Source: a candidate division CPR2 bacterium GW2011_GWC2_39_35 (GTDB lineage: Bacteria; Patescibacteriota; CPR2). From it: DNA of 64,000 nucleotides. The DNA lies in contig LBWX01000002.1 of the NCBI GenBank assembly GCA_000995065.1, positions 62,586 through 126,585 of the forward strand. Reading direction: 5' to 3'. Shown here one piece after another: positions 1-64,000 of this stretch (positions are counted from its first letter, which is position 1; the number at the start of each line of letters is the position of its first letter). The position numbers and the translations under genes were made by a program. The notes beneath the pieces were generated by a model, which saw only the letters and a list, made by a program, of their open reading frames with translations, was not told where the DNA came from and did no database searches.

Positions 1-425
1 TTACCGGTCTTACTTTCGGCTCCTACTTCGTAATTACTGGCTTTCTCGGAAAGAAATATTCTTCCGCTACCATCACCTTTTGGTCGCAATTTTTTGGCGC
101 CCTTGGCATCTTGCCTCTAATATTTATCTTCGACAAACCAACATCTGTTTCGCTTAACTTAAGCCACTGGCTTCCGGTAATCGGAGCCGGATTTGCCGTT
201 TTTGTAGGCTACTATTTATTAAATTATGGGCTTACAAAGATTAGCGGCGCTGCTGGCAGCATTTTAAGCTTATTCGAGCCTTTAAGTTCGGTTTTTTACG
301 GCTTGCTCTTATTTTCGGAGCATCCTTCATCCTCAACTCTTATCGGAGCGTTCTTTATTCTATCTAGCATCTCTTATCTCACCTATTCTCAAACTAATCA
401 GAGCCAAAAAGCTTCTATAAATTAA
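1..425 (+). CDS. 5'-truncated DMT/EamA-like transporter, C-terminal fragment; the frame is open from base 3
   Basis: The frame stays open from the window start through 425. The protein is hydrophobic and rich in G/F/L/Y, consistent with an EamA-type membrane domain. Confidence 0.45.
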   Translation, partial: TGLTFGSYFVITGFLGKKYSSATITFWSQFFGALGILPLIFIFDKPTSVSLNLSHWLPVIGAGFAVFVGYYLLNYGLTKISGAAGSILSLFEPLSSVFYGLLLFSEHPSSSTLIGAFFILSSISYLTYSQTNQSQKASIN

Positions 426-593
426 CAAGCAAAAGACAATGTGACGAAATAATCAATCTATGAGTAGATAAGAAATTGTTGACTTAAATTGTCATTTGTG
501 ACATTATAAGACGTTGCTAAAGAGCATAACCAGTATGATTAAAAATTGAAGAAAATGTCATGTTAAGATTTTTACCCAAAGGAGTGAACGCAC

Positions 594-1262
594 TTGCCAA
601 AAGTAAAAAAAGCACCACCATTTGTAGCTGACATGATCATTAGACAAGTACAAGATACCCAAACACCACTAGATAAAGCTGAGTTCGAGGAAGGCCTTGG
701 TGATCTAAGAAGATCCCCGGTAATTGTAGCCGAAAAGCCCTATAACCACTATTTTTACACGTCAGAAAAGGAGCTGAGGCTGGAAGATTTTGAAAACATC
801 AAAGTTAGCATTCCTGGGTCTCTAGAAACCGGCATGATGTTTGTGGAGTATCCAAGACCACCAAAAAGAGCCTTTACGGGAGCCCTCGAGGGCCTCCGGT
901 ATCAAGACACGGAAAAGATGGCAGTAGCGATATCAATTATTGATGTCTCTAAGTATGGAATTCATGATGAAGTTTTTGCTTGCCTACGGGCAAGAGACTC
1001 GTGGGAACTTCTAGCCCTGGGGGTATCAACAATTTATGGCTTCCATTTCTACATCAAATATAAGGAGAAGGCCGTAGAACCCTTGGGCGTGTGCTTTATC
1101 CCTATCTCGAGCCGCGGAAAGATTATAACGAATCGGGGAATACCTTATAGCCCGAACTTTTTAAACTACCTGGTGCTCGATACCCAAGGTTTCAATGAAA
1201 TGGTCCTGCCGCTGGCAAATGTTGCCCTTACTACTTGCTCCTGTCCACTTATTCAAACCTGA
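594..1262 (+). CDS. hypothetical protein
   Basis: A 222-aa ORF with no recognisable motif. The region is slightly GC-richer than its surroundings. Confidence 0.35.
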   Translation: MPKVKKAPPFVADMIIRQVQDTQTPLDKAEFEEGLGDLRRSPVIVAEKPYNHYFYTSEKELRLEDFENIKVSIPGSLETGMMFVEYPRPPKRAFTGALEGLRYQDTEKMAVAISIIDVSKYGIHDEVFACLRARDSWELLALGVSTIYGFHFYIKYKEKAVEPLGVCFIPISSRGKIITNRGIPYSPNFLNYLVLDTQGFNEMVLPLANVALTTCSCPLIQT

Positions 1263-1573
1263 CACTCATTCCGTTTGAAATACCAAGCCAAAATGGTAAT
1301 GGAAGCGAGAGCAAGAATGGCAACGGACATCATGCAAGCCAAAATCCGCTTCTCGACTACTTCACCCTCGACTATAAAAACAAGAAATACCGTCGAATGG
1401 GGATTAGTAATGGCGAGCATCTGGTTAAAGACCATTCCCACACATACACAGGCGAAGAAGGTCATTGCTACATGGGCATACCTCACGAAGATGGTCAGCC
1501 GAAGCGCATCCTTATTCCTGGCTACATAAAGCCAAACCCTAGGAAAATGCGCACCGAGTTTGTCGCAGATTAA
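1235..1573 (+). CDS. hypothetical protein, possibly a frameshifted continuation of 594..1262
   Basis: A 112-aa ORF that overlaps the previous ORF in a different frame. Confidence 0.25.
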   Translation: MLLSTYSNLTLIPFEIPSQNGNGSESKNGNGHHASQNPLLDYFTLDYKNKKYRRMGISNGEHLVKDHSHTYTGEEGHCYMGIPHEDGQPKRILIPGYIKPNPRKMRTEFVAD

Positions 1574-1575
1574 AA

Positions 1576-1662
1576 ACAGCTTTAGCTGTTAAATCTCCGA
1601 ATGAAGTTACAATACTTTTAAGCTCATGCTTAAGTTTGTAACCATCATTCGGAGATTTTTAG
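1576..1662. terminator. long inverted repeat between convergent genes, a putative bidirectional terminator
   Basis: AAATCTCCGAATGA at 1591-1604 pairs with TCATTCGGAGATTT at 1646-1659. A small CAGCTttaAGCTG hairpin lies just after the stop of the + gene. Confidence 0.4.
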
Positions 1663-1668
1663 TTATTA

Positions 1669-3147
1669 TTACTCGTACCTTAAGGCTTCCACCGGATTAA
1701 GTTTAGCAGCCCTATGAGCTGGGTAAAGCCCAGACATCATTCCGATAAACGTTGTAAAAGCAACCACTGAAAGAATTAGCCACCAAGGAAAGTTACCGAT
1801 TTCTGAAATTGGAATATTACTCATAGCTGCCGATGTACTATTATTTACAAAATATTTCGCAATAGTCCCCAATATATAACTAATTCCCATTCCCAAAACA
1901 CCTCCCCAAAAGCCAAGCATTGCCGCTTCGAAAGTAAATAACCTTCTAATTGTCCTCTTTTTGGCCCCGCAGGCTCGCATCACTCCAATTTCTCTTGTTC
2001 TTTCGTACGTCGCCATGATCATAGTGTTTATAATTCCAATGGAAGCTACAAACAGCGATATACCGCCAATAACTGCCAGAATTATTCCTATGCCGGTTAA
2101 AATTTCATTTATTTGATCAAGCATTTCCTCGGCAGTATTTGCTCCATAACCTTGAACCTTCACTTCTTCAGCAAGTTTTTCAAGATTCTTTTGATCATCA
2201 ACTTTTAGAACAATCGATGAATATCCTTGACGCTCAAACCAACTATCTTTTTGTAGTTCCATTTGAGGCTGAGAGGCTTGAAAATTTTGTCCCTGATTCT
2301 TAGAATTCTGTTCCTGATGTTCTTTCTGCTCCTTTGTTTGCTCTGGATACCGCCAAGAGACTGAGGTCATTAATTTCTTTGCCCAGTCAAGCGTCACATA
2401 ACTTCCCCCGCTATCCATCATGCCATTATGTAAAACGCCAACAATCTCAGCCGGAATATCAGTACCTTTGTTTGACTCGGACTCCCACCATTCCTTATCT
2501 GCATTCTCCGGTGGTTTTTCTGGCAAAGGCCCCCAATCCGGAGCGCTACCGCCGCCCATTTTAATTGTCAAAATGACTTTTTTTCCTATTAGATCTTTCG
2601 GCGCTCCCTTAAAGCCAACTTCTTCTAGAAACCTTTGGCCTACAACTATTTTATCCATATCACCTTCGGTGAGTTTTCGTCCAGCCACGACCTCCATCCC
2701 AAAAACATTATTATTGGGATCAATTCCTAACACATTTCCCCAAGTCTTTTTTGCCTCTCCCTCTAAGCGCATGGTTCCGGCATTTACTTGCGTTGTTGGA
2801 GTGCCCTCGGCTACATGGTTTAGTTTGCGCATTGTTGCCAAGGTAGTATCATCAATCTTTTTCCCTTCATTTGGATCGCCATTGGTTCCAACCAAGCTAT
2901 GCGAATCAACAGAATTAGGATCGCGCATAACAGTAACCAGATTAAAGGCCCCTAACTCTTGGAATTGTTTAACAAGAGACTGCTTGATGCTGATAATAAT
3001 GGAAACCATCAGTATTAACGAAAGAGAGCCGACAGTAATTGCAACAATCGTTAAAAATGTCCTCGACTTTCGCCTCATCAAATTCTTATAGGCTGTCTTA
3101 ATATAATCGAAAAGACGCATTATAGCCTCGTGGCCGGATGGCCGCAT
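1669..3147 (-). CDS. ABC transporter permease, MacB/FtsX family, with a large extracytoplasmic domain
   Basis: N-terminal TM, a long periplasmic domain and a C-terminal FtsX-like four-TM region (GVMRACGAKKRTIRRLF...). The ABC ATPase gene is adjacent. Confidence 0.8.
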   Translation of the reverse strand: MRPSGHEAIMRLFDYIKTAYKNLMRRKSRTFLTIVAITVGSLSLILMVSIIISIKQSLVKQFQELGAFNLVTVMRDPNSVDSHSLVGTNGDPNEGKKIDDTTLATMRKLNHVAEGTPTTQVNAGTMRLEGEAKKTWGNVLGIDPNNNVFGMEVVAGRKLTEGDMDKIVVGQRFLEEVGFKGAPKDLIGKKVILTIKMGGGSAPDWGPLPEKPPENADKEWWESESNKGTDIPAEIVGVLHNGMMDSGGSYVTLDWAKKLMTSVSWRYPEQTKEQKEHQEQNSKNQGQNFQASQPQMELQKDSWFERQGYSSIVLKVDDQKNLEKLAEEVKVQGYGANTAEEMLDQINEILTGIGIILAVIGGISLFVASIGIINTMIMATYERTREIGVMRACGAKKRTIRRLFTFEAAMLGFWGGVLGMGISYILGTIAKYFVNNSTSAAMSNIPISEIGNFPWWLILSVVAFTTFIGMMSGLYPAHRAAKLNPVEALRYE

Positions 3148-3420
3148 TGCCGGATTGAGTCTTGAACCTTAAGCCCTGATGACTCAATAGACATTCGACA
3201 ACGTTTAATTAAATTTGTTATTTGTGATCTCGTAAATATCTGCAGTTAGCTGATGAGCTTTTTTTCCAAACTTCTATTTTTGTAAAGTTTCCCATATAAC
3301 TACTCCTCTTAGTTTGAATATTTTACCACCAGGCGATCCGGCTATGCGGCCATAGACCATCACTTATCCCATTTGCCTGCCAGGCGATCCGGCTATGCGG
3401 CCATGCGGCAATCCGGCAAT
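3130..3420. repeat. GC-rich repetitive insert containing a 25-bp direct repeat and inverted GCATTGCCGG/CCGGCAAT pairs
   Basis: CCAGGCGATCCGGCTATGCGGCCAT occurs at 3321-3345 and again at 3372-3396. GCCGGATGGCCGCATTGCCGGATTG lies near 3133-3160. The insert is GC-rich in an otherwise AT-rich genome. Confidence 0.4.
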
Positions 3421-4074
3421 ATTCCCATCCTGAATTGCAATTACTCTATCCGCCAAACGGGCCACATTTGGATCGTGGGTGATAATTATAAGCGTAATGT
3501 CTGTTCTTTTATTAAGTTCTCTAAGGAGTGCCATAATCTCTTGCCCCTTTTTAGAATCCAGGTTTCCGGTTGGTTCGTCAGCAATTATTATTTCCGGATC
3601 ATTCATTAGGGCTCTGGCGATACTTACTCTTTGGCGCTGGCCACCTGAAAGTTCGCTTGGTTTGTGATTCATCCGATCTTCTAAACCAACAGCTTTTAAG
3701 CATTTTTCCGCCTTTTCTTTTCTGTCAGCAGGTTTCATTTTAGAAAACAAAGCCGGCAACATGACGTTTTCTAAAGCTGTAAATGTGGGCTGAAGATTAA
3801 AAGATTGAAAAACAAAACCGATCTTTTTATTTCTATACTCAGAAAGATCATTATCTGATGTCTTAGCTAGATGCATATTATCAACAATAACATCACCGGA
3901 ATCAGCCTCATCTAAACCACCGATAATATTAGCCAGGGTTGTTTTTCCGGAACCGGATGGTCCGACGATAGCTAAAAATTCGCCTTCCTTAATAGAAAGG
4001 CTCACGCTATTTAGAGCATAGATAGTTTCGCCGCCTAAGCTATAGGTCCTGGTTATGTTTTTAAGCTCTATCAA
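3364..4074 (-). CDS. ABC transporter ATP-binding protein, MacB/LolD-like
   Basis: Walker A (GPSGSGKTT), the ABC signature (LSGGQRQRVSIARAL) and Walker B (IIIADEPTGNLD) are all present. The last ~17 aa (LPHGRIAGSPGRQMG) are encoded by the GC-rich repeat. Confidence 0.85.
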   Translation of the reverse strand: MIELKNITRTYSLGGETIYALNSVSLSIKEGEFLAIVGPSGSGKTTLANIIGGLDEADSGDVIVDNMHLAKTSDNDLSEYRNKKIGFVFQSFNLQPTFTALENVMLPALFSKMKPADRKEKAEKCLKAVGLEDRMNHKPSELSGGQRQRVSIARALMNDPEIIIADEPTGNLDSKKGQEIMALLRELNKRTDITLIIITHDPNVARLADRVIAIQDGNIAGLPHGRIAGSPGRQMG

Positions 4075-4298
4075 AGCTTACCCCTCCAGTTGTTGACTTA
4101 ATTGTAGGGCACTTAAGTATGCTTGCCAAGTAGATTATTGTCTTCAAATATATTATAGCCTAAATGTAATCCGAGCCAAATACCGCAAAGGCCTTTTTGG
4201 CTCCCAATTAAAAATGTGTTTAGACACTTGGATTGGAATCAAATAAGAGATGAATTTGAGGATTTTCATCGTTATAAACTAGCGCTTGTAAACTTGAA

Positions 4299-5108
4299 CT
4301 ACATATCTATATTTAAGGTTTTTATTAAATTCTCAAATTCTTGAAGGTGGTCTGTGTCTGTACTTCTTAACCAGTAAGTCGCTTTAAAAAGTCTATCCTT
4401 ACCTGAATCAACGTAATGGTATTCTACTGTTTTTGTTCCTGCAGGTATAAGGCCGCCAGCTCCACTCCAGGTTGTCTCTGTCCTTAGCATTTGTTTCCCA
4501 TTAATTTGCACATTCTTCCAGGTATGCGAAGTATAGTATCCCGTGTCTTTCTTTACGTCGTCGTAGTAATTTGGATAATCCTTGCTATAGTAAGAGGCTG
4601 AGTAATTCGTGGACAAAACGATTTGTGCGCTCTCGGGTAACTTTTGTCCAACACTCCACTTGGGAAGAGGATTCTTTTCTGGCGATAGCAAAACAGCGTA
4701 AAAGCTATAATTAGTCGTGGACATGCCACATGGCTGAAAAGACCATGATCCTGGATACGAAAAGCTAAAACCATAATCTTTTTCTTTGAATTCCTGTTTC
4801 TGATTGGGATCTTTTTGAACTACTGGTAACATTTTGGTAATATCAGTTGTAATAACTTCCTGGCTATTAAGATCTACATCTTTGGCGCCTTGTGCTGGTT
4901 CAAGTTGCGCAACTTCCATGTTTTCTTTGCTCTCCTTTGTCAACTTATCAACCTGACTGAGAAGGTTTACAGTCCTCATATCATTCTTCTTTACCTTTTG
5001 ATCCATGACATACCACGTTCCGCCAGTAGCAAGACCGGCAATCACAATGATCAAAACGATTGAAAGCCAAAGAGGCATTCCTTTTTTAATTTTGTTTTGT
5101 TCTTCCAT
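4299..5108 (-). CDS. hypothetical membrane-anchored protein
   Basis: An N-terminal TM helix (LWLSIVLIIVIAGLATGG) followed by a hydrophilic, Y/S-rich domain. Confidence 0.45.
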   Translation of the reverse strand: MEEQNKIKKGMPLWLSIVLIIVIAGLATGGTWYVMDQKVKKNDMRTVNLLSQVDKLTKESKENMEVAQLEPAQGAKDVDLNSQEVITTDITKMLPVVQKDPNQKQEFKEKDYGFSFSYPGSWSFQPCGMSTTNYSFYAVLLSPEKNPLPKWSVGQKLPESAQIVLSTNYSASYYSKDYPNYYDDVKKDTGYYTSHTWKNVQINGKQMLRTETTWSGAGGLIPAGTKTVEYHYVDSGKDRLFKATYWLRSTDTDHLQEFENLIKTLNIDM

Positions 5109-5493
5109 ATAACTCCTACTTAGTTAATACCTATTTATCATAACAGTTAAGATAATTATTAGGCAATAGAAAGGCATTTTGGCCTTTAACCAGGGGATCA
5201 GATTCAAACTTTTTAGATAACAAAAAATGGCTCTTTAAAGCCATTATCTTGTGGTTGGAATTAAGTCTTATCCGGTTCTATAAATTATTCAAACCGTTAT
5301 TTTAGCGTTTGCAGAGCCTTAATTACCATATTCTTCCATATTGGCTCCCCACTATGGTTCAGTACCATTTTTTGGCTAGTCTTAGCCTTAAAACAGAAGA
5401 TTGGCCTGCATATCAAGCGAAAATGAGACACTATAAAAAAGAGATGTCTTGTGTCTCATTAACTACCTAAAATATAGGTATCTTTAGTTAGAT

Positions 5494-5543
5494 CTCTAAA
5501 AAACAAGAAGGGTAGACATGTGCTTTTGGCACGGGTCTACCCG
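5494..5543 (-). terminator. putative rho-independent terminator for the minus-strand gene 5596..5928
   Basis: GGGTAGAC at 5510-5517 pairs with GTCTACCC at 5535-5542. On the minus strand the hairpin is followed by a T-run. Confidence 0.4.
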
Positions 5544-5595
5544 TAAATTGTAAATTCATATTTGTTTGGATTTCTTGCCTTGATTGCAGCCGATC

Positions 5596-5928
5596 CTAGA
5601 ATATGATTGGGAACATTCTCCTGTCCTCAACCTTTTGGGTCTTAATATCCCGAACAGCAATCTCGCAATCCAAGGTATATTCTTGAAGATCGTCAGCAGT
5701 TACCGCAGGAACAAGTATCATAAGATTATAATCTTGATTTGCCCCCTCAGACTGGCCTTCATACCTCAATACAAGCTCCTGGATTTGCCGGTTGAGTTGT
5801 TTAATATCAGTTCTGGGATCTTCAACTGCTTTCTGAAGAATTGATGTCACTTCTTTCTGAAAATCTAAGAATGGCCTTGCTAGACCTTCCCATCTTGGAT
5901 CCCCATCCATATTTATGTCTGTAGACAA
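5596..5928 (-). CDS. hypothetical protein
   Basis: A 110-aa ORF in a locally GC-richer patch. Confidence 0.4.
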   Translation of the reverse strand: MSTDINMDGDPRWEGLARPFLDFQKEVTSILQKAVEDPRTDIKQLNRQIQELVLRYEGQSEGANQDYNLMILVPAVTADDLQEYTLDCEIAVRDIKTQKVEDRRMFPIIF

Positions 5929-5963
5929 AATACCACCTTCTTCCTTTAGACATTATTGGATGA

Positions 5964-6839
5964 TTACCAGACGAATGATCCCTGCCATTTATCAGGCTCT
6001 TCGGTTAAGCGACGAATGATCTCCGGCAGGATGACGTCTCGCATGCCGAGAGCGTACGGCTTACGGCCGTTGATCTCGGTCATGATAGTTATCTTCTGGT
6101 CTTCTCCTACGAGAGTGAACTTGTGATACGCATGGCCATCAAGATGCTCCGGCGGAACACCCCACATTCCCCCTTGGACCGAAGGGTCACGCTCTGAATA
6201 GAGCACAGCACTTGTATCGGCACCAGCTCGGTCAAAAATGTCGATTACCTGTTTGGCCGTTCCCGAAGGATCCTTCTTTTTTGCTTGATGAGTTTCACCA
6301 GGAAGGAACCTAAGGCCAGTAAAGGCATTGGGGCTTTCCTGAGGAATAGTGCTTAAGGCTTTTAGAATGGCAGCAATTGCTGCGGCTCCGTTAGTAACAC
6401 GAGAAACAGTGAAATTATCATCCTTGTGTTCTTCGGCAAGAGCTGTAAGATCTTTCTCGTTCTCCGGATTCTTGAGTCCGATTGTACCCATGATGATAGT
6501 TGGCAAGCCGACCAGTACCGAAGCATAAAACTCCGCAACATCAGCTTGTCGTATGGTTGTGCAATCAACGACTAAAAAGCTACCCAGTTCCTCTTTATCT
6601 TGGAGTAGTTTTTCCGCGAATGCCGGTGAACCGAATGTGTAGGCCTCCATCTCGATGTGCCCACCGCGACCCTGATCCATGTAGCCTTCGAAATTGACTC
6701 CTAAAGATGTATTAGAGGTCGTGTAGGGAAGAACGTTGTAGCGCCCTTCTTTGTCACCAAGCAACGCCCAAGCTACTTGCTTTCCGAGATTGCCGTCTGC
6801 TCCAGCAATAAGTACGTGTGTCTTTTCCTTCGAAATCAT
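5964..6839 (-). CDS. DapB-family (4-hydroxy-tetrahydrodipicolinate reductase-like) NAD(P)-binding protein
   Basis: N-terminal Rossmann motif VLIAGADGNLGKQV and the DapB hallmark E-x-H-x-x-K-K-D-P-S-G-T-A (GETHQAKKKDPSGTAKQV). Confidence 0.55.
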   Translation of the reverse strand: MISKEKTHVLIAGADGNLGKQVAWALLGDKEGRYNVLPYTTSNTSLGVNFEGYMDQGRGGHIEMEAYTFGSPAFAEKLLQDKEELGSFLVVDCTTIRQADVAEFYASVLVGLPTIIMGTIGLKNPENEKDLTALAEEHKDDNFTVSRVTNGAAAIAAILKALSTIPQESPNAFTGLRFLPGETHQAKKKDPSGTAKQVIDIFDRAGADTSAVLYSERDPSVQGGMWGVPPEHLDGHAYHKFTLVGEDQKITIMTEINGRKPYALGMRDVILPEIIRRLTEEPDKWQGSFVW

Positions 6840-6890
6840 ACTTTTAGCCCCTTTCGTCTATTCTCTTGTTCCGGTGAAGCCAGGCTTACT

Positions 6891-7178
6891 CTATAGCCAC
6901 CCCCAGTCAACCATCGCCTGTTCGAATTCCTGCTCTGTGAGAAGTTGGACTTCTCTGATTGCACAACCTTCTTTCAACTTGTGTCCTGATAACGGTGTTT
7001 CTTTGACCCCGACCATTTGGGATTCGATGTCTTCGAAATGAATCGTTTTTACGAAGACTTGGCCCCAATATGATTGGTCTCGGTGCTTGGGAGCGTCTAC
7101 CTCGGATTGAGGTACTACCAAATGTTGTCCAAGGTGCCGTCCTTCTTCGATGCAAATCAACAATGCTGATTTAATCAT
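6891..7178 (-). CDS. hypothetical protein
   Basis: A 95-aa ORF that runs in the same direction as the upstream DapB-like gene. Confidence 0.3.
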   Translation of the reverse strand: MIKSALLICIEEGRHLGQHLVVPQSEVDAPKHRDQSYWGQVFVKTIHFEDIESQMVGVKETPLSGHKLKEGCAIREVQLLTEQEFEQAMVDWGWL

Positions 7179-7284
7179 ATCTATCCTCCTTCAGATACAG
7201 TCTCATTCCAACCTTCGTGAGGGGTATTTTACCATATTAAAGGCTTTTTGTAAATGTTGAGCTCACAAGACGCGATAGGAAGGC

Positions 7285-7596
7285 TTGAGTGTGTGTTATA
7301 ATTCAAATATGGCTACTTTGGAAGAACTAGAAAAAGAAGTTCAAGAAATCGAGAAAAGAAATCAGAGAGTCGAAGCCGATAAGGCGTGGGAAATCAGTAG
7401 CTCTAGAAAAATAATTATCTCGATTTTTACCTACTTTTTTGTTGGCCTCTTTCTGTCTTCAGTTGGTATCCAAAGACCTTGGATAAGTGCTCTAATACCA
7501 GTAATTGGATTTGTTCTTTCAACCCTTACATTGCCTTATTTCAAGAATCTCTGGACTGAGCATTTTCTGGAAGGCAAAAATAAAGAGCTCAATTAG
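7285..7596 (+). CDS. small membrane protein; a paralog of the partial ORF at 63746..64000
   Basis: A coiled-coil N-terminus (EKRNQRVEADKAWE) followed by two TM segments. The 3' partial ORF shares the RVEADKAWE motif. Confidence 0.5.
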   Translation: MSVCYNSNMATLEELEKEVQEIEKRNQRVEADKAWEISSSRKIIISIFTYFFVGLFLSSVGIQRPWISALIPVIGFVLSTLTLPYFKNLWTEHFLEGKNKELN

Positions 7597-7620
7597 TCAA
7601 TTGAATAGTAGTTCAAGCTG

Positions 7621-8235
7621 TCAACAATCTTGAATAGAAAAAAAAGCAATTCTTATAGATAACGAATGTTCAATACATAATATTTTCTTATTAACCGCTC
7701 CTTCTAAGGGGATTGTGGAAACTGGAACAATCTCATCATAAATCCCTCTAATAGTTATCACTTTTTGCCTTTGCACTTTGGTTAGAGATGGCTCAATTTT
7801 CTCAAATGTAAGAACAGATTCCTTAAAAGCCAGGCTCTTTCTGGCTACCTGTTCAAGAGATGGTCTTACGTTTTGGCCAGCCCTAAGCCTGCCGCAAATA
7901 TTAATTACCTTCGAAATATTATCACTCCTCTTTGCAAAAGCGTTTAAAGCAACACTGCCACCAGCACTTGATCCAATCAAGCCAACCTTATTATCACCAG
8001 TTGCTAAATCATCAATCAATTTAATCAGCTTTTGAAGCTTTTTATCAAAAGATTCATTATCTTGCCATCCCATCTTAAAAAAATGCAAAGTGATACCTTT
8101 TCTTTTGCAATAAAAAGCAAAGAAACGATAAGCTAAAGTTTTATTATCGTTATCTTTAAGGCCGGGGATAAAAATTATATGGTGATTAACAGATGAATTA
8201 GTTTGCATGACCTTATTATACCGGAAAGTAAGCAT
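7621..8235 (-). CDS. alpha/beta hydrolase-fold protein
   Basis: A G-x-S-x-G nucleophile elbow (GLIGSSAGGSVA) in an alpha/beta-like layout. Confidence 0.5.
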   Translation of the reverse strand: MLTFRYNKVMQTNSSVNHHIIFIPGLKDNDNKTLAYRFFAFYCKRKGITLHFFKMGWQDNESFDKKLQKLIKLIDDLATGDNKVGLIGSSAGGSVALNAFAKRSDNISKVINICGRLRAGQNVRPSLEQVARKSLAFKESVLTFEKIEPSLTKVQRQKVITIRGIYDEIVPVSTIPLEGAVNKKILCIEHSLSIRIAFFSIQDC

Positions 8236-8298
8236 GCTTGATGATAAATACTTAAAAGTTAGCCCTAAAGATATTTTTGAGTTTTAGCTTTAAAATTA

Positions 8299-9171
8299 CT
8301 AAGAAAAAACCCTTAACGAAATTACCCCAGCTACAACAATGGCGATAGCCAAATACTGATTAAAAGTCAGTCTTTCCTTGTGCACGATAGCACCATAAAC
8401 GGTAGCTACTATAGGATTTGAAGAATAAAGGGCCAGAATAATGGCGGGGTTTCCGTTCTTTAAACCATAATACAAACCCACTGTGGCAACCGTAACTAAG
8501 GCGATTGCTATTACTATGCTTACTGAAGTTCTAATTTCTGGTAATGTAATTTTTTTCTTTCTATATAGAAGGACAAAAGAACCAACAAGAAAAGAGCCGC
8601 TTTCAAAAGTTATTGGTGCAAGAATTGGTCCTAAAGTCCTCGTTGGGATTTGAGAGGCAAAAAGGAAAATACCCATAAGAACACCGGATATCAGAGCATA
8701 ATTTAGACTGGTTTTGTCATTCTTTGTTAGATGATCCCTTAATGCTTTTGGATCAAGTCTAATTAAGACTACCCCCGCCACTATAGCCGAAATAGCTATT
8801 ATTTGAACAACTGATAACTTTACTCCAAGAAAAACTGTGGTTAAAAGAATGGCAAAAACTACATTCACCGAGGAAACAGGACTTACCAAGCCAATCTTAC
8901 CGATATTTAATCCTCGATAAAGAAAATTTAAAGCAAAATAACCGATTAAAGTTAAAGAAAGCCCAAAAAGAATTTGGGTCAAATCAAAATGATATTCAAA
9001 TAAGCCAACAAAAAAGATACCTGTTAAAAATAGCACACAAAGGAAAGTGCGTATGACCATATACTGGTCTACCCCGACCTTGGCAGTAATATTCTTTGTC
9101 ATGGAATTGGCAATTCCTAGCGAGACCATTACTATAAGGCCAAGAAAAATGCTTAAAGTGATTATATCCAT
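8299..9171 (-). CDS. DMT/EamA family transporter
   Basis: A 290-aa protein with about 10 TM helices in the two-EamA-domain architecture. Confidence 0.7.
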   Translation of the reverse strand: MDIITLSIFLGLIVMVSLGIANSMTKNITAKVGVDQYMVIRTFLCVLFLTGIFFVGLFEYHFDLTQILFGLSLTLIGYFALNFLYRGLNIGKIGLVSPVSSVNVVFAILLTTVFLGVKLSVVQIIAISAIVAGVVLIRLDPKALRDHLTKNDKTSLNYALISGVLMGIFLFASQIPTRTLGPILAPITFESGSFLVGSFVLLYRKKKITLPEIRTSVSIVIAIALVTVATVGLYYGLKNGNPAIILALYSSNPIVATVYGAIVHKERLTFNQYLAIAIVVAGVISLRVFS

Positions 9172-9230
9172 AAAGACATAATAGCAATCTACCGCTTTAA
9201 TTAAAGCCTTTTTTGTAGTATGATAATCCC

Positions 9231-10118
9231 ATGAAAATACCTACGAAAAAACTAAAAAATGGTTTCGAATTACCAGTCTATGGGCTAGGCCTTTGGGAGG
9301 TTGGTGGTCGTTTAGAATCGGATATCAGCAAAGACAGCGAAGAAATTAAAGGGATACAAGCCAACCTTGATTCCGGAGTTACTCACATTGATACGGCAGA
9401 ACTTTATGGAAATGGGCATGCAGAAGAACTCTTGGGACAAGCAATCAGAGGATTTGATCGCGAGGAATTATTTATTGCCAGCAAAGTCGGCCATGATGGA
9501 AAATTATCTTACGATAGAGTACGCAAATCATTTGAGGCAAGTTTAAAACGAATTGGCACGGATTATCTCGATCTTTACTATTTACATCTTTACCCGAAAC
9601 ATGGATATTCTATTGAAGAAACGATGAAAGCTATGAACGAATTAAAAGATCAGGGCTTAATAAAGAATATCGGTCTTTCTAATGTTACGCCAAACCGATT
9701 CAAAGAAGCTCAAAAATATTCTGATCACAAGATTGTCTGCAACCAGGTGCATTATAATCTCCAATACCGAGAAGTCGAGGACAAAAAAGTTTTATCCTTT
9801 TGCCAAGATAATGATGTAATGTTAGTAGCTTGGCGACCACTACAAAAAGGATTGCTTCCAGAATCAGATTTAATATTAAAAATTGCCAAAAAATATGAAA
9901 AAACACCAGCTCAGATTGCCCTTAACTGGCTCATTTCTCAAGATAGCGTTGTTACTATAGTAAAAACAAGCAATGTTGATCACTTAAAAGAAAATCTTGG
10001 CGCAGTTGATTGGACGATGGAAAAAGAAGATATAGCAAGGATTAGAAAAGAATTCCCAAATCAAGAATTGGTTTCAGAGGCTATTCCGCTAGATTACGAA
10101 GGCGAAATAGCACCATAG
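9231..10118 (+). CDS. aldo/keto reductase
   Basis: AKR signatures are present (GLGLWEVGG, IDTAELYGNGHAEELLGQ, DLYYLHL) at a typical AKR length. Confidence 0.85.
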   Translation: MKIPTKKLKNGFELPVYGLGLWEVGGRLESDISKDSEEIKGIQANLDSGVTHIDTAELYGNGHAEELLGQAIRGFDREELFIASKVGHDGKLSYDRVRKSFEASLKRIGTDYLDLYYLHLYPKHGYSIEETMKAMNELKDQGLIKNIGLSNVTPNRFKEAQKYSDHKIVCNQVHYNLQYREVEDKKVLSFCQDNDVMLVAWRPLQKGLLPESDLILKIAKKYEKTPAQIALNWLISQDSVVTIVKTSNVDHLKENLGAVDWTMEKEDIARIRKEFPNQELVSEAIPLDYEGEIAP

Positions 10119-10140
10119 ATTAACACAAGACCAGATATCA

Positions 10141-10175
10141 AGAAAGAACGTTTAAACGTTCTTTCTTCTTCTTAT
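10141..10175 (+). terminator. rho-independent terminator of the AKR gene
   Basis: AGAAAGAACG-TTTAAA-CGTTCTTTCT hairpin followed by TCTTCTT. Confidence 0.55.
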
Positions 10176-10217
10176 ATCTGACGACTGACGGAGGTCGGTC
10201 GCCAGGAACATCACACA

Positions 10218-10279
10218 TTGGCTCCCCGGATTCGCACTCATTCAATATTCTGGAAGAACTTGCCAGTTTGATTGCTTAA
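10218..10279 (+). repeat. composite intergenic repeat, partial copy containing the TTGGCTCCCCGGAT module
   Basis: TTGGCTCCCCGGATTCGCACTCATTCAATATTCTGGAAGAACTTGCCAGTTTGATTGCTTA is nearly identical to 11667-11729. Confidence 0.7.
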
Positions 10280-10418
10280 TTGAACCGCTATGAGCCACTA
10301 TTTAACCAATAAGACCAGTTAGCGAAGTTGGAGGAATATTTTAAATGGCTTTCCGCAATATAAAAAGACCCTTTTAGGCAACCTACAAATGAGTAGGCGG
10401 GGTCTTGTACCTTTACTT

Positions 10419-10817
10419 CTAATGATCAGCTTCTGCCAAAATAACTTCAGATAAACCAAGCTCGTATTTGGCATTTAGCTCCCTAAGAGATATAGGCGAT
10501 TCCAAATCTTGTACTAGTTGATCGAGCTGTTCTACCTCCACCATTGTTATAGATTCTGCTGCTGTCTTTTTGTTCTCCTCGGAAAGATGAGAATAGAATG
10601 TCGAGATCAGATATTCTGCACCCTTTGGTTCATTTGGTAAAGCATTATCGCCATCAGGAAGTTGTAAGTATGGAATTTGAATGCGATCTTCTTCTTGCTT
10701 CTTAAATCGAAGTGCCATGCGATCGGCAATCCGATCCCAAACAGGTTTTTCGTCCGGCGTTAATACCGTTAGTGTCCCACCAGGAATAAATCGACTTTCA
10801 CTCATTTGTTTCACCAC
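10419..10817 (-). CDS. hypothetical protein
   Basis: A 132-aa acidic ORF. Confidence 0.4.
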   Translation of the reverse strand: MVKQMSESRFIPGGTLTVLTPDEKPVWDRIADRMALRFKKQEEDRIQIPYLQLPDGDNALPNEPKGAEYLISTFYSHLSEENKKTAAESITMVEVEQLDQLVQDLESPISLRELNAKYELGLSEVILAEADH

Positions 10818-10877
10818 CTTTCTGGCTCAGGAATATGTGGACTAATCTATCGTTATTTGTTCACCTTCTTTCCCTAA

Positions 10878-11408
10878 CTAGAGGTCGAAATGCGTATAAT
10901 CATTAGCCCTGACTATCCGTGTAGACGCTTCGCATAGCTTATCCCTAGGGCCACCACAGTTCATACACCCTTTACCATCACAAGGAGCTTCTTTAAGAGG
11001 TTTTTCGCAGCCATAACAGAAACAAACCTTGCCTTTGTGCTCTGGTTGAATATAGTTGTTGTGACAGATTATCGGAGACTGACAAAGCAGAATACTATAA
11101 CTCGGCGACTGCTCGAGAAAATAGCATGCTTGCTTAAAGGGTACTGGACAGATATCGCGACAGATCGGATCAGCTTCACGGCGTTGCTTTGCGATGAAAC
11201 GAATATTGCACTTGCAGACATGACAACTCTTCACATGATCTAGGTATGGCCTGACTGCTTTTTTAAGGCTGACGACACCATAAGGCACTTTTTCCAATTC
11301 ATCTCTTGGAACGTGCTTATCAGCGTCAGGATCGATGGTGAGCGGCTTAAAAGGTTGACCTAAAAGCTCCTTGGCATATTTATTCCAAACTTTAGACACA
11401 AAAATCAC
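10878..11408 (-). CDS. cysteine-rich hypothetical protein with about 14 Cys, a putative metal-binding protein
   Basis: Many cysteines arranged in clusters (CHVCKC, CRDICP, CFCYGC, CDGKGCMNCGG). Confidence 0.45.
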   Translation of the reverse strand: MIFVSKVWNKYAKELLGQPFKPLTIDPDADKHVPRDELEKVPYGVVSLKKAVRPYLDHVKSCHVCKCNIRFIAKQRREADPICRDICPVPFKQACYFLEQSPSYSILLCQSPIICHNNYIQPEHKGKVCFCYGCEKPLKEAPCDGKGCMNCGGPRDKLCEASTRIVRANDYTHFDL

Positions 11409-11532
11409 TCCTTCGATAAAGGTTTTTTTAACTTTATATAGAGCCTTAGAGGCGTTGGTGGATTGTAAATGTACGGGTTATACGGGATGAATCCAGAGGA
11501 TTGTCGCTTGAATTATATAACAAAGGGCTAAT

Positions 11533-11729
11533 TTTTCAATGATTTTGGGGAAACCAGGGGGTTGGATTCAAACCTTTCCAAAAAACAAAAATGGCTCGTT
11601 AAAGCCATTGTCTTGCAGTTTGAATAACGCCTAACCCAGGGTTATTAATGTTTTTAGTTGGAATCCTATTGGCTCCCCGGATTCGCACTCATTCAATATT
11701 CTGGAAGAGCTTGCCAGTTTGATTGCTTA
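11533..11729 (+). repeat. composite intergenic repeat, full copy of subtype A
   Basis: About 150 nt are identical to 13615-13760: TTCAATGATTTTGGGG, GGATTCAAACC, the hairpin AATGGCTCGTTAAAGCCATT and TTGGCTCCCCGGAT. The right end matches 10218-10279. Confidence 0.75.
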
Positions 11730-11768
11730 GACTTCTAAGACTGTTGTTGCCAAAAGTAATCGCAGGTC

Positions 11769-12143
11769 ATGCCTTATAAATCAGCGATTCTTATTATTGA
11801 CAAAAATTGTCCAAGAATCTATTATACGTTCATGAACGAAGCAGATAAAAAAGCAATTGAAGAACTCCTAAATAAACAAACAGAGCGCTTTAATCAAGCA
11901 ATGGATATCCGTTTTCAAGAGCAGGAAGAGCATCTTGAAAAGCGTATGGTAGGTATTTTTAATGAAGGCTTTGAACAGATTGTATTGCCTCATATCGCAA
12001 CATTAAGCGAAAAAGTAGATAGTCTGGATTCGAATACAGAAAGAATCGATAGAAAGCTTAATGCCATAGTCGATCGCCAAGACAACCAAGGAAAAGAAAT
12101 CCAAGGCATCAAAACGTTTGTTCAAATGCCGGAAATTGCATAA
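11769..12143 (+). CDS. hypothetical coiled-coil protein
   Basis: A 124-aa ORF. The true start may be an internal Met (MNEADKK). Confidence 0.35.
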   Translation: MPYKSAILIIDKNCPRIYYTFMNEADKKAIEELLNKQTERFNQAMDIRFQEQEEHLEKRMVGIFNEGFEQIVLPHIATLSEKVDSLDSNTERIDRKLNAIVDRQDNQGKEIQGIKTFVQMPEIA

Positions 12144-12371
12144 AACTATATTGAAAAATGAATGTTTTTAATGGCACTTAAAAGTGCCATTTTTGAATAG
12201 ATTGTTCCTGGTTTTTAGAGTAGTCGTAATTAAATATCTTTGCCTAAATATAAAAAAGGACTTCGTAAAACACATTTTAAAAATGTATAAGACAAAATCC
12301 TCTTAGCTTTAAGGACTCGGTCCATCGCCGAATCTCTTTTATAAAAAACGGTACTATAATGCTATGAAAGT

Positions 12372-13181
12372 TTATCTAAGCAAGGTTTCTTTTTTTTGAT
12401 ACTGATCTTGGTCCGCAATTTCGATAAGTAGCTTCTGGGCAATCAGACAATACCTATAATCCTCAGTCTCAATTTTTTTGTCTTCTTCCAGCTTTTGCAT
12501 ATTAAAGATCAAAGGGCACTCTACGGCTCTTAGTGGCAACGAAGGTGCTAATGAGCCTGAAGGCTCATATAACTTACGCAGGTCATGAAGATAGAGAATA
12601 AATTGCTCAGCACTAATATTGGGAATGTCCTTGATAACTGGCAAAACTCTTTCTTCGTAAATATCTTTAAGCCGTTCCTTGCTAGCAAACAAAGTCGATT
12701 TTTCAATCGCTTTTCCGCTAAACCCTTCTTCAGTCTCCTTTATCTCTGTTGCAAAAAGCGGCTTTTCTTGAAAATCAGTTAGAGCTATATGATTTAAAAT
12801 TAATCTTGATAGCTCAAAAAGGTTATCACTTCCAACTGGTTGATTGCCTAAATTTTGCATATCCAGAGCTAGAATGATTTCTACTCCTCTTAAAAATTCG
12901 ATACCCCCGTTAGCTTCAATTTTTTGGCTCAACAATTGGAGCTCTTTTGGATAACTTTCTGCGCCAAGAGTAATTCGTTCTTTGGCAAATGGAAGAAGCA
13001 CTTCGTTTAAAAAAACACGAGCTCCATTTTTATTGCATCTACAATTAAAATCCACTCTGTGTTCAATTTCATAACCTTCCGGCGTTTCTTCTATATGAGC
13101 TCTCATTTCTAATTCCTTCCGTGGTGAGGTCTGGTCATTAACAAAACCCAAGTTAAGATTACAAGGATTGATTGTCAGCAT
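12372..13181 (-). CDS. hypothetical protein, co-directional with and overlapping the ACP-like gene
   Basis: A 269-aa ORF that overlaps the upstream ACP-like ORF by 23 nt. The true start may be the internal MRAHIEE. Confidence 0.45.
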   Translation of the reverse strand: MLTINPCNLNLGFVNDQTSPRKELEMRAHIEETPEGYEIEHRVDFNCRCNKNGARVFLNEVLLPFAKERITLGAESYPKELQLLSQKIEANGGIEFLRGVEIILALDMQNLGNQPVGSDNLFELSRLILNHIALTDFQEKPLFATEIKETEEGFSGKAIEKSTLFASKERLKDIYEERVLPVIKDIPNISAEQFILYLHDLRKLYEPSGSLAPSLPLRAVECPLIFNMQKLEEDKKIETEDYRYCLIAQKLLIEIADQDQYQKKETLLR

Positions 13182-13470
13182 TGGCCATAGCCTGATTCGC
13201 TGCCTCTATTAAAGATATTGGCGTTGGATACTTATCGATTGCGTCTGCTATCCTAGAAGGAATGGCGCCCACCTCAATATCCTCAATGTTGAGGGATTCT
13301 TCTAGAGACATTATAATCTCCACAATATCTAGATTATCCAATCCAAGATCCCAAAAACTAGAATCGTTTTCTAAGGATTCTATGTCTTCCTCTTTAAGTC
13401 CAGGGACTTCTCTTAGGACACCTACAAGAGCACTCGAAACTCTGTTATCCAAATCAATTAACCGAGACAT
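13159..13470 (-). CDS. acyl-carrier-protein-like domain protein with Asn in place of the phosphopantetheine-attachment Ser
   Basis: SSFWDLGLDNLDIVEIIMSLEESLNIEDIE aligns with the canonical ACP segment [26 protein letters not shown], with the Ser of DSL replaced by Asn. Confidence 0.55.
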   Translation of the reverse strand: MSRLIDLDNRVSSALVGVLREVPGLKEEDIESLENDSSFWDLGLDNLDIVEIIMSLEESLNIEDIEVGAIPSRIADAIDKYPTPISLIEAANQAMANADNQSL

Positions 13471-13614
13471 TCCTTTTCCTCCTTTTAGATACGGTGAGCA
13501 TATTTAGACACCTATAAGTAAACTTCTTGGAAGCATAAATGAGTTGGTAACGTGCAAACTTAATAAGAATTGACTAGCGGATTGACGCTTGCAGTATATA
13601 TTAATTAGGCAATT

Positions 13615-13818
13615 ATTCAATGATTTTGGGCGAAACCAGGGGGTTGGATTCAAACCTTTCCAAAAAACAAAAATGGCTCGTTAAAGCCATTGTCTTGCAG
13701 TTTGAATAACGCCTAACCCAGGGTTATTAATTTTGGTTTGAATCCTATTGGCTCCCCGGATCGGACTATCTTCGAACTTTTGGAGTATTTGTGCCTGTGT
13801 GCTAGTGCTTAATACTAA
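13615..13818 (+). repeat. composite intergenic repeat, full copy of subtype A with a subtype-B right end
   Basis: Near-identical to 11533-11680. It then continues TTGGCTCCCCGGATCGGACTATCTTCGAACTTTTGGAG...GCTTAATACTA, as in the copies at 15479, 17714 and 19539. Confidence 0.75.
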
Positions 13819-13891
13819 TATAAAAAAACAAAAGCGGTCGCCAAATATTTCTGACGACCGCAAACGGTCTTCCATTCAATGATGCTATTTG

Positions 13892-15160
13892 CTATATACC
13901 CGTTAAGGCAATATCGGTGCGATAGCACATGTCTGGAAATTTGATCTTACTAACTGCTTCATACGCTCTTTCTCTGGCCTCACCAAAGTCCTTTCCAAGA
14001 GCACTCACATTGAGCACGCGTCCACCTGCTATATGGAATTCGCCATCTTTGATTGTTGTTCCGGCATGATAGATAGTAACACCTTCGATTCTGGATGCAT
14101 CATCAATACCCTGGATTTCCAGCTCGGGATAGTGATCCGTGCCTGGATAACCACCAGAAGCTATAACTACTGAAGCACAAACTTCTGGTTTCCATTTGAG
14201 CTTTACTCCTGAAAGATCGCCTTCCACTACGGCAAGCATAGGCTCCATGATATCGCTTTCGAGCCGCGGTATGATTGCTTGAGTTTCAGGATCACCGAAG
14301 CGACAATTAAACTCGATGACCTTAGGCCCATCTTCAGTAATCATGAGTCCGGCGTAGATGATCCCTTTGTAGGTCATACCTTCTTTTGCCATGGCTGTAA
14401 TGGTCGGCTTTAAGATGGACTCGATAATCTCCTCATAAAGCTCTGGCGTTACCTTTGGCACTGGTGAGTATGAACCCATGCCTCCGGTATTAGGACTGTT
14501 CTTTTCGGTGTCCAGACGTTTGTAGTCTTGAGCAGGAACCAAGGGTAAAATATTCCTACCATCTGAGAAGGCCAGCATTGAAAGCTCCCAGCCTTCTAGA
14601 CATTCCTCAATAAGAACAAGGTCATGAGGATTGATGTATTCTGACTTGGAAAAGCCTCTTCTAACCGCCGCCTCAGCTTCCTTGAGGTCACTTGTGACAA
14701 CTACACCCTTTCCTCCAGCTAAACCATCAACCTTAACTACATACGGTGGGGGCATCTTCTTTAGGAAGTCAATAGCATGATGGTATTCTGCAAATAGAGA
14801 GCTTTCACCAGTAGGAATACCGTAACGTTTCATAATGGTCTTGGCATAGTTCTTGCTACCTTCAAGCATGGCAGCGCCAGGTCCTGGACCAAACATCTTT
14901 TGGCTCCGGTAATCGAAATATCCTCCGATTCCGAGTACAAGCGGAACTTCAGGCCCCACTACGGTTAGTCCAACTCTGTTTCGCTTCGCAAAACGAACTA
15001 GCCGGGAGCAATCAGCGGCTGCAATATCAACATTGTGTGCAATTTCTCTAGTGCCACCATTGCCTGGAGCTACAAATACTTCACTTACTTCAGGCGATTC
15101 CAGGATTTTCTTGGTTAAAGCATGTTCTCTTCCGCCGCTACCAACAACTAATACTCGCAT
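13892..15160 (-). CDS. purD: phosphoribosylamine--glycine ligase
   Basis: MRVLVVGSGGREHAL at the N-terminus, ATP-grasp motifs, and a 422-aa length typical of PurD. Confidence 0.9.
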   Translation of the reverse strand: MRVLVVGSGGREHALTKKILESPEVSEVFVAPGNGGTREIAHNVDIAAADCSRLVRFAKRNRVGLTVVGPEVPLVLGIGGYFDYRSQKMFGPGPGAAMLEGSKNYAKTIMKRYGIPTGESSLFAEYHHAIDFLKKMPPPYVVKVDGLAGGKGVVVTSDLKEAEAAVRRGFSKSEYINPHDLVLIEECLEGWELSMLAFSDGRNILPLVPAQDYKRLDTEKNSPNTGGMGSYSPVPKVTPELYEEIIESILKPTITAMAKEGMTYKGIIYAGLMITEDGPKVIEFNCRFGDPETQAIIPRLESDIMEPMLAVVEGDLSGVKLKWKPEVCASVVIASGGYPGTDHYPELEIQGIDDASRIEGVTIYHAGTTIKDGEFHIAGGRVLNVSALGKDFGEARERAYEAVSKIKFPDMCYRTDIALTGI

Positions 15161-15270
15161 GGTTTCTCTCCTTCTATTCTAATAAACGTTTTTTGGAATA
15201 AAGTATAAATAAGCTTCCTAGGAAGCATTAATTGGTTGGGAATGTGCATGAATAGCAAGAAATATTTGAG

Positions 15271-15545
15271 GAATTGACGCTTGCACTATACAATAAAGGG
15301 CTGTTTTTTCAATGATTTTTGACCCCGGATCGGACTATCTTCGAACCAAAAAAATGGCTCGTAAAAGCCATTCTAGATAAATTAAGTTATTTATTTGTGC
15401 AAATCTCGGAAATTATTCGAACTTTTATTTTAGCTCTACAAAGCCCTAAAACGGCTTAATTTCCAGTTTCTGCCACATTGGCTCCCCGGATCGGGCAATC
15501 TTCGAACTTTTGGAGCGGTTGTGCCTTTACGCATCTGCTTAAGCT
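15271..15545 (+). repeat. composite intergenic repeat, subtype B (about 270 bp) with two tRNA-end-like modules
   Basis: Contains TTGACGCTTGCACTATA, TTCAATGATTTT, GACCCCGGATCGGACTATCTTCGAACC, the hairpin AATGGCTCGTAAAAGCCATT and TTGGCTCCCCGGATCGGGCAATCTTCGAAC. It is a homolog of 19375-19620. Confidence 0.75.
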
Positions 15546-16550
15546 TATTGCTTCTTCTTTTTTACAACCTTTTTCTTTGCTATCTGAGCAGCCGAGAGTG
15601 CCGCTGTGTCAAAATCAGTGTCTAGACTTTTTGCTTCGTTTTTCTTGTACTCATCAAAATGCTTTTCCGCTGTTTCTACTGCTAATTCGTGCGATACTTT
15701 ACCAGCACTGGTTAAGATATCTCTGTCGTTTAGTTTTAAGAAGCCATGTAGTTTTTCTATCCAATCCTTCATATACATTGGCACGCGTCGCATAGCCTGG
15801 CCTTCAGCAAACACAAGATATTGCTCGACAAGGTTGTTAAGGGCAAGAAGTTCCGGCTCTGTCAAATAGTTTTTAGCAATCGTCACATCGTCTTTGCGAG
15901 GCTTCGTCCCCCGCCATGAAGTAAGTCCCATATATGGCCTTGTGCTATCGGCACGAGAACTTATAATCTCGGATGCAGTTTGACCGGTAATGGCGTAGTG
16001 GACTTTGTTTTGGACTGTTTTAAAAAACAGAATACTTGTTTCATCGGTCGGATCATAGTCAACGCTGGTCGCATAGATATCGGTGATCTTTCTGTAAAAG
16101 CGCTTTTCGGAAGTGCGTATATCCTGAATACGGAGAAGTAATTCTTCGAAATAGTCAAAGGGTAGATCTGGATTTTTAAGACGTTCATCGTCTAGCACAA
16201 AACCCTTTACGATATATTCACTTAAACGGGCAGTCGCCCATTGACGAAAAGCTGTTGCAATAGAGCTTTTAACACGATAGCCAACGGAGATGATGAGATC
16301 GCTCATTTTGAACTATTCGGAATTTCCGAATAGTTGAATCTTTGCTCAATTCTCCTTCTTGATAAATGTTCTTTATGTGTTCGTTAATGGTTGGAACGGT
16401 AACCTGAAAAAGCTCGGCCAAGAGTTTTTGCGTAAGCCAAACCGTTTCGCCGTCAAAACGGACATCGATTTTAGTTTGACCGTCTTCGGATTTATAAATG
16501 ATTAGTTGTGAGTTAGGATCATTTTTCATAATGGTAAATTCGCTTTGCAT
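15545..16550 (-). pseudogene. RhuM-family (virulence RhuM-like) gene split by a frameshift into 93-aa and 253-aa ORFs
   Basis: The N-terminal ORF (IIYKSEDGQTKIDVRFDGETVWLTQKLLAELFQ) and the C-terminal ORF (ISVGYRVKS...GFVLDDERLKNPD) together cover a RhuM-like protein. The two ORFs overlap at 16269-16306 in different frames. Confidence 0.6.
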
Positions 16551-16765
16551 TACTTTGCGCCCTCATTATACACCAGGCGTGCGTGGGCTAAAATGGTATT
16601 TTGTCGCGTTGGTCTTTTCCGGATAAAACATCATTCTTAGATTCGTATTTTTTGAAATATTTAGAGCCATTATGCTTATGTGGTGCCTAATAGATTCCTT
16701 TTGTCATTGACCGACTTATAATGGTTTAGTAAGTTGGTACTATAACAGCATAGCAAGAGGTCCAT

Positions 16766-17623
16766 ATGAAAAGCAAATCACGCCGTTATGAAATTATAAG
16801 GGAGATTGCAGTAACTACTCTGTGGTCAATCCTTGCAGGCATTCTAGGATTGTTTGTGGTGATGCTGATCGGCCTTCTGGTATTTAAAACCAAGAGGCTC
16901 CCACCCGAATCAACGTTTGTCTTTTTTGTAACCGTGTGGCTAGTTGTCTATTTAAGACTCAAAAAGAGCGGTAAAACCTTTGCAGATATAGGCCTTGGGG
17001 AAAAGGGGCTTTTTAGTCGCTCAACAATAGGTTTGCTTATCGGCGCCGGATTCATGACGGCTACCTTCGCCTTTCTTCTTTCCATAAAAGCCGTTACTTT
17101 TACAGAACACACAATTAGCTCTTCCTTAGCTATAATTCTTGTTTCAGGCCTTGCCTATAGCATGATTCAAGCTAGTGTTGAAGAAGTGTTATTTAGGGGC
17201 TATTTCTTAAATATCCTGGCCTGGAAGAATCGCCTATCAGCGATTCTTGTAACCTCTGCCTTATTTTCCTTCCTTCACTTCTGGCATGGTGTTCATCTTA
17301 TCGGCTGGCTCAACATATTCCTTTTCGGGGTGTTTGCTGCTCAATCATTTTATTTATTCAAGAGCTTGTGGGTGCCTATAGGTTTCCATATCGGTTGGAA
17401 TTACTTCCAGAAATATGTCTTCACCTTTCCGATTTATGGAAGCGATAACACAAGAGGACTGCTTGCTCTAAACGATGCAAACAAGGGTTTATTGAGTGGC
17501 GGTAGTTTTGGTCCAGAAGGAAGCATAATCATAACTCTATTGTTAGTAATGACTATTGGGCTAATTTATTGGCGACAAAAAGAAACATTAATTGCGGTAA
17601 ATCCTCGGCTTGCTCAAAACTAG
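16766..17623 (+). CDS. CPBP-family intramembrane metalloprotease (CAAX protease/Abi-like)
   Basis: EEVLFRGYFLN, FSFLHFWHG and downstream His motifs in a polytopic membrane protein. Confidence 0.8.
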   Translation: MKSKSRRYEIIREIAVTTLWSILAGILGLFVVMLIGLLVFKTKRLPPESTFVFFVTVWLVVYLRLKKSGKTFADIGLGEKGLFSRSTIGLLIGAGFMTATFAFLLSIKAVTFTEHTISSSLAIILVSGLAYSMIQASVEEVLFRGYFLNILAWKNRLSAILVTSALFSFLHFWHGVHLIGWLNIFLFGVFAAQSFYLFKSLWVPIGFHIGWNYFQKYVFTFPIYGSDNTRGLLALNDANKGLLSGGSFGPEGSIIITLLLVMTIGLIYWRQKETLIAVNPRLAQN

Positions 17624-17660
17624 CCCATTACTGTACCCTATAACCGTAGGGAGACATCAC

Positions 17661-17689
17661 AAAATGCCTTTACAGAAGGCATTTTTATG
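17661..17689 (+). terminator. rho-independent terminator of the CPBP gene
   Basis: AAAATGCCTT-tacaga-AGGCATTTT hairpin followed by TAT. Confidence 0.5.
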
Positions 17690-17713
17690 GGTTGATTGAT
17701 GCGTCGAAAAACA

Positions 17714-17790
17714 CTGGCTCCCCGGATCGGGCAATCTTCGAACTTCTGGAGCAATTATGCTTATGTGCTAGTGCCTAATAATTTGCATTT
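17714..17790 (+). repeat. composite intergenic repeat, partial copy (TTGGCTCCCCGGATCGGGCAATCTTCGAAC module)
   Basis: CTGGCTCCCCGGATCGGGCAATCTTCGAACTTCTGGAGCAATTATGC...GCCTAATAAT matches the right half of subtype B. Confidence 0.7.
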
Positions 17791-17801
17791 TTTAAGTAGC
17801 C

Positions 17802-19235
17802 TTAGGGGATAAGATTATTGATGATCTTCTCCCCTAAGAATGAATAAATGCTTCCCTCTTTGTTGAAATCTATAGAATTATCGGCTACTAGTTCTGCAAG
17901 TGTCTGTCCAACTGCTACTTCCCATGGCTTAGAGCTTCCAGTGATGCCCACTAAATCGTTCCTAATGCTTTTAATATCATAATTCATCCGGTCAAAATCA
18001 CTTTCTTTAAACCCGGACATCACCAAGAAATTAGGGTGTGCTGTGTTAACATCGAGCCAATGTTCAATACCAGCCTGAAGCGCAGCCCAATCCATTCCAA
18101 GCTTACTCAGAACCTCATCAGTTAAGAGCAAATTTTCAGCATTTCTACATGATAGCTTCAACCGTACTACGGGCAGAATGTCATCTATCGTCCCATCGCT
18201 ATCATCTCGATCTCTTAACGAATAGGCCGTTGCATTGTCATAAACGGCTTGAATAATGTTCTTAGCTTCTTGTTCATAATCGTTCAGTTCACTAATCCCA
18301 CCAGTAGGGCAAGGATATACCTTGACTCTTCCATTTGATGACCGAACCGCTTGCTGCCATATACGCTCATCGTCTTCGCCCTCGACTAATAGCAATGGGG
18401 CTTCATTAAAAATGTTCGATAATGGATGTGCTCCAAAAACCGGCAGAATGCTTCTGTATACAGGAGTAATTGGTTTAAATTCTAAGCAGGTTTGCCCTGA
18501 CTTCATGAATGCGATATGAGCGTTATGTTGAGACTCTAGAGCCCCTAAAATTGCTGTACTATGTGTTGACAACACAATCTTAAATGCATTTTCTTCAACC
18601 AAATTTATAAGAAAATGCATTAGACGTACTTGCAAGTCTGGATGTAAATGAACGTCGGGCTCGTCAAGAAATAACATATTGTCTTTGTTCGGCACACATT
18701 CTTTGCTGAAAACTAAGCATTCGATACCTAAAGAGATTAATTCACTTTCCCCGCTACTAATCATCCCGGCATTAAGTTCTGTGTCATCTCCCTTTTGATA
18801 GATTTTAAAAGTGGTATCATCTCTCGCAATCCTGATATTATCAAGCAAGTCATTGATTTTATCTACATAAAGGTCAAATGTATAAGCATGATCGCTTCTT
18901 TTGCCTCTCTCTATCTCTCTTAATATCAACGTTTCCAACTTCCTGTACTGCACTACGCTTTGCTGTCTGAATTGGTTATATTGATTATTTCTACGGGTAT
19001 CGGGTAGCCATGAGGGGCTATCTGTTAAATTTTGTTCAATACCGGCTTCATAAATTAAGGATCCGCCTCGTTCGGGCGTTATATATTTAGCTTTACCAAA
19101 AGCAGGATTATTCGAAAGAAGGTTCTGCTCTACTGTTCTTATTAGCCTGCTCTTGCCACATCCATTTTTGCCGAGAACAATGTTAACGTTATTTAGATTT
19201 ATTAAGCTGTAACCACTGATATTAATAATTTCCAT
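17802..19235 (-). CDS. OLD-family ATP-dependent endonuclease (N-terminal ABC-like ATPase plus C-terminal TOPRIM), class-1-like and stand-alone
   Basis: Walker A (GKNGCGKSRL), Walker B plus H-loop (LFLDEPDVHLHPD...LSTHS), and a C-terminal TOPRIM-like LLLVEGEDDE. Confidence 0.75.
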   Translation of the reverse strand: MEIINISGYSLINLNNVNIVLGKNGCGKSRLIRTVEQNLLSNNPAFGKAKYITPERGGSLIYEAGIEQNLTDSPSWLPDTRRNNQYNQFRQQSVVQYRKLETLILREIERGKRSDHAYTFDLYVDKINDLLDNIRIARDDTTFKIYQKGDDTELNAGMISSGESELISLGIECLVFSKECVPNKDNMLFLDEPDVHLHPDLQVRLMHFLINLVEENAFKIVLSTHSTAILGALESQHNAHIAFMKSGQTCLEFKPITPVYRSILPVFGAHPLSNIFNEAPLLLVEGEDDERIWQQAVRSSNGRVKVYPCPTGGISELNDYEQEAKNIIQAVYDNATAYSLRDRDDSDGTIDDILPVVRLKLSCRNAENLLLTDEVLSKLGMDWAALQAGIEHWLDVNTAHPNFLVMSGFKESDFDRMNYDIKSIRNDLVGITGSSKPWEVAVGQTLAELVADNSIDFNKEGSIYSFLGEKIINNLIP

Positions 19236-19374
19236 AATTTCTCCATATTACTTGACTGTTTCGTCATCATCTAGTCCCTTGACTTAATCGTTATCTAAGA
19301 CATGTTCATTATACAGCAAACAGTTGTTCGATTATAGTTTAACAAAGCGGTTATGGACAAACGCTATATTAGCC

Positions 19375-19620
19375 AAATTTCAATGATTTTAGACCCCGGA
19401 TCGGTCAATCTTCGAACCAAAAAAATGGCTGTTCAGAGCCATTATCGATAAATTGGGTTATTTTTGGTCCAATCTTTTCCAAAAATTCGAACCGATATTT
19501 TAGCTCTACAGAGCCCTAAAACAGGCTAATTTACAGATTCTACCATATTGGCTCCCCGGATCGGGCAATCTTCGAACTTTTGGAGCGTTTGTGCTTATAT
19601 GCCAGCGCTTAATACTAAAT
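19375..19620 (+). repeat. composite intergenic repeat, full copy of subtype B
   Basis: Contains TTCAATGATTTTAGACCCCGGATCGGTCAATCTTCGAACC, the hairpin AATGGCTGTTCAGAGCCATT and TTGGCTCCCCGGATCGGGCAATCTTCGAACTTTTGGAGCG...GCTTAATACTA. Confidence 0.75.
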
Positions 19621-19625
19621 AAGAA

Positions 19626-20666
19626 CTAAGGTTTTTCAACCCTATCAATCATAAACTTAACTGTTTCATTCATATTGATTGGCTTTATAACAATATCCGG
19701 ATGTTTTGATTGAAACACTCTAAATATTTCATCAGCAAATGCCTGACCGATTGTAGGCACTTTGTCGAAGTCTAAAATTATAACCTTAAATTTTGACAAA
19801 TTTACCGTTACTCTTCTGGCCTGCGACCTTGAAACATAAATAGTACCCATGGCATATAGTTTGATTCTGATTTCTGTCTTATCAAAAGCCATTTCTTCCG
19901 AATCCGTTTGATATTTAGCAAAAACATCGCTGAGATGTTTCCCTGATTCGACTGAAATAGTAAACGTTACCCTAGTTCCTTTTTTGGCAGGCTTTATATC
20001 TTCGACAAAAACATCATTTATTAGATTATCTATTCTTAGCCGATATTCAAAACTATCCAAAACAAAGATATCTGCCGCTTTTGAAGTAAAAAAGATACCC
20101 TCGCCCGAATGAGCTTGAGGCGCCGTTGTTGTTTTGCCTTTTAAAAGATCCTGAATTGCTTCCAGTTCGGATTTTAAGCCTCTCTTTTTCATAATGTTTC
20201 TAAAAACCCCAATGCCAGAGTCCGAGATGGTAAACTTTAAATTATTATTCTCTTTAATAACTTCTATGTCGATTTCTGAAGACAGGGAATGCTCAATTGC
20301 ATTATTAAGCATCTCTGAAAACGCGAAAGTAAAGATGCTTAAAACATTCTCGGTTAGCTTGCCCAGGAAAGGCGTTTGTTTTTGGATTCGATCTAAAATC
20401 TCATGTTCCTGCAAATTAACATTTTTAAGTCTGATGTGGGTTCTATTTCTTAAAAGATCCGCATCCCGAGGAAGCGCATATTCGGTAAAACGACCGCCTC
20501 CAGAACGAATGAGTTCACCCTTTTGGACCAAGTCCTTTAATATCGAGGTAATATATTGCCTAGAAACCTCTATGTCTAAATTCGCTAAAATATCAGAAAG
20601 ACCAAGTTTTCCTTTTACATGTGCGACATTAAATATTGTTTGTGTCACTTTTTTCTTAATATCCAT
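19626..20666 (-). CDS. wHTH plus GHKL (histidine-kinase-like) ATPase plus C-terminal STAS-like (DUF4325-type) domain protein
   Basis: A winged-helix-like N-terminus, GHKL motifs (NNAIEH, DSGIG, GEG) and a C-terminal STAS-like fold (VIILDFDKV...). Confidence 0.55.
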   Translation of the reverse strand: MDIKKKVTQTIFNVAHVKGKLGLSDILANLDIEVSRQYITSILKDLVQKGELIRSGGGRFTEYALPRDADLLRNRTHIRLKNVNLQEHEILDRIQKQTPFLGKLTENVLSIFTFAFSEMLNNAIEHSLSSEIDIEVIKENNNLKFTISDSGIGVFRNIMKKRGLKSELEAIQDLLKGKTTTAPQAHSGEGIFFTSKAADIFVLDSFEYRLRIDNLINDVFVEDIKPAKKGTRVTFTISVESGKHLSDVFAKYQTDSEEMAFDKTEIRIKLYAMGTIYVSRSQARRVTVNLSKFKVIILDFDKVPTIGQAFADEIFRVFQSKHPDIVIKPINMNETVKFMIDRVEKP

Positions 20667-20703
20667 ATGAATCCTTCTTATTGTACGACTATTATAGTAT
20701 AAC

Positions 20704-20756
20704 GTAAACTCAATGTAAACAACAATATTTTCAATGTAAACTCAATGTAAACTGAG
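20704..20756. promoter_or_regulatory. CAATGTAAAC direct repeats (3-4 copies) upstream of the HTH-GHKL-STAS gene, putative operator iterons
   Basis: AAACTCAATGTAAAC...TTCAATGTAAACTCAATGTAAACTGA lies immediately upstream of the gene start at 20666. Confidence 0.45.
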
Positions 20757-20772
20757 GTTTTTTAGAGAAGTA

Positions 20773-20822
20773 AGGATCGAACTTTTGGAGCAGTTGTGCC
20801 TTTATGCAACTGCTTAATATAT
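20773..20822 (+). repeat. composite intergenic repeat, partial right-end copy
   Basis: GGATCGAACTTTTGGAGCAGTTGTGCCTTTATGCAACTGCTTAATATA matches the right ends of the subtype-B copies. Confidence 0.6.
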
Positions 20823-20935
20823 TATAGCCAAAGCCCTCTTTAAAAGAAACGTCCCCAGTATCAATAAATCAATACTGGGGACAGCCCCGCAAACCCTTAT
20901 GATGTTTTCTACCGCAGAAGGATGGAAGCGACCGA

Positions 20936-21472
20936 TTATTTTCGTTTTGCAAAGAACCTGTTCATTAGCCGGGTAAAAGTCCCTTGGTATTTTATAAGGT
21001 CCTTCTTGTCAATGCTCCACTGATCTTGCCCATCGACTGCAAAAGCCGCAATTTGGACATTGGGATAAAGCCTTACCCATGTACGCCGCCGAAGGTCTTG
21101 CGTTGACTCGATCACCTTTTTGCCTTCAACAAACCCTTCGGTTGATTGCAAGCCTGCATCTGTAAGCGTGATTTCGCGTCGTGTGTGCTCTGTGCCAATG
21201 GTTTCATCGAAGTAGAGCTTTCCGAAAGACATCTGAGAATCGCTTTCCCAAAAACGGTCTGACATGGTTGGCTCTAAATCGGGAACGAGCGCTTCCATCA
21301 GGGCTTGAAGTTTTTCGGCATCGTAGATACCTTGCTTAGGAGCCACATAAATATCAAACGTGTGGCTAAAGCCATTTTTGCCCGGCAGATAGTTGCTCTC
21401 CTGTATTTCCACGATCTCGATGTCCTTGTTTGCCTTTAATGCTTCCTGAACATGCGATGTTTTACTTTTCAC
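20936..21472 (-). CDS. hypothetical protein
   Basis: A 178-aa ORF. Confidence 0.4.
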   Translation of the reverse strand: MKSKTSHVQEALKANKDIEIVEIQESNYLPGKNGFSHTFDIYVAPKQGIYDAEKLQALMEALVPDLEPTMSDRFWESDSQMSFGKLYFDETIGTEHTRREITLTDAGLQSTEGFVEGKKVIESTQDLRRRTWVRLYPNVQIAAFAVDGQDQWSIDKKDLIKYQGTFTRLMNRFFAKRK

Positions 21473-21739
21473 CTTATTTCCTCCTTAACTGGCTCGCTAG
21501 GCGAGAATCCTACTTTTCCCTTGATGCAACAATCAAGCAACAGTTTTTATTACCTGGTTATTGCATCAAGAAATAAAACAAAAGGATTAATCTATATCCC
21601 AGCTACCTGAGGAATAAAGAGAAGTGTCAGTTCTGAAGTAGAAACTTTTGATGCAGGTTCTAAAGGGGCATCGAAATAAACAAGTGTTTATTTGACGCTT
21701 TATATTATCATAAAAACGTATTTTAGTCAAGTATCTAAA

Positions 21740-21905
21740 GGTTGGGTTCAAACCATTGAGTTGGCTTGGCAAAGCAAAAAAACAGGCTTATGGTTCGAAT
21801 CCTATCCGGGGTTTACTTTTCCACATACTAAAAAATGCCTATCTAAAGGCATTTTTCCAGATTTTTACATTGGCTCCCATACAAAAACGTGTTTAGAACT
21901 TTGGA
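21740..21905. repeat. tRNA-fragment-like repeat region containing an inverted GACCCCGGAT-type module and a TTGGCTCCCA module
   Basis: GGTTCGAATCCTATCCGGGGTTTAC is the reverse-complement homolog of GACCCCGGATCGGACTATCTTCGAACC. TTGGCTCCCATACAAAAACGTGTTTAGAACTTTGGATTGGGAG resembles 4199-4250. There is no complete tRNA cloverleaf. Confidence 0.5.
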
Positions 21906-22008
21906 TTGGGAGAAGATTGCTGAAGAATTAGAAATATTTCAAAGAATATCGCAATTTCAATTACAAAAAAATTAACATTCAAAAATTTCCTGCTAGATAA
22001 AATATGTC

Positions 22009-22413
22009 TTATCTTTTAGCTGAAGAGACTTTAAAAGTAGAGTGGTCTATATCAAATGCGAAAAAGAAAGCCATTCTATCATCGTTAGATAACCCAAAAA
22101 TAATTTTAAAAGCGCTTTTCCCATAGTCTACCCTAAAGAGATTCTTCTCATATCCGAACAAATTGACTAGCCTTTTACCCTCTTTGCTATTTGGCCTAAC
22201 CGGTTGAATGTCCGCCCCAACGCCTTTACTTTTTAGCTCCAATAAGCTTTCTGAGTCTATCAATGCGGAAATTAAATTTTTAACCTTAATAACGTGGGTA
22301 TCATCTAGATAAAGCTTTTCAACCGGAAAATGAGAATATTTATAATTAGAAAAACAAGGGAGAAAACCACGCTTTGCCATTTTATATATCGTTACTTTTA
22401 AAGTAGCTACCAA
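22009..22413 (-). CDS. putative toxin, RelE/ParE-like
   Basis: A 134-aa ORF downstream of and overlapping the Panacea-domain gene. The segment FRVDYGKSAFKIIFG resembles the RelE/ParE core. Confidence 0.35.
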   Translation of the reverse strand: MVATLKVTIYKMAKRGFLPCFSNYKYSHFPVEKLYLDDTHVIKVKNLISALIDSESLLELKSKGVGADIQPVRPNSKEGKRLVNLFGYEKNLFRVDYGKSAFKIIFGLSNDDRMAFFFAFDIDHSTFKVSSAKR

Positions 22414-22834
22414 TCTCAGCTTTCGGTATAATATTATTTTCCCCTTCTTGATAAAACTTATTCCAAGGCGTATTTGGCTTATGGGTTTGTTTTACTAAAA
22501 AAGAAGCAGAAAACTTACCAACATCTTCCCAAATCTTATTTAGAAAATCACCTAGTTGTTGGGATATATTTTGCGGTTCGGCAGGAACATCAAAAACAGT
22601 AATGGGGAAATTCCCACAACTTTTGAATGCACTATAAACATTTTTAACAACTGGGCCTAAGGCCCAAGCCTCTATTTCTTCATCAAAAATAGGATTCTTG
22701 TATTGAGCGATATATTTACCTTGAGCAAAATAAAGAAGCTTTTGAAGCTTTAAGTTTGTCAAATCGTTCTCGTCTATATGGCTTGCCAATACCACAAAAT
22801 AATTAGCTATGTCGATTGCATTTACTTTATCCAT
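22382..22834 (-). CDS. Panacea-domain (DUF4065, SocA/PanA-like) putative antitoxin
   Basis: KLQKLLYFAQGKYIAQY...EAWALGPVVKNVY matches the DUF4065/Panacea signature. Confidence 0.6.
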   Translation of the reverse strand: MDKVNAIDIANYFVVLASHIDENDLTNLKLQKLLYFAQGKYIAQYKNPIFDEEIEAWALGPVVKNVYSAFKSCGNFPITVFDVPAEPQNISQQLGDFLNKIWEDVGKFSASFLVKQTHKPNTPWNKFYQEGENNIIPKAEIGSYFKSNDI

Positions 22835-22977
22835 TTTTGTTTCCTCTACTAAAGCTTATTCTTATTAAATAATAATGCTTGTCTAATAAAATTATACTTT
22901 ATTATAGGAAAGATTTACAGAAATTCTATAATGCTATAATAATAACTAATAAGAATTAAATAAAGAAGTGATGAATT

Positions 22978-23766
22978 ATGTCTGACGAATTTAATGAAGG
23001 GCGATTTTCCGATGAGGAGCTAAAAGAATATGAAAAGATACATCAAATATATTTTGATAACAAGGGTTTTCAGAAAATGTGGAATTACTTTTTGGATATC
23101 ACCAAGAAAGAATACTTTAACGATGTTATAAAAGAGCTAAGAAAAAAATACGAAATTCCTCCGAACGGTTACAAGCCAGATGAAGACGGTTGCTATCGTT
23201 TTCCTCCACGAAACACAATTTTTGAAGACAATTTTCAAAAAGAACTAGCCCTTCGAAATGAAATAATCGAGAAAATATGTCGTAAATATCAACTTCATAA
23301 TTTCGATTTTTCTGACGTAGTGCTTCGTTATGTTTTTTATAATTATATTGAGTTATCAAACCAACTTGGAGCTTGCGGATTATTTATAGTATCCGATGTT
23401 ATTAAAGAAAAAGAAGACCCATTTAGTGAATTTGTTCAACAAAGCGATGATATGGCTTATCCTATTGCCATAAGAATAAGCCCTTATGCTAGCCAAAGAG
23501 ATTTAATTGATTTTATAAAAAACAAAATTGTTTGGAAAAAAGAAATTGAATTTTTGCAAAACAAATATAAGGACAAAAATATAAAAATTGGTAGAGTTAA
23601 AGCCAAAAACCAATCGACTCAGGAACGAAATGACTTTATATACCAAAATAGAGATAAAACATTAAAGGAGGTTAGGGAGCTTCTAGCCGATAAAAATATA
23701 TTCTTAGACGATGGACATATTGCAAAAATAATATCGCTTGAGAAGCAAAAAAGAAAAGAAGTGTAG
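22978..23766 (+). CDS. hypothetical protein
   Basis: A 262-aa ORF and the first gene of the co-directional block 22978-31427. Confidence 0.4.
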   Translation: MSDEFNEGRFSDEELKEYEKIHQIYFDNKGFQKMWNYFLDITKKEYFNDVIKELRKKYEIPPNGYKPDEDGCYRFPPRNTIFEDNFQKELALRNEIIEKICRKYQLHNFDFSDVVLRYVFYNYIELSNQLGACGLFIVSDVIKEKEDPFSEFVQQSDDMAYPIAIRISPYASQRDLIDFIKNKIVWKKEIEFLQNKYKDKNIKIGRVKAKNQSTQERNDFIYQNRDKTLKEVRELLADKNIFLDDGHIAKIISLEKQKRKEV

Positions 23767-23978
23767 TGCACAAGAAATGATATGTAACACATAAAGCTCT
23801 TATACTTATTTTTATCTATGAAATAACCTTTGGAATATAAGGTTATTTTTTATTTTAAAAACTATGGAAGAAACAAAGAGCGACAGATTAACAAACGAAA
23901 AACTTGAAGCCAAATACAATTTGACTGGCTTTTTTAAGTTGCTCTTAGAAATTGATATGAGAGTTAACCCACATTTAT

Positions 23979-24239
23979 ATGAAAATAACGGAAATACAAA
24001 TTATCCCGATCAAAGCAAATAACGGCTTAGTTGCCTTTGGCAGTGTTGTTATTAACGATAGCCTATATTTGGCTTCTATTGGGATACACAAGAAGAGAGA
24101 TGGGAGCGGTTATAGGATTACCTACCCCACTAAGAAAATCGGCAATAAAGATATGAATATTTTTCATCCAATCAATAAAGAAACAAGCAAACTAATTGAG
24201 GACGCAATAATATCAAAGGCTAAAGAAATATTAAATTAA
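23979..24239 (+). CDS. spoVG: SpoVG-family protein
   Basis: MKITEIQIIPIKANNGLVAFGSVVINDSLYLASIGIHKK..FHPIN aligns with SpoVG (MEVTDVRLRRV..GRMRAIASITLD..FVVHDIRVI....HPIN). Confidence 0.7.
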   Translation: MKITEIQIIPIKANNGLVAFGSVVINDSLYLASIGIHKKRDGSGYRITYPTKKIGNKDMNIFHPINKETSKLIEDAIISKAKEILN

Positions 24240-24271
24240 TTTAAAAATGTATTTAAGAAAAAAGTAATGAA

Positions 24272-25414
24272 ATGCTGGATACCATAATCTTACAAATTCA
24301 TATTGATAAGTGCTTTATGATTGACTTTAAAATGTTTAACACAACTAAAGAAGAAGTGTTTAATACGAAAACGTCATTTAAAAAATGGATGAATAATCCA
24401 ACGGCACAGGATAAAAAAGATGGGATTTATAAGCCTAGGCTGACGCTAATTAAAAGAGGTAGGGTATTTACTATAACGATTGAATTTTCTGCTCCAAAGA
24501 TAATTTTTAATAATAACTTAGACGAGTTAGAAGAAACTAATTTTGATAACGTTGTTAAAACATTACAGGAACGAATGAAAAGTATGGGAGTATGGATTTT
24601 GACGCTGAACATTGAAGAAGCTGATGTTTTATCTTTTCACCCGTCAAAAAACATAGCACTAAGCGGAGGCTATACGGCAAGTTTTGCAATAAGGGAATTA
24701 AGAAAAATAGATTTAAGTAAAAGGTTTGATCTTGACGAAAAGAAATTTAGAAATGGCGAAATTTTGCAGTTATATACCAAATCTCATTCCTTTGTTCTTT
24801 ACGATAAAATCAATGACCTTAAAAAACCTAAAAGCAGAGCAACAGACAAAGACCGGACACCTCAACAAATAGATTTGTTTGAATATATTCAGAAGGAAAA
24901 CAAAAGACTTGAAGTGTTGAGGCTAGAAGTAAGATTAAGCTCAAAACGAAAAATGAATGAACAATTGGAAAAACTGGGATATGCCCCAAATCCTCCGTTC
25001 AAAGAGATCTTTAAACAAGAATTATGCAAAAAAATTATTAACCAATACTGGAATGATTTTTTTAGCGACAACCAATTTATCTTTAACATCAATAGTAACC
25101 CACAAGATATATTACAGTTGATACTTCGGAGGTATCCAAAGATAAAAATTATAAAAGCTATCAATATTGTTGGCCTTTATTCGCTTTGTAGAGATGAGGA
25201 AGGAATGAGAGGATTTAGAAAAACAATTGATAGCCATAAACCCAAAAGCAATTGGGATACGGTAAAAAAATATATCAAGATGCTTGATGATGAAATTTTT
25301 GCTAATCCTACTTGGAAATTTATACCGGAAATAAAGCAACAAATTGATCGCTTTGAACCTTTTCGCACAGATAATTTATCCACAGAAAATGATTTGATGT
25401 GTAAAGAAAAGTAA
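24272..25414 (+). CDS. hypothetical protein (possible replication/initiator-like protein, guess only)
   Basis: A 380-aa basic protein with no confident motif match. The function is inferred from context only. Confidence 0.4.
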   Translation: MLDTIILQIHIDKCFMIDFKMFNTTKEEVFNTKTSFKKWMNNPTAQDKKDGIYKPRLTLIKRGRVFTITIEFSAPKIIFNNNLDELEETNFDNVVKTLQERMKSMGVWILTLNIEEADVLSFHPSKNIALSGGYTASFAIRELRKIDLSKRFDLDEKKFRNGEILQLYTKSHSFVLYDKINDLKKPKSRATDKDRTPQQIDLFEYIQKENKRLEVLRLEVRLSSKRKMNEQLEKLGYAPNPPFKEIFKQELCKKIINQYWNDFFSDNQFIFNINSNPQDILQLILRRYPKIKIIKAINIVGLYSLCRDEEGMRGFRKTIDSHKPKSNWDTVKKYIKMLDDEIFANPTWKFIPEIKQQIDRFEPFRTDNLSTENDLMCKEK

Positions 25415-25441
25415 AGTATAGTTTTATTTAGGTGTTATTAT

Positions 25442-27538
25442 ATGAACGAAGAATTTTATACAGCCCAAGAGCTAGCCGATAAACTAAAAGTCAATATAAT
25501 GACTATTTATAGGTATATTAACTCTGGGAAATTGAATGCTTATAAAACAGGCAAGGATTTTAGGGTTTCTAAAGAAGATTACGAAGTATTCCTAAAAAAT
25601 AAGCAAAGAAATTTGTTAGAAGAAAAAAATAACCAGATTTTGCAACTCTCCAAAGAGATTGAAAAGCTAAAAAGTAACATTAAAAAGCAAAGGTATGGAT
25701 TGGTTTGGGTAGATGTTCCGGAAGCTTTTGAGGACGATGTTGAAAATAAAATACCTATCCTTAAAGAAGAAAAATCTCTTGCTATTGAAAATAATGACGA
25801 TAAACCAACCCATCTTTTAATTGAAGGTGACAATTATCACGCCCTGACTTGCTTGAATTACACGCATAAGGGCAAGGTTGATGTAATCTATATTGATCCC
25901 CCCTACAACACGGGGAATGACGGATTTAGATACAAAGATAAGCGCATCCTTGATAAATACCCAGACGGAACAGATGTCCCCAAAGATAGCCCCTACAGAC
26001 ACAGTTATTGGTTATCATTTATGAAAAAGAGAATTGAGTTAGCAAAAACATTACTAACGAGCAATGGTGTTATGTTTATTTCAATCGGAAATGACGAAAT
26101 TGCACAATTGAAACTACTTTGCGATGAAATATTCGGGGAAAAAGATTCTCACAATATAATTCACTGGAAGAAGAACCAAAAACCACAGAACGCTTCGAAC
26201 ACAATTTCCGAATCTGCTGAGTATGTTTTAGTATATTTCAACGAGAAGCCTATTAAACTCGTTAGAGGTATGAAGGGAACAAGAACTGATGAAAGAGGTT
26301 CTTTTAAACCCTCTCCTCTCTTCACATTTGATGACAGAAAGAGAAGAACACAAACCGTGCCTAAAGGGACTCCAATTGAGTGCAAGGTATGGAAAAAGGG
26401 CAAACTTCAGGCAGTTAGGAATAAACTTGCCTATCTTAATATCCTTGATGAACCAATTATCAAAAATGGCATTCTGCAGAACGATGTAAGAGTAGATGGT
26501 CAGTGGAGAAAAACGGATACAAATGGTGAGTTTCAAAAAGTAGTAGAAGACAATCGCTTATTCGTTAACTCCAACGGCTTCCCAAATGAGAAGTCTTATC
26601 GTGACGAAGACTCTAAAAATGTTAATACCAATCTATGGCTTAATGCTGGCTATAATGAACTTGGAAAACAGTTATTAGATGAGATTTTAGGGCAAGACAA
26701 TGTTTTTCCTTATCCCAAACCCATAGAACTTATAAAAGAAATACTGAGATCAATAAACAAGCAAGATGCGATTATGCTCGACTTTTTCGCTGGTTCTGGA
26801 ACTTCAGGACACGCGCTATTAGACCTTAACAGAGAAGATGACGGCAAAAGACAATTTATATTAGTCACGGATAATGAGAACAACATAATGTCAGAAGTTT
26901 GCTACCCACGGATAAGAAATGTGATAAATGGATATGATTTTTCTGGAAAAGAGAAACAAGTCCTATTTGAAAAGACACTTACACTTACCGACCTAAAGAA
27001 AGCCGATGCTATATTGGAAGAAATTGACGGTATTACCAAAGAAAACGAAGAGTCAAAGAGGTGGGACAAGATTTCTAAGTCTATTAATGACGGCTTACTA
27101 AAGATGGTCGGAGAGAAGAACATTGAAGATAAGAAGGGTGGTCTTGGCAACTCCGTTAAGTTCTATAGGGCAGATTTCGTAGGTGAAAATAACATAATGC
27201 ACTCCACTGACAAAGATAAGTTAGAGTTAGCCTATAATGCTGGGGAATTATTAGCCATTGCAGAGAATACCCTCTATGAACAAAAGAAAAACCAATACTA
27301 TCAAATTTTTAAAGATAAAGATCGTTTTACTGCCATTTACTTCAGAGAAGAAATGGATGAATATGACGAGTTTATTGAAGAAGTTCGGGGCATTCGGGGT
27401 AAAGAAATCTCTGTTTATGTCTTTAGCTGGGAATCAGACGAGTCTATTTATGAGCTTGAGGACTTGAAAAATGTTCGAATAAAAACCATTCCTCAGCCAA
27501 TAGTAGAAATTTATAAACAAATTTATAACTTGATATAG
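25442..27538 (+). CDS. DNA methyltransferase (Type III Mod-like, beta-class N6A/N4C) with an N-terminal excisionase/MerR-type HTH
   Basis: N-terminal HTH (YTAQELADKLKVNIMTIYRYINSGKL), motif IV (DPPY, within VIYIDPPYNTG) upstream of motif I (DFFAGSGTSGHA). Confidence 0.8.
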   Translation: MNEEFYTAQELADKLKVNIMTIYRYINSGKLNAYKTGKDFRVSKEDYEVFLKNKQRNLLEEKNNQILQLSKEIEKLKSNIKKQRYGLVWVDVPEAFEDDVENKIPILKEEKSLAIENNDDKPTHLLIEGDNYHALTCLNYTHKGKVDVIYIDPPYNTGNDGFRYKDKRILDKYPDGTDVPKDSPYRHSYWLSFMKKRIELAKTLLTSNGVMFISIGNDEIAQLKLLCDEIFGEKDSHNIIHWKKNQKPQNASNTISESAEYVLVYFNEKPIKLVRGMKGTRTDERGSFKPSPLFTFDDRKRRTQTVPKGTPIECKVWKKGKLQAVRNKLAYLNILDEPIIKNGILQNDVRVDGQWRKTDTNGEFQKVVEDNRLFVNSNGFPNEKSYRDEDSKNVNTNLWLNAGYNELGKQLLDEILGQDNVFPYPKPIELIKEILRSINKQDAIMLDFFAGSGTSGHALLDLNREDDGKRQFILVTDNENNIMSEVCYPRIRNVINGYDFSGKEKQVLFEKTLTLTDLKKADAILEEIDGITKENEESKRWDKISKSINDGLLKMVGEKNIEDKKGGLGNSVKFYRADFVGENNIMHSTDKDKLELAYNAGELLAIAENTLYEQKKNQYYQIFKDKDRFTAIYFREEMDEYDEFIEEVRGIRGKEISVYVFSWESDESIYELEDLKNVRIKTIPQPIVEIYKQIYNLI

Positions 27539-27543
27539 GTAAT

Positions 27544-29922
27544 ATGAAACAATTTAATCCATTACAATTTCAGAGAGAAACAATCGATAAGTTATCAGAT
27601 ATTTTTGTTAAGTTATGGAAAGAAGACGGAAGAGCACTGCCTATTGTTTTAAAATCGCCTACTGGTAGCGGGAAGACTTTTATGGCTGCAAATTTAATTC
27701 GCAGCTTAAACCACCTTCCACAATGGCAAGAAGAAAAATCATTTATTTGGATCACGTTTAGTGACGATCTCTCTATGCAAAGTAAAAAGAAATTTGAAGA
27801 GTATTTTGAGAATAACCTTGAAAACAATTTGTTAACTGTAAATGAAATCAACAAGGGAAAGTTATCTAATAATGACATTATATTCCTTAATTGGCAAAAG
27901 ATAGTTTCTAAGAGTGCCGAAACTAGAGTATTAAGAAGGCCTGACGAGGAGATTATGCGAAAAGAGAAAGGGGCGTATTGGGAAGATTTTATTGATGGAA
28001 CTCAGGCCGATGAGAGGGAGATTATTCTTATTATTGATGAAGCCCATAAAAACAAAGGCACAACATTGGCTAAAGAGGTAATTGACTACATAAATCCTAA
28101 GATAATTCTGCACGTCACTGCCACCCCCAGTAAAGAAGATGCATTGGAAGCATATGAGCTTGGATCGATGATAAATGTTGATAGGAAAGAGGTTGTCGAA
28201 GAAGGATTGATTAAAGAAAAGATTGTCATTCAAACGGAAGAAGATCTTGAGAGGCATCAAGGGCAAGATTTTGATAAAGTCCTGCTTGATCTTGGAATCC
28301 AGAAAAGAAACGAACTAAAAGAAGAGTTAAAGTCTCTAGGTAAAGATATTAACCCTTTGATGCTTATACAATTACCTAATGATGACAATAAATTGATCGA
28401 GATGGCTAAGGAAACTAAAGAGTCTGTTGTTTGTGATTACTTAAAAGAAGTTGGAATCCCTGAAACAAAAATTGCTAAATGGTTTGATGGTAGACAGGAA
28501 AATATGGATTTAATAACTGAAAATGATAGTGACGTTGAAGTTATGTTATTTAAACAAGCGGCTGGGACTGGTTGGGACTGTCCCAGAGCCTCCGTCCTCA
28601 TAATGTTTAGGGAGATAAAATCAAATACATTTTATACCCAAACAGTTGGCCGAATATTAAGAATGCCTGAACCTGAATTAAAAGAGGATTATAAGAATAA
28701 CGAAAACTTGAGAACTGGTCATTTATATACCAATTACAAGCGTAATGAGGTTGAAATACCAGACCAATCAGCAAGGAACAAACCTTTTGTCAACTTTTCG
28801 AATATTAAAGAAGGCGTAAAAAATATTTCGTTACAGTCAGAGTATATTTCTCGAGTTGATTATGGAGACATCCCAAGATCTTATAAATTTCAAAAAGGCT
28901 TTATTGATTCGATGAATAGATATTTTGGTATAACGCAGGATGATATTTTGGGAAAAGCTCAAAGGAAATTAGAGAATAAGGGAATTGATTTAGATGGAAA
29001 GCTAACGAACCAGATTATTGTAAACGCAAAATTTGAAGATTTTGATCATTTGAATTATGAATTTAGTAAACAAGGTAAGGATCTTGAAATTGAAATGTCC
29101 ACTAATGATGTTGAGAAAACTTTTAATTATATCTGCTATCAACTTTTGCAGGAGCAAGACAACGAAAAAGCAAAATACACGAATATTGCAAGATCTTGGA
29201 GCACTATTAAATCGGCGATAAGAGTCTGGCTAAACCATACAGTTAGCGAGAATAGCGACCATTTTTATAGAATTTTTGTTAAGGACATAAATAAAGGTGC
29301 TTCAAGCAAATTTAGACCAGCAATAACACAAGCCTTGATTGACTTTAAGCCATTATGTGAACAAATAATCAACGAAAGAAAAGTTGCTCACGAGCAAAAG
29401 GAAGCACCTATTTTTTCTATTCAAGGTCAATATTCTTTCACTGAAGATTACGAAGAAATATCCCAGAAGATTTGCGCTCTCGGCAAATTTTATCTACCTA
29501 AAAAAGATTTTAAAGGAAAAAAGAACGAATTAGACTTTAAGGATTATATAGATAACCTAGATGATTCAATTGATTGGTGGTTTAAAAATGGAGATTATGG
29601 CAAATCTTATTATGCAATTAAATATTTTAATTCAACCGACAATAAGGAAGCTCTCTTTTATCCTGATTGGATAATTTTATTCAAAGATGGACGAATTGGG
29701 ATTTTTGATACCAAAGAGGGAGAAACTGCCAAATCTCAGGAGACTAAAGATAAAGCAGGCGCATTAGCACAAAAGTTAAATGATTTTGGATCTGGCTATG
29801 TTGGCGGTATTGTAGTTAAAGTTTCCGGAATCTGGTATTACAACGACACTTCAAGTTATGATTTCCGAGACGGTAATATTGAGCAAGATAAAAATTGGAA
29901 GAGATTTGAAGAGCTCTTATGA
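27544..29922 (+). CDS. Type III restriction enzyme Res subunit (SF2 helicase plus C-terminal PD-(D/E)xK nuclease)
   Basis: Helicase motif I (PTGSGKTF), motif II (IIDEAHKN), motif III (TATP), motif VI (QTVGRILR), and a C-terminal PD...D-x-K (YPDWIILFKDGRIGIFDTKEG). Confidence 0.75.
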   Translation: MKQFNPLQFQRETIDKLSDIFVKLWKEDGRALPIVLKSPTGSGKTFMAANLIRSLNHLPQWQEEKSFIWITFSDDLSMQSKKKFEEYFENNLENNLLTVNEINKGKLSNNDIIFLNWQKIVSKSAETRVLRRPDEEIMRKEKGAYWEDFIDGTQADEREIILIIDEAHKNKGTTLAKEVIDYINPKIILHVTATPSKEDALEAYELGSMINVDRKEVVEEGLIKEKIVIQTEEDLERHQGQDFDKVLLDLGIQKRNELKEELKSLGKDINPLMLIQLPNDDNKLIEMAKETKESVVCDYLKEVGIPETKIAKWFDGRQENMDLITENDSDVEVMLFKQAAGTGWDCPRASVLIMFREIKSNTFYTQTVGRILRMPEPELKEDYKNNENLRTGHLYTNYKRNEVEIPDQSARNKPFVNFSNIKEGVKNISLQSEYISRVDYGDIPRSYKFQKGFIDSMNRYFGITQDDILGKAQRKLENKGIDLDGKLTNQIIVNAKFEDFDHLNYEFSKQGKDLEIEMSTNDVEKTFNYICYQLLQEQDNEKAKYTNIARSWSTIKSAIRVWLNHTVSENSDHFYRIFVKDINKGASSKFRPAITQALIDFKPLCEQIINERKVAHEQKEAPIFSIQGQYSFTEDYEEISQKICALGKFYLPKKDFKGKKNELDFKDYIDNLDDSIDWWFKNGDYGKSYYAIKYFNSTDNKEALFYPDWIILFKDGRIGIFDTKEGETAKSQETKDKAGALAQKLNDFGSGYVGGIVVKVSGIWYYNDTSSYDFRDGNIEQDKNWKRFEELL

Positions 29923-31427
29923 AAGCAATAATCTTGGCCAGAGTTTCAACTGAAGAACAAAAGGAAGCAAATCACTCATTGCCAGCCCAATTAATAAGAT
30001 TGCAGAAATACTGCCAAGAGAAAAAACTGGATGTAGTTAAGGAATTTAGTTTTGACGAATCGGCTTGGAAAACCGAAAGGCAGCAGTTTGAGGAAATTGT
30101 TGAAATGCTTCAAAAATCAAAGGAAAAGATGGTTTTGTGTTGTGATAAGATTGATCGTTTAACAAGAAGCTTTAGTAAAGAATTAGTTACTCTAGAGGAT
30201 TTAAGAAGAACTGGCAAAATTGAACTACATTTTCCTTCTGATAATATCGTTTTGCATAGAGATTCACCTGCCACCGATTTATTTAGATTTACGATGGGCG
30301 TAAGCCTTGCCAAATACTATTCCGATACTACAAGCGATAATGTCAAAAGAGCCAACGAAACTAAAATTAAAAATGGCGAATGGGCTGGCTGGGCTCCAAT
30401 TGGCTACATCAATACAGAAGACGAAAAGGGTAATAAAGATATAGAAGTTGATGAGATAAGAAGCCCCTTTATTATAAAAATGTTTGAGCTATATGCTTCA
30501 GGTAACTATTCAATGAGGCAAATTAAAGAACAATTGGACAAGGTAGGACTAAAAAGCAAATCAAAAGACCCAAAACCCTTAACCATAAGTATGGTAAAAC
30601 ATACTCTAAACAACCCGTTCTATTACGGAATAATGAGGATTAAAGGCGAATTATATCCTCATAAATACCCTCCGCTAATTACTAAGCATTTATTTGATAA
30701 GGCCCAAGCGGTTAGTGCCGGATGGCATAAAAAACCCTTTAAATATGCCGCTAAGCCCTTTGTTCTTCGAGGCATGATAAAGTGTGCTGATTGCGGTTGC
30801 ACAATCACCCCTGAGACCTCTAAGGGGCATGCATATTACAGTTGCACCAACTATCACAGGATTCATCCAAAAAGGATTTACGTCAAAGAAGAAGACCTTT
30901 TAAAACAAATCTATGAAATTTTGGATAATATTCAATTAACAGACGAGCAAATAAAAGAGTTAACCGAGGACTTAAAGCAAACGAACAAAGCTGAGAACCG
31001 TTTCTTTAAGAACAGCGTTCAAGAATTATGGAAAGAATACAATAGATTTGAAAATCGTATTAGTAAGCTCACGGATGAAAAATATGACGGTAGTATTACT
31101 GAGGATTTCTACAACAAAAAGTTTAAGGAATATACTGAAAAACAATCTAAAATGATGGAAAGTATAAACAAACATCATAAGGCTAATCAAGAGCATCATA
31201 TTACTGCAAATAGTATCTTAAACCTTGCCAAACGAGCTCGTGAAATATTTGAAAGTTCTGAACCGGCAGAAAAAAGGCAATTATTAAATTACATACTTCA
31301 GAACCTAGAATTGAAGGACAAAAAACTCTTATATAAAGCAAAAACACCGTTTGATACGATGCTTTTGATACATGATAGTTCTAACTGGCTCCCGGGGTCG
31401 GATTCGAACCGACGACCAATTGGTTAA
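29919..31427 (+). CDS. large serine recombinase (resolvase-domain integrase)
   Basis: N-terminal resolvase catalytic region (AIILARVSTEEQ), a recombinase domain, a zinc ribbon (CADCGCTITPE...YYSC) and a coiled-coil C-terminus. The ORF overlaps the Res gene by 4 nt and runs into the tRNA-Asn gene. Confidence 0.85.
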   Translation: MKAIILARVSTEEQKEANHSLPAQLIRLQKYCQEKKLDVVKEFSFDESAWKTERQQFEEIVEMLQKSKEKMVLCCDKIDRLTRSFSKELVTLEDLRRTGKIELHFPSDNIVLHRDSPATDLFRFTMGVSLAKYYSDTTSDNVKRANETKIKNGEWAGWAPIGYINTEDEKGNKDIEVDEIRSPFIIKMFELYASGNYSMRQIKEQLDKVGLKSKSKDPKPLTISMVKHTLNNPFYYGIMRIKGELYPHKYPPLITKHLFDKAQAVSAGWHKKPFKYAAKPFVLRGMIKCADCGCTITPETSKGHAYYSCTNYHRIHPKRIYVKEEDLLKQIYEILDNIQLTDEQIKELTEDLKQTNKAENRFFKNSVQELWKEYNRFENRISKLTDEKYDGSITEDFYNKKFKEYTEKQSKMMESINKHHKANQEHHITANSILNLAKRAREIFESSEPAEKRQLLNYILQNLELKDKKLLYKAKTPFDTMLLIHDSSNWLPGSDSNRRPIG

Positions 31428-31460
31428 CAGCCAACTGCTCTACCACTGAGCTACCCGGGA
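31386..31460 (-). tRNA. tRNA-Asn (anticodon GTT)
   Basis: Minus-strand sequence TCCCGGGTAGCTCAGTGGTAGAGCAGTTGGCTGTTAACCAATTGGTCGTCGGTTCGAATCCGACCCCGGGAGCCA folds into a cloverleaf with GTT in the anticodon loop. Confidence 0.85.
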
Positions 31461-31663
31461 TCATATTATATGTTTTGCGGTTTATTCCAAATACAGGAAC
31501 AAAAAAAGCAAAAACTCTTTCAAAATACTGATAAATGATAACAGAAAATACCTGTAAAATCAATAGTTCGATAATAATTTTTGCTTAGTGTGTTGGGAGT
31601 CCGGAGACTGATAAATTTAGCCTCCGGACTACCAGATTTTTGAAAGGTCTTTGATATGAGTTC

Positions 31664-32128
31664 TTACATCGCCGCAACAAGATCGCTAGCCTTTATTTTT
31701 TGACTAGCATAAATGCTGAGGATTTTTTCGCCGAGAATAATGATTGTATTCTCATCAACTGGCAAACTTCCATCAGATAAACCCGCAAAGGCAATGCCAA
31801 TACCGCTTTCGCTGCGTACTTTTTCGAAAAAAATACCCGTAGTGGCAATCACCACATCCTCGTCTGTATAACCATCAGTTAGCCTAGAGGCATTCTCTCC
31901 TCCCAAAACCTTGTGTACAGTTCTTCCGATCGCATAGGAAAGACCAGGACTTACACTCCCATTTGCCCGAATCTTATTAAATGATAGAGCCGCACCCAGA
32001 AGCGATCCAAGGGCGCCTTGAGACATTCCTTTGGCGCTAAAGCACTTTTCAACAAAATTTGCAATCATTCTTACACTATCGCTTTTTCTACCTGTTATGT
32101 CATCTTGTATCAAAGAATTGTGCGTCAT
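31664..32128 (-). CDS. hypothetical protein
   Basis: A 154-aa G/A/S-rich ORF. Confidence 0.35.
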   Translation of the reverse strand: MTHNSLIQDDITGRKSDSVRMIANFVEKCFSAKGMSQGALGSLLGAALSFNKIRANGSVSPGLSYAIGRTVHKVLGGENASRLTDGYTDEDVVIATTGIFFEKVRSESGIGIAFAGLSDGSLPVDENTIIILGEKILSIYASQKIKASDLVAAM

Positions 32129-32141
32129 GTTTTACCTGCTT

Positions 32142-32468
32142 TCATATAGTGATTATCTGTACCTTATCCAATACTTTCACAAAAACTGTTATCCTCTGAT
32201 TGACTATTCTTTGAGTCATACCTTCAGGCATTCGACCATTATAGCCAAGCGGGGCTCCTGTTTCATCAAAGAATCCCACTGCATGATGGATAAGCATTTT
32301 TATTCCTTGTCTCCTCGAGATATCGTTCTCTTGGATAATGTCCATCAGGGCCTCTGATGTCTCTTGAAGTGCAACAATGTCCTTTTGTTCCTTGGCCTTA
32401 AGAACTTGATTAACAGCCTCAGAAAGCATCCATTTAACTTCCTCAATTTGTACATTAACAACCGCCAT
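32142..32468 (-). CDS. hypothetical protein
   Basis: A 108-aa ORF lying just upstream of and co-directional with 31664..32128. Confidence 0.35.
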   Translation of the reverse strand: MAVVNVQIEEVKWMLSEAVNQVLKAKEQKDIVALQETSEALMDIIQENDISRRQGIKMLIHHAVGFFDETGAPLGYNGRMPEGMTQRIVNQRITVFVKVLDKVQIITI

Positions 32469-32707
32469 AGTTTCTCCTTCCTATAGTGCCTTTTCATGAC
32501 ATATCAAAAGACCATATTTAGTTTTTCATGTACAATCAAAAAAGCCCGCGCCTTGCAAGCCGGACAATCTGATAAGAATAACGAAAAACCGCTTACAAAG
32601 CTTGGGGCTCTCTAAACCAAAAATAAAAGTAATTAAATTTTCGGTCAGGCATGTTCTTCATTAGATATAATTTTAGCAGCCTTATGAGTAAACGTCAATA
32701 ACCAAAT

Positions 32708-33430
32708 TTAGCTAATTCCGTAAATGTCCCAAAAATATGGTTCTTCTCCTTTGCCATCCATGTTTACAAAACCCATCGAGACTACATAATTGGAGTACCC
32801 AAGATCATTACTAATCTTATCAAGAATAGATAAACACTTAAGACAATAACTAATCTCTGTTTGGCTCAGGGGAGGGTAGTGTTTGAACTTAAGCAAATAT
32901 CCTTTCTTAGCTCTTACCAGCTCTTCGTCTTTTTGTTTTAACTTTTTAAAACAATCTTTTTGATAATTCTCGTCACTAACCAAAAATTGTCTTTCAATTT
33001 CGAAAGTGGGTTTAAGTTTAACTAACAACCTTTCATGAATATAGCCGTTTCTATTTAAGTCAGGGGCTATAAATCCCGGCCCAACCGCCTCAATTGTAAT
33101 TTCACTACCCAACCTTACAATATTTATGTTATGCGTGTTAAAAAGAGTATTTCCTGGATGGCTAATAATTACTTTATATCCTTTGTTAAGGAATCTTTTT
33201 ATGTCTGGAAGATTTTTATCTAAATTAGCATCAACAATGCTTGGCGCAAACATTTCGTTATTTTTTTCAATGGTTCTAATCAAAATAAGGGAAAGATTCT
33301 GCTCATTCATAAAAAATTTAATTTGCTCTTCAACTTTTTGAGGCTTCAAAACAAAGAATGGGAGATGAGGCAACCCATATTTCTTTAAAAGCAATATCCC
33401 TTCTAATTTCATCCTTTTTTTGTTTCTCAT
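32708..33430 (-). CDS. hypothetical protein
   Basis: A 240-aa ORF. Confidence 0.4.
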   Translation of the reverse strand: MRNKKRMKLEGILLLKKYGLPHLPFFVLKPQKVEEQIKFFMNEQNLSLILIRTIEKNNEMFAPSIVDANLDKNLPDIKRFLNKGYKVIISHPGNTLFNTHNINIVRLGSEITIEAVGPGFIAPDLNRNGYIHERLLVKLKPTFEIERQFLVSDENYQKDCFKKLKQKDEELVRAKKGYLLKFKHYPPLSQTEISYCLKCLSILDKISNDLGYSNYVVSMGFVNMDGKGEEPYFWDIYGIS

Positions 33431-33449
33431 AAGCTTTTTTTATCTCAGC

Positions 33450-35189
33450 CTAATGCGGATATTTGTCCGGCGATTCATAGCTGGATCTAAAAGTATCCGT
33501 CTTAATTAATTTATCGCCCTCATAGAGCAAACGATACCAGATAGACCTAACGGATCCTTTGCCGGCCCATTCCTGGTCGTAAAGAAGAGGCTTAATATCT
33601 TCTACTTTGAGGACTGCGTCCTGGCCTTCCGGATTGCTCGCAAACTTAGAAACAACCGGTTTTTTAGTGCCGTAAAACTCAAATTTTAGCGTGTTTCCCG
33701 AGACGCTAGTCTGAATTAAGATGTAGCTCGTCGAATCGTTTTTAAACTTAAAGTCGGGACTCGGCAGATAAATCGTCGCATCCGTGCCAAGAGGGTAATA
33801 GTAAACCACCGGATAAGCGTGATTCACTCGCTCCAAGATCGGAAAACCGGCATTTAGGGCTGCTCTAAACGAGGTGGAAGAAACCTGGCAAAGCCCGCCG
33901 CCGTATTCCGGCACCGTTTTGTTTTCTTTAATAACAAGTTCCGGCAAATAACCGGTAGAAGCATCCACCGGACCTAATATTTTGTTAAAAGAAAACGCTT
34001 CACCCGGTTTTATAATGACGCCATTAAACTTAGAAGCCCCGGTTTTAAAATTATGGATTCGATTAGAAGGGCTTCCAGAGAAATTAGACGTTCCTACCGA
34101 AACCAGCTCCTTTATTCCTAATTCTGCCAAATTGTCTTCTCTGACCTCCGCTTTTTTGGTTGCCACCTTTAACCTCACGGTCTTATCGCTGCCATTTACG
34201 GCACTTATTATATGGCTTGTAGCATCAGCCTTGTCCAGCTCCAAACCATCTTTAGAATCTTGGTCTACCACTATCTTGCCATTTTCGACTTTTAACACAG
34301 CGTTTTTGGCAGAAACATCAATTCCCTTAGATAGTTTCTCGACATACCGACTCACTTCCTCAGAATTTACTGTAGCAGTTACCTTGGTACTTTGATGTTT
34401 TGGCCATAGATAAGCCGTTAAAGCATAATCATCCTTCTCATTATGTAAAATAAACCACCCAATCATGTCCCCGGGATTAATCTGCCGAGACTTGCCGTTT
34501 TCATCTATAACAATCGGTTTTTTTACTTTATCCTCGATCATAGCAATATCTTTTTTATTAAGAATGATGTCCGGCTTTACTACTTCTTCTCTTAAGGATT
34601 CGTTATCATTTAAGTTCTTGACGTTATTTAGGAGTGCCAATTTTGTTTCGGTAATTAAAATACGCTTTCCGTTTTCACCCTCCGTATACTCTATCCCTTC
34701 TTTCCAAGCAATTTTAGAAGAGCCAACTTTGGTATTGTATTTGTCTGTTTCATCCAAAATAAATGCGCTAAGTTTTTCGTTTGTTTCGAGCTCGAGCCCA
34801 ATATTTTGTCTTTTTAAACCAGCTTTAAATCTTTCTTTAAAGCCTTTGATAATGTTGCTGCTCCGACCAAAAAAATAAGCCGTGTCTACAGTTTTGTCTA
34901 CGTTAAAAGTGATGCCGATATCTGTCGCCTTAACTTTACGGTTGCCGAACTTTGCACCCTCATAATTTATGATTTTGTCATCAAGAAGACTTTTTGCTTC
35001 TTCTTTGGTTTTTCCGGAAACGTCGATTCCGGCAATATAGATACCGGAATAAATACGGTTAGAACTATAAAAAGTACTTGCTAAAAAAACGATAGAGATA
35101 AAAGCAAAAAAGCCAAGCAAAGCAAGCAAAAGATCCAAGTCTCTTTTTTTAATTTTCTCTTTAGCTTTTTTTTTCTTCTTCGCTGCCAA
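33450..35189 (-). CDS. VanW-family protein (YoaR-like)
   Basis: An N-terminal TM helix after a Lys-rich tail, and a C-terminal VanW motif (GGGLCQVSSTSFRAALNAGFPILERVNHAYPVVYY). Confidence 0.75.
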   Translation of the reverse strand: MAAKKKKKAKEKIKKRDLDLLLALLGFFAFISIVFLASTFYSSNRIYSGIYIAGIDVSGKTKEEAKSLLDDKIINYEGAKFGNRKVKATDIGITFNVDKTVDTAYFFGRSSNIIKGFKERFKAGLKRQNIGLELETNEKLSAFILDETDKYNTKVGSSKIAWKEGIEYTEGENGKRILITETKLALLNNVKNLNDNESLREEVVKPDIILNKKDIAMIEDKVKKPIVIDENGKSRQINPGDMIGWFILHNEKDDYALTAYLWPKHQSTKVTATVNSEEVSRYVEKLSKGIDVSAKNAVLKVENGKIVVDQDSKDGLELDKADATSHIISAVNGSDKTVRLKVATKKAEVREDNLAELGIKELVSVGTSNFSGSPSNRIHNFKTGASKFNGVIIKPGEAFSFNKILGPVDASTGYLPELVIKENKTVPEYGGGLCQVSSTSFRAALNAGFPILERVNHAYPVVYYYPLGTDATIYLPSPDFKFKNDSTSYILIQTSVSGNTLKFEFYGTKKPVVSKFASNPEGQDAVLKVEDIKPLLYDQEWAGKGSVRSIWYRLLYEGDKLIKTDTFRSSYESPDKYPH

Positions 35190-35379
35190 TTAACAACTCG
35201 TTTAATAAATTAACTACCTGGGAATATTTCTCGCTAGATAGCGAGAAGTAGACTTTACCGGAATTTTGGCTTTCTAAAGGTAATAACTCTTTAGGAAAGC
35301 TTACCAGATTTCCGCCAATATCTAAAGTAACTTCTTTCTTGCCTATTTTCTTGATTTCAGCTTCGAATTCTTTAAACAT
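35161..35379 (-). CDS. small hypothetical protein
   Basis: A short ORF whose internal Met (MFKEF) lies just downstream of the ppaC stop. Coding status is uncertain. Confidence 0.3.
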   Translation of the reverse strand: MFKEFEAEIKKIGKKEVTLDIGGNLVSFPKELLPLESQNSGKVYFSLSSEKYSQVVNLLNELLIGSEEEKKS

Positions 35380-36286
35380 TTTCCAAATATTTCTGAAGTG
35401 ACGGCACCATTTGTTTTTTTCTAGACACAACGCCGGGAATCTTTAAGACGTCATCTTCCAAATCTCCTTTAAATATAGCCGTTGCCACTTCTTTTTCCTT
35501 ATCGGTGGGCATTATAAGATACGCCATATCGACTACAATGTCAACTACTGCAAAAAATATATAGTCGACGCCGGCTTCCTGCTGAAGCTCTCTTACTGCC
35601 TCGACAATTTCACCTTTTCTTTCCAGGGCAGGGGCAGGATCTACGGTTTCAAAAACGCCGATGCCAACATTGAATTTACCCATTTCAAATTCTTTATAGT
35701 CAGCTGAAACAACCCTAGAAATCGGCATGCCCGTTAAATCACTTTTGGCTTTAAACATTTTAGCTGCAAATTCATCGATTTTGATGCTTGTTTCTCTGGC
35801 AATTTCATTAGCCACCATTTTATCCGCTTCCGTTCCTGTAGGCGAACTGAAATTTAAAGTGTCTGAAAGAATGGAAGCAAGAAGCAGTTTTTTTATATTT
35901 TCTGGAATTTCTCTTGCTGCTTCTTTATAAAGCTTATAAATAATTGTTGCGGTACATCCCGTAGGCTCGATACGTATAAAGATCGGGGATAAAAGCGCTA
36001 AACCTCCTAGATTATGATGATCCACAATCATTTCTATCTTTGATTTATCTAATCCATCGAACATTTGAGCTTCTTGATTATGATCAACTAAAACAAAGCC
36101 TTCGACTTCATTAAGCTCTGGTAATTCAGGAGATTCTATGCCAAACTCATTTAAAACAAACAAGGACTCTTTGTTAAGGTCTCCGCTTCTTGCCGGCATA
36201 TAACCATCACCCAAAAAGTCAGCCATAGCAATTGCCGAGATAATCGAATCGGTATCCGGATTTTTATGTCCTAAAACGTACTTCAT
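35372..36286 (-). CDS. ppaC: manganese-dependent inorganic pyrophosphatase (family II, DHH)
   Basis: MKYVLGHKNPDTDSIISAIA...DHHN motifs, with DHH and DHHA2 domains. Confidence 0.85.
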   Translation of the reverse strand: MKYVLGHKNPDTDSIISAIAMADFLGDGYMPARSGDLNKESLFVLNEFGIESPELPELNEVEGFVLVDHNQEAQMFDGLDKSKIEMIVDHHNLGGLALLSPIFIRIEPTGCTATIIYKLYKEAAREIPENIKKLLLASILSDTLNFSSPTGTEADKMVANEIARETSIKIDEFAAKMFKAKSDLTGMPISRVVSADYKEFEMGKFNVGIGVFETVDPAPALERKGEIVEAVRELQQEAGVDYIFFAVVDIVVDMAYLIMPTDKEKEVATAIFKGDLEDDVLKIPGVVSRKKQMVPSLQKYLENV

Positions 36287-37305
36287 TTTTTTATCTCCTT
36301 TTTTGTTTTAAATGTGACGTTTCTTATTGAGATCATAAACAAAACGGCCAGCACAAACAAAAATATAGACTGTGTTTTAGTGACCTGGGTCGAAATGATG
36401 GCAACGACCCCTAAAATTAAATTTAAGGCATACATCATAAGAACCGCTTTTTTCTGGTCATATCCCTGGCCTAAAAATAAATGATGCAGATGCTCTCTAT
36501 CGGCCAGGTAAACCTTCTGCTTATTCTTGGCGCGCTTTAAAACAACCAAAGCCGTATCAATTATTGGAACGCCAACGGCAAGTATCGGGATTAGAAGAGA
36601 AATAAAAGCGGCTGACTTTAAGGTGCCAAGAATTGCCATCCCAGCCAGCACAAACCCCAAGAACTGAGAACCGGCGTCGCCCATAAAGATCTGAGCCGGA
36701 TGATAATTATATCTGAGAAAAGCGAGACTAGAGGCGCCAAGATACATCGCCATTGGCAAAATTTCCGGTCTGCCGGTAAGAAAAGCGATTACGGCAAGAA
36801 CTCCCGACGAGATAGAAACAATCCCGGCCGCAAGGCCGTCAAGACCGTCGATAAAATTAATAACATTCGTCATACCCACCACCCAAATGATGGTAAGAGG
36901 GACCGAAAGGTCGCCCAGCGCATAGACGCCGTCTATCGGGTTAGAAAGGATATCTATCTTAACCCCAAAACTAATAAGAACCAAAGCTCCGATAACCTGA
37001 GAAATGAGCTTCGGAAGAGCCTTAAGACCAACAATAGAATCGACAAAACCCATAATAAGCATTAAGGTGCCACCTAAAATAATGCCAAGCATTTCCCGCG
37101 AAAGCTCCTCCGAAAAAACAAAGGCCGTAATAAATCCCACGAAAATCGCCAAGCCACCGATGTTTGGCACCGATGTCTTATTAACCCGCCTTTCTTCCGG
37201 ATGGTCGAAAGCGCCAATCTCTAAAGCCACCCTCATTATAAAGGGGGTGATTATGTAAGTAATGGCAAAGGCCAGTGACGCAAATAAGATATATCGAAGA
37301 TTCAT
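36283..37305 (-). CDS. MraY/WecA-family polyprenyl-phosphate sugar-1-phosphate transferase
   Basis: A polytopic membrane protein carrying the motif NVINFIDGLDGLAAG. At 340 aa it is WecA/MraY-like. Confidence 0.8.
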   Translation of the reverse strand: MNLRYILFASLAFAITYIITPFIMRVALEIGAFDHPEERRVNKTSVPNIGGLAIFVGFITAFVFSEELSREMLGIILGGTLMLIMGFVDSIVGLKALPKLISQVIGALVLISFGVKIDILSNPIDGVYALGDLSVPLTIIWVVGMTNVINFIDGLDGLAAGIVSISSGVLAVIAFLTGRPEILPMAMYLGASSLAFLRYNYHPAQIFMGDAGSQFLGFVLAGMAILGTLKSAAFISLLIPILAVGVPIIDTALVVLKRAKNKQKVYLADREHLHHLFLGQGYDQKKAVLMMYALNLILGVVAIISTQVTKTQSIFLFVLAVLFMISIRNVTFKTKKEIKK

Positions 37306-38189
37306 AGCTTTGTCTTCACCTGGCTATCTTCACTAAGTTCGCCTATGAATTGCATCATTTCGCCTCTTAGGCTTGGATCCTGATAGGCTTCGTAAAGATT
37401 TGCTTTAAGATACCCAATCTTGTTTCCTGTATCAAAATGGCGGCCTTTAAAAACTTTTCCGTAAACTTTCTCGGTTTTTAAGAGCTCATTTATGCCGTTT
37501 GTAATATAATATTCGCCGTTAGGCGCAGGCTCGACTGCCTTTAGATATTTAAAAACATTAGGAGTTAAAAGATATCTGCCTACTGAAGCCAAGTTTGACG
37601 GTGCTTCTTCAGCCTTTGGCTTTTCCACAAACTCAGTGATTTCAACTTTGTCGTTATCCTTTTCGCCAGGACGTATTACACCGTAAGCCGAAACTTTATC
37701 CTGCGGCACTTCCTCTAGGCCTAAAACGGAAGACCCTGTTTGGTCGTGGATTTCCATCATTTGCTTTGTAAAAGGAATCTCGCTTAAAAATACATCATCA
37801 GGATATATAACCATGAAAGGCTCATCTCCGATAATTGATTCCGCTCTTAAAACGGCATCACCCGTACCAAACGGGCCCGGCTGACGTACAAAAAAGATAT
37901 TGGCCGAATTTGCAAATCGTGAAACAAGCGGAAGCAAGCTTTCTTTTCCCGTTTTTTTAAGAAGTTCTTCTAGCTCGGGATGAACATCAAGATAGTCCTC
38001 AATTGCTTTCTTATTTCTGGAAACCACAAAAATAAGATCCGTTATCCCTGAATCTAACGCTTCTTCGATAGCATAGTGAATAATCGGTTTGTCTACTATC
38101 GGCAGCATTTCTTTGGGCACGGTTTTAGTAACGGGGAGAAACCGAGTCCCAAATCCTGCTACTACGAATACAGCTTTTCTAACTCTCAT
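37302..38189 (-). CDS. galU: UTP--glucose-1-phosphate uridylyltransferase
   Basis: AVFVVAGFGTRFLPVTKTVPKEMLPIVDKP at the N-terminus. Confidence 0.85.
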   Translation of the reverse strand: MRVRKAVFVVAGFGTRFLPVTKTVPKEMLPIVDKPIIHYAIEEALDSGITDLIFVVSRNKKAIEDYLDVHPELEELLKKTGKESLLPLVSRFANSANIFFVRQPGPFGTGDAVLRAESIIGDEPFMVIYPDDVFLSEIPFTKQMMEIHDQTGSSVLGLEEVPQDKVSAYGVIRPGEKDNDKVEITEFVEKPKAEEAPSNLASVGRYLLTPNVFKYLKAVEPAPNGEYYITNGINELLKTEKVYGKVFKGRHFDTGNKIGYLKANLYEAYQDPSLRGEMMQFIGELSEDSQVKTKL

Positions 38190-38193
38190 ACGT

Positions 38194-38988
38194 CTACTTC
38201 TTTCTTTTTTTCTTCTTTTTGTCTTTTTTCTTCTCTACTTTTTGATTAACAGAAGTTTCTTCTAATACTTCAACATCTTTCTTCATTATAAGGTGCTGTT
38301 GAAGAATCGCAACCAAGCTCATGGCTGCCCAATATAGGCTCATAGCAATCGGGAAAGTGAAGCCGAAGAAAAGGATCATGACCGGGCCTAAGAAATTAAG
38401 TTTTGCCATCATCTTCTGTTGATCGTCTAAGTTCTGCTGTGGGGAAAGCATTTTTACCTGATAATACTGAAGGGCGGCGGCGGCAATAGGAAAGAGCGCA
38501 AATACAAGACCAGCCTTTCCGAGAGCTGACAAATCAATTCCAAAGAGAGTAGCGTTAAAGAGTGCTGGATCCGCAATTGCTTGCTTTACATAAGGGAGGC
38601 TTCTTACAAAAGCGTAAGTTCTATCTGCCAAAAATTCGGGCTTTAACCAGTACATAAAAACCTGGAACAGACCAATTAGAAAAGGGAATTGAACCAATAG
38701 GGGCAAACAGGAGGAAGAAACAGGATTGACTTCCTTTTCCTTATAGAGTTCCATGATCATCTTAGATTCTGCCTGCTTGTCTCCCTTTGCTTTTTCCTTT
38801 ATTTTGACAATTTCGGGCTGCAAGGACTGTAAGGCCTGCCGACCACGAAGACCCTTTTTATCTACCGGCCACATAGCAAGTCTAACAACAATAGTGGCTA
38901 GAATAATAGCAAGACCCAAGTCGTGAACAGGGAGAACGCCCCAGATTCCGACTAAGATGTTATAGATAAATTGGTATAAGTAATACAT
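38194..38988 (-). CDS. yidC: membrane protein insertase YidC/Oxa1 family
   Basis: A short YidC with the conserved TM core. It sits in the rpmH-rnpA-yidD-yidC synteny next to dnaA. Confidence 0.85.
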   Translation of the reverse strand: MYYLYQFIYNILVGIWGVLPVHDLGLAIILATIVVRLAMWPVDKKGLRGRQALQSLQPEIVKIKEKAKGDKQAESKMIMELYKEKEVNPVSSSCLPLLVQFPFLIGLFQVFMYWLKPEFLADRTYAFVRSLPYVKQAIADPALFNATLFGIDLSALGKAGLVFALFPIAAAALQYYQVKMLSPQQNLDDQQKMMAKLNFLGPVMILFFGFTFPIAMSLYWAAMSLVAILQQHLIMKKDVEVLEETSVNQKVEKKKDKKKKKRKK

Positions 38989-39046
38989 ATATCTCCTTTA
39001 TTTTTTTATCTTCTATATTTACCTATTAACCCATTCGCCCATTAGC

Positions 39047-39280
39047 CTACTTAACCGGATCATCCCCGCCCTTGGACCAAGGATTACATCTAAGAATCCT
39101 CCGGCTTCCCATCGCTGACCCTTTTATAAAACCATATTTTTCAATCGCTTCCAAGGTGTAAGCCGAGCAAGTAGGGGTGAAGCGGCAAACTCCATGAGGG
39201 AACACCCCTTTAACTAAGCCGTGATCCGGTGATATTGTTTTCTGATAAATTTTAATAAGACTGACTGCGATCTTTTTCAT
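39047..39280 (-). CDS. yidD: membrane protein insertion efficiency factor YidD
   Basis: [11 protein letters not shown]...[19 protein letters not shown] matches the YidD signature. Confidence 0.85.
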
Positions 39281-39620
39281 ATTTTAGTAAATTTCCTCTA
39301 TTTAATAAAGCGAGTAATGATTTCTCTAAGTTTTGATATTCTACCTCCGCCAAATCTCTTTTGGAAGTAATAATGAGATCAAAACCCGGCCGCAACTTTG
39401 CAAAGTTCAGCCTTACGATTTCCTGCAAACGCCTCCTCGCCAAGTTTCGCTTTGTTGCTTTTTTAGTATGTTTTTTTAAGATAACAACTGCAACTCGAGA
39501 AAAAGACGATCTATTTGGAAGAGACCGAACGGTATATTCGCCATTACCAAAGAATTTACCTTTTTGGTAAATTCTTTTAAATTCGTTTTCCTTAGTTATG
39601 CGAAATTCTTTTCTAAGCAT
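39252..39620 (-). CDS. rnpA: ribonuclease P protein component
   Basis: A basic ~120-aa protein located between rpmH and yidD. Confidence 0.8.
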
Positions 39621-39754
39621 TAAACGGTTAATTTAGTTCTGCCCTTAGCTCGTCTTCTTTTAAGTACGTTTCGGCCATCTTTAGTGCTCATTCTTTCTAA
39701 AAAGCCGTGTACCCTAAAGCGTCTTCTTTTTTTCGGTTGATAAGTTCTTTTCAT
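39620..39754 (-). CDS. rpmH: 50S ribosomal protein L34
   Basis: The minus strand translates to [44 protein letters not shown]. This ORF is not in the supplied track because it is under 60 aa. Confidence 0.85.
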
Positions 39755-39774
39755 TATTTCCTCTCGTATTCCTT

Positions 39775-39913
39775 CTTAAGACCTATGTATTTTATAACGA
39801 TTTGCCTTAAAAGTCAATTTGAATTGTTTTCAACATGGGGCTTGCTTTTTTGTGGATAATTGTCTAACATAATAAGCACTTGTGGAAAAGTATTAATTTA
39901 AAGGGGTTTTTTA
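39775..39913. promoter_or_regulatory. dnaA upstream region with DnaA-box-like 9-mers
   Basis: TGTGGATAA at 39851-39859 and TGTGGAAAA at 39881-39889. Confidence 0.5.
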
Positions 39914-41281
39914 ATGGACAATACGAGTCTTTGGCAAGCCGTACTCGGCCAGCTTGAGGTTACTCTATCCAAAGCTAATTTTGCGACTTGGTTTAAGAAT
40001 ACCTCTGTACTCGAACAACAAGACCAAAAGGTTGTTATTTCGGTTCCAAACGTGTTTACCAAAGAGTGGCTCGAAAAAAAGTATCACCACGATATTTTTA
40101 ATGCCCTAAGAGATATTTTAAATGGACACTTAGAGGCTATTGAGTATAAGGTAGGTTCCGGCAAATCACTTGTCCACAAAAGAACCCAGAGCCAGCCCAC
40201 AATGGTTGCCGAAGAGGCTCTTGTTCAAATAGAAGAAACGCCGATATCCACAGAGCCCACGACCTTAAATTCTAAACTTACATTCGATACTTTTGTTGTC
40301 GGTACTTCAAACCGGCTTGCCTATGCCGCCTGTCAATCCGTCTCCAACAATCCCGGACATACCTACAATCCTCTTTTCTTATATGGCGGCGTTGGCCTTG
40401 GCAAAACCCACCTCATGCAAGCCATAGGCAATGAGATTCTAAGGAAAAATCCAAAAAAGAAGATCGAATATATCACTTCCGAACGCTTTACTAACGAATT
40501 CATCAGTTCGATCGGCTCCAGAAAAACAAATGAGTTTAAAGATAAATATCGAGCAATCGATGTCTTATTAATCGACGACATGCAATTTTTGGCTGGGAAA
40601 GAACAAACTCAGGAAGAGTTTTTTCATACATTTAACGCTCTCCATCAAACAAATAAACAGATTGTCCTCACTTCGGACAGGCCTCCAAAAGCTATTCCAA
40701 CTATAGAAGATAGGCTCCGCTCGAGATTCGAATGGGGCATGATTGCCGATATCCAGCCGCCGGACCTGGAGACCCGGATCGCCATTTTACAGCGAAAAGC
40801 ACAGACCAAAGGCTTTGACATCCCCTTAGAGATAATCGATTACATTGCAAAGAATGTTCAGCATAATATTAGGGAATTGGAAGGCGCTCTAACAAGGATT
40901 ATTGCTTTTTGCGAGCTTAACGGTTCAAGGCCCTCAGTTACCATCGCCCAGTCACTGCTAGGCAACATCATTTCCAATCCCAAAAGAAGAGCCCTAACAC
41001 CAAAACAAGTGATAGAGCAGATAGCCGCTTTTTATGATCTCCAGACAGACGATATAACCGGGCCTAGAAGAGATAAAAACATTGTTGTGCCTCGCCAGAT
41101 CGGTATGTATCTGATGCGGGATGAGCTAAACCTCTCTTTTCCAAAGATTGCCCAAGCCTTGGGAGGAAGAGATCATACGACGATAATGCACGGTTGTTCG
41201 AAAATAGAAAAAGAGATTGATATTAACGAGCGCTTAAGACAAGAGATCAATCTTATTAAAGAACGTCTTTATATGCCGTAG
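39914..41281 (+). CDS. dnaA: chromosomal replication initiator DnaA
   Basis: AAA+ Walker A (GGVGLGKTHL), sensor motifs and a C-terminal DNA-binding domain in a 455-aa protein. Confidence 0.95.
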   Translation: MDNTSLWQAVLGQLEVTLSKANFATWFKNTSVLEQQDQKVVISVPNVFTKEWLEKKYHHDIFNALRDILNGHLEAIEYKVGSGKSLVHKRTQSQPTMVAEEALVQIEETPISTEPTTLNSKLTFDTFVVGTSNRLAYAACQSVSNNPGHTYNPLFLYGGVGLGKTHLMQAIGNEILRKNPKKKIEYITSERFTNEFISSIGSRKTNEFKDKYRAIDVLLIDDMQFLAGKEQTQEEFFHTFNALHQTNKQIVLTSDRPPKAIPTIEDRLRSRFEWGMIADIQPPDLETRIAILQRKAQTKGFDIPLEIIDYIAKNVQHNIRELEGALTRIIAFCELNGSRPSVTIAQSLLGNIISNPKRRALTPKQVIEQIAAFYDLQTDDITGPRRDKNIVVPRQIGMYLMRDELNLSFPKIAQALGGRDHTTIMHGCSKIEKEIDINERLRQEINLIKERLYMP

Positions 41282-41801
41282 CTAGGTGAATTGGCTAATA
41301 GGTCGATGGATAACCGGGTTTTAAGAAATGATTGACGAACAACGCAACAGCTAAATCCAAAGGCTAGTTACAAACACCTTCAAATAATCTGAATCACCCT
41401 CACTTCCGTCAATATGAACTCTAGTGAAAAAGAGGAGGCGGGTCTTTAAAATAAACTTGCCAAAGATGAGGAAATATTGGATAAATCTGTGGATAACCCT
41501 TGTTTTTTTGGGGAAAAGAGTGGACAATCTGGGTAAAACTTTCGTAATCAAGCGCTTGTTATCGCTTCGTCCTAGAGAACGCCAAAAAAATAAACTTATC
41601 CTCAACTTATCCCTAAATAATAAAAACTTATGCATAGTTTATCCCGAAACTGTCAACATCCATTAAACCCAAGAAGCGCTCAGCAAGGGTATTAATAAAA
41701 CTTATACCCAGTATCCACATCCCTTACTATCAATACTATTATTAAATATTTAAAAGATTTATAATAAGAGAAACCTGTGTAAAAGAAATAAGGAGAGAAA
41801 A
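41282..41801. other. putative oriC: the dnaA-dnaN intergenic region with clustered DnaA boxes and an AT-rich DUE
   Basis: TTGGATAAA at 41477-41485, TGTGGATAA at 41488-41496, AGTGGACAA near 41519, TTATCC variants at 41595-41634, and AT-rich sequence at 41700-41790. Confidence 0.65.
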
Positions 41802-42902
41802 ATGCAAGTCAGTGTACTAAAAGAAAATTTAAGTAAAGCACTTAACACGGTAGGGAGAATTGTCAGTACAAAAGGATCATTGCCTGTTTTATCCCATGTC
41901 TTAATTAATACGGAGGATGGAAGGCTTAAATTATCCAGCACAAATCTAGAATTAGGTATTACTTATAAGATAGGTGGTAAGGTTGAAAAAAATGGCAGCA
42001 TTACGGTCCCCTCTCGGCTTTTTACTGATTTTGTAAATTCTCTTCCTAATGAAAAGATAGACTTAACCTTAAAAGAGCTTACTTTAAAAGCTAAATGTTC
42101 TAATTATAACTCTGAAATCAAGGGACTCTCCTCCGATGAATTTCCTTTAATTCCTAACGTAAAGGAAAATAAGGTTTTAAGCATTGATTCTAAGACTCTA
42201 AAAGAAGCCATTAGATTGGTTTCATTTGCTGCGGCTGTAGACGATGCTCGTCCGGTGCTTTCCGGAGTTTATTTTAGCAAAGAAGGAAAAAGGCTTACTT
42301 TGGTTGCAACCGATAGTTATCGGCTGGCCGAGAAAGCCGTAACCCTTACTAAAGATTCTAAAACAGACTTTTCTATTATTATTCCGGTCAAGACGATTCA
42401 AGAATTGTTTAAGATAATAAGTGATTTGGAGGGAGAGGTTGAAGTCTATCTAAGCGATAATCAAATTCTTTTTGAGATTGATGGCGTCGAACTTATGTCG
42501 CGGCTTATCGAAGGTCAGTTTCCAAATTATAAACAAATTATTCCCGATTCTTCGGAAACCAAAGCTACCGTAAATAGCGCTGAGTTTGTAAATGCGCTAA
42601 AGGTAACTATTCTTTTTGCCAAAGAGAACGCTAATACGATAAATGTTCAGATTAATCCGAAAGGCAAAATTGAACTTCAGGTGGAAGCTAACCAGATCGG
42701 AAGCAGCGATTCTTTTGTGGAAGCGGATGTCGAAGGAAAAGGCGGCGAAATTTCGTTTAACGGCCGATTTCTTGCCGATGCGTTGCAAAACATCAGCTCC
42801 AAAGACGTAACTTTGGAAATCAGCAGCAAATTAACGCCTGGCATTGTAAGAGCTAAAGAAATTAAGGATTATACGTATATAATAATGCCACTACGAAGCT
42901 AG
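41802..42902 (+). CDS. dnaN: DNA polymerase III beta sliding clamp
   Basis: A 366-aa three-domain beta clamp (MQVSVLKENLSKAL...). Confidence 0.9.
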   Translation: MQVSVLKENLSKALNTVGRIVSTKGSLPVLSHVLINTEDGRLKLSSTNLELGITYKIGGKVEKNGSITVPSRLFTDFVNSLPNEKIDLTLKELTLKAKCSNYNSEIKGLSSDEFPLIPNVKENKVLSIDSKTLKEAIRLVSFAAAVDDARPVLSGVYFSKEGKRLTLVATDSYRLAEKAVTLTKDSKTDFSIIIPVKTIQELFKIISDLEGEVEVYLSDNQILFEIDGVELMSRLIEGQFPNYKQIIPDSSETKATVNSAEFVNALKVTILFAKENANTINVQINPKGKIELQVEANQIGSSDSFVEADVEGKGGEISFNGRFLADALQNISSKDVTLEISSKLTPGIVRAKEIKDYTYIIMPLRS

Positions 42903-43047
42903 AAAAAAAGTTCTAATTGATCTAATTTCTATTATCTAATAAAATCCCAATCAATAAATGACCAACGTCCAAAAAAAAATTTAGTCATTTTGCTATTTAA
43001 TCATTCTTTAGGTCAATTAGAGAATTAGAAATTAGGAATTTAAAATC

Positions 43048-44133
43048 GTGTCTCTAAAAGCAATAGCCTTACAAAATTATAGAACCTATGCCAAAGCTTC
43101 TGCCGAACTTAGCGGCATTAATGTTCTAATTGGCGCCAATACTCAGGGGAAAACCAATTTTTTAGAAGCTATTTCGTATCTTACCTTTGGCAAATCTTTT
43201 CGTTCTTCGGATCGGGATCTTATAAAATGGGGCGAGGATTTCTTTAGGATTGAAGCCACAACTTCCGAAAATAAGAAAATCGAAGTTTTTTATAGTTTGA
43301 ATCCTCAAAAAAAGATGGTTAGGATTGATAATCAGGCGAAGAAACAGTCCGAATTATTCGGCCACAATTTGGCCGTTCTTTTTAGTCCGGAAGACATTAA
43401 TCTAATAGCAGCGCCACCGGAGAAGAAAAGGCGTTATTTAGATATGATAATATCTCAGGTTGATAAGCTATACTTAGTGGATCTGATTAGCTATAAAAAA
43501 ATATTAAAACAGAGGAATTCGCTTCTTCTAAGAATTAGAGAAGGAAGCGGCGGCACAAAGGAACTAGAGGTGTGGTCGGAAAAACTAGTTGAAAGAGGCT
43601 TGCCACTTATACAAAAACGCCATGAATTTTTTATAGATTTCGAAGAGGATTTAAAAAAAGCTTATAGAAATTTTGGGGAGCAAGATTTGTGGCTAAAGTT
43701 TGTAAGCAGCACTCCAAATTCCAAAGAAGGTTTTGAAGCAGCGCTTAAAAAGGCGGAGGCGACAGACATTGTTAGCGCTAAAACCTCTCTGGGGCCTCAC
43801 AGAGACGATTTTGTATTTTATCTGGAAGATAAGGAGATAGAAAGCATTGGATCCAGAGGAGAGTTCAGAAGTGCCGTTTTAGCCCTAAAGCTAGCAGAGA
43901 TTAAGTATCTCGAAAAAAAGACCGGCAAAAAAGCAATATTTCTCCTGGATGATGTTTTCTCGGAGCTGGATGAATCTAGGAGGGATGCGTTGTATAATCT
44001 GATAGGAGATTACCAGACCATTATTACAAGCACGGACTTAGATCATTTAAGTGAGGAGCTTCTAAAAAAAGCAGCAATATTTAAAATAGAGAATTACGAG
44101 ATAATTAATCAGGAAATAGGAAATAGGAAATAG
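43048..44133 (+). CDS. recF: DNA replication/repair protein RecF
   Basis: Walker A (GANTQGKTNFLEAI) in an SMC-like ABC ATPase of 361 aa. Confidence 0.9.
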   Translation: MSLKAIALQNYRTYAKASAELSGINVLIGANTQGKTNFLEAISYLTFGKSFRSSDRDLIKWGEDFFRIEATTSENKKIEVFYSLNPQKKMVRIDNQAKKQSELFGHNLAVLFSPEDINLIAAPPEKKRRYLDMIISQVDKLYLVDLISYKKILKQRNSLLLRIREGSGGTKELEVWSEKLVERGLPLIQKRHEFFIDFEEDLKKAYRNFGEQDLWLKFVSSTPNSKEGFEAALKKAEATDIVSAKTSLGPHRDDFVFYLEDKEIESIGSRGEFRSAVLALKLAEIKYLEKKTGKKAIFLLDDVFSELDESRRDALYNLIGDYQTIITSTDLDHLSEELLKKAAIFKIENYEIINQEIGNRK

Positions 44134-44147
44134 GAAATAGGAAATCA
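44110..44147. repeat. (AGGAAAT)4 heptanucleotide tandem repeat at the recF 3' end
   Basis: AGGAAATAGGAAATAGGAAATAGGAAAT encodes the final EIGNRK residues of RecF and extends past the stop. Confidence 0.7.
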
Positions 44148-44254
44148 AATTGTAACTGCTCACTATCGGTCATTGCGAGCGACCCAAAGGAGCGTGGCAA
44201 TCTTGTTTCGAACATAAAGGGATTGCTTCGTTCCTGCAATGACTAATGGGGTTG
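44142..44254. repeat. GTCATTGCGAG...CTGCAATGAC-family structured inverted-repeat element (copy A)
   Basis: An outer 12-bp stem (GTAACTGCTCAC/GTGAGCAGTTAC), inner GTCATTGCGAG/CCTGCAATGAC arms and an internal GCAATC/GATTGC pair. Confidence 0.6.
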
Positions 44255-44264
44255 TGAGCAGTTA

Positions 44265-44300
44265 CATCAAATTTTCTCCCTCTCCTCTTTAGGAGAGGGA
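44265..44300. repeat. CCCTCTCCT/AGGAGAGGG hairpin followed by TGGGGCGAGG (copy A)
   Basis: A perfect 9-bp stem upstream of the DUF721 gene. A homolog lies at 61110-61155. Confidence 0.5.
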
Positions 44301-44325
44301 TGGGGCGAGGTAAATGAGGTAGAAA

Positions 44326-44598
44326 ATGGATAATTTAGAAAAAACATTTCAAAAAAGATTAAAGAAGCTTGGGATCGCGAAACAAGTGGAAGCAGCAATG
44401 GTTTGCGAAGAAGCTCAAAAGTTTATAAATGATCTTTTTGGTAAAGATGTCAGCCAGGAAGCCGCAGTTATTTCGTTTGATAGGGGTGTTCTTAAAATAA
44501 AGACATCTGGCAGTCTTTGGGCTCAAGAAATATTCTTACAAGCGGAAAAAATAAAGGATAAATTACCTTCGATAAAAAACGTGAGAACTATTCTTTAA
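44326..44598 (+). CDS. DUF721-family (DciA-like) protein
   Basis: A small protein downstream of recF with the motif GSLWAQEIFLQ, typical of DUF721. Confidence 0.55.
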   Translation: MDNLEKTFQKRLKKLGIAKQVEAAMVCEEAQKFINDLFGKDVSQEAAVISFDRGVLKIKTSGSLWAQEIFLQAEKIKDKLPSIKNVRTIL

Positions 44599-44632
44599 GG
44601 CTAACATAATTTGACTTTATAACTCTAAAGAA

Positions 44633-45802
44633 TCAGGGCTCTAGGCCATGCCACTCAAAGTGCATGGCGTCTGGGTTCCTCCAATCTCCTCCCCAGATAA
44701 ATCCCTTGCTTTTCATAACATCAACAAATCCCGCCGGATATGCGTCTTTATTATAATATCCGGTAACGCTTGGGTTAATGTCAATCGCAATCCCCCACGA
44801 ATGGCGGCTTAAACTGGAGGAAACTACACCTGGTTTAGGCTTGGCATGCCGATATTGATAACCACCACCAGAACTTATTGTATAATTGATTCCGCGGTTT
44901 TTCATTTCTTGCTGTGCTTGTAGCAAGCAAGCGGCTATCTTCTTATTGACAGTATAGTTACGCGTTAGGAAATTAACATTGATTAGGTTTTCAGTTTTCC
45001 ACACTGGAGAATCAGAGTTAGTACCAAATAGCTTTGCCATATCTCCTGCCGAGTAGAACTGTTTTTTTATTGAGCATTCGCCTGTAGTATCGGTATAATT
45101 ACCATTTGTAGATCCTTCATCAGAGTCGACCGAAAAACCATCACTTGATTCACTTTCTATATTATCAAGGCCGCCGCTTGATAGGCCAATCGCCATGGAT
45201 CCCAATAAAACAAAAAAAGCAAAACCGGCAATTATAGCCAACACGACTCCCACTATAGGAGCGGCTGCTGTCGCCTCTACTGCTACGGCGGCCTCTTCGC
45301 CAATTTCGGCTAGTTCTGCTGCAGTTTCAGCGCCTTCCGCGGCCGCAGATTCTGCCGCCGTTTCTTCTTCTGCGACTTCCGGTCCTCTTTCTTCCATATC
45401 GTTCCCAGGACCTTCTATACTATCATCGTCATCATCTTCCGATTCGTCTTCCTCGTAATCCCTATTCCCCATGCCAAAAAGAGGTTCTCGGCCAAGCTTT
45501 CTTCCCATGGCGTCGCTTATCCCGTCCGGATTAGCGGGATCGTTTTTCTCTGCTTCCTTCTTACTCTTCCAGTCGTTAAGGTCTACAACGTTGTCCGGAA
45601 TATCTTCCTCGCCATCGTCGTATTGAGGAGAATCATCGCCCCCGGGTATTACTGTTAACTCTGGTCTAGAAGACGGTGGCTGTCCATCAAGCTGCGGAGC
45701 AGCGCTTCCATCGGCATAAGCCAATAAAAGCCCATAAGGAGCGTTAGATATCCTTTTAAGGTTTTCTAAAACCTTATCTCTTGTGTGTTCCATCCGATTC
45801 AT
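44633..45802 (-). CDS. M15-family (VanY-like D-Ala-D-Ala carboxypeptidase) peptidase with a long acidic N-terminal region and one TM helix
   Basis: C-terminal SRHSWGIAIDINP...HFEW zinc-peptidase motifs. The N-terminus is acidic, low-complexity and GC-rich. Confidence 0.7.
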   Translation of the reverse strand: MNRMEHTRDKVLENLKRISNAPYGLLLAYADGSAAPQLDGQPPSSRPELTVIPGGDDSPQYDDGEEDIPDNVVDLNDWKSKKEAEKNDPANPDGISDAMGRKLGREPLFGMGNRDYEEDESEDDDDDSIEGPGNDMEERGPEVAEEETAAESAAAEGAETAAELAEIGEEAAVAVEATAAAPIVGVVLAIIAGFAFFVLLGSMAIGLSSGGLDNIESESSDGFSVDSDEGSTNGNYTDTTGECSIKKQFYSAGDMAKLFGTNSDSPVWKTENLINVNFLTRNYTVNKKIAACLLQAQQEMKNRGINYTISSGGGYQYRHAKPKPGVVSSSLSRHSWGIAIDINPSVTGYYNKDAYPAGFVDVMKSKGFIWGGDWRNPDAMHFEWHGLEP

Positions 45803-45814
45803 CTTTTACCCAAG

Positions 45815-46171
45815 TTATTTATATAAATCTTCTTCATCAACATCTACGTCCTTTGCCGCAAAGATGATGACATTCTCTTTTGAGGTATCAATACCCTTTT
45901 TCTTTAGATAAGCAAACGCAAGTTGCTTATATTCGGCAAAAGGATTTTTAGTAATAGTTATTGTTACCTTCCCATCCTTTAAATAGCCGATTTTAAAGCC
46001 GTCTTCTTTTAACACACCGCCTACCGAATTATTCACGTCTTGTCTTATTCCCTCTTTTGCTTGCTCAAGTTTTAACTTACGTTGCTTGTTTGAATAAGAC
46101 AAAGCAAACAAAAGGCCTAGGATGATGAGGGTCCCTACGGAGATAGCGATAATTAATTTTTTTCTATCCAT
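45815..46171 (-). CDS. small membrane-anchored protein
   Basis: An N-terminal TM helix (LIIAISVGTLIILGLLFAL). Confidence 0.4.
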   Translation of the reverse strand: MDRKKLIIAISVGTLIILGLLFALSYSNKQRKLKLEQAKEGIRQDVNNSVGGVLKEDGFKIGYLKDGKVTITITKNPFAEYKQLAFAYLKKKGIDTSKENVIIFAAKDVDVDEEDLYK

Positions 46172-46182
46172 AAAGCTTGTCC

Positions 46183-46866
46183 TTAAGTGCTAATTTGAAC
46201 CATCTTATAATGTCTTAGGGTTTGTTCGCAGTAATTAAAGCCGTTGGTGCCACAGGCTTTTCCGGTGCAAGCGCCACAGTAAGACATCCCAATTGCCTCT
46301 ATGCAATCATCGTCATTCCAGTCGGCCACATTGCCAGACGCATCAAAAGTGCAGGCTTTTTTTATGGCCGGATGCCAGGTAGTTTTGCCTTTTATTACAA
46401 GTCCAGCGGCGAGGAAAGCGTCGTAGTAACGGCATCTATCAGGTGCTGTAATCCCGAATTGAGACTCTAACGCCCTAGCCGGACTAGACCACGTGCTATT
46501 CGTAATTTGCATTGGCCCCACTGCACCGGCGAAACTTGTTTCGCAGTCATCATCGCGTGCATTAAGGGAAGGAATATCTTTACCAAAAGTATCCGTGTGA
46601 TGCTCAGTTAGATAGATTGCAGCAATTAAGGATGCCGGAACCTTTGTTTTGCTGCCAGCATCTTTAAAAAGGGTCGCAAAATTTGTCGGTACGACGGTGG
46701 AAAAATTTGTGTTATCAGTAAAGGTGCTAGGATCGATATTAAGCTCCGTAGCGTCCGCGTTGTGAAGTAAGCTTCCGCCGCCCTGACTAAACATTCCTAT
46801 AAACACGAGCGATATTACAAGGATAAACACGCATCCGAGAGCGCTTATCCCATACAGGTGCTTCAC
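46183..46866 (-). CDS. lytic-transglycosylase-like (SLT/VirB1-like) secreted protein
   Basis: A signal/TM N-terminus, the motif ETSFAGAVGPMQIT resembling the SLT E-S...GxMQ core, and a Cys-rich C-terminus. Confidence 0.5.
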   Translation of the reverse strand: MKHLYGISALGCVFILVISLVFIGMFSQGGGSLLHNADATELNIDPSTFTDNTNFSTVVPTNFATLFKDAGSKTKVPASLIAAIYLTEHHTDTFGKDIPSLNARDDDCETSFAGAVGPMQITNSTWSSPARALESQFGITAPDRCRYYDAFLAAGLVIKGKTTWHPAIKKACTFDASGNVADWNDDDCIEAIGMSYCGACTGKACGTNGFNYCEQTLRHYKMVQIST

Positions 46867-48642
46867 TTACTTTCCCTCCATCTCCAAAACTTGCTTTGGA
46901 TTTGTGGTTACAATTTGATCTTCCAAGTACGAGGCCATCATCTGGATTGCCACGTGGTTAAGGCCGGCAAAGAATAAACCTTCTCCAACCTCGGCGTTCA
47001 AAAGAAAATATTTTTCGGCTTCGGTGAGGTTAAAAGTCTTAACAACCATGTCTACGGCGGCCGGATGCTGTTTTAAAAGAAGCGATAAGGAAGAGTTGGT
47101 AACAATCGCTTTGCCATAAGGAGAACCCAAAAAGTCTTCCACGTCTTGGCTGATGGTAGTAAGCCCCAAATAATATTTTCTGGCTCTTTTGGCAATGCTG
47201 AACAAGAACTGGGCGGAATCCTCATGTTTTAATAAGTACCAGGCCTCGTCTACCACCAATATTCGGCGGGTCATCTCGGATTTTACTTTGTTCCAGATAT
47301 AATTAAGAACGATATACATGGCAATCGGCCTTAACTCGTCTTCCAAGTCCCTAATGCTAAACACGACAAACGGGTTGTCGAGATTTATATTAGTTTGTTC
47401 GTTAAATAGGCCGGCGAAAGACCCGGAAGTAAACTTTCGAAGCATAAGGGCTAGTTCATTACCGCCGGTAATGCTTAAAAGCACTCGTTGCAAATCTTCC
47501 ATGGTTGGTGGTTTAAGGTGATGGGTCGAGGGGTCGCTGGTGATGCCTTTTGAGGCATAAGTTTCGATAAGCGCCTTATCTAGGATGTCGTCCTGTTTGG
47601 CATCAAGTTTACCAAAAATAAGTTTCATTAATCCGTGAAGAGTAATGACATTCGATCGGAGAGCATCTCGGCTATCCTCCTTGTTTGCCAATTTCGGCAG
47701 GTCAAAAGGATTGATGCGCTTTGGTGAGTTTAAGGATAAGTTTAGATAACTCCCGCCGACGGCATCGCAAAGCTTTTTGTACTCATTTTCGGGGTCGATT
47801 ATTATAACTTCCGTGCCAAGCATCAGGCTTCTTAATATCTCTAATTTAACGGAATAAGATTTACCGGCGCCCGCTTTGGCCAGGACTACGGAATTGGCGT
47901 TTTCGAGATCAAACCGATCGAAAAGAACCAAGCCGTTATTGTGCCTATTAATTCCGTATAGAATGCCGGTATTAGAAGAAAGCTCGGAACTCACAAAAGG
48001 AAAACAGGTGGAGAGGGCGGATGTGTCCATGTTGTGCAGAATTTTAAGCTTGTCTTTACATAGCGGCAGACATGAATCAAATCCTTGCTCTTGTTGGAGG
48101 TTAGCTTGTTTTACGTAAACAAGCTGGGAGTTTAAAGCGCTTTCCAATTGCTTGGTGGCTTCATCCAGTTCTTCTTTTTCTTTGGCATAGATTGTAAAAT
48201 ATAGGGCAAAATGGAATAGCTTGGATTCGCCGCGGGACAATAAATCTCTTAGAGCTTCTATATCTTGATAAGCTGTTTCTAATTGCGGATCCCGAGGCAA
48301 ACCTTTTTGCGCCTCCATGGTAGCCCGAGACTCAATCTGTCCCACCTTATTTTTTAAGGTTTTCATGATCATCGCCGTATCGATGGGGTAGATAAAAAGC
48401 GAAGTATCCATTGTGATATCAAAGTTGATGATCGGGCTTAGCCACTCCGTGTATAAGTATCTGGGGTAAGTTAAAACAAAGAATGACCTTACGTGGTAAT
48501 TGCCAAGGCGAAGATAATTAAAATTAATCTCAAAAGCTTCGGGGGCAATAATATCCCGTAAGGTAGTTATCCCCTCGCGGTAAACCCTCTGAGCCTCCTC
48601 GATCTCGGCAAAATGATTGTCTTGTTGTTTTTTTCTAAACAT
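46867..48642 (-). CDS. VirB4/TrbE/CagE-family conjugal transfer ATPase
   Basis: Walker A (LAKAGAGKSYS) and Walker B (VVDEAWYLL) in a 591-aa protein. Confidence 0.85.
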   Translation of the reverse strand: MFRKKQQDNHFAEIEEAQRVYREGITTLRDIIAPEAFEINFNYLRLGNYHVRSFFVLTYPRYLYTEWLSPIINFDITMDTSLFIYPIDTAMIMKTLKNKVGQIESRATMEAQKGLPRDPQLETAYQDIEALRDLLSRGESKLFHFALYFTIYAKEKEELDEATKQLESALNSQLVYVKQANLQQEQGFDSCLPLCKDKLKILHNMDTSALSTCFPFVSSELSSNTGILYGINRHNNGLVLFDRFDLENANSVVLAKAGAGKSYSVKLEILRSLMLGTEVIIIDPENEYKKLCDAVGGSYLNLSLNSPKRINPFDLPKLANKEDSRDALRSNVITLHGLMKLIFGKLDAKQDDILDKALIETYASKGITSDPSTHHLKPPTMEDLQRVLLSITGGNELALMLRKFTSGSFAGLFNEQTNINLDNPFVVFSIRDLEDELRPIAMYIVLNYIWNKVKSEMTRRILVVDEAWYLLKHEDSAQFLFSIAKRARKYYLGLTTISQDVEDFLGSPYGKAIVTNSSLSLLLKQHPAAVDMVVKTFNLTEAEKYFLLNAEVGEGLFFAGLNHVAIQMMASYLEDQIVTTNPKQVLEMEGK

Positions 48643-48708
48643 CAGTCGCTTTCACTATGATTTTATATCTCTATTATAACTCGCTATCTCAAAACTCAAA
48701 ACGCAAAT

Positions 48709-49185
48709 GTCAAAACAGTATCTCTCTAAATCCAAATGTCAAAGCTCAAATTTCAAATGAATGTCAAATGCTTAAATATTAAAACTAGCTGTTCCTTATA
48801 ATGCTTGAAAATATTAAAATTAATTCTTGTGCTTCTTTCCATAAATTCCGAGATTGTTCTTTTAGATTAGGATTGGCTACCTGAATCATTCTTAACCAAT
48901 GTTTGGTCTCTTTAGCTTCTTTTTTGCAAATACTTATCTTGTGTTTAAACTCTTTTTTAGACTCTGCCCCATCGGCTTCACAGTAATTGGCCCCAATGCT
49001 AGTTGCTGATCTAACTACCTGAGAGATTAAAGGCAGTGATATTGGGTCTTTTGACATTAAACGAGCAAATCTAATTATATCTTCTCCGAATAAGGCTGTT
49101 CTTTCTTCTAGATCATATTTGGCATTAGTGCTTTGGATTTGATTTGACATTTGTAATTTGGATTTTGACATTAAATTTTTTTAGC
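48709..49185. mobile_element. small element carrying the four-helix-bundle gene between terminal inverted repeats rich in CAAATGTCAAA/TTTGACATTTG
   Basis: The left arm (48709-48775) is the inverted complement of the right arm (49124-49185). Gene-less derivatives lie at 49953-50091, 57558-57740 and 58505-58697. Confidence 0.6.
48785..49171 (-). CDS. four-helix-bundle protein (the TIGR02436-like family encoded in 23S rRNA intervening sequences)
   Basis: FGEDIIRFARLM...SIGANYCEADGAESKKEFKHKISICKKEAKETKHWLRM is the hallmark of this family. Confidence 0.75.
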   Translation of the reverse strand: MSKSKLQMSNQIQSTNAKYDLEERTALFGEDIIRFARLMSKDPISLPLISQVVRSATSIGANYCEADGAESKKEFKHKISICKKEAKETKHWLRMIQVANPNLKEQSRNLWKEAQELILIFSSIIRNS

Positions 49186-49908
49186 CTATATTTCCATCAA
49201 CTCCGTTCCTTCGGGCTTATCTTCGGCGGCCGTTATTATGTTATTCGTTATCTGATCCACAGCTACAAGTTTTTGATTTTGAGCAGTGTCGGGGTTGTAG
49301 CTCGCATAGAATAAATCAATTAATTCCTGTGTGTCTAAAGAGGCGCACCTAAGCTCCATGCCGCTTAGCTGGCCGACTACTACATCCACCCTTTGCATAA
49401 GCTGAATTCGGTTTTCCTCAAAGTTTCCCATATGTACCGGGCCGTTTCCGGCTGGCTTAATGGCGTCTTTTATTTTACTCGCAAATCCGCTAGTTGCCTG
49501 AACTACGTTGGGGTAAAAGGGCACGACTACAAAAAATTTCTTGTCCATAATGTTGGCTACCTCCAAAAGAGATTCGATAAAGGATATGTAGGCGTTTGTT
49601 TGGTCTCTGAGCTGCGGGTTTTTCTGTTTTTTGGCCACCTCGTTCATGTTTTTCATGTAATCTCTTAAGTCCAAGCGCCTTGACCTTATAAGCACTTGAA
49701 TATCAAAAGTGAGGTAATTTAAGAAATTTTGAAAATTAAAGATGATGGCGTCTTTTTCCTTTTCGGATTTTAAGGCAAAATTGACGGACGATACCATCAG
49801 AACGGCTCTTAGCGACCCGTCTTTTAAAACCACCACTCCGTCATGAATCTCCGCAATATCCAAATATTGCTGGGTGCTGGGTCTTTTTGTCTTGCTAGTA
49901 TTAGCCAT
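49186..49908 (-). CDS. hypothetical protein within the T4SS-like cluster
   Basis: A 240-aa protein with no TM segment, positioned between VirB4 and the VirB3-like gene. Confidence 0.4.
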   Translation of the reverse strand: MANTSKTKRPSTQQYLDIAEIHDGVVVLKDGSLRAVLMVSSVNFALKSEKEKDAIIFNFQNFLNYLTFDIQVLIRSRRLDLRDYMKNMNEVAKKQKNPQLRDQTNAYISFIESLLEVANIMDKKFFVVVPFYPNVVQATSGFASKIKDAIKPAGNGPVHMGNFEENRIQLMQRVDVVVGQLSGMELRCASLDTQELIDLFYASYNPDTAQNQKLVAVDQITNNIITAAEDKPEGTELMEI

Positions 49909-49952
49909 GGTTAAATTCTAACAGAACGGCTGATGAGATGCAAAGGGCTTTA

Positions 49953-50091
49953 AAATCCAAAACAGTATCTCTCTAAATCCAAATGTCAAAGCTCAAATTT
50001 CAAATGAATGTCAAATGCTTAAGTGCTTAATTTTTTTAACATTAGTGCTTTGGATTTGATTTGACATTTGTAATTTGGGTTTTGACATTAA
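49953..50091. repeat. gene-less MITE-like derivative of the four-helix-bundle element
   Basis: The first ~65 nt are identical to 48712-48775. The right arm retains the first ~17 codons of the 4HB gene (MSKPKLQMSNQIQSTNV) followed by a stop. Confidence 0.65.
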
Positions 50092-50128
50092 TATTGTTAA
50101 ATTGGTAATTGAAAATTAAAAGATACGA

Positions 50129-50857
50129 TTATTTTTTTGCTTCCTTATTCCCCGTATAGTTTTTCGCCATTTGGATGATGTCGTCATCTGCTAGCTGCAT
50201 CTGATCGGAGTAGTATTTAAAGTCTTTTTTAGGGTCGACGGTGGCGAGGTCGGAGACGGAAGGCTCGGTAGCCATCTTTGGCTTGTGGTGTTCGGCAATT
50301 TTCTCTAGGTATTCTAAAACCATGCCTTTTTTACCTCTTACTTTGTCCTCTAGGGGGTCAATTAGCGTAGTGTCTTCCTTGGTTTCGGTGCCGGGAGAAA
50401 TAACCCTTTTGGCATTGTTATCAATACCCTCTTTGCCCCAGCCTTGATTGTCCACAATCCTAGCTAAATTTTCCAATTGGCTTCTAGCCGGCGGCTCTTT
50501 CGCCACTATTTCTTTGCTTTTATCCTTATTTCCTATTTCCTGCTTCCTATTTCCTGCTTCTTGTACTTCCCTGCTCCAGATTCTTTGGCGGGGTTTTACA
50601 AAGAAGCTAATGGCTGATGCGAACATGACGTCCATGGGCCGGTCGTTTGGTTTAAAAAATCCCAGCATGCCGGCAATAAGCCAAACGGGGCTTATGATGA
50701 AGGCAAAGATAAAGAGGTTCTCGGGATTAATAATCTTGTAGAGGATGGCCGTTACGGCAAAAGCGGCAAATAAAAACATGAACTGCCGCAGGGTAAGCGG
50801 CCCTATTACTTTATCTTCTATATCGATGTTTTCGGGGACTCTATATTGTAGGGACAT
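50129..50857 (-). CDS. VirB3-like (PrgI/TcpD-like) membrane protein with a C-terminal hydrophilic extension
   Basis: An N-terminal two-TM hairpin after a short cytoplasmic segment, located next to VirB4. An (AGGAAAT)-type heptad repeat sits inside the gene at 50523-50557. Confidence 0.45.
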   Translation of the reverse strand: MSLQYRVPENIDIEDKVIGPLTLRQFMFLFAAFAVTAILYKIINPENLFIFAFIISPVWLIAGMLGFFKPNDRPMDVMFASAISFFVKPRQRIWSREVQEAGNRKQEIGNKDKSKEIVAKEPPARSQLENLARIVDNQGWGKEGIDNNAKRVISPGTETKEDTTLIDPLEDKVRGKKGMVLEYLEKIAEHHKPKMATEPSVSDLATVDPKKDFKYYSDQMQLADDDIIQMAKNYTGNKEAKK

Positions 50858-50913
50858 AGTTTATTAATTAATATCTTAAATATTTAAGATACACAGATTT
50901 GTTATCTCCTAAA

Positions 50914-52926
50914 TCATGAACCTGGAGGCGACCACTCACCTTTAGATCCTTCTTCGTTGGAAGTTAGAGTACTCGCACTGCTATTGGCATCCAACATCAA
51001 TTTTATTTGATCCTGCGAAGGAAAGTTTTCATGTCCTCTTATTGCTCTTTTGGGGCTTTGCTCTAAATCAGTATTAAGACCGGCTTTATAATATTTGCCC
51101 AGCACCCTAACAGCTGGAGCATTTTCACCATCTATGTGGTGTACGATTCTCCTGCCTTGTTCATCTAGTTTATACGCGCCCCATCCTTCGACCCATTTCT
51201 TAACTTTGGTATTTTTATCTACTATTTCTGTGCTATCCTCACGTTCATAGTGAATAGTGGGCGGTCGCCTTTCCATTTTGTTGGTTAAGGTTGCAAGACC
51301 AATTCTGCCCTTTTCGAGCTTCTTCATATCCTCGTCGGTAATCTTTTTATCTGCATACAACTTGGAAAGATAGCTAGGCCAACTTTTACGATTGAATGGT
51401 TGACCTTTAGCTTTTTGCTCATTAAAAGACTTGTATAGAAATTCATCGACAGATGTGCCATCTGATAGTTTTTCCTGAAGAACTAGTTCATCTACTTCAG
51501 AAACTGTCCATCCGGCTTGATCGCGACGCCAAACTGAATCGCGATCTACGTTTGCTTCACCACCTATTTCTTTGTACATCTCCTTTTTGCTCAATTCTCT
51601 TTTATCAGGCCTCCATTGGTTTAATCTATCTTCCCTACTATTTAGAGTACCGGCATTAGCAGCTGCCCAAACTTTCTGCTTCTCCTGGCTCGATACGTTG
51701 GCTTCATGCATGTCATCTATATATTGCTGTCTTAAACCTCTCCTCCAGAATCCAAGCTTATTTCTTAACCCAAAGGTTCCTTTGCCGTCACCTTTTCCAG
51801 TCCACGCCTTATTAAAGGCCATTTCACGGCCTTTGCCAAGAGCCTTATTCATTGGCTTGGTAAAGGATGACATGAGTTTGCCACCCAGGCTTTGGGGTGC
51901 GGTAGCGGCAGCTACAAGTAGAGCGATGGCTAGTACCGGCTTGACCCAGAAGGGACCATGTGTCTCCGAGTAAGAATACATGAGCCTCTCCCCGACGCTT
52001 AAGACAAATTCCACGACTGCCCCCATAAAAACCCAGCTTGTAAATGTGCTCCACCATTGGCTTTCTAGTTTTTTGGTAAAAGGGAGAAGTCCCATACCAA
52101 AAGCAATGGGTGAGGCCGCAATTAGAATCCAAAGTACCACGACTCTTATTGCCATAAGTATTGTTACATAAAGGCTGACAATAAAGCCGGCGATAAAGAG
52201 AATAAACACCAGCAATAAGTTTAAGACAGTACCCGTGAGATCATTAAGTCCTTCAGAAAGACTGAAGGCACCTTCGATATTGTGAGTTCCAATGTCTTTA
52301 TTGATATTGATGAGAGATTCGGTAACCACGTTAGCAAAATCAACCACGAAGTTAGCGATAACCCAGCTAAAATTAACCATAATAATGGTTATAAAGAATC
52401 TTGGGAGTAATATCTTGATATCATAATCCCGCATGTTTATTCTTAGCATATTGGCAAAGGCGATGATGATGAGGGCGGCACCGAATAAGGCGTTGGTAAA
52501 GTTTCTGACCATCATCCAGATGCCTTTAAGGGCGGTATCATTGGTGTTTGTAATAACAGAGGCATTTATAAAAGATTTGGTAAGAGAAATGCCATAGGAT
52601 GCAAAGTTAGAAAAAAACCTAGAAGCGACAGTAAATATATTAATAAAGGCGCATTCTGCCGCATCGCCCTTTACGTATGCCAGAAGATCGCAATCGCTAA
52701 CTTCTTTTTGTTTCGGTGGCAAGATGTCTTTGCCAAACATGCTACTGGTATTCTCCTGTTCTTCCCCGATGGAATTAAGAATATCTTCGCCGTATGGTTT
52801 CGGACTTTCTTGGTTAGTAGCTGTATTATCTTCAGTGGCGGTTGCGGTGCCTACTCTCGATAACAAAAGAGGGACGCTTATAAAAAGTGCTAATAAACTT
52901 ATAGTTAGTAGATTTTTCCCTCTCAT
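50914..52926 (-). CDS. VirB6/TrbL-like polytopic membrane protein
   Basis: A signal peptide, an extracellular N-terminal domain, a cluster of five or more TM helices and a long C-terminal tail. Confidence 0.5.
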   Translation of the reverse strand: MRGKNLLTISLLALFISVPLLLSRVGTATATEDNTATNQESPKPYGEDILNSIGEEQENTSSMFGKDILPPKQKEVSDCDLLAYVKGDAAECAFINIFTVASRFFSNFASYGISLTKSFINASVITNTNDTALKGIWMMVRNFTNALFGAALIIIAFANMLRINMRDYDIKILLPRFFITIIMVNFSWVIANFVVDFANVVTESLININKDIGTHNIEGAFSLSEGLNDLTGTVLNLLLVFILFIAGFIVSLYVTILMAIRVVVLWILIAASPIAFGMGLLPFTKKLESQWWSTFTSWVFMGAVVEFVLSVGERLMYSYSETHGPFWVKPVLAIALLVAAATAPQSLGGKLMSSFTKPMNKALGKGREMAFNKAWTGKGDGKGTFGLRNKLGFWRRGLRQQYIDDMHEANVSSQEKQKVWAAANAGTLNSREDRLNQWRPDKRELSKKEMYKEIGGEANVDRDSVWRRDQAGWTVSEVDELVLQEKLSDGTSVDEFLYKSFNEQKAKGQPFNRKSWPSYLSKLYADKKITDEDMKKLEKGRIGLATLTNKMERRPPTIHYEREDSTEIVDKNTKVKKWVEGWGAYKLDEQGRRIVHHIDGENAPAVRVLGKYYKAGLNTDLEQSPKRAIRGHENFPSQDQIKLMLDANSSASTLTSNEEGSKGEWSPPGS

Positions 52927-53055
52927 ATATTAAAGTATAATATAAATAAGTTAAAAATAAAGAAAAACTATTCATAAATAAAAGAAGCAGAGGCAGTAGT
53001 TGGCGCTTTGGTAAGCGGGTCTCATGACCATCAACTACAAATCCTCTGCTTTTTC

Positions 53056-53301
53056 TTACTCCTTCTCGATTTCTGCCTTCATAGAAGACAATTTCTTAAT
53101 GCCGAGATAAGTGGCGGCGGACACGACAAATATGATTATCGCGTCTATGAACAGGCTGGCGCCTGCCTCCGGGTGGGTGGGGAGCAAAGTAATCCCTTGA
53201 AAGATTCCAATGACCGCGAGTGTTATAAATATTGCTGCGAAGAATAACCATGCTCCTTTTGTTTTCTTCATGTCCTCTACACTCCTTTTTCCGATTTCCA
53301 A
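53056..53301 (-). CDS. small two-TM membrane protein
   Basis: An 81-aa protein with two hydrophobic helices. Confidence 0.35.
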   Translation of the reverse strand: MEIGKRSVEDMKKTKGAWLFFAAIFITLAVIGIFQGITLLPTHPEAGASLFIDAIIIFVVSAATYLGIKKLSSMKAEIEKE

Positions 53302-53462
53302 TGAATAATGAGATATTTAAAGGCTTTAGCCTTACTGTTTTCCTTTTTATGTCAACGAGCATCTCTCGTGGGATTAGTATGACAACAATAGCATATTATA
53401 TCTAATATGTCAAGGGTTTTGTGCTGACCCACGTGCGCTTTTTCTAAAAACGTTTTTGAGGC

Positions 53463-53531
53463 GTCATTGCGAATGAAATGAAGCAATCTCATTCGTCTCA
53501 TGGCAGGATCGCCACGCTTCGCTCGCAATGA
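53463..53531. repeat. GTCATTGCGA...CTCGCAATGAC structured inverted-repeat element (copy B)
   Basis: GTCATTGCGAATGAAATGAAGCAATCTCATTCG...CGCTCGCAATGAC. Confidence 0.6.
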
Positions 53532-53653
53532 CCATTACGGGTTTATCTAAAAAGTGAGTGCTTCAGAGATTTATTCCGATATCATAAATACTTAAACCAA
53601 ATAAAAAAACCTCCAGATTCACTGAAGGTTTTTTGTGATTTTATTCTCAGCTA

Positions 53654-54052
53654 TTACTGTGGATTAACAGGTACCGGTGTATCTATAAATTGTTCCGGCT
53701 GTCCACCGACAAGATTAATGACAATCTTAACAATCACATATGCAAGAAGAATAATGATTAGGCCGATTACTGAATATAAAATAGTATTTTTGGCTGATTC
53801 CACGGAGTCGGCATTACCGGCTGAAATAACATATCTTAAACCGCCGATGATAAGAAAGATGACGGCAATAATGGCAGAAACGCTTAGGAGCAGCGTTACT
53901 ACGTAATTCAAGATATCATAGATTGTATTCCACTCTTTTTTGGAAGCGAATCCAACTCCTTCCGGAATGTTTTGTGGGTCTGCGAAGGCAATACTTGGCA
54001 AAAACATTAATGCTCCTGCAATAAATCGATAATAATACTTTTTCATTTTCAC
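53654..54052 (-). CDS. VirB2/TrbC-like T4SS pilin
   Basis: A signal peptide followed by two hydrophobic helices joined by GGLRYVISAGNADSVESAKNT. Confidence 0.6.
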   Translation of the reverse strand: MKMKKYYYRFIAGALMFLPSIAFADPQNIPEGVGFASKKEWNTIYDILNYVVTLLLSVSAIIAVIFLIIGGLRYVISAGNADSVESAKNTILYSVIGLIIILLAYVIVKIVINLVGGQPEQFIDTPVPVNPQ

Positions 54053-54087
54053 CTCCTTTGGAATGGTTTTGGATTTGTTATTTTATT

Positions 54088-55407
54088 TTATAATCCCGGT
54101 AAGTTGTAGTTAAAGAAATTAGCCAAAAATAGGATAGCGGCTTTAGCAACTAATATTATTATGAGACCCACTACGGCCGCTGTCAACCCACTTTTAGCCG
54201 CCATAATTGAGTCCATATTGCCGGCAGACGTTACCATTCTGATGCCGCCAAGCAGTATAAAAATAATAGCCACAATAGCCGCAATGCTTAAAAGAAACTG
54301 GGTCAAGGTAATAATAAGCACTGTTACCTTGTTTAAGGTCGGTACCTCGTCGCATCCCAAAAAGCCAATTATGCTCTTTTTATTCTGGTCGAGCGAGCAT
54401 TCGAACTCAGGCTTTTCGGTCAGTGGCTTAGATATCTCATGATTGAAGGTAGCGTCTTTTGAGAACAGATTCCCCCATTCACTAATAACGTTACTCGTGC
54501 CTTGTAATTGCTCTACTTTTTGTTCATCGGTAAGTGCAGGGTTGCTTATGATTTTCTGAGCCTCGTCTAATTTATTTTTTAGGCCTATAGTTTCCTTATC
54601 TATCTTTTCTTTATCATAAAATAAGCTGCAGTTATTTTGGAATCCCGTAATCGCTTTATTCGCTTCTTCAATTGTAAACTCAGTAAAATCTAAGGTACCG
54701 CCCTTTATTAAGGCGTCTAGTTGGCTAGTTTGCTTTTTGATTTCGTCTAAATAGTAGCCTGTGCATTGAGTATATTGGTCATATATGGATTGTTTTGTTT
54801 TCGGTGCCGCCCATCCTTTTATTTTATAGGGAGGCGTTTTAGATGTTAAGCCTGTGATAGTAGTTCCTCCGTCTATCTTCTTTTCAATGTCATCAGGGAG
54901 ATTTTGGTTTTTGTAGTTATAGACGGGTATATTATTTTTACTACCATTCCTGCTAAGAGTAACCGCTAAACTACCGTCATTTTTTATAAAGAGATAGAAG
55001 TTTTCTTTGGTAGGAGCGTACATTTTGTATAAATAGCCATGCGTGTCATTACTATCTATATACCAGTCGATAAAAATTCCGTCTTCAGCGGTATTGCTGT
55101 AGTTGCCTTTTTCAGTCCCATTTTCGCCCAAATAAGCAAATTTTATCTCATAGTTTTTATCGTCGACCGTAGTAAATGTAATTCCAGCAATTCCTGATCC
55201 GCTTTTATCTGATGCTTTTCCCTCTGAAAAGCTCAATTTAGTTTTAGTATTTCCTAACATAGAACTATAATCTTCTACGCTAGGAGAGGCAAACAGTATA
55301 CCTGGTGTTAATATTAGAAAGGATAAGGTGAGTAAGATTAATGGTAGAAGTTTATTCATGCTTGTAGCTACTTTTTTTGATTTTGAGACGCTGCTGCTCT
55401 GTGACAT
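54088..55407 (-). CDS. surface protein with a C-terminal VirB2/TrbC-like pilin domain
   Basis: A ~330-aa extracellular N-terminus plus a C-terminus (GGIRMVTSAGNMDSIMAAKSGL...) paralogous to 53654..54052. Confidence 0.55.
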   Translation of the reverse strand: MSQSSSVSKSKKVATSMNKLLPLILLTLSFLILTPGILFASPSVEDYSSMLGNTKTKLSFSEGKASDKSGSGIAGITFTTVDDKNYEIKFAYLGENGTEKGNYSNTAEDGIFIDWYIDSNDTHGYLYKMYAPTKENFYLFIKNDGSLAVTLSRNGSKNNIPVYNYKNQNLPDDIEKKIDGGTTITGLTSKTPPYKIKGWAAPKTKQSIYDQYTQCTGYYLDEIKKQTSQLDALIKGGTLDFTEFTIEEANKAITGFQNNCSLFYDKEKIDKETIGLKNKLDEAQKIISNPALTDEQKVEQLQGTSNVISEWGNLFSKDATFNHEISKPLTEKPEFECSLDQNKKSIIGFLGCDEVPTLNKVTVLIITLTQFLLSIAAIVAIIFILLGGIRMVTSAGNMDSIMAAKSGLTAAVVGLIIILVAKAAILFLANFFNYNLPGL

Positions 55408-55408
55408 T

Positions 55409-56737
55409 TTACCCTCCGAACCAATTTAAGCCCACCGTATTAAATATTACTTTAGCGAGCAGAAGAACGGCCATACTGGTAATGGCGCCGAGTATCCAGG
55501 ATTTGGCATTCGAGATAGAGTCCGGGTTGCCGCCGCTAGTCATGTATAAAAAGCCGCCAAAAGTGGTAATAAGAATAGTTAAGAGGAAGCCGGCAAAAAG
55601 ACCCCAGTTGAAAACTTTATTGGTATAATCAGTAATAGCGTTTTTGCCGCTAAAACAGCCGAATAAGGTCTCAACGCCATCACACCCGGGCTTCTTATTA
55701 TCCTTGGCCGCGTTATTTTTGCACTCGGTTGCTCTTTCCTTCCATTCGCTTTCGCTTTTTGGAGCACCTTCTTTGTATATGCAATCGCAAATATCGGAAT
55801 AACCCCTTGTGGCACACTCATTCTGCCTCGATTCATTAAGTCTGCCAAGTGAGTCTTGTTCGGCTTGATTGGCCCTATCTAGCTTGTAGTAAGCATTTAA
55901 TACGGCCTTTAGATTATCGGATTCCCGTATCGGAATAACATTTGTTGACCCATTACTATTACAAAGGAGAGAAGCATTCTTGAAATTGTAGGAAGTTTGG
56001 TCGGTTCCCGCTGACCAGGGGCTCTGAATATCTATGGTGTCTCCTTTGGCCGAATTAAAGCTCCAGTCTCTGGTAACGAATAATATTGGTTTTCCGTTTT
56101 GTCTGGCATTCATATTATCTTTTATCTCGGCGTTTGTTTCTGCAGTTGTTGCTTCTCTTAAACCCTCTTTCATTTTAAAAACTTCGCCGTTATCGCTTGT
56201 AATTTGGATATCCGAAGGATTCAGAGCCAAATCCCATGAAAAAGTATCGCCACTATTGTAGCAAGACTTCTTAACATCATTCTTTGGTGCTAATAATGTT
56301 ATGGTCTGAATTGCTTGATCTGACCATCCGCCAATACTGCTAAAAGTATAGTGATATATTCTAGCACTAGCATTTGTGGTTAAATTCATAGCGGAGGGAA
56401 GATTAGACGATTGAAATTCGATATAATAAACATGCATCACATCGAAACTAAGCCTTTTTTCCCAATATTCATATCGGTAATAAGCGTTAGCGCTCAAACC
56501 GCCAGAAGCTACGTTCGGTCCTTTCATGCCCCCGATATCATTATTGACGGTCAAACTGTTTCCGAGCTCATCAAAGAGAAATGTTCCCAAGGGTCCGGTT
56601 ATTGTTTCGTAGTCATCGCTTAGTTGGTAGTTATCGGAGGCTTGAGCAGATGACAAAAAAAGGGGGGAGAATAATGCGATAGTTGCAATAAGTAAGGACG
56701 TTATTAGAGTTTTAATTAGTTTGGCGACGATACTCAT
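55409..56737 (-). CDS. surface protein with a C-terminal VirB2/TrbC-like pilin domain
   Basis: A signal peptide, a Cys-containing extracellular domain and a C-terminus (GGFLYMTSGGNPDSISNAKSWIL...) of the same pilin-like type. Confidence 0.55.
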   Translation of the reverse strand: MSIVAKLIKTLITSLLIATIALFSPLFLSSAQASDNYQLSDDYETITGPLGTFLFDELGNSLTVNNDIGGMKGPNVASGGLSANAYYRYEYWEKRLSFDVMHVYYIEFQSSNLPSAMNLTTNASARIYHYTFSSIGGWSDQAIQTITLLAPKNDVKKSCYNSGDTFSWDLALNPSDIQITSDNGEVFKMKEGLREATTAETNAEIKDNMNARQNGKPILFVTRDWSFNSAKGDTIDIQSPWSAGTDQTSYNFKNASLLCNSNGSTNVIPIRESDNLKAVLNAYYKLDRANQAEQDSLGRLNESRQNECATRGYSDICDCIYKEGAPKSESEWKERATECKNNAAKDNKKPGCDGVETLFGCFSGKNAITDYTNKVFNWGLFAGFLLTILITTFGGFLYMTSGGNPDSISNAKSWILGAITSMAVLLLAKVIFNTVGLNWFGG

Positions 56738-57018
56738 GTTCCCATATTATCATACCGGTCTTTTATTTATCAATAAAAAGCCTATTTATCAAGGATCCGA
56801 TATCCTTTGATAATTAAAGTAGATATTCGAATCTTTAAGTCTAAATTTTCATAAAAAATAAATTTATCTAAAGAACTAGGTTTAAAGGATTTGGTAAATG
56901 TTTAAATTAAGTAAGAACGAGTCTTTAATATTAGATGTTAAAATAAAAGCACATAAATTAAGCAGCCATTTTAAGGCTGCTTAAAGGTTTATTACTTTTT
57001 GTTAACCGTTTATTGATC

Positions 57019-57468
57019 TTACTCCGCAGATACTTTAATTTTTCTGACTTTGGCTTGATCGGCCTTGGGCAGCCTTATGCTTAGAATCCCGTTTTTAAAA
57101 GAAGCTTGGGCTTTATCGGAAACAGTAGCAACCGGAAGGATTACTGATCTGGAAAAAGCGCCCCAATAACATTCCTGGGCAAAATAATGCTCGCTTTCTA
57201 CTTCTTTAGTATCTTGTCTGTGGCCCTTTATGGTAACCACATCGTCTGTAATGGCGATATCGATATCATCGGGCTTAACGCCGGCGATCGGAGCTTTAAT
57301 AACTAGCTCATCCTTATTTTGATAAACATCGACTGCGAGCTGGCCTTCTGTTTCGGAGAGCCAATCTTCGCTTCCGGCAGCATCGTTTACAGATTGAAAA
57401 AAGTCTTCCTCGGTAATTAAAGCCTCAGCTTGCTCTTTAAGCTTCGAAATTGGTGAGTTATTAGTCAT
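57019..57468 (-). CDS. Hsp20/alpha-crystallin family small heat shock protein
   Basis: An alpha-crystallin domain (LAVDVYQNKDELVIKAPIAGVKPDDIDI...ILSIRLPK). Confidence 0.85.
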   Translation of the reverse strand: MTNNSPISKLKEQAEALITEEDFFQSVNDAAGSEDWLSETEGQLAVDVYQNKDELVIKAPIAGVKPDDIDIAITDDVVTIKGHRQDTKEVESEHYFAQECYWGAFSRSVILPVATVSDKAQASFKNGILSIRLPKADQAKVRKIKVSAE

Positions 57469-57557
57469 TATGTACCCTCCTTAGTTCATAATTTGAAATC
57501 TAATATTATTTTACGAGATATAAGCCAAATTGCAAGGTTTTTTATAGCAACAGAAGA

Positions 57558-57740
57558 ATTAAAATCCAAATGCCAAAGTTCAAATTCCAAATGAATGACC
57601 AATGACTAAATTTTAAATTTTTAAGCATTGAGAATTAGGCCTTCGGATCTGAGGTCTTCGACCGTGAGGCTCAGACCGAATCGGCTCAGGCTCGAAGAGG
57701 CTTAATTTGGCATTTGGAATTTGAGCTTTGACATTTATAT
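57558..57740. repeat. MITE-like element related to the 4HB-element arms, with a GC-rich structured core
   Basis: AATCCAAATGCCAAAGTTCAAATTCCAAATGAATG and its inverse AATTTGGCATTTGGAATTTGAGCTTTGACATTT flank a GC-rich hairpin at 57640-57700. Confidence 0.55.
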
Positions 57741-57783
57741 GTACTGTGTAGAAGTAATATCATTTTAGGCCTATAATACTTAT

Positions 57784-58503
57784 ATGAAACCAAAATATCT
57801 AATTATGCGCCAAATTGCCCCTTTTCTAAAGGATTTATTATTTCCTAGAAGGTGTGTTAGCTGCGGTAAAATCGATACCTTCCTATGCGATAAGTGTGCA
57901 TCTATGATGCTGTCTGTTTCTAGCCATAAATGCCTATTTTGCAAAAAGATGATTGATGGCCAGATTTGTGATTCTTGCAAGAAAGAGTTTCGCGTAAAAA
58001 ATGCCTACGTATCGGTTTATTATAGGGAAGGTCCGGCAAGAGATTTGATAGTAAATTTAAAGTTTAAGGGTAAAAAAGAGATCGCGGGATTGATGGGAAC
58101 GATGGTGGCAGAAAAAATGCTGCAGTCATGGAGGGTTCGACCCTTCAGAGGGTCGAACCCTTTTAAGGACTATGTTTTGGTTCCGGTTCCTTTGGACAAA
58201 AGAAGAAAAAATGAGCGGGGATTTAATCAGAGCGAGCTTTTGGCTCGCGAGCTGGGAAGAAGCCTTGGCCTAGAAGTTCGGAAAATTCTTGGCAAACGTC
58301 TTAGGGCGCCGCAAATGGGCTTAAATAGAAAAGAGCGCCAACAAAATCTAAAGGGTGCTTTTTATGGTATTTCTAAACCACCAAAAAAAGTATTACTGGT
58401 GGATGATGTTCTAACAACCGGCGCGACAGTTAAAGAATGTACGCGGGTTTTAAAGGAAAATGGAGCCAGAGAAGTAGCGGTGGCAGTGTTTGCGAGAGAC
58501 TAA
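57784..58503 (+). CDS. comF: ComF-family protein (double zinc ribbon plus phosphoribosyltransferase domain)
   Basis: CVSCG...CDKC...CLFCKK...CDSC zinc ribbons and a PRTase motif (VLLVDDVLTTGATV). Confidence 0.8.
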   Translation: MKPKYLIMRQIAPFLKDLLFPRRCVSCGKIDTFLCDKCASMMLSVSSHKCLFCKKMIDGQICDSCKKEFRVKNAYVSVYYREGPARDLIVNLKFKGKKEIAGLMGTMVAEKMLQSWRVRPFRGSNPFKDYVLVPVPLDKRRKNERGFNQSELLARELGRSLGLEVRKILGKRLRAPQMGLNRKERQQNLKGAFYGISKPPKKVLLVDDVLTTGATVKECTRVLKENGAREVAVAVFARD

Positions 58504-58504
58504 A

Positions 58505-58697
58505 GGTTAATGTCAAATGACAAAATCCAAATTTCAAATGAATATTAAATGAATTAATGTCAAATAATTACAATCTCCTTATTCTTTTAAATAAATCTAA
58601 AAAGAGTTTCATGTTTTGACCATTCATATTTTTGTATTACTTAAGATTTGGAAATTAGAATTTGATTTGATATTTGACATTTGAGCTTTGACATTAA
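58505..58697. repeat. MITE-like element related to the 4HB-element arms
   Basis: AATGTCAAATGACAAAATCCAAATTTCAAATGAATATTAAATG...TTGATTTGATATTTGACATTTGAGCTTTGACATT. Confidence 0.55.
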
Positions 58698-58701
58698 ACG
58701 G

Positions 58702-60318
58702 TCACTCCTTCACCGTCTTTAAAATCTCATCTACCGTTGTTATTCCGGCAAGAGCCTTAAGAAGTCCGTCTTGTTCCATGGTGAGCATGCCGTTTTTGAT
58801 GGCTGCTGCTTGGATGACGCTTGGCAAGGCGCGCGTCATAATAAGTTGCTGCATGTCTGTGGTTACTTTTAGCATCTCGTAAATTCCAATTCGTCCTTTA
58901 TATCCAATGTTAAAGCAGCGGTCGCACCCTTTTCCCTTAAAGAATTGAAGGTTTTTATAGTGAGTGCGGTATTTCTCCGGCAAGGTCTCGAAAATATGCT
59001 TGGCGACAGCCAGTTTATCTGTGCCTAGACCCTCTTCCGATCGGCAATAAGGGCAGATTTTTCTTACCAATCTTTGAGCAACGATCAGGTTTATTGAAGA
59101 AGAAATAAGGGAAACATCTCCGACCATGTCCGAAAGTCGGGCTATGGCAATAGCCGCATTATTGGCGTGAAAAGTAGTAAGAAGAAGGTGGCCGGTTAAG
59201 GCTGATTGGAGGGCTGTTTTGGCAGTGTCGTTGTCCCTAATCTCACCGATCATAATAATGTCCGGATCTTCTCTTAAAACGGCTTTTAAGCGATCTAAGA
59301 ATATTTCTCCTTGGTTAACTTGCGATTGGGAAATCCCGGGAAGCTCATATTCCACCGGATCTTCGAGGGTTACTATTTTCCTTTCCGGCGAGTTAAGTTC
59401 CCCCAGGAGGGCATATAAGGTGGATGTTTTTCCCGAACCGGTTGGTCCGACTACGATTACCATGCCATGGGGTCTTAAAAGTATCTCTTTGATATTAGGA
59501 TAAGCCTCCTTAGTGATTCCAAGATCGGTAAGCCTTAGTTCCTGGGCTTCGTTATGAAACAACCTCATCACAACTTCCTGGCCATGAAGAACGGGAATGG
59601 TCTCCACTCTGATGTCCACGCCGCTAATGTTTACATTTTCGGATTGGGTATGAAGCCGTCCATTCTGAGGTTTGCCCGCATCCATCTGAAGACTGCTGTT
59701 AATAAAGACTTCCGAGAGAAGATAGTTATGCCGGTCCTTTGGTAATTGTGCTATCGGATGAAGTACACCATCAATTCTAAAGCGGATATTGGCGCCATCG
59801 CTTCTTGGTTCGATATGAATATCCGAACTTTTGGTTTGAATTGCCGCCGCTAAAATATCAGCGAGAAGAAACTGAATACCGTCTGTCTGGAGCTTGCTGC
59901 CGAGCGAAGACAGATCAGTCTTTTCACCGGATTCCAAAATAATAGTCCCCGGTTCGAGCTCAATTTTTTTGTTTATGACAAAATCATCATACCTAACAAT
60001 ATTATCGACAAAACTTGACTGAGAGATTAAAACTAAGACAACGTCGTGTTCGCCTTTAAGGCTTTCTACAAATTCGGCAAGTCCGCTAATTTGAGGACTG
60101 ACGATACCCAGGTAAAATAAGCCATTCCTTACGGCAATCGGAATGGTTTTGTATTGACGCGCATCATTGGCCGGTATTAGTTGCATATCATCGTCGGAGG
60201 GGACGATTTGTCTTAGATCAGCATACTTTAGCCCCATTGACTCGGCGCGCTGCAATGTATCTTGCTCTTCTGAATCTCTAAAAGCTTTATCTTTAAGCTC
60301 AGTTGACGAATAAGCCAT
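58702..60318 (-). CDS. pilB: type IV pilus/type II secretion assembly ATPase (PilB/GspE family)
   Basis: Walker A (VVGPTGSGKTSTL), Asp box, His box and a C-terminal tetracysteine (CPYC...CDRC). Confidence 0.85.
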   Translation of the reverse strand: MAYSSTELKDKAFRDSEEQDTLQRAESMGLKYADLRQIVPSDDDMQLIPANDARQYKTIPIAVRNGLFYLGIVSPQISGLAEFVESLKGEHDVVLVLISQSSFVDNIVRYDDFVINKKIELEPGTIILESGEKTDLSSLGSKLQTDGIQFLLADILAAAIQTKSSDIHIEPRSDGANIRFRIDGVLHPIAQLPKDRHNYLLSEVFINSSLQMDAGKPQNGRLHTQSENVNISGVDIRVETIPVLHGQEVVMRLFHNEAQELRLTDLGITKEAYPNIKEILLRPHGMVIVVGPTGSGKTSTLYALLGELNSPERKIVTLEDPVEYELPGISQSQVNQGEIFLDRLKAVLREDPDIIMIGEIRDNDTAKTALQSALTGHLLLTTFHANNAAIAIARLSDMVGDVSLISSSINLIVAQRLVRKICPYCRSEEGLGTDKLAVAKHIFETLPEKYRTHYKNLQFFKGKGCDRCFNIGYKGRIGIYEMLKVTTDMQQLIMTRALPSVIQAAAIKNGMLTMEQDGLLKALAGITTVDEILKTVKE

Positions 60319-60339
60319 TAACCCTCCAAGATAATTATA

Positions 60340-60367
60340 GCAGGAAATAGGAAGTAGGAAATAGTAA
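60340..60367. repeat. degenerate (AGGAAAT)4 heptanucleotide repeat
   Basis: AGGAAATAGGAAGTAGGAAATAGTAAGT lies immediately upstream of the pilB start. Confidence 0.5.
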
Positions 60368-60469
60368 GTCGAAAAGTCTTATATTCTGATTGAAAATTGT
60401 TATTTTTCGGGTTATAATCATTGAGTAATTTTAAAAGATCATGCATTTCGCGTTTTAACTGCCAACACA

Positions 60470-60555
60470 GTCATTGCGAGGAAGCTCTGTTATGAAGCAA
60501 TCTCATTTGCGTGCAGAAAAGGATTGCCGCGTTCCCTCTGGTCGCTCGCAATGAC
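60470..60555. repeat. GTCATTGCGAG...CTCGCAATGAC structured inverted-repeat element (copy C)
   Basis: A perfect 11-bp terminal inverted repeat enclosing GAAGCAATC...GGATTGCC. Confidence 0.6.
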
Positions 60556-60588
60556 AAAGTGCGAAATGCGTGAAGATACTGGATTTTT

Positions 60589-60678
60589 GGAAGGGTGGCA
60601 GAGCGGACGAATGCGGCAGTCTTGAAAACTGTTGAACTCGCAAGGGTTCCGTGGGTTCGAATCCCACCCCTTCCGCCA
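60589..60678 (+). tRNA. tRNA-Ser (anticodon TGA)
   Basis: GGAAGGGTGGCAGAGCGG...CTTGAAA...GGGTTCGAATCCCACCCCTTCCGCCA, with a long variable arm and TGA in the anticodon loop. Confidence 0.8.
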
Positions 60679-60792
60679 TTTGTATATTATAATTAAGATG
60701 GTTTTTAGCAGAAAATTTGATAATATAGTGAAAAGATTAAAGAAGTTAATTACCATAATTTTGACCTTTGATTTTTAACTTTTGAAATATTC

Positions 60793-60887
<95 letters not shown>

Positions 60888-61109
60888 TTACGCCGATGGG
60901 GCGGAAAATGCCCTTCGCAGCTCTATACGCCCGGCCTTCGTAGCCACTTCGGCGGAGTAGGCAAGTAGGGCTCTGTCCAATTTTTGCAACAAAGTTTTAA
61001 AAAATAGCTTCAAATGGCAAGCCAGCAAATCATAATAATTTTGCTTATTGAATAAAATACTAAAGATTTCCGCGGAGGCGGAATTTTTATGTAAAAACTC
61101 CTATTCTTT

Positions 61110-61155
61110 CTTTATTCCCTCTCCCTTGAGGAAGAGGGTTGGGGTGAGGGGGGGG
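61110..61155. repeat. CCCTCTCCC/GGAAGAGGG hairpin followed by TTGGGGTGAGGG (copy B)
   Basis: A homolog of 44265-44300, lying upstream of the gene at 61245. Confidence 0.45.
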
Positions 61156-61244
61156 TAGGATGACAAGTTTGGCTGATGCATAAAATAGAGTACTTTAAAA
61201 AACTACAGTTGCCGAATTTTGAGGATTAGTGCTAATATTAGATT

Positions 61245-61754
61245 ATGGCAGAAGAAATATCTTCAAATGAGCAAACCGAAACCGACGAGACTAATCGACC
61301 AATTTTAGCGTGGGAGACGCATGAGTTTTCGCATTTTGATCGGGGTAAAGTTTGGTATATAGGCATAGGGACGTTTTTTGTCATCCTAATCGGTTATTTT
61401 GCCTTTTTTAGACAGTGGACATCGGTATTTGTTTTTATTGCTTTGGCAATAGTGTTATTTAGATTTATTAAATCCGAGCCGGAGTACGTGTCTTGTGAGA
61501 TTCTGGATGCCGGAGTGAGATTTAATAATCGGTTTTATAGCTATGGGGATTTGCACTCTTTTTCTATTGCTTACAATGACGCTACCAAATTTCTACAGCT
61601 ACTAACCAACTATCGCTATATGTATGCTATTAAAATCCCTCTAAGTAATGATGTTAATCCTTTAGATGTTAGGGAGCTTCTAGTAAGACATATTCCAGAG
61701 CAGCCTTATGAGGAAGATTTAATAGATAAGGTGTCAAAGTTCTTAAAGATTTAG
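61245..61754 (+). CDS. hypothetical membrane protein
   Basis: Two TM helices after an acidic N-terminus. Confidence 0.4.
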   Translation: MAEEISSNEQTETDETNRPILAWETHEFSHFDRGKVWYIGIGTFFVILIGYFAFFRQWTSVFVFIALAIVLFRFIKSEPEYVSCEILDAGVRFNNRFYSYGDLHSFSIAYNDATKFLQLLTNYRYMYAIKIPLSNDVNPLDVRELLVRHIPEQPYEEDLIDKVSKFLKI

Positions 61755-61918
61755 GACTTCGTGTTTTTTTTACACTAACTAGAGGTCAATTTAAGCACAA
61801 ATAGATAGTTTTTTTTTAACACTAAGTGTGTTAATTCATCTTAAATCTAAAGATTTAATTAAAATAAAGCAAGTAGTTAGTGTATTTTTGTCACTAAGTA
61901 CTTACGGTTGATGTGTAT

Positions 61919-61994
61919 GCCCCTGTAGCTCAGTGGATAGAGCGCCAGCTTGCGGAGCTGAAGGTCGCCCGTTCGAGTCGGGCCAGGGGTACCA
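61919..61994 (+). tRNA. tRNA-Arg (anticodon read as GCG; one mismatch in the anticodon stem)
   Basis: GCCCCTGTAGCTCAGTGGATAGAGCGCCAGCTTGCGGAGCTGAAGGTCGCCCGTTCGAGTCGGGCCAGGGGTACCA. Confidence 0.65.
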
Positions 61995-62138
61995 GGGACA
62001 GCTAAAAATTTAAAGTTCAAATTGCAAAGTTACAAAGCAAAACTGTAGAAGTAATGAATTTATTATCAAATTGTTCCACGTGAAACAATCTGAAGGTAGT
62101 AGCGAAAAGTTATGGGCTATAAGTGACCGCAGGTCCAT

Positions 62139-62229
62139 GGAGAGGTGTCCGAGTGGTTGAAGGTGCCGCTCTCGAAAAGCGGTGGGGGCCAAAAGCTCCT
62201 CGTGGGTTCGAATCCCACCCTCTCCGCCA
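62139..62229 (+). tRNA. tRNA-Ser (anticodon CGA)
   Basis: GGAGAGGTGTCCGAGTGGTTGAAGGTGCCGCTCTCGAAAAGCGG...GGGTTCGAATCCCACCCTCTCCGCCA. Confidence 0.8.
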
Positions 62230-62347
62230 AAAAACAATCAATAATTAGTTAGGCGAAGATATTGATAGTATGTTAGAGTTCTCGGCCCAAGACCGACCCG
62301 CCTTGGGCGGGGAATCCTCGCCCCCCCGACGATAGGAGAAATACATT

Positions 62348-63151
62348 ATGCAAATCGACTATGGAAAATTTCCTTACAGTTATCCGATATCAACAGCCAA
62401 GAAAAAATGTAAGGAAAGGTATGTGGGTTTTAGGTTCTTGACTAAGGTTCCAAAGATTATATTTCCCAATAAGGACATTTATGCCTTGTCTTATGCCTAC
62501 TTCAGATGGTTTGACGATATAGTAGACTCAATTAAGCTCGGGAAAGAGGATGTCGGATATATTATAAAAAGGCAAAAAGATTTCTTAAATGAACTTTACC
62601 TAAAGGGCTTTCCCGAAGAAATTGCTACCGAGGAACTATTTTTAGCTCATTTTGTTAGGTTCGATCAGTTGGAAAAGCGAAGGCTGAAGACTCATATTGT
62701 GGAATTGGTTAAAACGCTTGAGTTCGATTTTGATAGGAGAGGTAGAGTGATTTCGGCTCAGGAACTCGAATCATATATAAATAGCAACGTGAGTTCGTAT
62801 ATTGCAATCTCTCTTTCGATATTTGATCTACCGAGGAGGTTTAAGGAGAGTTTTTATCAGATTTCGTATGCTGCATTCGTGATAGATTATATATATGATT
62901 TAAGGAGTGATATACGGCTTGGTTTTATAAATATTCCTGAAGAAGAAATTGAAGAATTTAAGCTTAATCCAGCTAGTTTAGATAGCGAAGAAGCTAAAAA
63001 TTGGATAAAATGTAAAATAAACAGCATTGAAAAGAATTTTTATAAGCCGCTACCAAAAGGTTTGCCAATTCTGCCTTATATCATGATCCGGTTGATGATT
63101 CTTAAGAGAAAATTTAAGTTAAAGCAGATTAAGGGCCATGTATTAACATGA
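62348..63151 (+). CDS. squalene/phytoene synthase-family (head-to-head isoprenoid synthase-like) protein
   Basis: The first Asp-rich motif (YALSYAYFRWFDDIVDS) and a second motif region (DYIYDLRSDIRLGFINIPEEE). Confidence 0.55.
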   Translation: MQIDYGKFPYSYPISTAKKKCKERYVGFRFLTKVPKIIFPNKDIYALSYAYFRWFDDIVDSIKLGKEDVGYIIKRQKDFLNELYLKGFPEEIATEELFLAHFVRFDQLEKRRLKTHIVELVKTLEFDFDRRGRVISAQELESYINSNVSSYIAISLSIFDLPRRFKESFYQISYAAFVIDYIYDLRSDIRLGFINIPEEEIEEFKLNPASLDSEEAKNWIKCKINSIEKNFYKPLPKGLPILPYIMIRLMILKRKFKLKQIKGHVLT

Positions 63152-63176
63152 TTGTAAAAATATTTGGAGGCAAGTA

Positions 63177-63749
63177 ATGTCAAATGACATCGAAATTGAA
63201 ATTAAGGTACGGATAAAGGATAAGGCGCCTTTACTGAGCTTTTTATCCAAGAATGCGAAGTTTAGATCTACAAACCATCAAATTGATGAGTATTATACGC
63301 CGGCACATCGTAATTTTCTGGAGGCAAACCCCGTAAAAGAGTGGCTAAGGCTTAGGGATAATGACGGTATTTATTCTTTAGACTACAAGAATTGGCATTT
63401 TGAGCCAGATGACAGAAGCTCTTACTGTGACGAATACGAAGCCAAAATCGAAAACATGGGTCAGATGAGAAAGATATTAGGCGTACTTGATGCTAAACCA
63501 ATTGTAATAGTTGATAAAATGCGGGAAATTTGGGATTATAATGACTATGAGATTGGGATTGATTCGGTTGTAAACCTGGGTGATTTTGTTGAAATCGAAT
63601 ATACTGGTAATCATGAAAAAACTGATTCTAAAAAGATAACTGATGAAATGATGAGTTTCCTTAAAGAAATTGGTTGCAAAGACATTAAGAGAGATTATGT
63701 CGGTTACCCTCATATGTTGCTATATGGTATAAGTGGGGCAAATAAATGA
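63177..63749 (+). CDS. CYTH-domain protein (class IV adenylate cyclase / triphosphate tunnel metalloenzyme family)
   Basis: An N-terminal EIEIKVRI motif matching the ExExK signature. Confidence 0.65.
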   Translation: MSNDIEIEIKVRIKDKAPLLSFLSKNAKFRSTNHQIDEYYTPAHRNFLEANPVKEWLRLRDNDGIYSLDYKNWHFEPDDRSSYCDEYEAKIENMGQMRKILGVLDAKPIVIVDKMREIWDYNDYEIGIDSVVNLGDFVEIEYTGNHEKTDSKKITDEMMSFLKEIGCKDIKRDYVGYPHMLLYGISGANK

Positions 63750-64000
63750 TCAATGAGTTAGAAAACATCAAAAAGGAATTAATGGCGATAAAGGCTAGAA
63801 ACGCTCGGGTTGAAGCTGATAAAGCGTGGGAAAGAAGCAAAACGCGAGTGTTTGCACTTACTTTCACAACTTACATTGTTGCTTCTATTGTCTTAAACAT
63901 TATTGGTAATGCAAATTACTTATTATCGGGGCTTATCCCTGCTATCGGATATTTTCTCTCTACCCAGTCTTTACCATTCGTAAAAGAATGGTGGTTGAAT
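63746..64000 (+). CDS. small membrane protein, 3'-truncated by the window end; a paralog of 7285..7596
   Basis: ATG at 63746 overlaps the CYTH stop as ATGA. The protein (MINELENIKKELMAIKARNARVEADKAWERSK...) carries hydrophobic segments. It is absent from the ORF track because the stop lies beyond the window. Confidence 0.5.
   Translation, partial: MINELENIKKELMAIKARNARVEADKAWERSKTRVFALTFTTYIVASIVLNIIGNANYLLSGLIPAIGYFLSTQSLPFVKEWWLN

Follow-up and report, generated by a model that had tools for sequence, protein, structure and literature searches.

The co-oriented, composite repeats that punctuate 4.2–21.9 kb of the window (the 64,000-nucleotide stretch of the candidate division CPR2 bacterium GW2011_GWC2_39_35 analysed here) are probably junctions, or scars, of site-specific recombination that copy the 3′ end of tRNA-Asn within an island of cassettes stacked by accretion, with a serine integrase the likeliest enzyme. 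The first-pass annotation had placed the array at 10120–21910, where repeats are indeed present, but the tract runs from 4198 to the tRNA-Asn gene at 31386; the 12 kb flagged there make up the core of a 27-kb island (4198–31393) at the tRNA-Asn(GTT) 3′ end. The suggestion of tandem att-scar accretion at a tRNA is supported by the tRNA 3′ end in every repeat, by the trailers of Aquicultor tRNA genes, by strain variation and by the restriction to a single locus.

Each repeat copy includes the last 8–11 nt of tRNA-Asn(GTT), in the orientation of the tRNA, in agreement with the resemblance already remarked upon. All of the copies listed previously exist, to within about 10 nt, as do those at 4198–4240 and 5170–5350. 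The sequence TGGCTCCC occurs ten times in the window, always within 4198–31393 and, as claimed for the modules, always on the plus strand (10/10); the tRNA-Asn 3′ end itself accounts for the last copy. Shuffled sequences gave an expectation of 1.35 copies and never reached ten. The 24-nt core module (CCCCGGATCGGNCWATCTTCGAAC) is present in six copies with no mismatches (0.00 expected). The AATGGCT..AGCCATT hairpins had been read as minus-strand intrinsic terminators, and five score as such; together with four promoter-like sites, they occupy fixed places in the junctions on the minus strand. The repeat family is restricted to the tRNA-Asn locus rather than genome-wide: no copies were found elsewhere in the window or in the 10 kb past each end, and in a whole-genome scan the exact cores lay on one contig only in each matching genome. 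Compared with all eight public assemblies of this genome, the window lacks 35–41 nt at each of 11648/9, 13730/1 and 16301/2, so that junctions B and C are truncated there and the RhuM gene appears frameshifted.

Table 1. Features of the tRNA-Asn island (window coordinates).
Feature	Position	Strand	Details
Outermost site	4198..4240	-	Direct repeat TGGCTCCC and P3-type arm
Junction A	5170..5350	-	tRNA-spaced module about 5188-5212; terminator 5226-5245; hairpin 2 about 5300-5322; tRNA 3′ end 5342-5350; left arm of a different kind
Repeat-free block within island	5351..10216		Aldo/keto reductase, EamA transporter, hydrolase, small ORFs
Junction H	10217..10278	-	tRNA 3′ end and P2 arm; 98% identical to 11668-11729
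Cassette	10279..11494	-	Cys-rich 176-aa protein (10878-11408); 132-aa protein (10419-10817)
Junction B, long form with P2 arm	11495..11730	-	Promoter-like 11539-11512; tRNA-spaced module about 11546-11572; terminator 11590-11609; tRNA 3′ end 11670-11680; P2 arm 11681-11729; 35 nt absent at 11648/9
Cassette	11731..12312	+	124-aa protein (11769-12143), opposite strand
Putative decayed core-like site	12313..12336	-	Minus-strand GAGATTCGGCGATGGACCGAGTCC, compared by eye with core consensus
Cassette	12337..13575	-	ACP-like protein (13159-13470; Pfam PP-binding); 269-aa protein (12372-13181)
Junction C, long form	13576..13818	-	Promoter-like 13620-13593; tRNA-spaced module about 13628-13654; terminator 13672-13691; tRNA 3′ end and core 13749-13778; P1 arm 13779-13818; hairpin 2 absent from window at 13730/1
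Cassette	13819..15267	-	purD (13892-15160; Pfam GARS_N/A/C)
Junction D, long form	15268..15548	-	Promoter-like 15312-15285; second site 15323-15347; terminator 15353-15372; hairpin 2 15428-15449; tRNA 3′ end and core 15479-15508; P1 arm 15509-15548
Cassette	15549..16662	-	RhuM, 348 aa in public assemblies; split in window by 41 nt absent at 16301/2
P1-arm relic, upstream of RhuM	16663..16693	-	nhmmer
Cassette	16694..17711	+	Rce1/CPBP-like membrane protease (16766-17623; Pfam), opposite strand
Junction F, short	17712..17784	-	tRNA 3′ end and core 17715-17744; P1 arm 17745-17784; right arm AGCCAGTGTTTTTCGACGC
Cassette	17785..19374	-	AriA/AriAB-like ATPase-Toprim (OLD-family) protein (17802-19235)
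Junction E, long form	19375..19618	-	Second site 19394-19418; terminator 19424-19443; hairpin 2 19498-19519; tRNA 3′ end and core 19549-19578; P1 arm 19579-19618
Cassette	19619..20776	-	GHKL ATPase (HATPase_c) and DUF4325 (STAS-like) protein (19626-20666; Pfam)
Junction G	20777..20817	-	P1 arm, core truncated; nhmmer E=1.5e-10
Cassette	20818..21691	-	178-aa protein (20936-21472), no family hit
Junction I, native tRNA-Asn trailer	21692..21870	-	Terminator 21831-21856; inverted tRNA-like fragment 21792-21812; tRNA-spaced module 21739-21754; promoter-like site 21730-21702
attR of serine-integrase element	21871..21912	-	Direct repeat TGGCTCCC and P3 arm ATACAAAAACGTGTTTAGAACTTTGGATTGGGAG
Serine-integrase element, about 9.5 kb	21879..31385	+	Precise insertion at tRNA 3′ end
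Large serine recombinase, 502 aa	29919..31427	+	Pfam Resolvase+Recombinase+Zn_ribbon_recom; phrog_95 integrase
tRNA-Asn(GTT), island anchor (attB-type site)	31386..31460	-	ARAGORN; Rfam tRNA 74.5 bits

Read in the sense of the tRNA (the minus strand of the window), a junction consists of a left arm, CCG|GG and a right arm. On the left stands either the body of the tRNA or an element-side arm from a small set, here named P1 to P4 (P1 terminates in ..GCTCCAAAAGTTCGAAGATTGYCCGAT). The right arms likewise fall into a small set of trailers; the most frequent reads AGCCAATATGG.. and continues with a hairpin, an intrinsic terminator, a second site and a sigma-70-like promoter, the last three of which the long right arm gives to the next cassette. 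Across 40 junctions from about eight organisms (CPR2 and Candidatus Aquicultor), four to five left-arm and at least five right-arm classes reassort freely, always joined at CCGGGG, a signature of site-specific recombination. Conservation in the alignment of P1 junctions ends exactly at CCGGGG, and junctions B and C have right arms that are 92–97% identical and left arms that are unlike. What had been described as one composite repeat is instead a set of mosaics in which a few classes of left arm are combined with a few of right arm. The P1 arm and core are nearly invariant between organisms, while the cassettes differ; junction D is 85% identical over 226 nt to a copy in Aquicultor primus (L010).

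The units of one or two genes that lie between junctions, none of which encodes a recombinase, are probably cassettes. Their gene content is largely as first described, except that the 'OLD nuclease' is an AriA/AriAB-like ATPase-Toprim protein (Pfam AAA_15/AAA_21; padloc AriAB 7.6e-19). Toxin–antitoxin and defence genes are among the content, and the 176-aa protein has 15 Cys. Cassettes of 1–2 kb recur as units in different arrays. The RhuM cassette shows 84% nt identity between CPR2 and an Aquicultor relative (L009), i.e., across two phyla, with different neighbours and a matching P1-arm relic upstream of RhuM, and the cassette of the 124-aa gene has a homologue in Aquicultor secundus (L014, 10075–10669) beside a different junction. 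The decayed core-like site may mark the boundary between the ACP cassette and the 124-aa gene. One cassette is occupied by purD, normally a housekeeping gene, and some of the units may be fixed and no longer mobile.

This array type is common to the CPR2 bacterium and Aquicultor actinobacteria. In Candidatus Aquicultor secundus (L014, L090, L091), the same trailer and co-oriented arrays lie downstream of genuine tRNA-Asn genes; the trailer of junction I also follows GGGGAGCCA at L014 12186–12250. The A. secundus relative DS4.bin103 (L100) has a different trailer class and an array that is likewise co-oriented. Strain comparison, proposed as a check on cassettes bounded by the repeats, showed that cassettes differ in same-species pairs (L090 and L091, L100 and L101, L003 and the window), a 227-aa ORF cassette replacing the Rce1/CPBP-like one in strain variant L003, but the L100/L101 breakpoint lies away from a canonical junction. 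Successive integration events at the tRNA-Asn 3′ end would have stacked the cassettes, and recombination between sites would have shuffled them later. Circular or empty-site sequences, i.e., signs of present-day single-cassette mobility, were not recovered. Judging from the predicted terminators and promoters, long junctions would stop transcription of one cassette and start that of the next, making each cassette an insulated expression unit.

The array had been said to end at a serine recombinase. The remark is pertinent, in that this recombinase family targets the tRNA-Asn 3′ end specifically. The array does not simply stop there: the gene is part of a distinct 9.5-kb element lying between tRNA and array, probably the latest arrival at that place. 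The recombinase is the last gene of this element, and its ORF crosses the junction into tRNA antisense; homologues of 509 and 520 aa terminate in different flanks. The order is P3 distal arm, a Panacea/SocA toxin–antitoxin pair, a 262-aa protein, SpoVG, a 380-aa protein, the type III restriction-modification proteins Mod and Res (padloc MTase_III/REase_III) and the recombinase, and GC is 0.31–0.35 compared with about 0.39. The backbone is found in other contexts (L082, L085, L104, L105), two such elements lying in tandem in L082/L085. The family occupies tRNA-Asn 3′ ends at four loci (the window, L082, L104 and L105). Its elements all terminate in TGGCTCCC and a P3 arm, which is conserved at their distal end. 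The outermost site is a relic of an older such element and forms the island boundary, adjoining ABC transporter genes.

In 27 element-side arms with spacers of unrelated sequence, a GTTCGAA-like motif stands 14 nt away from the central GG; the distance is 9 nt in 4/4 real tRNA-Asn genes and five tRNA-like modules; in the window, the tRNA-Asn T-loop GTTCGAA is 9 nt from the inferred central GG. The attP and attB half-sites of serine integrases differ by a 5-bp shift in the position of the zinc-ribbon-domain motif (PMC3783163). The two spacings match this shift, suggesting that the enzyme is most likely a large serine integrase specific for tRNA-Asn, from the same family as the protein encoded at 29919–31427. 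The right half-sites carry no mirrored motif at attP or attB spacing, and in the element's own right arm the motif is, by our reading, only 6–7 nt from the centre. Serine-integrase rules (attP x attB only) by themselves leave repeated insertion at an existing attL unexplained.

The misfit of the right half-sites counts in favour of an alternative in which full-size prophages or integrative elements with tyrosine integrases entered at tRNA-Asn one by one and then suffered deletion, leaving att scars and a few cargo genes, the P1/P2 junctions having nothing to do with the serine integrase. Tyrosine integrases serve most elements that target tRNA genes, and 11–25 nt of tRNA 3′-end identity is typical (general knowledge; tycheposon paper). 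No recombinase of any kind, serine integrases included, was seen in the 8–21 kb available per Aquicultor locus, and none of the few named matches among the best 120 listed serine-integrase homologues is from Aquicultor. Such decay is nevertheless unlikely, since no cassette of at least seven arrays holds an integrase fragment or a phage/ICE backbone gene, random decay would not keep the P1 arm and core nearly invariant, the 14-nt and 9-nt spacing rule holds over arms of unrelated sequence, and small cassettes recur as units.

Neither a REP/MITE element nor an integron attC site nor a structured RNA matches the arm pattern. A REP/MITE-like or regulatory terminator–promoter repeat, spread between genes by transposition or gene conversion and resembling a tRNA by chance, would fit the terminators and promoter-like sites, the 85–97% likeness of copies and a small palindromic insertion inside one P1 copy of L003. 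It is very improbable given that, in 84 kb of CPR2 sequence, the family is found on the tRNA-Asn island only (and, in each matching genome scanned, on a single contig), that all copies are co-oriented with the tRNA and lack terminal inverted repeats or target duplications, that the same trailer follows real tRNA-Asn genes, and that arms reassort at one fixed point.

The analogy drawn earlier with integrons holds for layout only. A resident recombinase taking up promoterless cassettes through folded, single-stranded attC-like sites would explain the mostly co-oriented cassettes of one or two genes with unrelated functions, and the toxin–antitoxin and defence content, but is largely refuted and has a slim chance at best: the ORFs scanned around the arrays include no tyrosine recombinase, of the IntI type or otherwise, the sites are tRNA-derived, and each junction has its own promoter-like site and terminators. 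RNAalifold found almost no structure, and a conserved attC-like hairpin is absent (base pairing in the sole candidate stem reaches 74%, and covariation there is weak). Structured non-coding RNAs (tRNA-like 3′ modules or small RNAs) between genes are hardly credible, even though the modules mimic a T-loop and acceptor end and a minus-strand stretch in junctions D and E loosely resembles, by eye, a repeat:anti-repeat hairpin followed by a terminator, since there is no Rfam match even at E<=10, no consensus structure on either strand, and conservation tracks the edges of the arms, not helices.

To say that no described system matches went too far. The ssrA islands of Dehalococcoides (PMC3146451), SCC composite islands and tycheposon islands are close precedents, and the present array is a compact version of tandem islands already known at tRNA-like genes.

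The repeat families described by the first-pass annotation were recovered by a repeat search, and their shared blocks are visible on reading the intergenic gaps. The sequence TGGCTCCC occurs 10 times in the 64 kb, always on the plus strand and always within the island that runs up to tRNA-Asn(GTT); shuffled sequences are expected to hold 1.35 copies and never held 10. A 24-nt module (CCCCGGATCGGNCWATCTTCGAAC) is present in six copies with no mismatches, and none was expected. The repeats are real and far above chance. The final copy of TGGCTCCC is the 3′ end of tRNA-Asn(GTT) itself, which bears out the suspected likeness of the modules to this gene, and the genes found between the repeats are largely those originally listed. 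We read the locus as an array of cassettes without recombinases, built by accretion at tRNA-Asn, and regard the finding as real and largely explained.

Whether the repeat is local or genome-wide had been left as a question. The core (the 24-nt module) has no further copy elsewhere in the window, nor in the 10 kb past either end (84 kb in total), and a whole-genome scan found that each matching genome has core matches on one contig only, a strong but non-exhaustive test as the genomes are incomplete. Repeats of the REP/MITE type would be expected in many copies, in both orientations and in intergenic regions genome-wide; here a single orientation is seen throughout, with none outside the island in 84 kb.

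The 'repeat' is a mosaic, as became clear once the long copies were aligned with their relatives and 40 junctions were tabulated. Read in the tRNA sense, each junction (lettered A to I in the window) has a left arm, the point CCG-GG and a right arm, with several classes of left arm (including P1 to P4 on the element side) and of right arm, or trailer (R1 to R5). Across 14 aligned P1 junctions, 25 nt (AGTTCGAAGATWGYCCGATCCGGGG) are almost invariant and conservation ends directly after GGGG. Any pairing of left with right arm seems to be allowed; the right arms of junctions B and C, for instance, are 92-97% identical, while their left arms are P2 and P1, respectively. Free reassortment of arms at a single fixed point is the expected product of site-specific recombination. 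The junctions are composite and 110-300 nt in size, share a tRNA-derived repeat of 8-11 nt, and separate one- or two-gene units of 1-2.4 kb. On the minus strand, terminators and promoter-like sites (9-11 of 12 positions matching the consensus) lie at fixed positions within them. Five of the AATGGCT..AGCCATT hairpins score as minus-strand terminators, as had been proposed, and the opening block of the repeat (TTGACGCTTGCA.TATA...TTCAATGATTTT) reads from the minus strand as a match to a sigma-70-like promoter and points into the next cassette.

Features of the array, the adjoining element and the comparison contigs (L-numbers); positions without an L-number are those of the window
Feature	Position	Strand	Description
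tRNA-Asn(GTT)	31386-31460	minus	anchor of the array
Island	4198-31393		about 27 kb, holds all TGGCTCCC copies
Left arm, tRNA			tRNA body
Left arm, P1			TTAAGC, imperfect hairpin, then GCTCCAAAAGTTCGAAGATTGYCCGAT
Left arm, P2			AAGCAATCAAACTGGCAA..TTGAATRAGTGCGAAT
Left arm, P3			CCAATCCAAGTTCTAAACACGTTTTT..
Left arm, P4			
Left arm, core			terminator-linked core copy
Right arm, R1			AGCCAATATGG.., hairpin 2, terminator, second site, promoter-like block
Right arm, R2			TCAAAAATCATTGAA plus promoter-like block
Right arm, R3			ATGCATTTTT..
Right arm, R4			AGCACTTTTT..AAAAACCGCTTTGTAGAGCGG
Right arm, R5			AGCCAATGTAAAAATCTGGAAAAATGCC.., terminator
Promoter-like site	11539-11512	minus	11/12 consensus match
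Promoter-like site	15312-15285	minus	10/12 consensus match
Stretches absent from window	11648/9, 13730/1, 16301/2		35, 39 and 41 nt, respectively
Junction D	15268-15548		A. primus copy at L010 1354-1579
RhuM cassette	15549-16662		Aquicultor relative copy at L009 6588-7593
Serine-integrase element	21879-31385		P3 arm, Panacea toxin-antitoxin pair, 262-aa protein, SpoVG, 380-aa protein, type III Mod, Res, recombinase
Panacea/SocA-type antitoxin and partner	22009-22834		150 aa and 134 aa
Serine recombinase ORF	29919-31427	plus	tRNA-Asn overlap at 31386-31427
R5 after GGGGAGCCA repeat	L014 12186-12250		inside A. secundus array
Intron-split tRNA-Asn(GTT)	L082 11516-11780; L100 13014-13260; L104 ~11500-11745; L105 ~9900-10130		group I intron in anticodon loop
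Element pseudo-site	L085 11468-11530		AAAAAAGTTCGGATTTCGTTCAGCGTTC followed by GGAGCCA
L100/L101 breakpoint segment	L100 18487-18705		inverted repeats GGTGCCTGTCTTGAAAG.. / ..CTTTCAAGACAGGCACC
Palindrome in P1 arm	L003 478-508		31 nt, GC-rich, TCCGCCCAAGGCCGATCCGCCTTGGGCGGAG
IS66-family element	L014 ~6437-8140 (= L091 ~11066-12770)		inverted repeats GTAACTACTCAGCG
34-nt direct repeats	3320-3404		ATTT..CCAGGCGATCCGGCTATGCGGCCAT
ABC transporter ATPase gene	3364-4074	minus	
Motif cluster	20705-20755		(T)CAATGTAAAC x3, GTAAAC x4
Replication-origin gene cluster	38194-44133		yidC, rnpA (minus strand), then dnaA, dnaN, recF

The source scaffold (~513 kb), of a candidate division CPR2 bacterium, has been assembled many times from aquifer metagenomes, and all eight public copies (L001-L008) equal the window except for three short stretches that it lacks. 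Loss of the first two takes hairpin 2 out of junctions B and C, and the third frameshifts RhuM (253 + 93 aa in the window, 348 aa in the public copies). These are probably stripped assembly gaps and not biology, and the public sequence versions were used where they mattered.

Folding and covariance, proposed as a check on the repeat, gave little: consensus folding of 14-15 junctions yielded -1.7 and -3.8 kcal/mol on the two strands with covariation close to nil, nothing convincing as a conserved RNA structure on either strand, and Rfam covariance models match only the true tRNAs. The hairpin of the P1 arm (GCAGTTG..CAACTGC) is just 74% paired with modest covariation, and was dropped as a conserved stem. 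A single-guide RNA was considered for junctions D and E, where the minus strand carries a GTTTTAGGGCT..AGCTAAAAT hairpin plus terminator, and was rejected as the register is not conserved, there is no Cas gene and Rfam gives no match. Nor is the P1 arm plus core a full decayed tRNA-Asn, as judged by eye, there being no similarity upstream of GTTCGAA.

Between tRNA-Asn and the array lies an element of ~9.5 kb, low in GC content, of which the recombinase ORF is the last gene. The protein has Resolvase, Recombinase and zinc-ribbon domains, and carries the NCBI name 'Cassette chromosome recombinase B'. Its ORF adjoins and overlaps the 3′ end of tRNA-Asn, extending 42 nt into the gene in antisense, with its stop in the anticodon loop. 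The length of the homologues (502, 509 or 520 aa) varies with the flank, so that whatever sequence lies past the attachment site supplies the C-terminal tail. The backbone proteins (262-aa protein, SpoVG and 380-aa protein) show no match to primase, polymerase or capsid. This backbone recurs elsewhere with other cargo. In contigs L082, L104 and L105 the element again adjoins the 3′ end of tRNA-Asn, in L082 and L085 two such elements stand in tandem, and the distal end of every element is T(T/G)GCTCCC plus a P3 arm. With the element subtracted, tRNA-Asn in the window is followed directly by trailer R5, a trailer that also occurs inside an array of Candidatus Aquicultor secundus. The site at 4198 is an older P3 relic, taken by us as the island boundary. 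The cargo slot beside the P3 arm holds the Panacea/SocA-type antitoxin and its partner in the window, and a DUF3800 gene in the related element of L082/L085. One element copy in L085 sits at a non-tRNA pseudo-site, in which the AGTTCG-GGAGCCA distance is the same as in the P1 arm.

Spacing within the arms bears on the enzyme. A GTTCGAA-like motif lies 14 nt from the inferred central GG in 27 element-side arms (P1, P2, P3, P4 and second sites), and the 14-nt spacers of these arms have unrelated sequences. The distance is 9 nt in each of the four genuine tRNA-Asn genes, and likewise in five tRNA-like modules. In serine integrases the zinc-ribbon-domain motif occupies positions 16-24 of attP half-sites and 11-19 of attB, a 5-bp shift (Rutherford et al. 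2013, PMC3783163). The 14 and 9 nt distances would match this shift if the GG of CCG-GG, which is the point where conservation breaks, were the crossover dinucleotide, and the P1/P2 junctions may thus have been made by a serine integrase. The right arms lack a mirrored GTTCGAAC motif at 9 or 14 nt, and the symmetric centre of the element's own attP lies outside the shared repeat. No serine integrase was found in the Aquicultor loci examined, and among the best 120 homologues listed the few named ones come from CPR phyla and a methanogen, none being named Aquicultor. There is no recombinase in the ~11 units of the window nor in any unit of the other arrays. We regard the accretion model as likely. 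As the right half-sites are without the mirrored motif and no serine integrase was seen in the Aquicultor loci, we assign the P1/P2 junctions to a serine integrase only tentatively, at a little below an even chance.

Apart from a few metagenome contigs, just four of the species-representative genomes gave relatives of the core pattern, and these relatives belong to Candidatus Aquicultor (Actinomycetota). About 45 of 59 loci in the metagenome scan are chance matches to the 18 specified bases, and the viral contigs scanned gave no match. RpoD is identical between A. secundus and contigs L014, L090 and L091, and L009 and L100 come from a relative (RpoD identity 86%). The array follows dnaG, rpoD, an Fe-S protein gene and tRNA-Asn, in that order. 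A genuine tRNA-Asn is followed by trailer R1 in A. secundus and by R4 in the relative DS4.bin103, with several co-oriented junctions next in both; a third Aquicultor species has tRNA-Asn and a plain terminator, without an array. As in the window, where tRNA-3′-end direct repeats bound each unit, co-oriented downstream of the target, and the tRNA-adjacent island holds full and partial tRNA repeats, the same pattern lies downstream of the Aquicultor tRNA-Asn. The Aquicultor cassettes encode PIN/RHH, HicAB, MNT, AbiEi, methyltransferases, PadR, SnoaL, DsbA, RhuM, Imm5-like, ThiF-DUF6791 and similar proteins. No recombinase genes occur in the cassettes of the Aquicultor arrays examined, a recombinase search in contigs L036, L012, L042, L010 and L009 found none, and the cassettes carry no integrase, replication or packaging genes. 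In CPR2-like bacteria and an Aquicultor relative, group I introns (Rfam RF00028; 56.5 and 96.4 bits) split the anticodon loop of tRNA-Asn(GTT), and ARAGORN missed the gene in L082, L104 and L105 because of the introns inside; the tRNA-Asn of the window has no intron.

If cassettes are gained and lost at junctions, strains should differ accordingly, as the first-pass annotation had proposed to check. Cassette content does differ, but one of the breakpoints is not at a canonical junction. The A. secundus contigs L090 and L091 have identical RpoD and different arrays, diverging from within the tRNA trailer: L090 has AbiEi with Fur/Znu further on; in L091 the genes are IS66, HicAB, a methyltransferase, an SLH protein and MNT. 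Many contigs stop just past tRNA-Asn. In the CPR2 variant L003, a 227-aa ORF stands in place of the CPBP cassette, flanked by a short P1-R2 junction and a P2 relic. Contigs L100 and L101 differ in several cassettes, and here the breakpoint is not a canonical junction; it falls in a ~220-nt segment bounded by inverted repeats, beside AGTTCGA. In L003, a palindrome interrupts the GTTCGAA of a P1 arm; it may represent a very small palindromic insertion, which would make the site inactive.

Two transposases were also set aside. The IS66 element of A. secundus (transposase plus DUF6444 protein) lies in the tRNA-Asn trailer of one variant, beside the last 20 nt of a RhuM cassette; it has inverted repeats of its own and is an insertion unconnected with the array. 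A Y1 transposase 11 kb upstream in L100 is missing from the other arrays.

Modules are shared across phyla. The RhuM cassettes of CPR2 and the Aquicultor relative have 84% nucleotide identity across 1015 nt and stand among different neighbours; A. secundus also has a remnant of this cassette. A cassette with a 124-aa gene is also common to CPR2 and Aquicultor, and junction D has a counterpart in A. primus (85% identity across 226 nt). The genomes sharing the RhuM cassette and junction modules come from similar groundwater. Their similarity points to recent CPR2-Aquicultor transfer across phyla, and perhaps to a symbiont-host link.

The nearest precedent is the ssrA islands of Dehalococcoides, and SCC composite and tycheposon islands are also close. 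The ssrA islands stand in tandem downstream of tmRNA between 20-bp repeats of its 3′ end, with a CcrB-like large serine recombinase on the reverse strand beside attL, and 15 islands without an integration module were read as cis-mobilizable elements stacked by accretion (McMurdie et al. 2011, PMC3146451). Common to both are tandem units past a tRNA-like gene, with a direct repeat of its 3′ end bounding each unit, additional conserved sequence beside the repeats, a large serine recombinase beside attL, and recombinase-less units. The present array differs in its target (tRNA-Asn, not tmRNA), its shorter repeat (8-11 nt versus 20), its units of 1-2.4 kb with one or two genes in place of multi-gene islands, its junctions of 110-300 nt with terminator, second site and promoter, and its hosts (CPR2 and Aquicultor); no small second serine recombinase was seen here.

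In staphylococci, SCC/SCCmec elements integrate at the 3′ end of rlmH (orfX) by a CcrB-type large serine recombinase, and form tandem elements of tens of kb between direct repeats, including ccr-less pseudo-SCC units. The type of recombinase, the use of a single conserved gene's 3′ end, the tandem units and the direct repeats are all found here, but the target is a tRNA rather than rlmH, the units are far below tens of kb, and we know of no terminator-promoter junction module in SCC. Tycheposon islands of Prochlorococcus lie beside tRNA genes, with newcomers pushing older elements inward and partial tRNAs scattered among irregular remnants; a minority of the elements use large serine recombinases, and tycheposons carry an integrase plus replication or packaging modules (Hackl et al., bioRxiv 10.1101/2020.12.28.424599). 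The array is likewise tRNA-adjacent with full and partial tRNA copies, but consists of uniform mini-cassettes with strongly conserved junctions and without integrase, replication or packaging modules.

The likeness to integrons lies in small, mostly co-oriented cassettes of unrelated accessory functions, with recombination sites between them and cassettes common to several hosts. Integron attC sites are imperfect palindromes that fold as single strands, and the cassettes are promoterless and read from one Pc. Here IntI, hairpin sites of the attI/attC kind and a single Pc promoter are all absent, the 3′ end of a tRNA is the origin of the sites, and the enzyme would be a serine rather than a tyrosine recombinase; a Pfam scan of the main ORFs (window 0.6-44 kb and five other arrays) found no Phage_integrase, the sole recombinase being the serine recombinase. 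Integron membership thus fails on recombinase, site structure and promoter logic. In the ICE/CIME accretion of streptococci, att-flanked recombinase-less units stand in tandem with an integrase-bearing element and are mobilizable in cis, a layout like the present one; those systems use tyrosine integrases and conjugative helpers, and to our knowledge have no conserved expression module in the att region, whereas the units here are smaller and the junctions carry a terminator and promoter-like site. Four features differ from the ssrA, SCC, tycheposon and integron systems alike: very small uniform cassettes, the composite terminator/second-site/promoter junction, the tRNA-Asn target, and sharing between Patescibacteria and Actinomycetota.

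On a more far-reaching reading, a serine integrase would drive integron-like capture of 1-2-kb mini-cassettes. Each would bring an attP-type half-site that mimics the tRNA, together with a portable terminator-promoter junction; the cassettes would be stacked at tRNA-Asn and exchanged between CPR2 (Patescibacteria) and Candidatus Aquicultor (Actinomycetota) in the same aquifers. We consider this unlikely in its entirety. Were capture to be true, the near-identical junctions and the RhuM cassette would attest to genes passing directly between a candidate episymbiont and its host, and would provide a testable host assignment for CPR2. If the overall reading of the array holds, tandem tRNA accretion can give an integron-like, compact modular array from tRNA-derived sites, probably by a serine integrase, with every junction also serving as a terminator-promoter unit. 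It would likewise supply natural attP-like sites, of several sequence classes and one spacing rule, for studying or re-targeting a tRNA-specific serine integrase, and would document recent CPR2-Aquicultor DNA exchange, a rare sequence-level clue to the partners of CPR2. If it fails, the locus is still a clean case of a defence/accessory-gene hotspot adjoining a tRNA.

Three other features were observed in the window. The motifs (T)CAATGTAAAC and GTAAAC are clustered within ~50 nt upstream of the GHKL-STAS gene, and the former may be an operator for a regulator. Two 34-nt direct repeats, 88% identical and 51 nt apart, overlap an ABC transporter ATPase gene at its 3′ end and have no relation to the junction family. 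The replication-origin gene cluster lies ~8 kb from the island.

Follow-up and report, generated by a model that had tools for sequence, protein, structure and literature searches.

An acyl carrier protein homologue with asparagine at the phosphopantetheinylation site in a CPR2 bacterium, and its possible role as a non-carrier, protein-binding subunit

What use might a bacterium make of an acyl carrier protein (ACP) that has lost the serine on which its prosthetic arm is carried? The question is raised by a 103-aa acidic protein encoded in the window studied here (the whole stretch of DNA analysed, 64 kb in length) from an uncultivated groundwater bacterium of the CPR2 group, in which asparagine stands at the position of that serine, next to a gene for a two-repeat helical protein. 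We tentatively favour the reading that this protein is a permanently apo, non-carrier ACP that works by protein binding, a reading to which we give somewhat less than an even chance. Feature positions are collected in Table 1.

Table 1. Features of the locus, in window coordinates
Feature	Position	Strand	Basis and remarks
ACP-like gene	13159..13470	minus	ORF list; 103 aa, pI 4.05, 22 acidic and 6 basic residues
Asn46 codon AAT	13333..13335	minus	ungapped HMMER alignments and MAFFT; position of Ser in the DSL motif
Partner gene (probable extent)	12372..13106	minus	244 aa from Met26; mechanical ORF (269 aa) reaches 13181
Shine-Dalgarno GGAGG	13478..13482	minus	read from sequence; 7 nt ahead of the ACP-like ATG
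Sigma-70-like promoter candidate TTGAAT-16-TATACT	13593..13620	minus	consensus scan, 9/12; ~120 nt upstream of the ACP-like ATG
purD intrinsic terminator, strong	13834..13861	minus	12-bp stem and T-run; parts purD from the ACP-like transcription unit
Upstream composite intergenic repeat	13576..13814	plus	repeat search families D1-D9, alignment A1
Downstream composite intergenic repeat	11495..11729	plus	direct copy of the upstream repeat
124-aa coiled-coil-like ORF	11769..12143	plus	ORF list; convergent, within the same repeat-bounded unit as the ACP-like pair

Judged by profile and pairwise matches well over chance, the 103-aa protein is a genuine ACP homologue. The PP-binding model PF00550 matches residues 14-63 with 24.7 bits (gathering cut-off 20.8, E 2.8e-5), and ten NCBIfam ACP models match as well, the best being TIGR00517 (E 2.5e-8). 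A PDB search returned 112 distinct sequences at E<=1, and among the matches listed (60 of 112) every one is an ACP or a mitochondrial ACP subunit. Escherichia coli AcpP aligns with the gene by tblastn at 36% identity over 72 aa, and identity to real ACPs lies between 29 and 36%. In the MAFFT alignment with ACPs the C-terminal helix region is complete, 8 aa are added at the N-terminus and 6 aa are inserted behind helix II. A preliminary description of the locus had aligned the protein with ACP helix II, an alignment that the Pfam, NCBIfam, PDB and MAFFT comparisons bear out. The AF2 single-sequence model has helices in the expected places but is poor (pLDDT 55), and the PHROGs matches are to generic phage ACP families only. 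The protein does not classify as a housekeeping AcpP: its TIGR00517 score of 33.7 bits falls under the 70.45-bit equivalog cut-off, and neither a linked fab or plsX gene nor a PPTase gene was found within the 64-kb window.

PPTases modify the serine at the N-terminus of helix II. Through this helix the protein aligns with ACPs without gaps (query dlgldNldiveiimslee against DLGxDSLDxVE...), which puts Asn46 exactly at the serine position, in the run G43 L44 D45 N46 L47 D48. That the DSL serine is Asn here had been claimed from a first reading of the sequence, and the HMMER and MAFFT alignments confirm it; a serine shifted by one position, which would have left modification conceivable, was looked for in these ungapped alignments, and no serine lies within two positions of Asn46. 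By established ACP and PPTase biochemistry, the replacement means that the protein cannot take 4'-phosphopantetheine at the canonical site, and with the attachment serine gone acyl shuttling is impossible. The protein could still be a carrier if it were modified at a non-canonical residue or held some other prosthetic group. The protein has eleven serines, of which S37 and S38 lie in the loop ahead of helix II, and we found no evidence in support of such a modification; the lack of a serine within two positions of the canonical site, the established site of PPTase action and the lack of a PPTase gene in the window all weigh against it, and we consider it extremely unlikely.

What has been kept around Asn46 is the acidic docking surface of helix II (D45, L47, D48, E51, E57, E58). 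This helix is near consensus despite the deep divergence of the protein from known ACPs. That it has been retained selectively, in a protein only 29-36% identical to real ACPs and with no close relative found, speaks for long purifying selection acting on this helix.

The Asn46 variant is not an assembly error, because at least 20 contigs, drawn from several samples and assemblies, encode an identical 103-aa protein; the variant is present in every contig sampled. The coding regions of the gene pair are identical in all assemblies, and all copies belong to a single population. When 5.8 billion sequences were searched by word index for relatives of the protein, only the protein itself came back, and tblastn against 50,697 phage records gave no match. 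On these searches the ACP-like gene is a one-off gene without close relatives.

A single G-to-A transition separates AAT (Asn46) from AGT (Ser), so the replacement could be recent. The gene may then be a freshly inactivated relic, a functional ACP whose serine was destroyed by that one transition and which is now being lost beside a functionally unrelated neighbour. Its singleton status, with no family of Asn-bearing orthologues, fits this account, as do the unconserved pairing with the neighbour described below, the absence of fab and PPTase genes from the window and the scattered, unrelated contexts of the few other Asn-ACPs found. However, the ORF, the ribosome-binding site and the near-consensus helix II are all intact in a protein deeply diverged from all known ACPs, and Asn is found in every sampled contig, and both points weigh against a relic. 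A recent holo-ACP would itself be unexpected, small CPR genomes being reported, as a group, to lack FAS and ACP synthase (PMC7242380). Reports on CPR bacteria generally find them incapable of membrane-lipid synthesis, and even those with FAS-II homologues are without ACP synthase (PMC7242380). Taken together, we regard the relic as possible, if unlikely.

The gene immediately downstream reads as 269 aa when the longest ORF is taken, and it is this choice that produces a 23-nt overlap with the ACP-like ORF. The alignment with its homologue, P0003, begins at query residue 26 (MRAH... against MRAE...), and AAGGA stands 7 nt ahead of the ATG at 13106; on both grounds the true partner gene probably starts at Met26, encodes 244 aa and begins 52 nt past the ACP-like stop codon. 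The preliminary description had rested an operon on the overlap. Both ORFs exist, but the overlap is probably a start-codon artefact, and the operon survives as plausible co-transcription: the two genes are closely spaced on the same strand, a terminator scan predicts none in the space separating them, and upstream there is a promoter-like site. That promoter candidate is a pattern match of a kind no commoner in the region than in shuffled sequence. A frameshift fusion of both ORFs was considered and rejected, because in a genome so rich in AT the 25 open codons before Met26 are unremarkable, and because the homologue starts at Met.

The partner (pI 5.0) is a tandem duplication of a unit made of a beta-hairpin and four helices, with the internal duplication detectable by blastp (E 1e-4) and an AF2 model of pLDDT 78 and pTM 0.58. 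It has no Pfam, NCBIfam, PADLOC or PHROG match, no fold match of use (and no ACP among the fold hits), and no match to LYR, Complex1_LYR or another known ACP-binding family. A search for its homologues, which the preliminary description had proposed, was run exhaustively with HMMER over 1.84 billion representatives and yielded a single one, P0003, at 34% identity in another CPR2 genome. There P0003 lies downstream of a radical SAM-methyltransferase in the operon and is itself followed by a 150-aa protein, a receiver domain and a 233-aa protein, and within the fetched locus no ACP-like gene accompanies it. Because the sole homologue thus lies in a different operon without an ACP-like gene, the pairing is, on this comparison of loci, not conserved. 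A candidate for a hidden ACP-like protein downstream of P0003, the 150-aa or 134-aa gene, was rejected (HMM scores of ~0 bits, no BLAST similarity), and tblastx between the two loci matches the partner gene alone, leaving no synteny. The other 269-aa ORF of the window (4299-5108) has no similarity to the partner and was rejected as a paralogue.

Beyond the partner itself and P0003, all five matches of the exhaustive search (5/5) are tandem-ACP PUFA/PKS proteins. They raise the alternative that the whole cassette is an ACP-fold system, in which the partner would be made of two degenerate domains descended from ACP (Ser to Phe, Ser to Pro) and the operon's three pantetheine-free ACP-fold modules would assemble with one another. 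The matches cover partner residues 75-136 (GGIEFLRGVEIILAL against LGIDSIKRVEI) at E 1e-5 to 6e-4, values that are inflated by summing over near-identical repeats. A PUFA-ACP profile gives the partner 22 bits, as high as E. coli AcpP, but gives P0003 -0.7 bits. In profile-profile comparison the partner scores 20.2 against PUFA-type ACP (P 0.007, reached by 0/200 column shuffles), with a profile picked after the fact, whereas an independent AcpP-type profile scores 12.7, which 32 of 200 shuffles reach. An ACP homologue encoded next door adds to the attraction of the idea. Nevertheless, Pfam PP-binding matches neither half of the partner, PDB searches with partner profiles and with the single sequence returned no ACP even at E 10, and the AF2 model places a helix where an ACP carries a long loop. 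We judge an ACP-derived partner in such an assembly to be unlikely. A more elaborate version, in which an obligate-apo ACP and a two-ACP-repeat partner would form a pantetheine-free ACP-fold system serving a FAS-less episymbiont as scaffold or as a decoy for ACP-dependent enzymes of the host, carried on a mobile repeat-flanked cassette, seems to us very unlikely.

The pair had been described as bounded by composite repeats. These are real and flank the 2.08-kb unit, but they are not particular to the pair. The unit also holds the 124-aa ORF, which has sub-threshold Pfam and NCBIfam matches only and whose called length in other assemblies is 103 or 124 aa. The repeats share a 110-nt core that is 97% identical (11543-11652 against 13625-13734), and on the minus strand of the upstream copy the promoter-like site is joined by a terminator-like hairpin (13691-13672) and a 17-mer resembling a tRNA 3' end (13656-13640). 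Both copies are members of a local family of intergenic repeats that carry terminator pieces along with others resembling promoters and tRNA 3' ends, and that mark off several cassettes in a variable region rich in defence genes; for the present unit, tRNA-Asn-3'-like 17-mers stand at both ends. No inverted (attC-like) repeats were found in the flanking repeats, no empty-site allele of the unit was found among the assemblies examined, and the intergenic regions on either side contain no RNA gene by Rfam and tRNA scans. A large serine recombinase (29919-31427), 16 kb from the cassette, is the only one of its kind. In metagenome and viral collections the repeat core was found on this organism's contig and one other contig only. 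Neighbouring genes encode an AriA/PtuA-like ATPase, HATPase-DUF4325, SocA/Panacea, RhuM, a type III R-M system and the serine recombinase.

This setting among defence and mobile genes is one reason to consider that the 103-aa protein is an apo-ACP mimic, an inhibitor or decoy that would occupy ACP-binding sites in the presumed episymbiont's host, in competitors or during phage infection, while the neighbour would modulate or neutralise it as in a toxin-antitoxin or effector-immunity pair. The preserved docking residues of helix II and the presence of an Asn-ACP on a phage contig are consistent with this, and growth of E. coli is suppressed by obligate apo-ACP (S39A) as well as by apo-ACP that accumulates (PMC4736557); a passage of the same source, citing Keating et al. 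1995, has apo-ACP inhibiting glycerol-3-phosphate acyltransferase in E. coli (PMC4736557). By contrast, reading the sequence by eye reveals neither a signal peptide nor any recognisable signal for secretion, neither protein matches a toxin, antitoxin or defence family in Pfam or PADLOC, the partner is acidic where typical toxins are not, and the gene pair is not conserved. We therefore hold a mimic with a neutralising neighbour to be quite unlikely.

Under the non-carrier reading that we tentatively prefer, the 103-aa protein would be a diverged AcpP-type (type II FAS style) ACP locked in the apo state, an assignment that shares the less than even standing of the reading to which it belongs. 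It would have been kept as an adaptor or subunit, small and acidic, that binds other proteins through the surface by which ACP normally docks to client enzymes, as the pantetheine-free mitochondrial ACP of Plasmodium does with Isd11-Nfs1, and its likeliest binding partner would be the 244-aa two-repeat helical protein encoded just downstream. The unit as a whole may be a lineage-specific accessory cassette, with promoter-like and terminator elements of its own, flanked by direct intergenic repeats where the CPR2 (Patescibacteria) chromosome is variable and rich in defence genes. Expression and function of the 103-aa protein, its action by protein binding and its binding to the partner are what we infer. 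The non-carrier reading is supported by ACP homology, exact placement of the Asn and an acidic composition typical of ACPs; by the intact ORF, the GGAGG, the promoter-like site and the lack of a predicted terminator before the partner; by the identical protein on at least 20 contigs and a window free of fab and PPTase genes; and by the reports on lipids and ACP synthase in CPR bacteria, the precedent of an essential pantetheine-free ACP and the existence of Asn-for-Ser ACP-like proteins in non-FAS contexts. It is weakened by the unconserved pairing, a possibly recent replacement, the poor AF2 model, a partner that matches no ACP-binding family, and the identity of all copies, drawn from one population.

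If the protein is functional, a bacterial ACP fold would have been kept for a task other than acyl carrying, and this in a lineage that is reportedly without fatty-acid synthesis, in parallel to the pantetheine-free ACP of malaria parasites and as further evidence for reuse of the ACP docking surface. It would also give a point of entry to one of the numerous orphan genes in CPR genomes. At present this is a single-lineage gene with an unconserved neighbour and its practical value is modest, yet it makes a cheap and well-defined test case.

Among known systems, the bacterial type II FAS AcpP (PF00550, TIGR00517) resembles the 103-aa protein in size class, acidity and the motif DLGxDxLDxVE..M.LEE. 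The protein departs from AcpP in its Asn for Ser, N-terminal extension and insertion, in having no fab genes nearby, and in a host lineage reported to be without FAS and ACP synthase (PMC7242380). Other natural Asn-for-Ser ACP-like proteins occur in a Pseudomonadota MAG (L057), in an array of ACP-like paralogues in a rumen MAG (L062), in a Nostoc fusion protein (L075) and on phage contigs (L089/L094). They too have D-N-[LF]-D, in a helix II that otherwise matches ACP well, but at 19-36% identity they are no nearer to the 103-aa protein than ordinary ACPs, their contexts differ, and no homologue of the 244-aa partner was found with any of them; from these comparisons they look like independent events. 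Engineered obligate apo-ACPs (such as S39A or S36 mutants) have likewise lost the attachment serine with the docking helix intact, and the engineered protein folds, binds ACP clients and inhibits growth (PMC4736557). These are, however, laboratory mutants of a housekeeping ACP in FAS-containing cells, whereas the 103-aa gene is natural and highly diverged, and the cell that carries it probably offers few ACP clients. The mitochondrial ACP of Plasmodium and other apicomplexans is eukaryotic, conserved across its clade and provided with a known LYR-protein partner, unlike a bacterial singleton whose neighbour has no LYR match. With the 103-aa protein it shares the lack of a Ppant group and probably also a setting without FAS, which for CPR bacteria is taken from the literature. 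That apicomplexan protein, essential and pantetheine-free, binds Isd11-Nfs1 and acts by protein binding (PMC8547962), the kind of role proposed here for its CPR2 counterpart.

The gene for a serine-less ACP-like protein is a correct observation and no artefact, and it sits within the well-known ACP superfamily rather than representing a new kind of system. The identical 103-aa protein is known as "hypothetical protein UU65_C0002G0230" of candidate division CPR2 bacterium GW2011_GWC1_41_48 (100% identity) and recurs in several groundwater assemblies, on at least 20 contigs of up to ~0.5 Mb. It passes the Pfam PP-binding gathering score (24.7 bits, against 20.8) and matches 10 NCBIfam ACP models, the top one being TIGR00517 (E 2.5e-8) at 33.7 bits, far below the equivalog cut-off of 70.45 bits. 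A PDB search returned 112 distinct sequences at E<=1, all 60 of those listed being ACPs or mitochondrial ACP subunits, and E. coli AcpP aligns at 36% identity over 72 residues (tblastn). The protein has a pI of 4.05, its charged residues being 22 acidic and 6 basic ones. Its N-terminus extends 8 aa beyond that of real ACPs, 6 aa are inserted past helix II, and its C-terminal region aligns across the remainder of the ACP. Its AF2 single-sequence model was left out of the fold comparison because it is poor (pLDDT 55). Helix-II alignments are without gaps, for example DLGLDNLDIVEIIMSLEE in the ACP-like protein against DLGLDSLDVVEVVMSLEQ in 8iuf, placing asparagine exactly at the position of the pantetheinylated serine, and no serine shifted by one position occurs in the surrounding residues (G43 L44 D45 N46 L47 D48). 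The ACP likeness and the Ser-to-Asn replacement reported in the preliminary description are thereby borne out.

AcpS/Sfp-type transferases need this serine; the sequence shows it to be absent, so the canonical site of the protein cannot receive the pantetheine arm, and that the protein still functions as a carrier is very unlikely indeed. Among 5.8 billion sequences, a word-indexed search for close relatives returned nothing but the protein itself. Although it is only about one-third identical to real ACPs, its helix II comes close to the consensus. That the gene is a recently inactivated relic (the AAT codon of Asn46 is one transition away from AGT) we regard as rather unlikely, helix-II retention despite divergence being the pattern expected from selection on a docking surface and not from neutral decay.

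When 185,579 species genomes were scanned for DNA that translates to [DE]-L-G-x-D-N-[LIMV]-D-x-[VI]-E, 70 loci came up. Only 3 of them score strongly against the ACP profile (40-60 bits), those of a Pseudomonadota MAG, a rumen MAG and Nostoc in the table below, and 24 more score marginally (8-17 bits, to the motif region). In viral contigs the scan recovered the same 75-aa protein (ELGADNFD) on two phage contigs, L089 and L094. These other Asn-for-Ser proteins share 19-36% identity with the window protein, no closer than ordinary ACPs, and a partner homologue was found with none of them. Serine loss in ACP-like genes is thus rare and recurrent, apparently by independent events, and there is no Asn-ACP family to which the window protein could belong. 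At the rumen locus (L062, 3441-6933), four or five divergent ACP-like ORFs stand in a row behind a canonical acpP and mltG; the serine position holds Asn in one and Trp (DLGFDWFD) in one, and Ser is kept in others. The Nostoc protein (L075) is a fusion: behind a long coiled-coil-like N-terminus comes an ACP-like C-terminal domain whose serine position holds Asn.

For the adjoining downstream gene, the partner, 1.84 billion cluster representatives were searched exhaustively with HMMER. Besides the partner itself, a single homologue came up, P0003, a 245-aa protein of CPR2 bacterium GW2011_GWC1_39_9 (34% identity, E 2.8e-35). Because the P0003 alignment begins at partner residue 26 (MRAH... in the partner, MRAE... 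in P0003) and an AAGGA lies 7 nt upstream of the partner's ATG at 13106, the gene probably encodes 244 aa and starts 52 nt past the ACP-like stop; the overlap described earlier, 23 nt long, is probably an artefact of choosing the longest ORF. The ACP-like gene has a Shine-Dalgarno-like GGAGG 7 nt upstream of its ATG, and a terminator scan predicted no minus-strand terminator between the two genes, such terminator and promoter calls being pattern matches that do not in themselves evidence transcription.

The specific pairing that the preliminary description implied fared less well: tblastn found no ACP-like sequence at the P0003 loci, the partner is the only gene in common between the window and the P0003 locus (tblastx), and the pairing is not conserved; a comparison of just two genomes is weak evidence, but it lends an obligate pair no support. 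All six P0003 loci have a radical-SAM/methyltransferase fusion upstream and, downstream, a 150-aa (or 134-aa) protein, a receiver domain and a 233-237-aa protein. The 150-aa gene was considered as an ACP-like protein and rejected, as it was not ACP-like on testing. On L011, from the P0003 genome, the fusion at 7753-9612, directly upstream of P0003, joins a radical SAM domain to a class I SAM methyltransferase in 619 aa, and the response regulator downstream is receiver-only.

The partner contains an internal duplication (halves 30% identical, E 1e-4, blastp), and its AF2 model from a two-sequence alignment (pLDDT 78, pTM 0.58) shows two units, each a beta-hairpin plus four helices. Foldseek found no match to the model below E 0.1 in the PDB and BFVD, and Pfam, NCBIfam, PADLOC and PHROG gave no family match. 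The other five HMMER matches, all tandem-ACP PUFA-synthase/PKS proteins aligned to residues 75-136, have E-values inflated by the summing of near-identical repeats, but they raise the alternative that the partner is itself ACP-derived, making a three-module ACP-fold system, which overlaps with the protein-binding reading that we favour below. A profile of those ACP domains, picked post hoc, gives the partner 22 bits, about its score for E. coli AcpP, and profile-profile comparison gives 20.2 (P 0.007), a score matched by 0 of 200 column shuffles. However, an independent profile of AcpP type gives no significant score (reached by 32 of 200 shuffles), P0003 has no match to the PUFA/PKS profile, Pfam PP-binding matches neither half, PDB sequence searches returned no ACP even at E 10, and ACP is absent from the fold-search results. 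We treat an ACP origin of the partner as an unproven and improbable lead.

The composite repeats said to bound the pair are real, being direct copies at 11495-11729 and 13576-13814 with a 110-nt core 97% identical. They belong to a same-orientation intergenic family (window 5100-19650) that divides one- to three-gene units: two orphan ORFs, the ACP unit, purD, RhuM with an Rce1-like gene, and an AriA/PtuA-like ATPase. On the minus strand, every repeat presents a terminator-like hairpin and then a promoter-like site. Both copies flanking the ACP unit carry GGTTTGAATCCAACCCC, which has 2 mismatches to the 3' end of tRNA-Asn (31386-31460) in the same orientation; this 17-mer has 7 matches across the window, against 0.05 expected by chance, and the 5 outside the ACP-flanking repeats lie in tRNA genes or elsewhere. 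The repeat region gives a better fold than shuffled sequence (z -3.3), and searches in it for inverted repeats and Rfam families came back empty. Given the repeat layout, the tRNA-Asn-like 17-mers and the regulatory pieces, the 2.08-kb ACP unit has the look of a small cassette flanked by att-like or duplicated regulatory repeats, and the arrangement is reminiscent of a cassette array or of serial att-site remnants. No integrase was found inside the unit, and no empty-site allele in the assemblies seen.

The same family occurs three times on the metagenome contig L087 (136-361, 2843-2906, 3796-3830); the repeat core was not found beyond the window organism and L087 in the metagenome and viral collections searched. 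On L087 the repeats divide membrane-protein and other unannotated ORFs, the contig being otherwise without similarity to the window. The window lacks 35-41 nt present in L001 and L003, other assemblies of its population, at 16301/16302, 13730/13731 and 11648. One gap shortens the RhuM ORF (253 aa, against 348 aa), and the other two delete a small hairpin and TTTATAAT segment from both ACP-flanking repeats; the gaps are either assembly artefact or strain polymorphism.

Features of the ACP unit, its surroundings and other Asn-for-Ser ACP-like loci (window positions unless another locus is named)
Feature	Position	Strand	Remark
ACP-like ORF	13159-13470	-	103 aa, ORF listing
Asn46 codon AAT	13333-13335	-	residue number by our count
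Partner, mechanical ORF	12372-13181	-	269 aa, ORF listing
purD terminator, strong	13861-13834	-	pattern scan
Second terminator-like hairpin, after purD terminator	13691-13672	-	pattern scan
Promoter-like TTGAAT-16-TATACT, after terminator-like hairpin	13620-13593	-	pattern match
Repeat core TTGGCTCCCCGGAT	10218, 11669, 13748, 15478, 17714, 19548		
Repeat hairpin AAAAATGGCTCGTTAAAGCCATT	5223, 11587, 13669, 15350		
Cys-rich orphan ORF	10878-11408	-	176 aa, several CxxC-like pairs
AriA/PtuA/Gabija-like AAA ATPase	17802-19235		
HATPase + STAS-like DUF4325 protein	19626-20666		
SocA/Panacea	22382-22834		
Type III R-M system	25442-29922		low-GC segment, 31-35%
Large serine recombinase	29919-31427		low-GC segment; end overlaps/abuts tRNA-Asn
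Type IV secretion-like cluster	46867-56737	-	
Asn-ACP, Pseudomonadota MAG			77-aa ORF; adjoins rpiB-glyA-nrdR-ribD
Asn-ACP, rumen proteobacterial MAG (L062)			118-aa ORF; among divergent ACP-like ORFs after acpP-mltG
Asn-ACP, Nostoc sp. B(2019) (L075)	1919-2680	-	253-aa protein
Phage Asn-ACP, L089	9546-9773	-	between large ORFs, 382 and 469 aa

The window is close to the replication origin; dnaA is found at 39914, and dnaN and recF come next. A complete purD (GARS_N/A/C; 13892-15160, minus strand) stands alone between two repeats; no other purine-synthesis gene was found in a scan of most ORFs of >=100-130 aa in the window, and a lone purD is odd for a CPR genome. The Cys-rich ORF, for which no family match was found, shares one repeat-bounded unit with a 132-aa orphan. 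The type IV secretion-like cluster holds a VirB4/TraC-like ATPase, a PrgI-family protein and two large proteins with T4SS pilin domains. A defence/mobile block occupies 17802-31460. The defence-rich context of the cassette, together with the suppression of E. coli growth by an obligate apo-ACP (PMC4736557), speaks for an apo-ACP decoy or inhibitor, an explanation that we hold to be unlikely.

The reading we tentatively favour is that the ACP-like protein is permanently apo and may work by protein binding, in which case its likeliest binding partner would be the 244-aa protein, presumed co-transcribed. It is preferred on account of helix-II retention, CPR lipid biology and a precedent in Plasmodium. 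CPR bacteria are said to be incapable of making membrane lipids, and those with FAS-II homologues are still without ACP synthase (PMC7242380). The non-canonical role proposed in the preliminary description is reasonable but unproven: an ACP homologue without its attachment serine stands, whereas gene overlap and specific pairing are weaker props than claimed. Plasmodium offers the case of an ACP that has no Ppant yet can be essential, serving Isd11-Nfs1 as a binding subunit (PMC8547962).

Follow-up and report, generated by a model that had tools for sequence, protein, structure and literature searches.

ABC-type ATPases joined to TOPRIM nucleases recur in anti-phage systems, among them P2 Old, Gabija, retrons and PARIS. 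In PARIS, the ABC ATPase AriA acts with AriB, a DUF4435/TOPRIM tRNase; helical insertions in AriA build a trimer-of-dimers scaffold, with a hexameric propeller and trigger-binding pores, and activation proceeds by freeing the AriB dimer. PARIS, 'class 4 OLD', is also known as a single-gene AriAB fusion (Rousset et al., 2022; PMC9122126). Class 1 OLD proteins, represented by P2 Old and the Thermus scotoductus enzyme (TsOLD; PDB 6P74), place the ATPase before the TOPRIM domain in one polypeptide and are defined by their context as single genes (Schiltz et al., as summarised in PMC10568477). Gabija GajA (class 2 OLD) and the retron Eco8-type effectors (class 3 OLD) combine the same two domains and are accompanied by a UvrD-like helicase and by a reverse transcriptase with an ncRNA, respectively, while the multi-gene AbiL/MADS-type systems pair an AAA_21-type ATPase with a DUF4435-like TOPRIM domain. 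Whether broad defence can be achieved by one such protein, and how the AriAB fusions work, are two questions raised by the review (PMC10568477).

The window analysed here, a 64,000-nt stretch from a candidate division CPR2 bacterium, carries one complete gene of this general type:

17802..19235, minus strand: complete ATPase-TOPRIM gene, 477 aa, ATG start, stop codon at 17802-17804
18516..19235, minus strand: N-terminal ABC-type ATPase domain, residues 1-240 (AAA_15 2.9e-16, AAA_21 1.2e-15)
19149-19172, minus strand: Walker A GKNGCGKS, residues 22-29
18741-18758, minus strand: ABC signature SSGESE, residues 160-165
18654-18677, minus strand: Walker B LFLDEPDV (D191/E192)
18558-18566, minus strand: H-loop THS (STHS; H225)
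18405..18446, minus strand: linker motif LPVFGAHPLSNxFN, residues 264-277, at the ATPase/TOPRIM junction
17805..18404, minus strand: C-terminal TOPRIM domain and helical extension, residues 278-477
18369-18395, minus strand: TOPRIM motif LLVEGEDDE (E285, D289; VEGEDDE is residues 284-290)
18204-18212, minus strand: TOPRIM motif RDRD (D342, D344)
18132-18137, minus strand: TOPRIM motif EN (E367, N368)

The 477-aa ORF is not a chance one, because a 100% identical database protein exists in candidate division CPR2 bacterium GW2011_GWC1_41_48 and the homologues number more than 1800. The preliminary description had read GKNGCGKS, LDEPDVHLHP, STHS and VEGEDDE as the marks of a stand-alone ABC-ATPase-TOPRIM protein of the OLD superfamily; all four are in the translation and invariant in 26 aligned homologues, as are K28, SSGESE, D191/E192, H225 and the TOPRIM acidic residues, and the assignment to the superfamily stands. 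Judged by its motifs, the ATPase is equipped with everything predicted to serve ATP binding and hydrolysis as a head-to-tail dimer, and the TOPRIM domain holds a full putative two-metal acidic cluster (E285, D289, D342, D344 and E367); a C-terminal TOPRIM fold of this kind, in which the metal-binding acidic residues are conserved, is also a defining trait of class 1 OLD. The Pfam scores of the ATPase (AAA_15, 60.5 bits; AAA_21, 58.8 bits) lie above both cutoffs and pass the PARIS detection thresholds of 32 and 27 bits, respectively (PMC9122126). Profiles place the protein among nuclease-associated AAA_15/AAA_21 ATPases, not transporters, and the TOPRIM acids are invariant, so the two doubts first attached to the assignment, membership in a non-nuclease ABC family and unconserved TOPRIM acids, are not borne out. 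The two domains meet at a linker in which P265, F267, G268, A269, H270, P271 and L272 are invariant in 74 diverse sequences and residues 269-277 have pLDDT below 50 in the predicted model; PARIS has no described counterpart of its PVFGAHPLS stretch.

The protein is best read as a compact relative of fused AriAB PARIS, a self-contained single-polypeptide nuclease of the OLD/PARIS superfamily acting as a one-protein anti-phage sensor-effector, with a probability of roughly 60%. PARIS appears to be the nearest relative of both halves, all similarities being weak. The best solved-sequence match of the ATPase is AriA, at 1.2e-9 against 1.6e-3 for TsOLD (about 20 bits better), and the ATPase also matches mad8 at 9.6e-11. 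The SSGE signature is common to the protein and AriA and is not found in P2 Old by pattern. Two NCBIfam models are matched below their cutoffs: the Eco8 effector (33.7 bits; cutoff 250) and 'restriction system-associated AAA family ATPase' (1.3e-5, far below). The best PADLOC model, the fused AriAB PDLC02981, aligns across the domain junction (7.6e-19, residues 151-396), only from position 302 of its 694 positions onward; it scores 65.8 bits, and the published fused-profile thresholds are 80 bits for AAA_15+DUF4435 and 20 bits for AAA_21+DUF4435, of which PDLC02981 may be either.

The nuclease half points the same way. When the C-terminal domains of 74 diverse members were searched, the only nuclease-family models matched were DUF4435 (43/74), AriB (43/74) and AriAB (38/74); the PADLOC models for Old, GajA and retron OLD gave no match in this set, and neither did AbiL or MADS nuclease models at E<=0.01. 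The DUF4435 matches of the 43 members are sub-threshold (best E 4.8e-5), and the CPR2 protein itself reaches 13.3-13.4 bits against the 27-bit threshold for PF14491, a test that is insensitive because genuine AriB relatives of L116 mostly carry no precomputed PF14491 match. In hhalign, the match to the AriB profile has an E value of 0.0066 and brings each of the three catalytic motifs into register (VEGEDD/VEGRDD, RDRD/CDRE and AENLL/LENYF), so that the motifs E-x3-D, D-x-D/E and EN supply counterparts of the AriB catalytic residues E26, D30, D88, E90 and E122 (PMC11464382); against P2 Old, the E value is 0.025 and the first motif alone is aligned. These profile-profile runs, still weak, replaced alignments of the family profile to single AriB-like or P2 Old sequences, which were not significant (E 0.05-0.33). 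A HMMER profile of the C-terminal domain gave no meaningful match among PDB sequences, AriB and OLD being too remote from this domain for HMMER.

The protein belongs to a discrete family of about 220 clusters at 50% identity (E<=1e-30), nearly all of 470-500 aa, which spans most bacterial phyla and is widespread, rare per genome and uncharacterised; a survey of 185,579 species genomes found 182 relatives, which come from various phyla and show 42-65% identity. In E. coli, the member WP_000868467.1 is accessory (28/5426 genomes, 0.5%) and lies beside a transposase remnant. Apart from larger inserts in the ATPase, the only domain fusion seen is one to an Ulp1-like protease. The 50,697 deposited phage genomes hold no family match, and the single match among 72,556 plasmid records is to a record that is really an E. 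coli chromosome. A literature search (E. coli accession, fused-PARIS experiments) found no experiment on any member. The family is currently annotated only as 'AAA family ATPase' and therefore is probably under-counted in defence surveys.

No conserved partner gene emerged when 435 neighbour ORFs from about 85 homologue loci were clustered: the commonest family occurs in at most four loci, and a tightly linked neighbour on the same strand is missing at 53 of 84 loci. The protein is truly stand-alone, since these loci have no common neighbour; the claim that neither a UvrD-like helicase nor any other partner adjoins it is thus borne out, the neighbours in the window being unrelated as well. No UvrD/PcrA/Rep-like helicase (GajB) adjoins the gene in the window or recurs among 296 neighbour proteins, there is no reverse transcriptase among neighbours in the window or at homologue loci, and the 13.5-21 kb interval contains no Rfam match, whether to a retron ncRNA or otherwise; in these respects, and in a C-terminal domain unmatched by their models, the protein differs from Gabija and the retrons. 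It differs from AbiL/MADS-type systems in being a single gene. The genes that do recur near family members encode MTases, Res subunits, resolvases, integrases and transposases. At some loci (L011/L012 and L018), the family gene sits between Mod and Res of a type III-like restriction-modification (RM) system, with gaps of about 12 nt at L011 and L018; at others it adjoins other RM genes (L007, L009, L016), lies at the edge of an integrative element or prophage (L108, L109, L112) or is surrounded, as in L013, L015, L017 and many more, by housekeeping genes. RM genes occur within two genes at about one locus in eight.

Two other roles compete with the PARIS-like one. A compact class 1 OLD protein, that is, a single-gene ATP-dependent DNA exonuclease or nickase attacking phage or plasmid DNA directly, is possible, though somewhat unlikely; its models would be P2 Old, TsOLD and the Vibrio cholerae class 1 OLD, not a trigger-released tRNase. 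Domain order and single-gene context are alike, the acidic two-metal site is similar, the Walker B to VEG spacing is 94 aa against 99 aa in P2 Old, and the full-length family profile runs colinearly with that of P2 Old through the junction of ATPase and TOPRIM (probability 95%, E 4.4e-8). The top full-length Foldseek matches in the PDB are OLD-type proteins, Eco8 OLD and GajA (E 1e-8 to 1e-9), a search dominated by the ATPase domain, with TM-scores of 0.2-0.36, that could not classify the nuclease domain, so the C-terminal half was re-modelled alone. The distinction between fused AriAB and class 1 OLD is itself described as unclear (PMC10568477). Yet the protein has about 100 aa fewer, its dimerisation insert is much reduced, and it lacks PF20469 (OLD-like TOPRIM) and PF11398 (DUF2813); both are absent from the 120 family members listed, from the hmmscan of the protein and from the 74 C-terminal domains, whereas all 120 P2 Old relatives listed have PF20469 and most have PF11398. 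The ATPase scores, the SSGE signature, the agreement of the second and third catalytic motifs with AriB only, and the PADLOC comparison of C-terminal domains (none for the OLD models, about half for AriB/AriAB) likewise argue against class 1. The label 'class-1-like' in the preliminary description therefore holds for the genetic context, a single gene without conserved partner, and not for the sequence, in which both halves are closer to AriA, AriB and AriAB; a compact fused-PARIS-like (class 4-like) protein, or a separate branch, would be the better description. A role outside stand-alone defence, as an accessory or repair factor, for instance an ATP-dependent nuclease that helps or regulates RM enzymes or acts on DNA ends as RecF/SbcC-type ABC ATPases do, is distinctly improbable. 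The tight insertions between Mod and Res would fit a subunit, and the many housekeeping surroundings, the host-like GC content of the gene in the window and the sub-cutoff match to the restriction-associated NCBIfam model lean the same way; however, the family is not an obligate RM subunit, because RM genes are missing from the nearest two genes at some 85-90% of loci, its patchy, rare occurrence and high identity across phyla fit a horizontally moving accessory gene and not core repair, and all detectable relatives are defence proteins.

On the PARIS-like reading, a defence role against phages is plausible from the family, its patchy distribution and its contexts. Counted against it are the 95% colinear P2 Old alignment, RM neighbours at only about one locus in eight, the many housekeeping loci, the lack of phage matches, the lone plasmid-record match, which is really chromosomal, and the host-like GC content. 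The differences from PARIS itself are substantial: AriA and AriB together span about 770 aa and the AriAB model 694 positions, against 477 aa here, and the Walker A to Walker B distance is 168 aa, compared with 278-357 aa in three AriA proteins and 267 aa in P2 Old. Because most of the AriA insertion, which forms the propeller and trigger-binding pores, is missing, sensing must differ in detail from PARIS. Release of a free nuclease dimer as the activation step is impossible for a covalent fusion. One may picture an ATPase head that keeps the nuclease inactive until a phage-derived cue, perhaps an anti-restriction protein by analogy with PARIS, shifts its nucleotide state or conformation; the TOPRIM domain would then cut nucleic acid, with tRNA slightly favoured because the motifs resemble those of AriB and DNA also a candidate, and the infected cell would be arrested or the invader destroyed. 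The RM-operon placement of some family members would suit an anti-anti-restriction guard, one that fires when a phage neutralises restriction, and hints that restriction may be linked, in a way that can be tested, to a back-up nuclease.

The gene thus encodes an unusually small single-protein OLD/PARIS relative in a widespread, uncharacterised family. That it represents a distinct minimal OLD/PARIS-type immunity class, a sensor plus effector of about 480 aa without the AriA scaffold, often guarding RM operons and perhaps cutting tRNA, is a tentative and unlikely proposal; if true, it would be the smallest known ATPase-TOPRIM defence module, with gating unlike that of PARIS, Gabija or P2 Old. 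Being compact, highly conserved, encoded by a single gene and present across phyla, including the reduced-genome CPR bacteria, the family could address both questions posed for single-protein defence and fused AriAB, and its natural E. coli member is a directly testable representative.

The surroundings of the gene in the window comprise the following features:

16766-17623, plus strand: CPBP/Rce1-like membrane protease gene, convergent with the ATPase-TOPRIM gene
17661..17687, between these two convergent genes: palindromic hairpin AAAATGCCTT..AAGGCATTTT, one arm of which is inverted repeat I1
17715..17780, plus strand: 66-nt repeat module directly 3' of the stop codon; it shares 88% identity with the copy at 19549-19614
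19331..19360, minus strand: putative promoter TTGTCC-18-TATAAT, 10/12 matches to a consensus that may not be that of CPR, about 95 nt 5' of the start
19378..19620, plus strand: composite repeat of about 240 nt, lying upstream of the ATPase-TOPRIM gene on the 3' side of the HATPase-DUF4325 gene
19626-20666, minus strand: HATPase_c+DUF4325 gene on the other side of the ATPase-TOPRIM gene

The hairpin at 17661..17687 is probably, from its sequence, a bidirectional terminator for the two convergent genes, and the ATPase-TOPRIM gene seems to be transcribed as a unit of its own. The promoter-like site lies between the upstream repeat and the gene. The composite is 84-87% identical to another at 15307-15544 and contains two 24-nt cores as well as, at 19424-19443 on the minus strand, a terminator-like hairpin with a T-run behind it; the core occurs six times in the window, with none expected from shuffles. 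Descent of the repeat from a tRNA or tmRNA 3' fragment (an att site), considered from GGTTCGAA-like pieces on the minus strand, was rejected, ARAGORN and Rfam at gathering cutoffs and at E<=5 all being empty. An attC site or structured RNA was likewise rejected, since the repeat folds no better than shuffled sequence on either strand (z 0.2-0.7).

Two readings of the locus draw on these surroundings. A two-gene system with the upstream HATPase_c+DUF4325 (STAS-like) gene is extremely improbable: the genes are adjacent, on the same strand and within the same repeat array, but the 390 nt between them contain a terminator-like hairpin and the promoter-like site, and the pairing is confined to this CPR2 lineage, a lack of conservation (no neighbour family in more than four of some 85 loci) that largely rules it out. 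A mobile cassette made up of this one gene, with recombination-site repeats as its boundaries and part of an array like an integron or a CALIN, is also improbable, if a little less so than the accessory role. The preliminary description had noted the repeat on both sides, which is correct (the 66-nt module and the composite), and had taken it to fit a mobile defence cassette, which does not follow. Between 13.7 and 20.8 kb, single genes do alternate with direct repeats of one orientation, two composites bracket a 3.8-kb block with RhuM, CPBP and the ATPase-TOPRIM gene, and metagenome contigs (L099, L102, L104) have similar arrays with other small genes. Mobility is nevertheless not demonstrated, because the repeat also flanks purD (on its 3' side) and unrelated non-defence genes, lies between unrelated genes in other metagenome contigs and holds terminator-like hairpins, and because none of the 92 loci with homologues in other organisms contains it. 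Nor does it fold like an attC site or match Rfam or tRNA models; no integrase adjoins the array, which does not qualify as an attC-bounded cassette, and the only recombinase, a serine recombinase, belongs to a separate low-GC element at a distance of 10 kb. The gene order is the same in six closely related assemblies, and the GC content of the gene (0.393) equals the window average (0.389). The repeats on either side of the gene are best seen as an intergenic element of the host lineage that is partly a terminator and lies outside the system.

The gene below encodes an OLD-superfamily protein of the ATPase-TOPRIM type, a member of the defence-associated ATPase-TOPRIM clade.

17802-19235, minus strand: ATPase-TOPRIM gene, 477 aa

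The preliminary description placed the ORF correctly, and the four motifs it quoted are found in the translation: GKNGCGKS in the Walker A region (residues 22-29), LDEPDVHLHP (190-199), STHS (223-226) and VEGEDDE (284-290). None of the four varies among 26 full-length homologues, and the same is true of the ABC signature SSGESE (160-165), the DxD motif (SLRDRDD, D342 and D344) and the EN motif (E367, N368). The N-terminal 240 residues match AAA_15/AAA_21 ABC-type ATPases above Pfam cutoffs, and ABC-transporter families are only marginal matches in the profile search. The C-terminal half has no significant Pfam match (best DUF4435, E 0.067); AlphaFold models residues 241-477 confidently (pLDDT 87, pTM 0.85). 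Among 74 diverse family members, identified by scanning 185,579 species genomes, the TOPRIM acidic residues E285, D342, D344 and E367 are invariant, as are G286 and N368, and D288/D289 are conserved in at least 90%. Neither result that the preliminary description named as a refutation, placement in a non-nuclease ABC ATPase family or a lack of conserved TOPRIM acidic residues, was thus obtained. At the sequence level, the ATP-binding and hydrolysis motifs and the two-metal TOPRIM site are intact in a single-gene organisation; we put the probability that the protein is a functional ATPase-TOPRIM nuclease of the OLD/PARIS clade at about 0.9. The linker motif LPVFGAHPLSNxFN between the two domains (residues 264-277, window 18405-18446) is invariant across phyla and, despite this, has pLDDT <50 in the model; a regulatory role or a place in an interface is possible.

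The protein had been called class-1-like; P2 Old and TsOLD are class 1 OLD nucleases. The single gene without a conserved partner agrees with that label, but the sequence lies nearer to PARIS, which comprises the AriA ABC ATPase and the AriB DUF4435/TOPRIM tRNase. Fused AriAB proteins are already known bioinformatically (PMC9122126), and how they relate to class 1 OLD is recognised as unsettled (PMC10568477). For the ATPase, AriA is the top match to a family profile among all PDB sequences (E 1.2e-9, 40 bits), with TsOLD marginal (E 1.6e-3, 20 bits). The best PADLOC model for the full-length protein is fused AriAB (7.6e-19), which matches residues 151-396 across the domain junction. The only nuclease-family models to match the C-terminal domains of the 74 members are Pfam DUF4435 (43, best 4.8e-5) and the PADLOC models AriB (43, best 8.8e-7) and AriAB (38); the Old, GajA and retron OLD models match none. 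PF20469, the OLD-like TOPRIM, is present in 120/120 listed P2 Old relatives and PF11398 in most, whereas both are absent from all 120 listed family members. Profiles of 100 AriB and 114 P2 Old relatives were built for profile-profile comparison. The family's C-terminal profile aligns weakly to AriB (E 0.0066, 94 columns) with all three catalytic motifs in register (VEGEDD/VEGRDD, RDRD/CDRE, AENLL/LENYF), thereby matching the AriB catalytic residues E26/D30, D88/E90 and E122 (PMC11464382). The similarly weak alignment to P2 Old (E 0.025) covers the first motif alone; as a benchmark, the AriB and Old profiles themselves reach only 0.036. On the class 1 side, the full-length family profile is colinear with P2 Old across the domain junction at 95% probability. 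Several independent comparisons thus lean toward PARIS, and we conclude from sequence that the family is probably a separate, divergent OLD/PARIS-clade branch that is closer to PARIS than to class 1 OLD, with membership of neither demonstrable at curated thresholds.

The likeness to PARIS has structural limits. Walker A and Walker B are 168 aa apart in the target, a distance that is 267 aa in P2 Old and ranges over 278-357 aa across three AriA proteins, and the AriAB profile (694 positions) aligns to the target only from position 302 on; the insert that does remain in the ATPase (residues 56-130) is conserved and poorly modelled. In PARIS, large AriA insertions form a trimer-of-dimers propeller with pores that bind the trigger, Ocr, upon which AriB is set free, dimerises and cleaves tRNA (PMC11464382). 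A covalent fusion devoid of most of the AriA insertion cannot work in the same mode, and behavior specifically like that of PARIS is doubtful. Rare longer members of about 880 aa, P0226 and P0238, have a much larger ATPase insert and may form a bridge to full-size AriAB proteins; in another member, P0218 (1153 aa), an N-terminal Ulp1/RickCE-like cysteine protease domain is fused to the family protein. The target would be a one-protein sensor-effector with its nuclease under the control of the ABC head. A phage protein may be the trigger, perhaps an anti-restriction factor given that some members are embedded in restriction-modification (RM) operons, and the output would be cleavage of either tRNA, as the AriB-like motifs suggest, or DNA, as the OLD-like architecture suggests. 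A role in defence is fairly likely. A search of a literature library for experiments on fused AriAB proteins found none.

The database contains a protein 100% identical to the target, from candidate division CPR2 bacterium GW2011_GWC1_41_48, and more than 1800 homologues; the locus recurs in several assemblies of that organism. An exhaustive HMMER search of 1.84 billion representatives returns 220 clusters at E<=1e-30, rising to 377 at 1e-10. Almost all have a length of 470-500 aa and are covered end to end down to ~30% identity. The hosts include Patescibacteria, Cyanobacteria, Actinomycetota, Bacteroidota, Planctomycetota and others (42-65% identity), and among proteobacteria Halomonas, Legionella, Paraburkholderia and E. 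coli; this patchy spread over phyla fits horizontal transfer. The family is best called, from its sequences, a compact, discrete and widespread branch overlooked by curated Pfam nuclease models. In E. coli, 28/5426 complete genomes encode a homologue, WP_000868467.1, which has 35% identity and is annotated only as "AAA family ATPase". Its solitary gene (12033-13502 of locus L115, UPEC132 chromosome NZ_CP040456.1) has yfgI and guaA on its two sides, and a transposase remnant and an orphan response regulator are close by. The family, unsurprising to a specialist, is a reasonable experimental lead, with the E. coli member an especially convenient model. Deposited phage genomes contain no family matches; five IMG/VR prophage-type contigs carry relatives near a tyrosine integrase, primase-like genes or a tail-fibre chaperone domain. 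The lone match in a plasmid collection is actually an E. coli chromosome.

The stand-alone status holds across the family. When 435 ORFs within three genes of a homologue (~85 loci) are clustered, each neighbour family occurs in at most four loci, and in 53/84 loci no gene on the same strand lies within 50 nt. In the set of 296 proteins encoded at positions +/-1 and +/-2, families of DNA methyltransferases or restriction enzymes turn up at roughly one-eighth of loci, and resolvases, integrases and transposases at ~10 loci; some other homologues sit plainly amid housekeeping genes. In L011 and L012, a type III-like Mod (N6_N4_Mtase) lies on one side of the homologue and Res (ResIII/SWI2_SNF2) on the other, each ~12 nt away; L018 has Mod, homologue, RhuM-Fic and Res in that order.

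L011 3569-10449: type III-like RM operon with the homologue alone inserted
L018 3615-11521: type III-like RM operon with the homologue and RhuM-Fic inserted

The inserts suggest that such RM operons may carry accessory defence genes along with them. Elsewhere the homologue follows a C5-MTase, a 346-aa ORF and Vsr (L009) or adjoins MmeI/Eco57I-type enzymes (L007, L016). The overall picture is of an accessory gene of defence-island flavour, not an obligate RM component. At L015 (3225-5137), a LigT-type 2'-5' RNA ligase and a CCA-adding enzyme lie directly upstream, ~860 nt from the homologue; tRNA-repair neighbours are of note as AriB targets tRNA, and this single observation could be chance.

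In the window, no helicase adjoins the target, as originally noted; next to it are the gene for a CPBP/Rce1-like membrane protease, convergent with the target, and the following gene directly upstream in the same repeat array, for which PADLOC has no match.

19626-20666, minus strand: HATPase_c gene with C-terminal STAS-like DUF4325

A promoter-like site (19331-19360) lies 95 nt upstream of the target, a terminator-like hairpin within the upstream repeat parts it from the preceding gene, and a palindromic hairpin separates it from the CPBP gene. Its GC content is 0.393 vs a window average of 0.389. The repeat indeed flanks the target on both sides, with a 66-nt module and a ~240-nt composite.

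13746-13818: repeat copy
15307-15544: repeat copy
16664-16702: partial copy
17715-17780: 66-nt module
19378-19620: ~240-nt composite
20777-20819: partial copy

All copies, spanning 13746-20819, share one orientation, and every full copy is found immediately 3' of a gene on the minus strand, housekeeping purD included. The repeat is modular, its composite holds the terminator-like hairpin, single genes are parted by copies, and a 24-nt core occurs six times vs none expected. It folds no better than shuffled sequence and thus is not attC-like by folding; comparisons to tRNA and Rfam families give no matches. Nine other metagenome contigs (e.g., L099, L102, L104) carry it at 1-2 kb spacing between small, unrelated genes (for membrane proteins, SnoaL-like and HxlR proteins, a methyltransferase and an IS66 transposase), and it is missing from all 92 homologue loci of other organisms. 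The repeat therefore belongs to the host lineage rather than to the ATPase-TOPRIM gene and, while it may mark a cassette-like array, the mobility proposed for the gene does not follow from it.

A RhuM-family gene (15545-16550, minus), which matches the PADLOC candidate PDC-S05, is split into overlapping ORFs of 253 and 93 aa in the window. Other assemblies from this organism have it as one intact gene of 348 aa (L001 12686-13732), and the split reflects either a frameshift or a sequencing/strain difference. Separate from the array is a low-GC block that looks like an integrated mobile element carrying an RM system.

~22000-31460: low-GC block (0.335; low-GC stretch 22 to 31.4 kb)
22009-22413, minus strand: 134-aa ORF
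22382-22834, minus strand: SocA/Panacea-domain antitoxin-like gene
25442-27538: type III-like Mod, N6_N4_Mtase with HTH
27544-29922: type III-like Res, ResIII/SWI2_SNF2
29919-31427: large serine recombinase, 3' end overlapping tRNA-Asn
31386-31460, minus strand: tRNA-Asn

The 134-aa ORF has no family matches and overlaps the SocA/Panacea gene, and the two (22009-22834) are probably a Panacea-type toxin-antitoxin pair.
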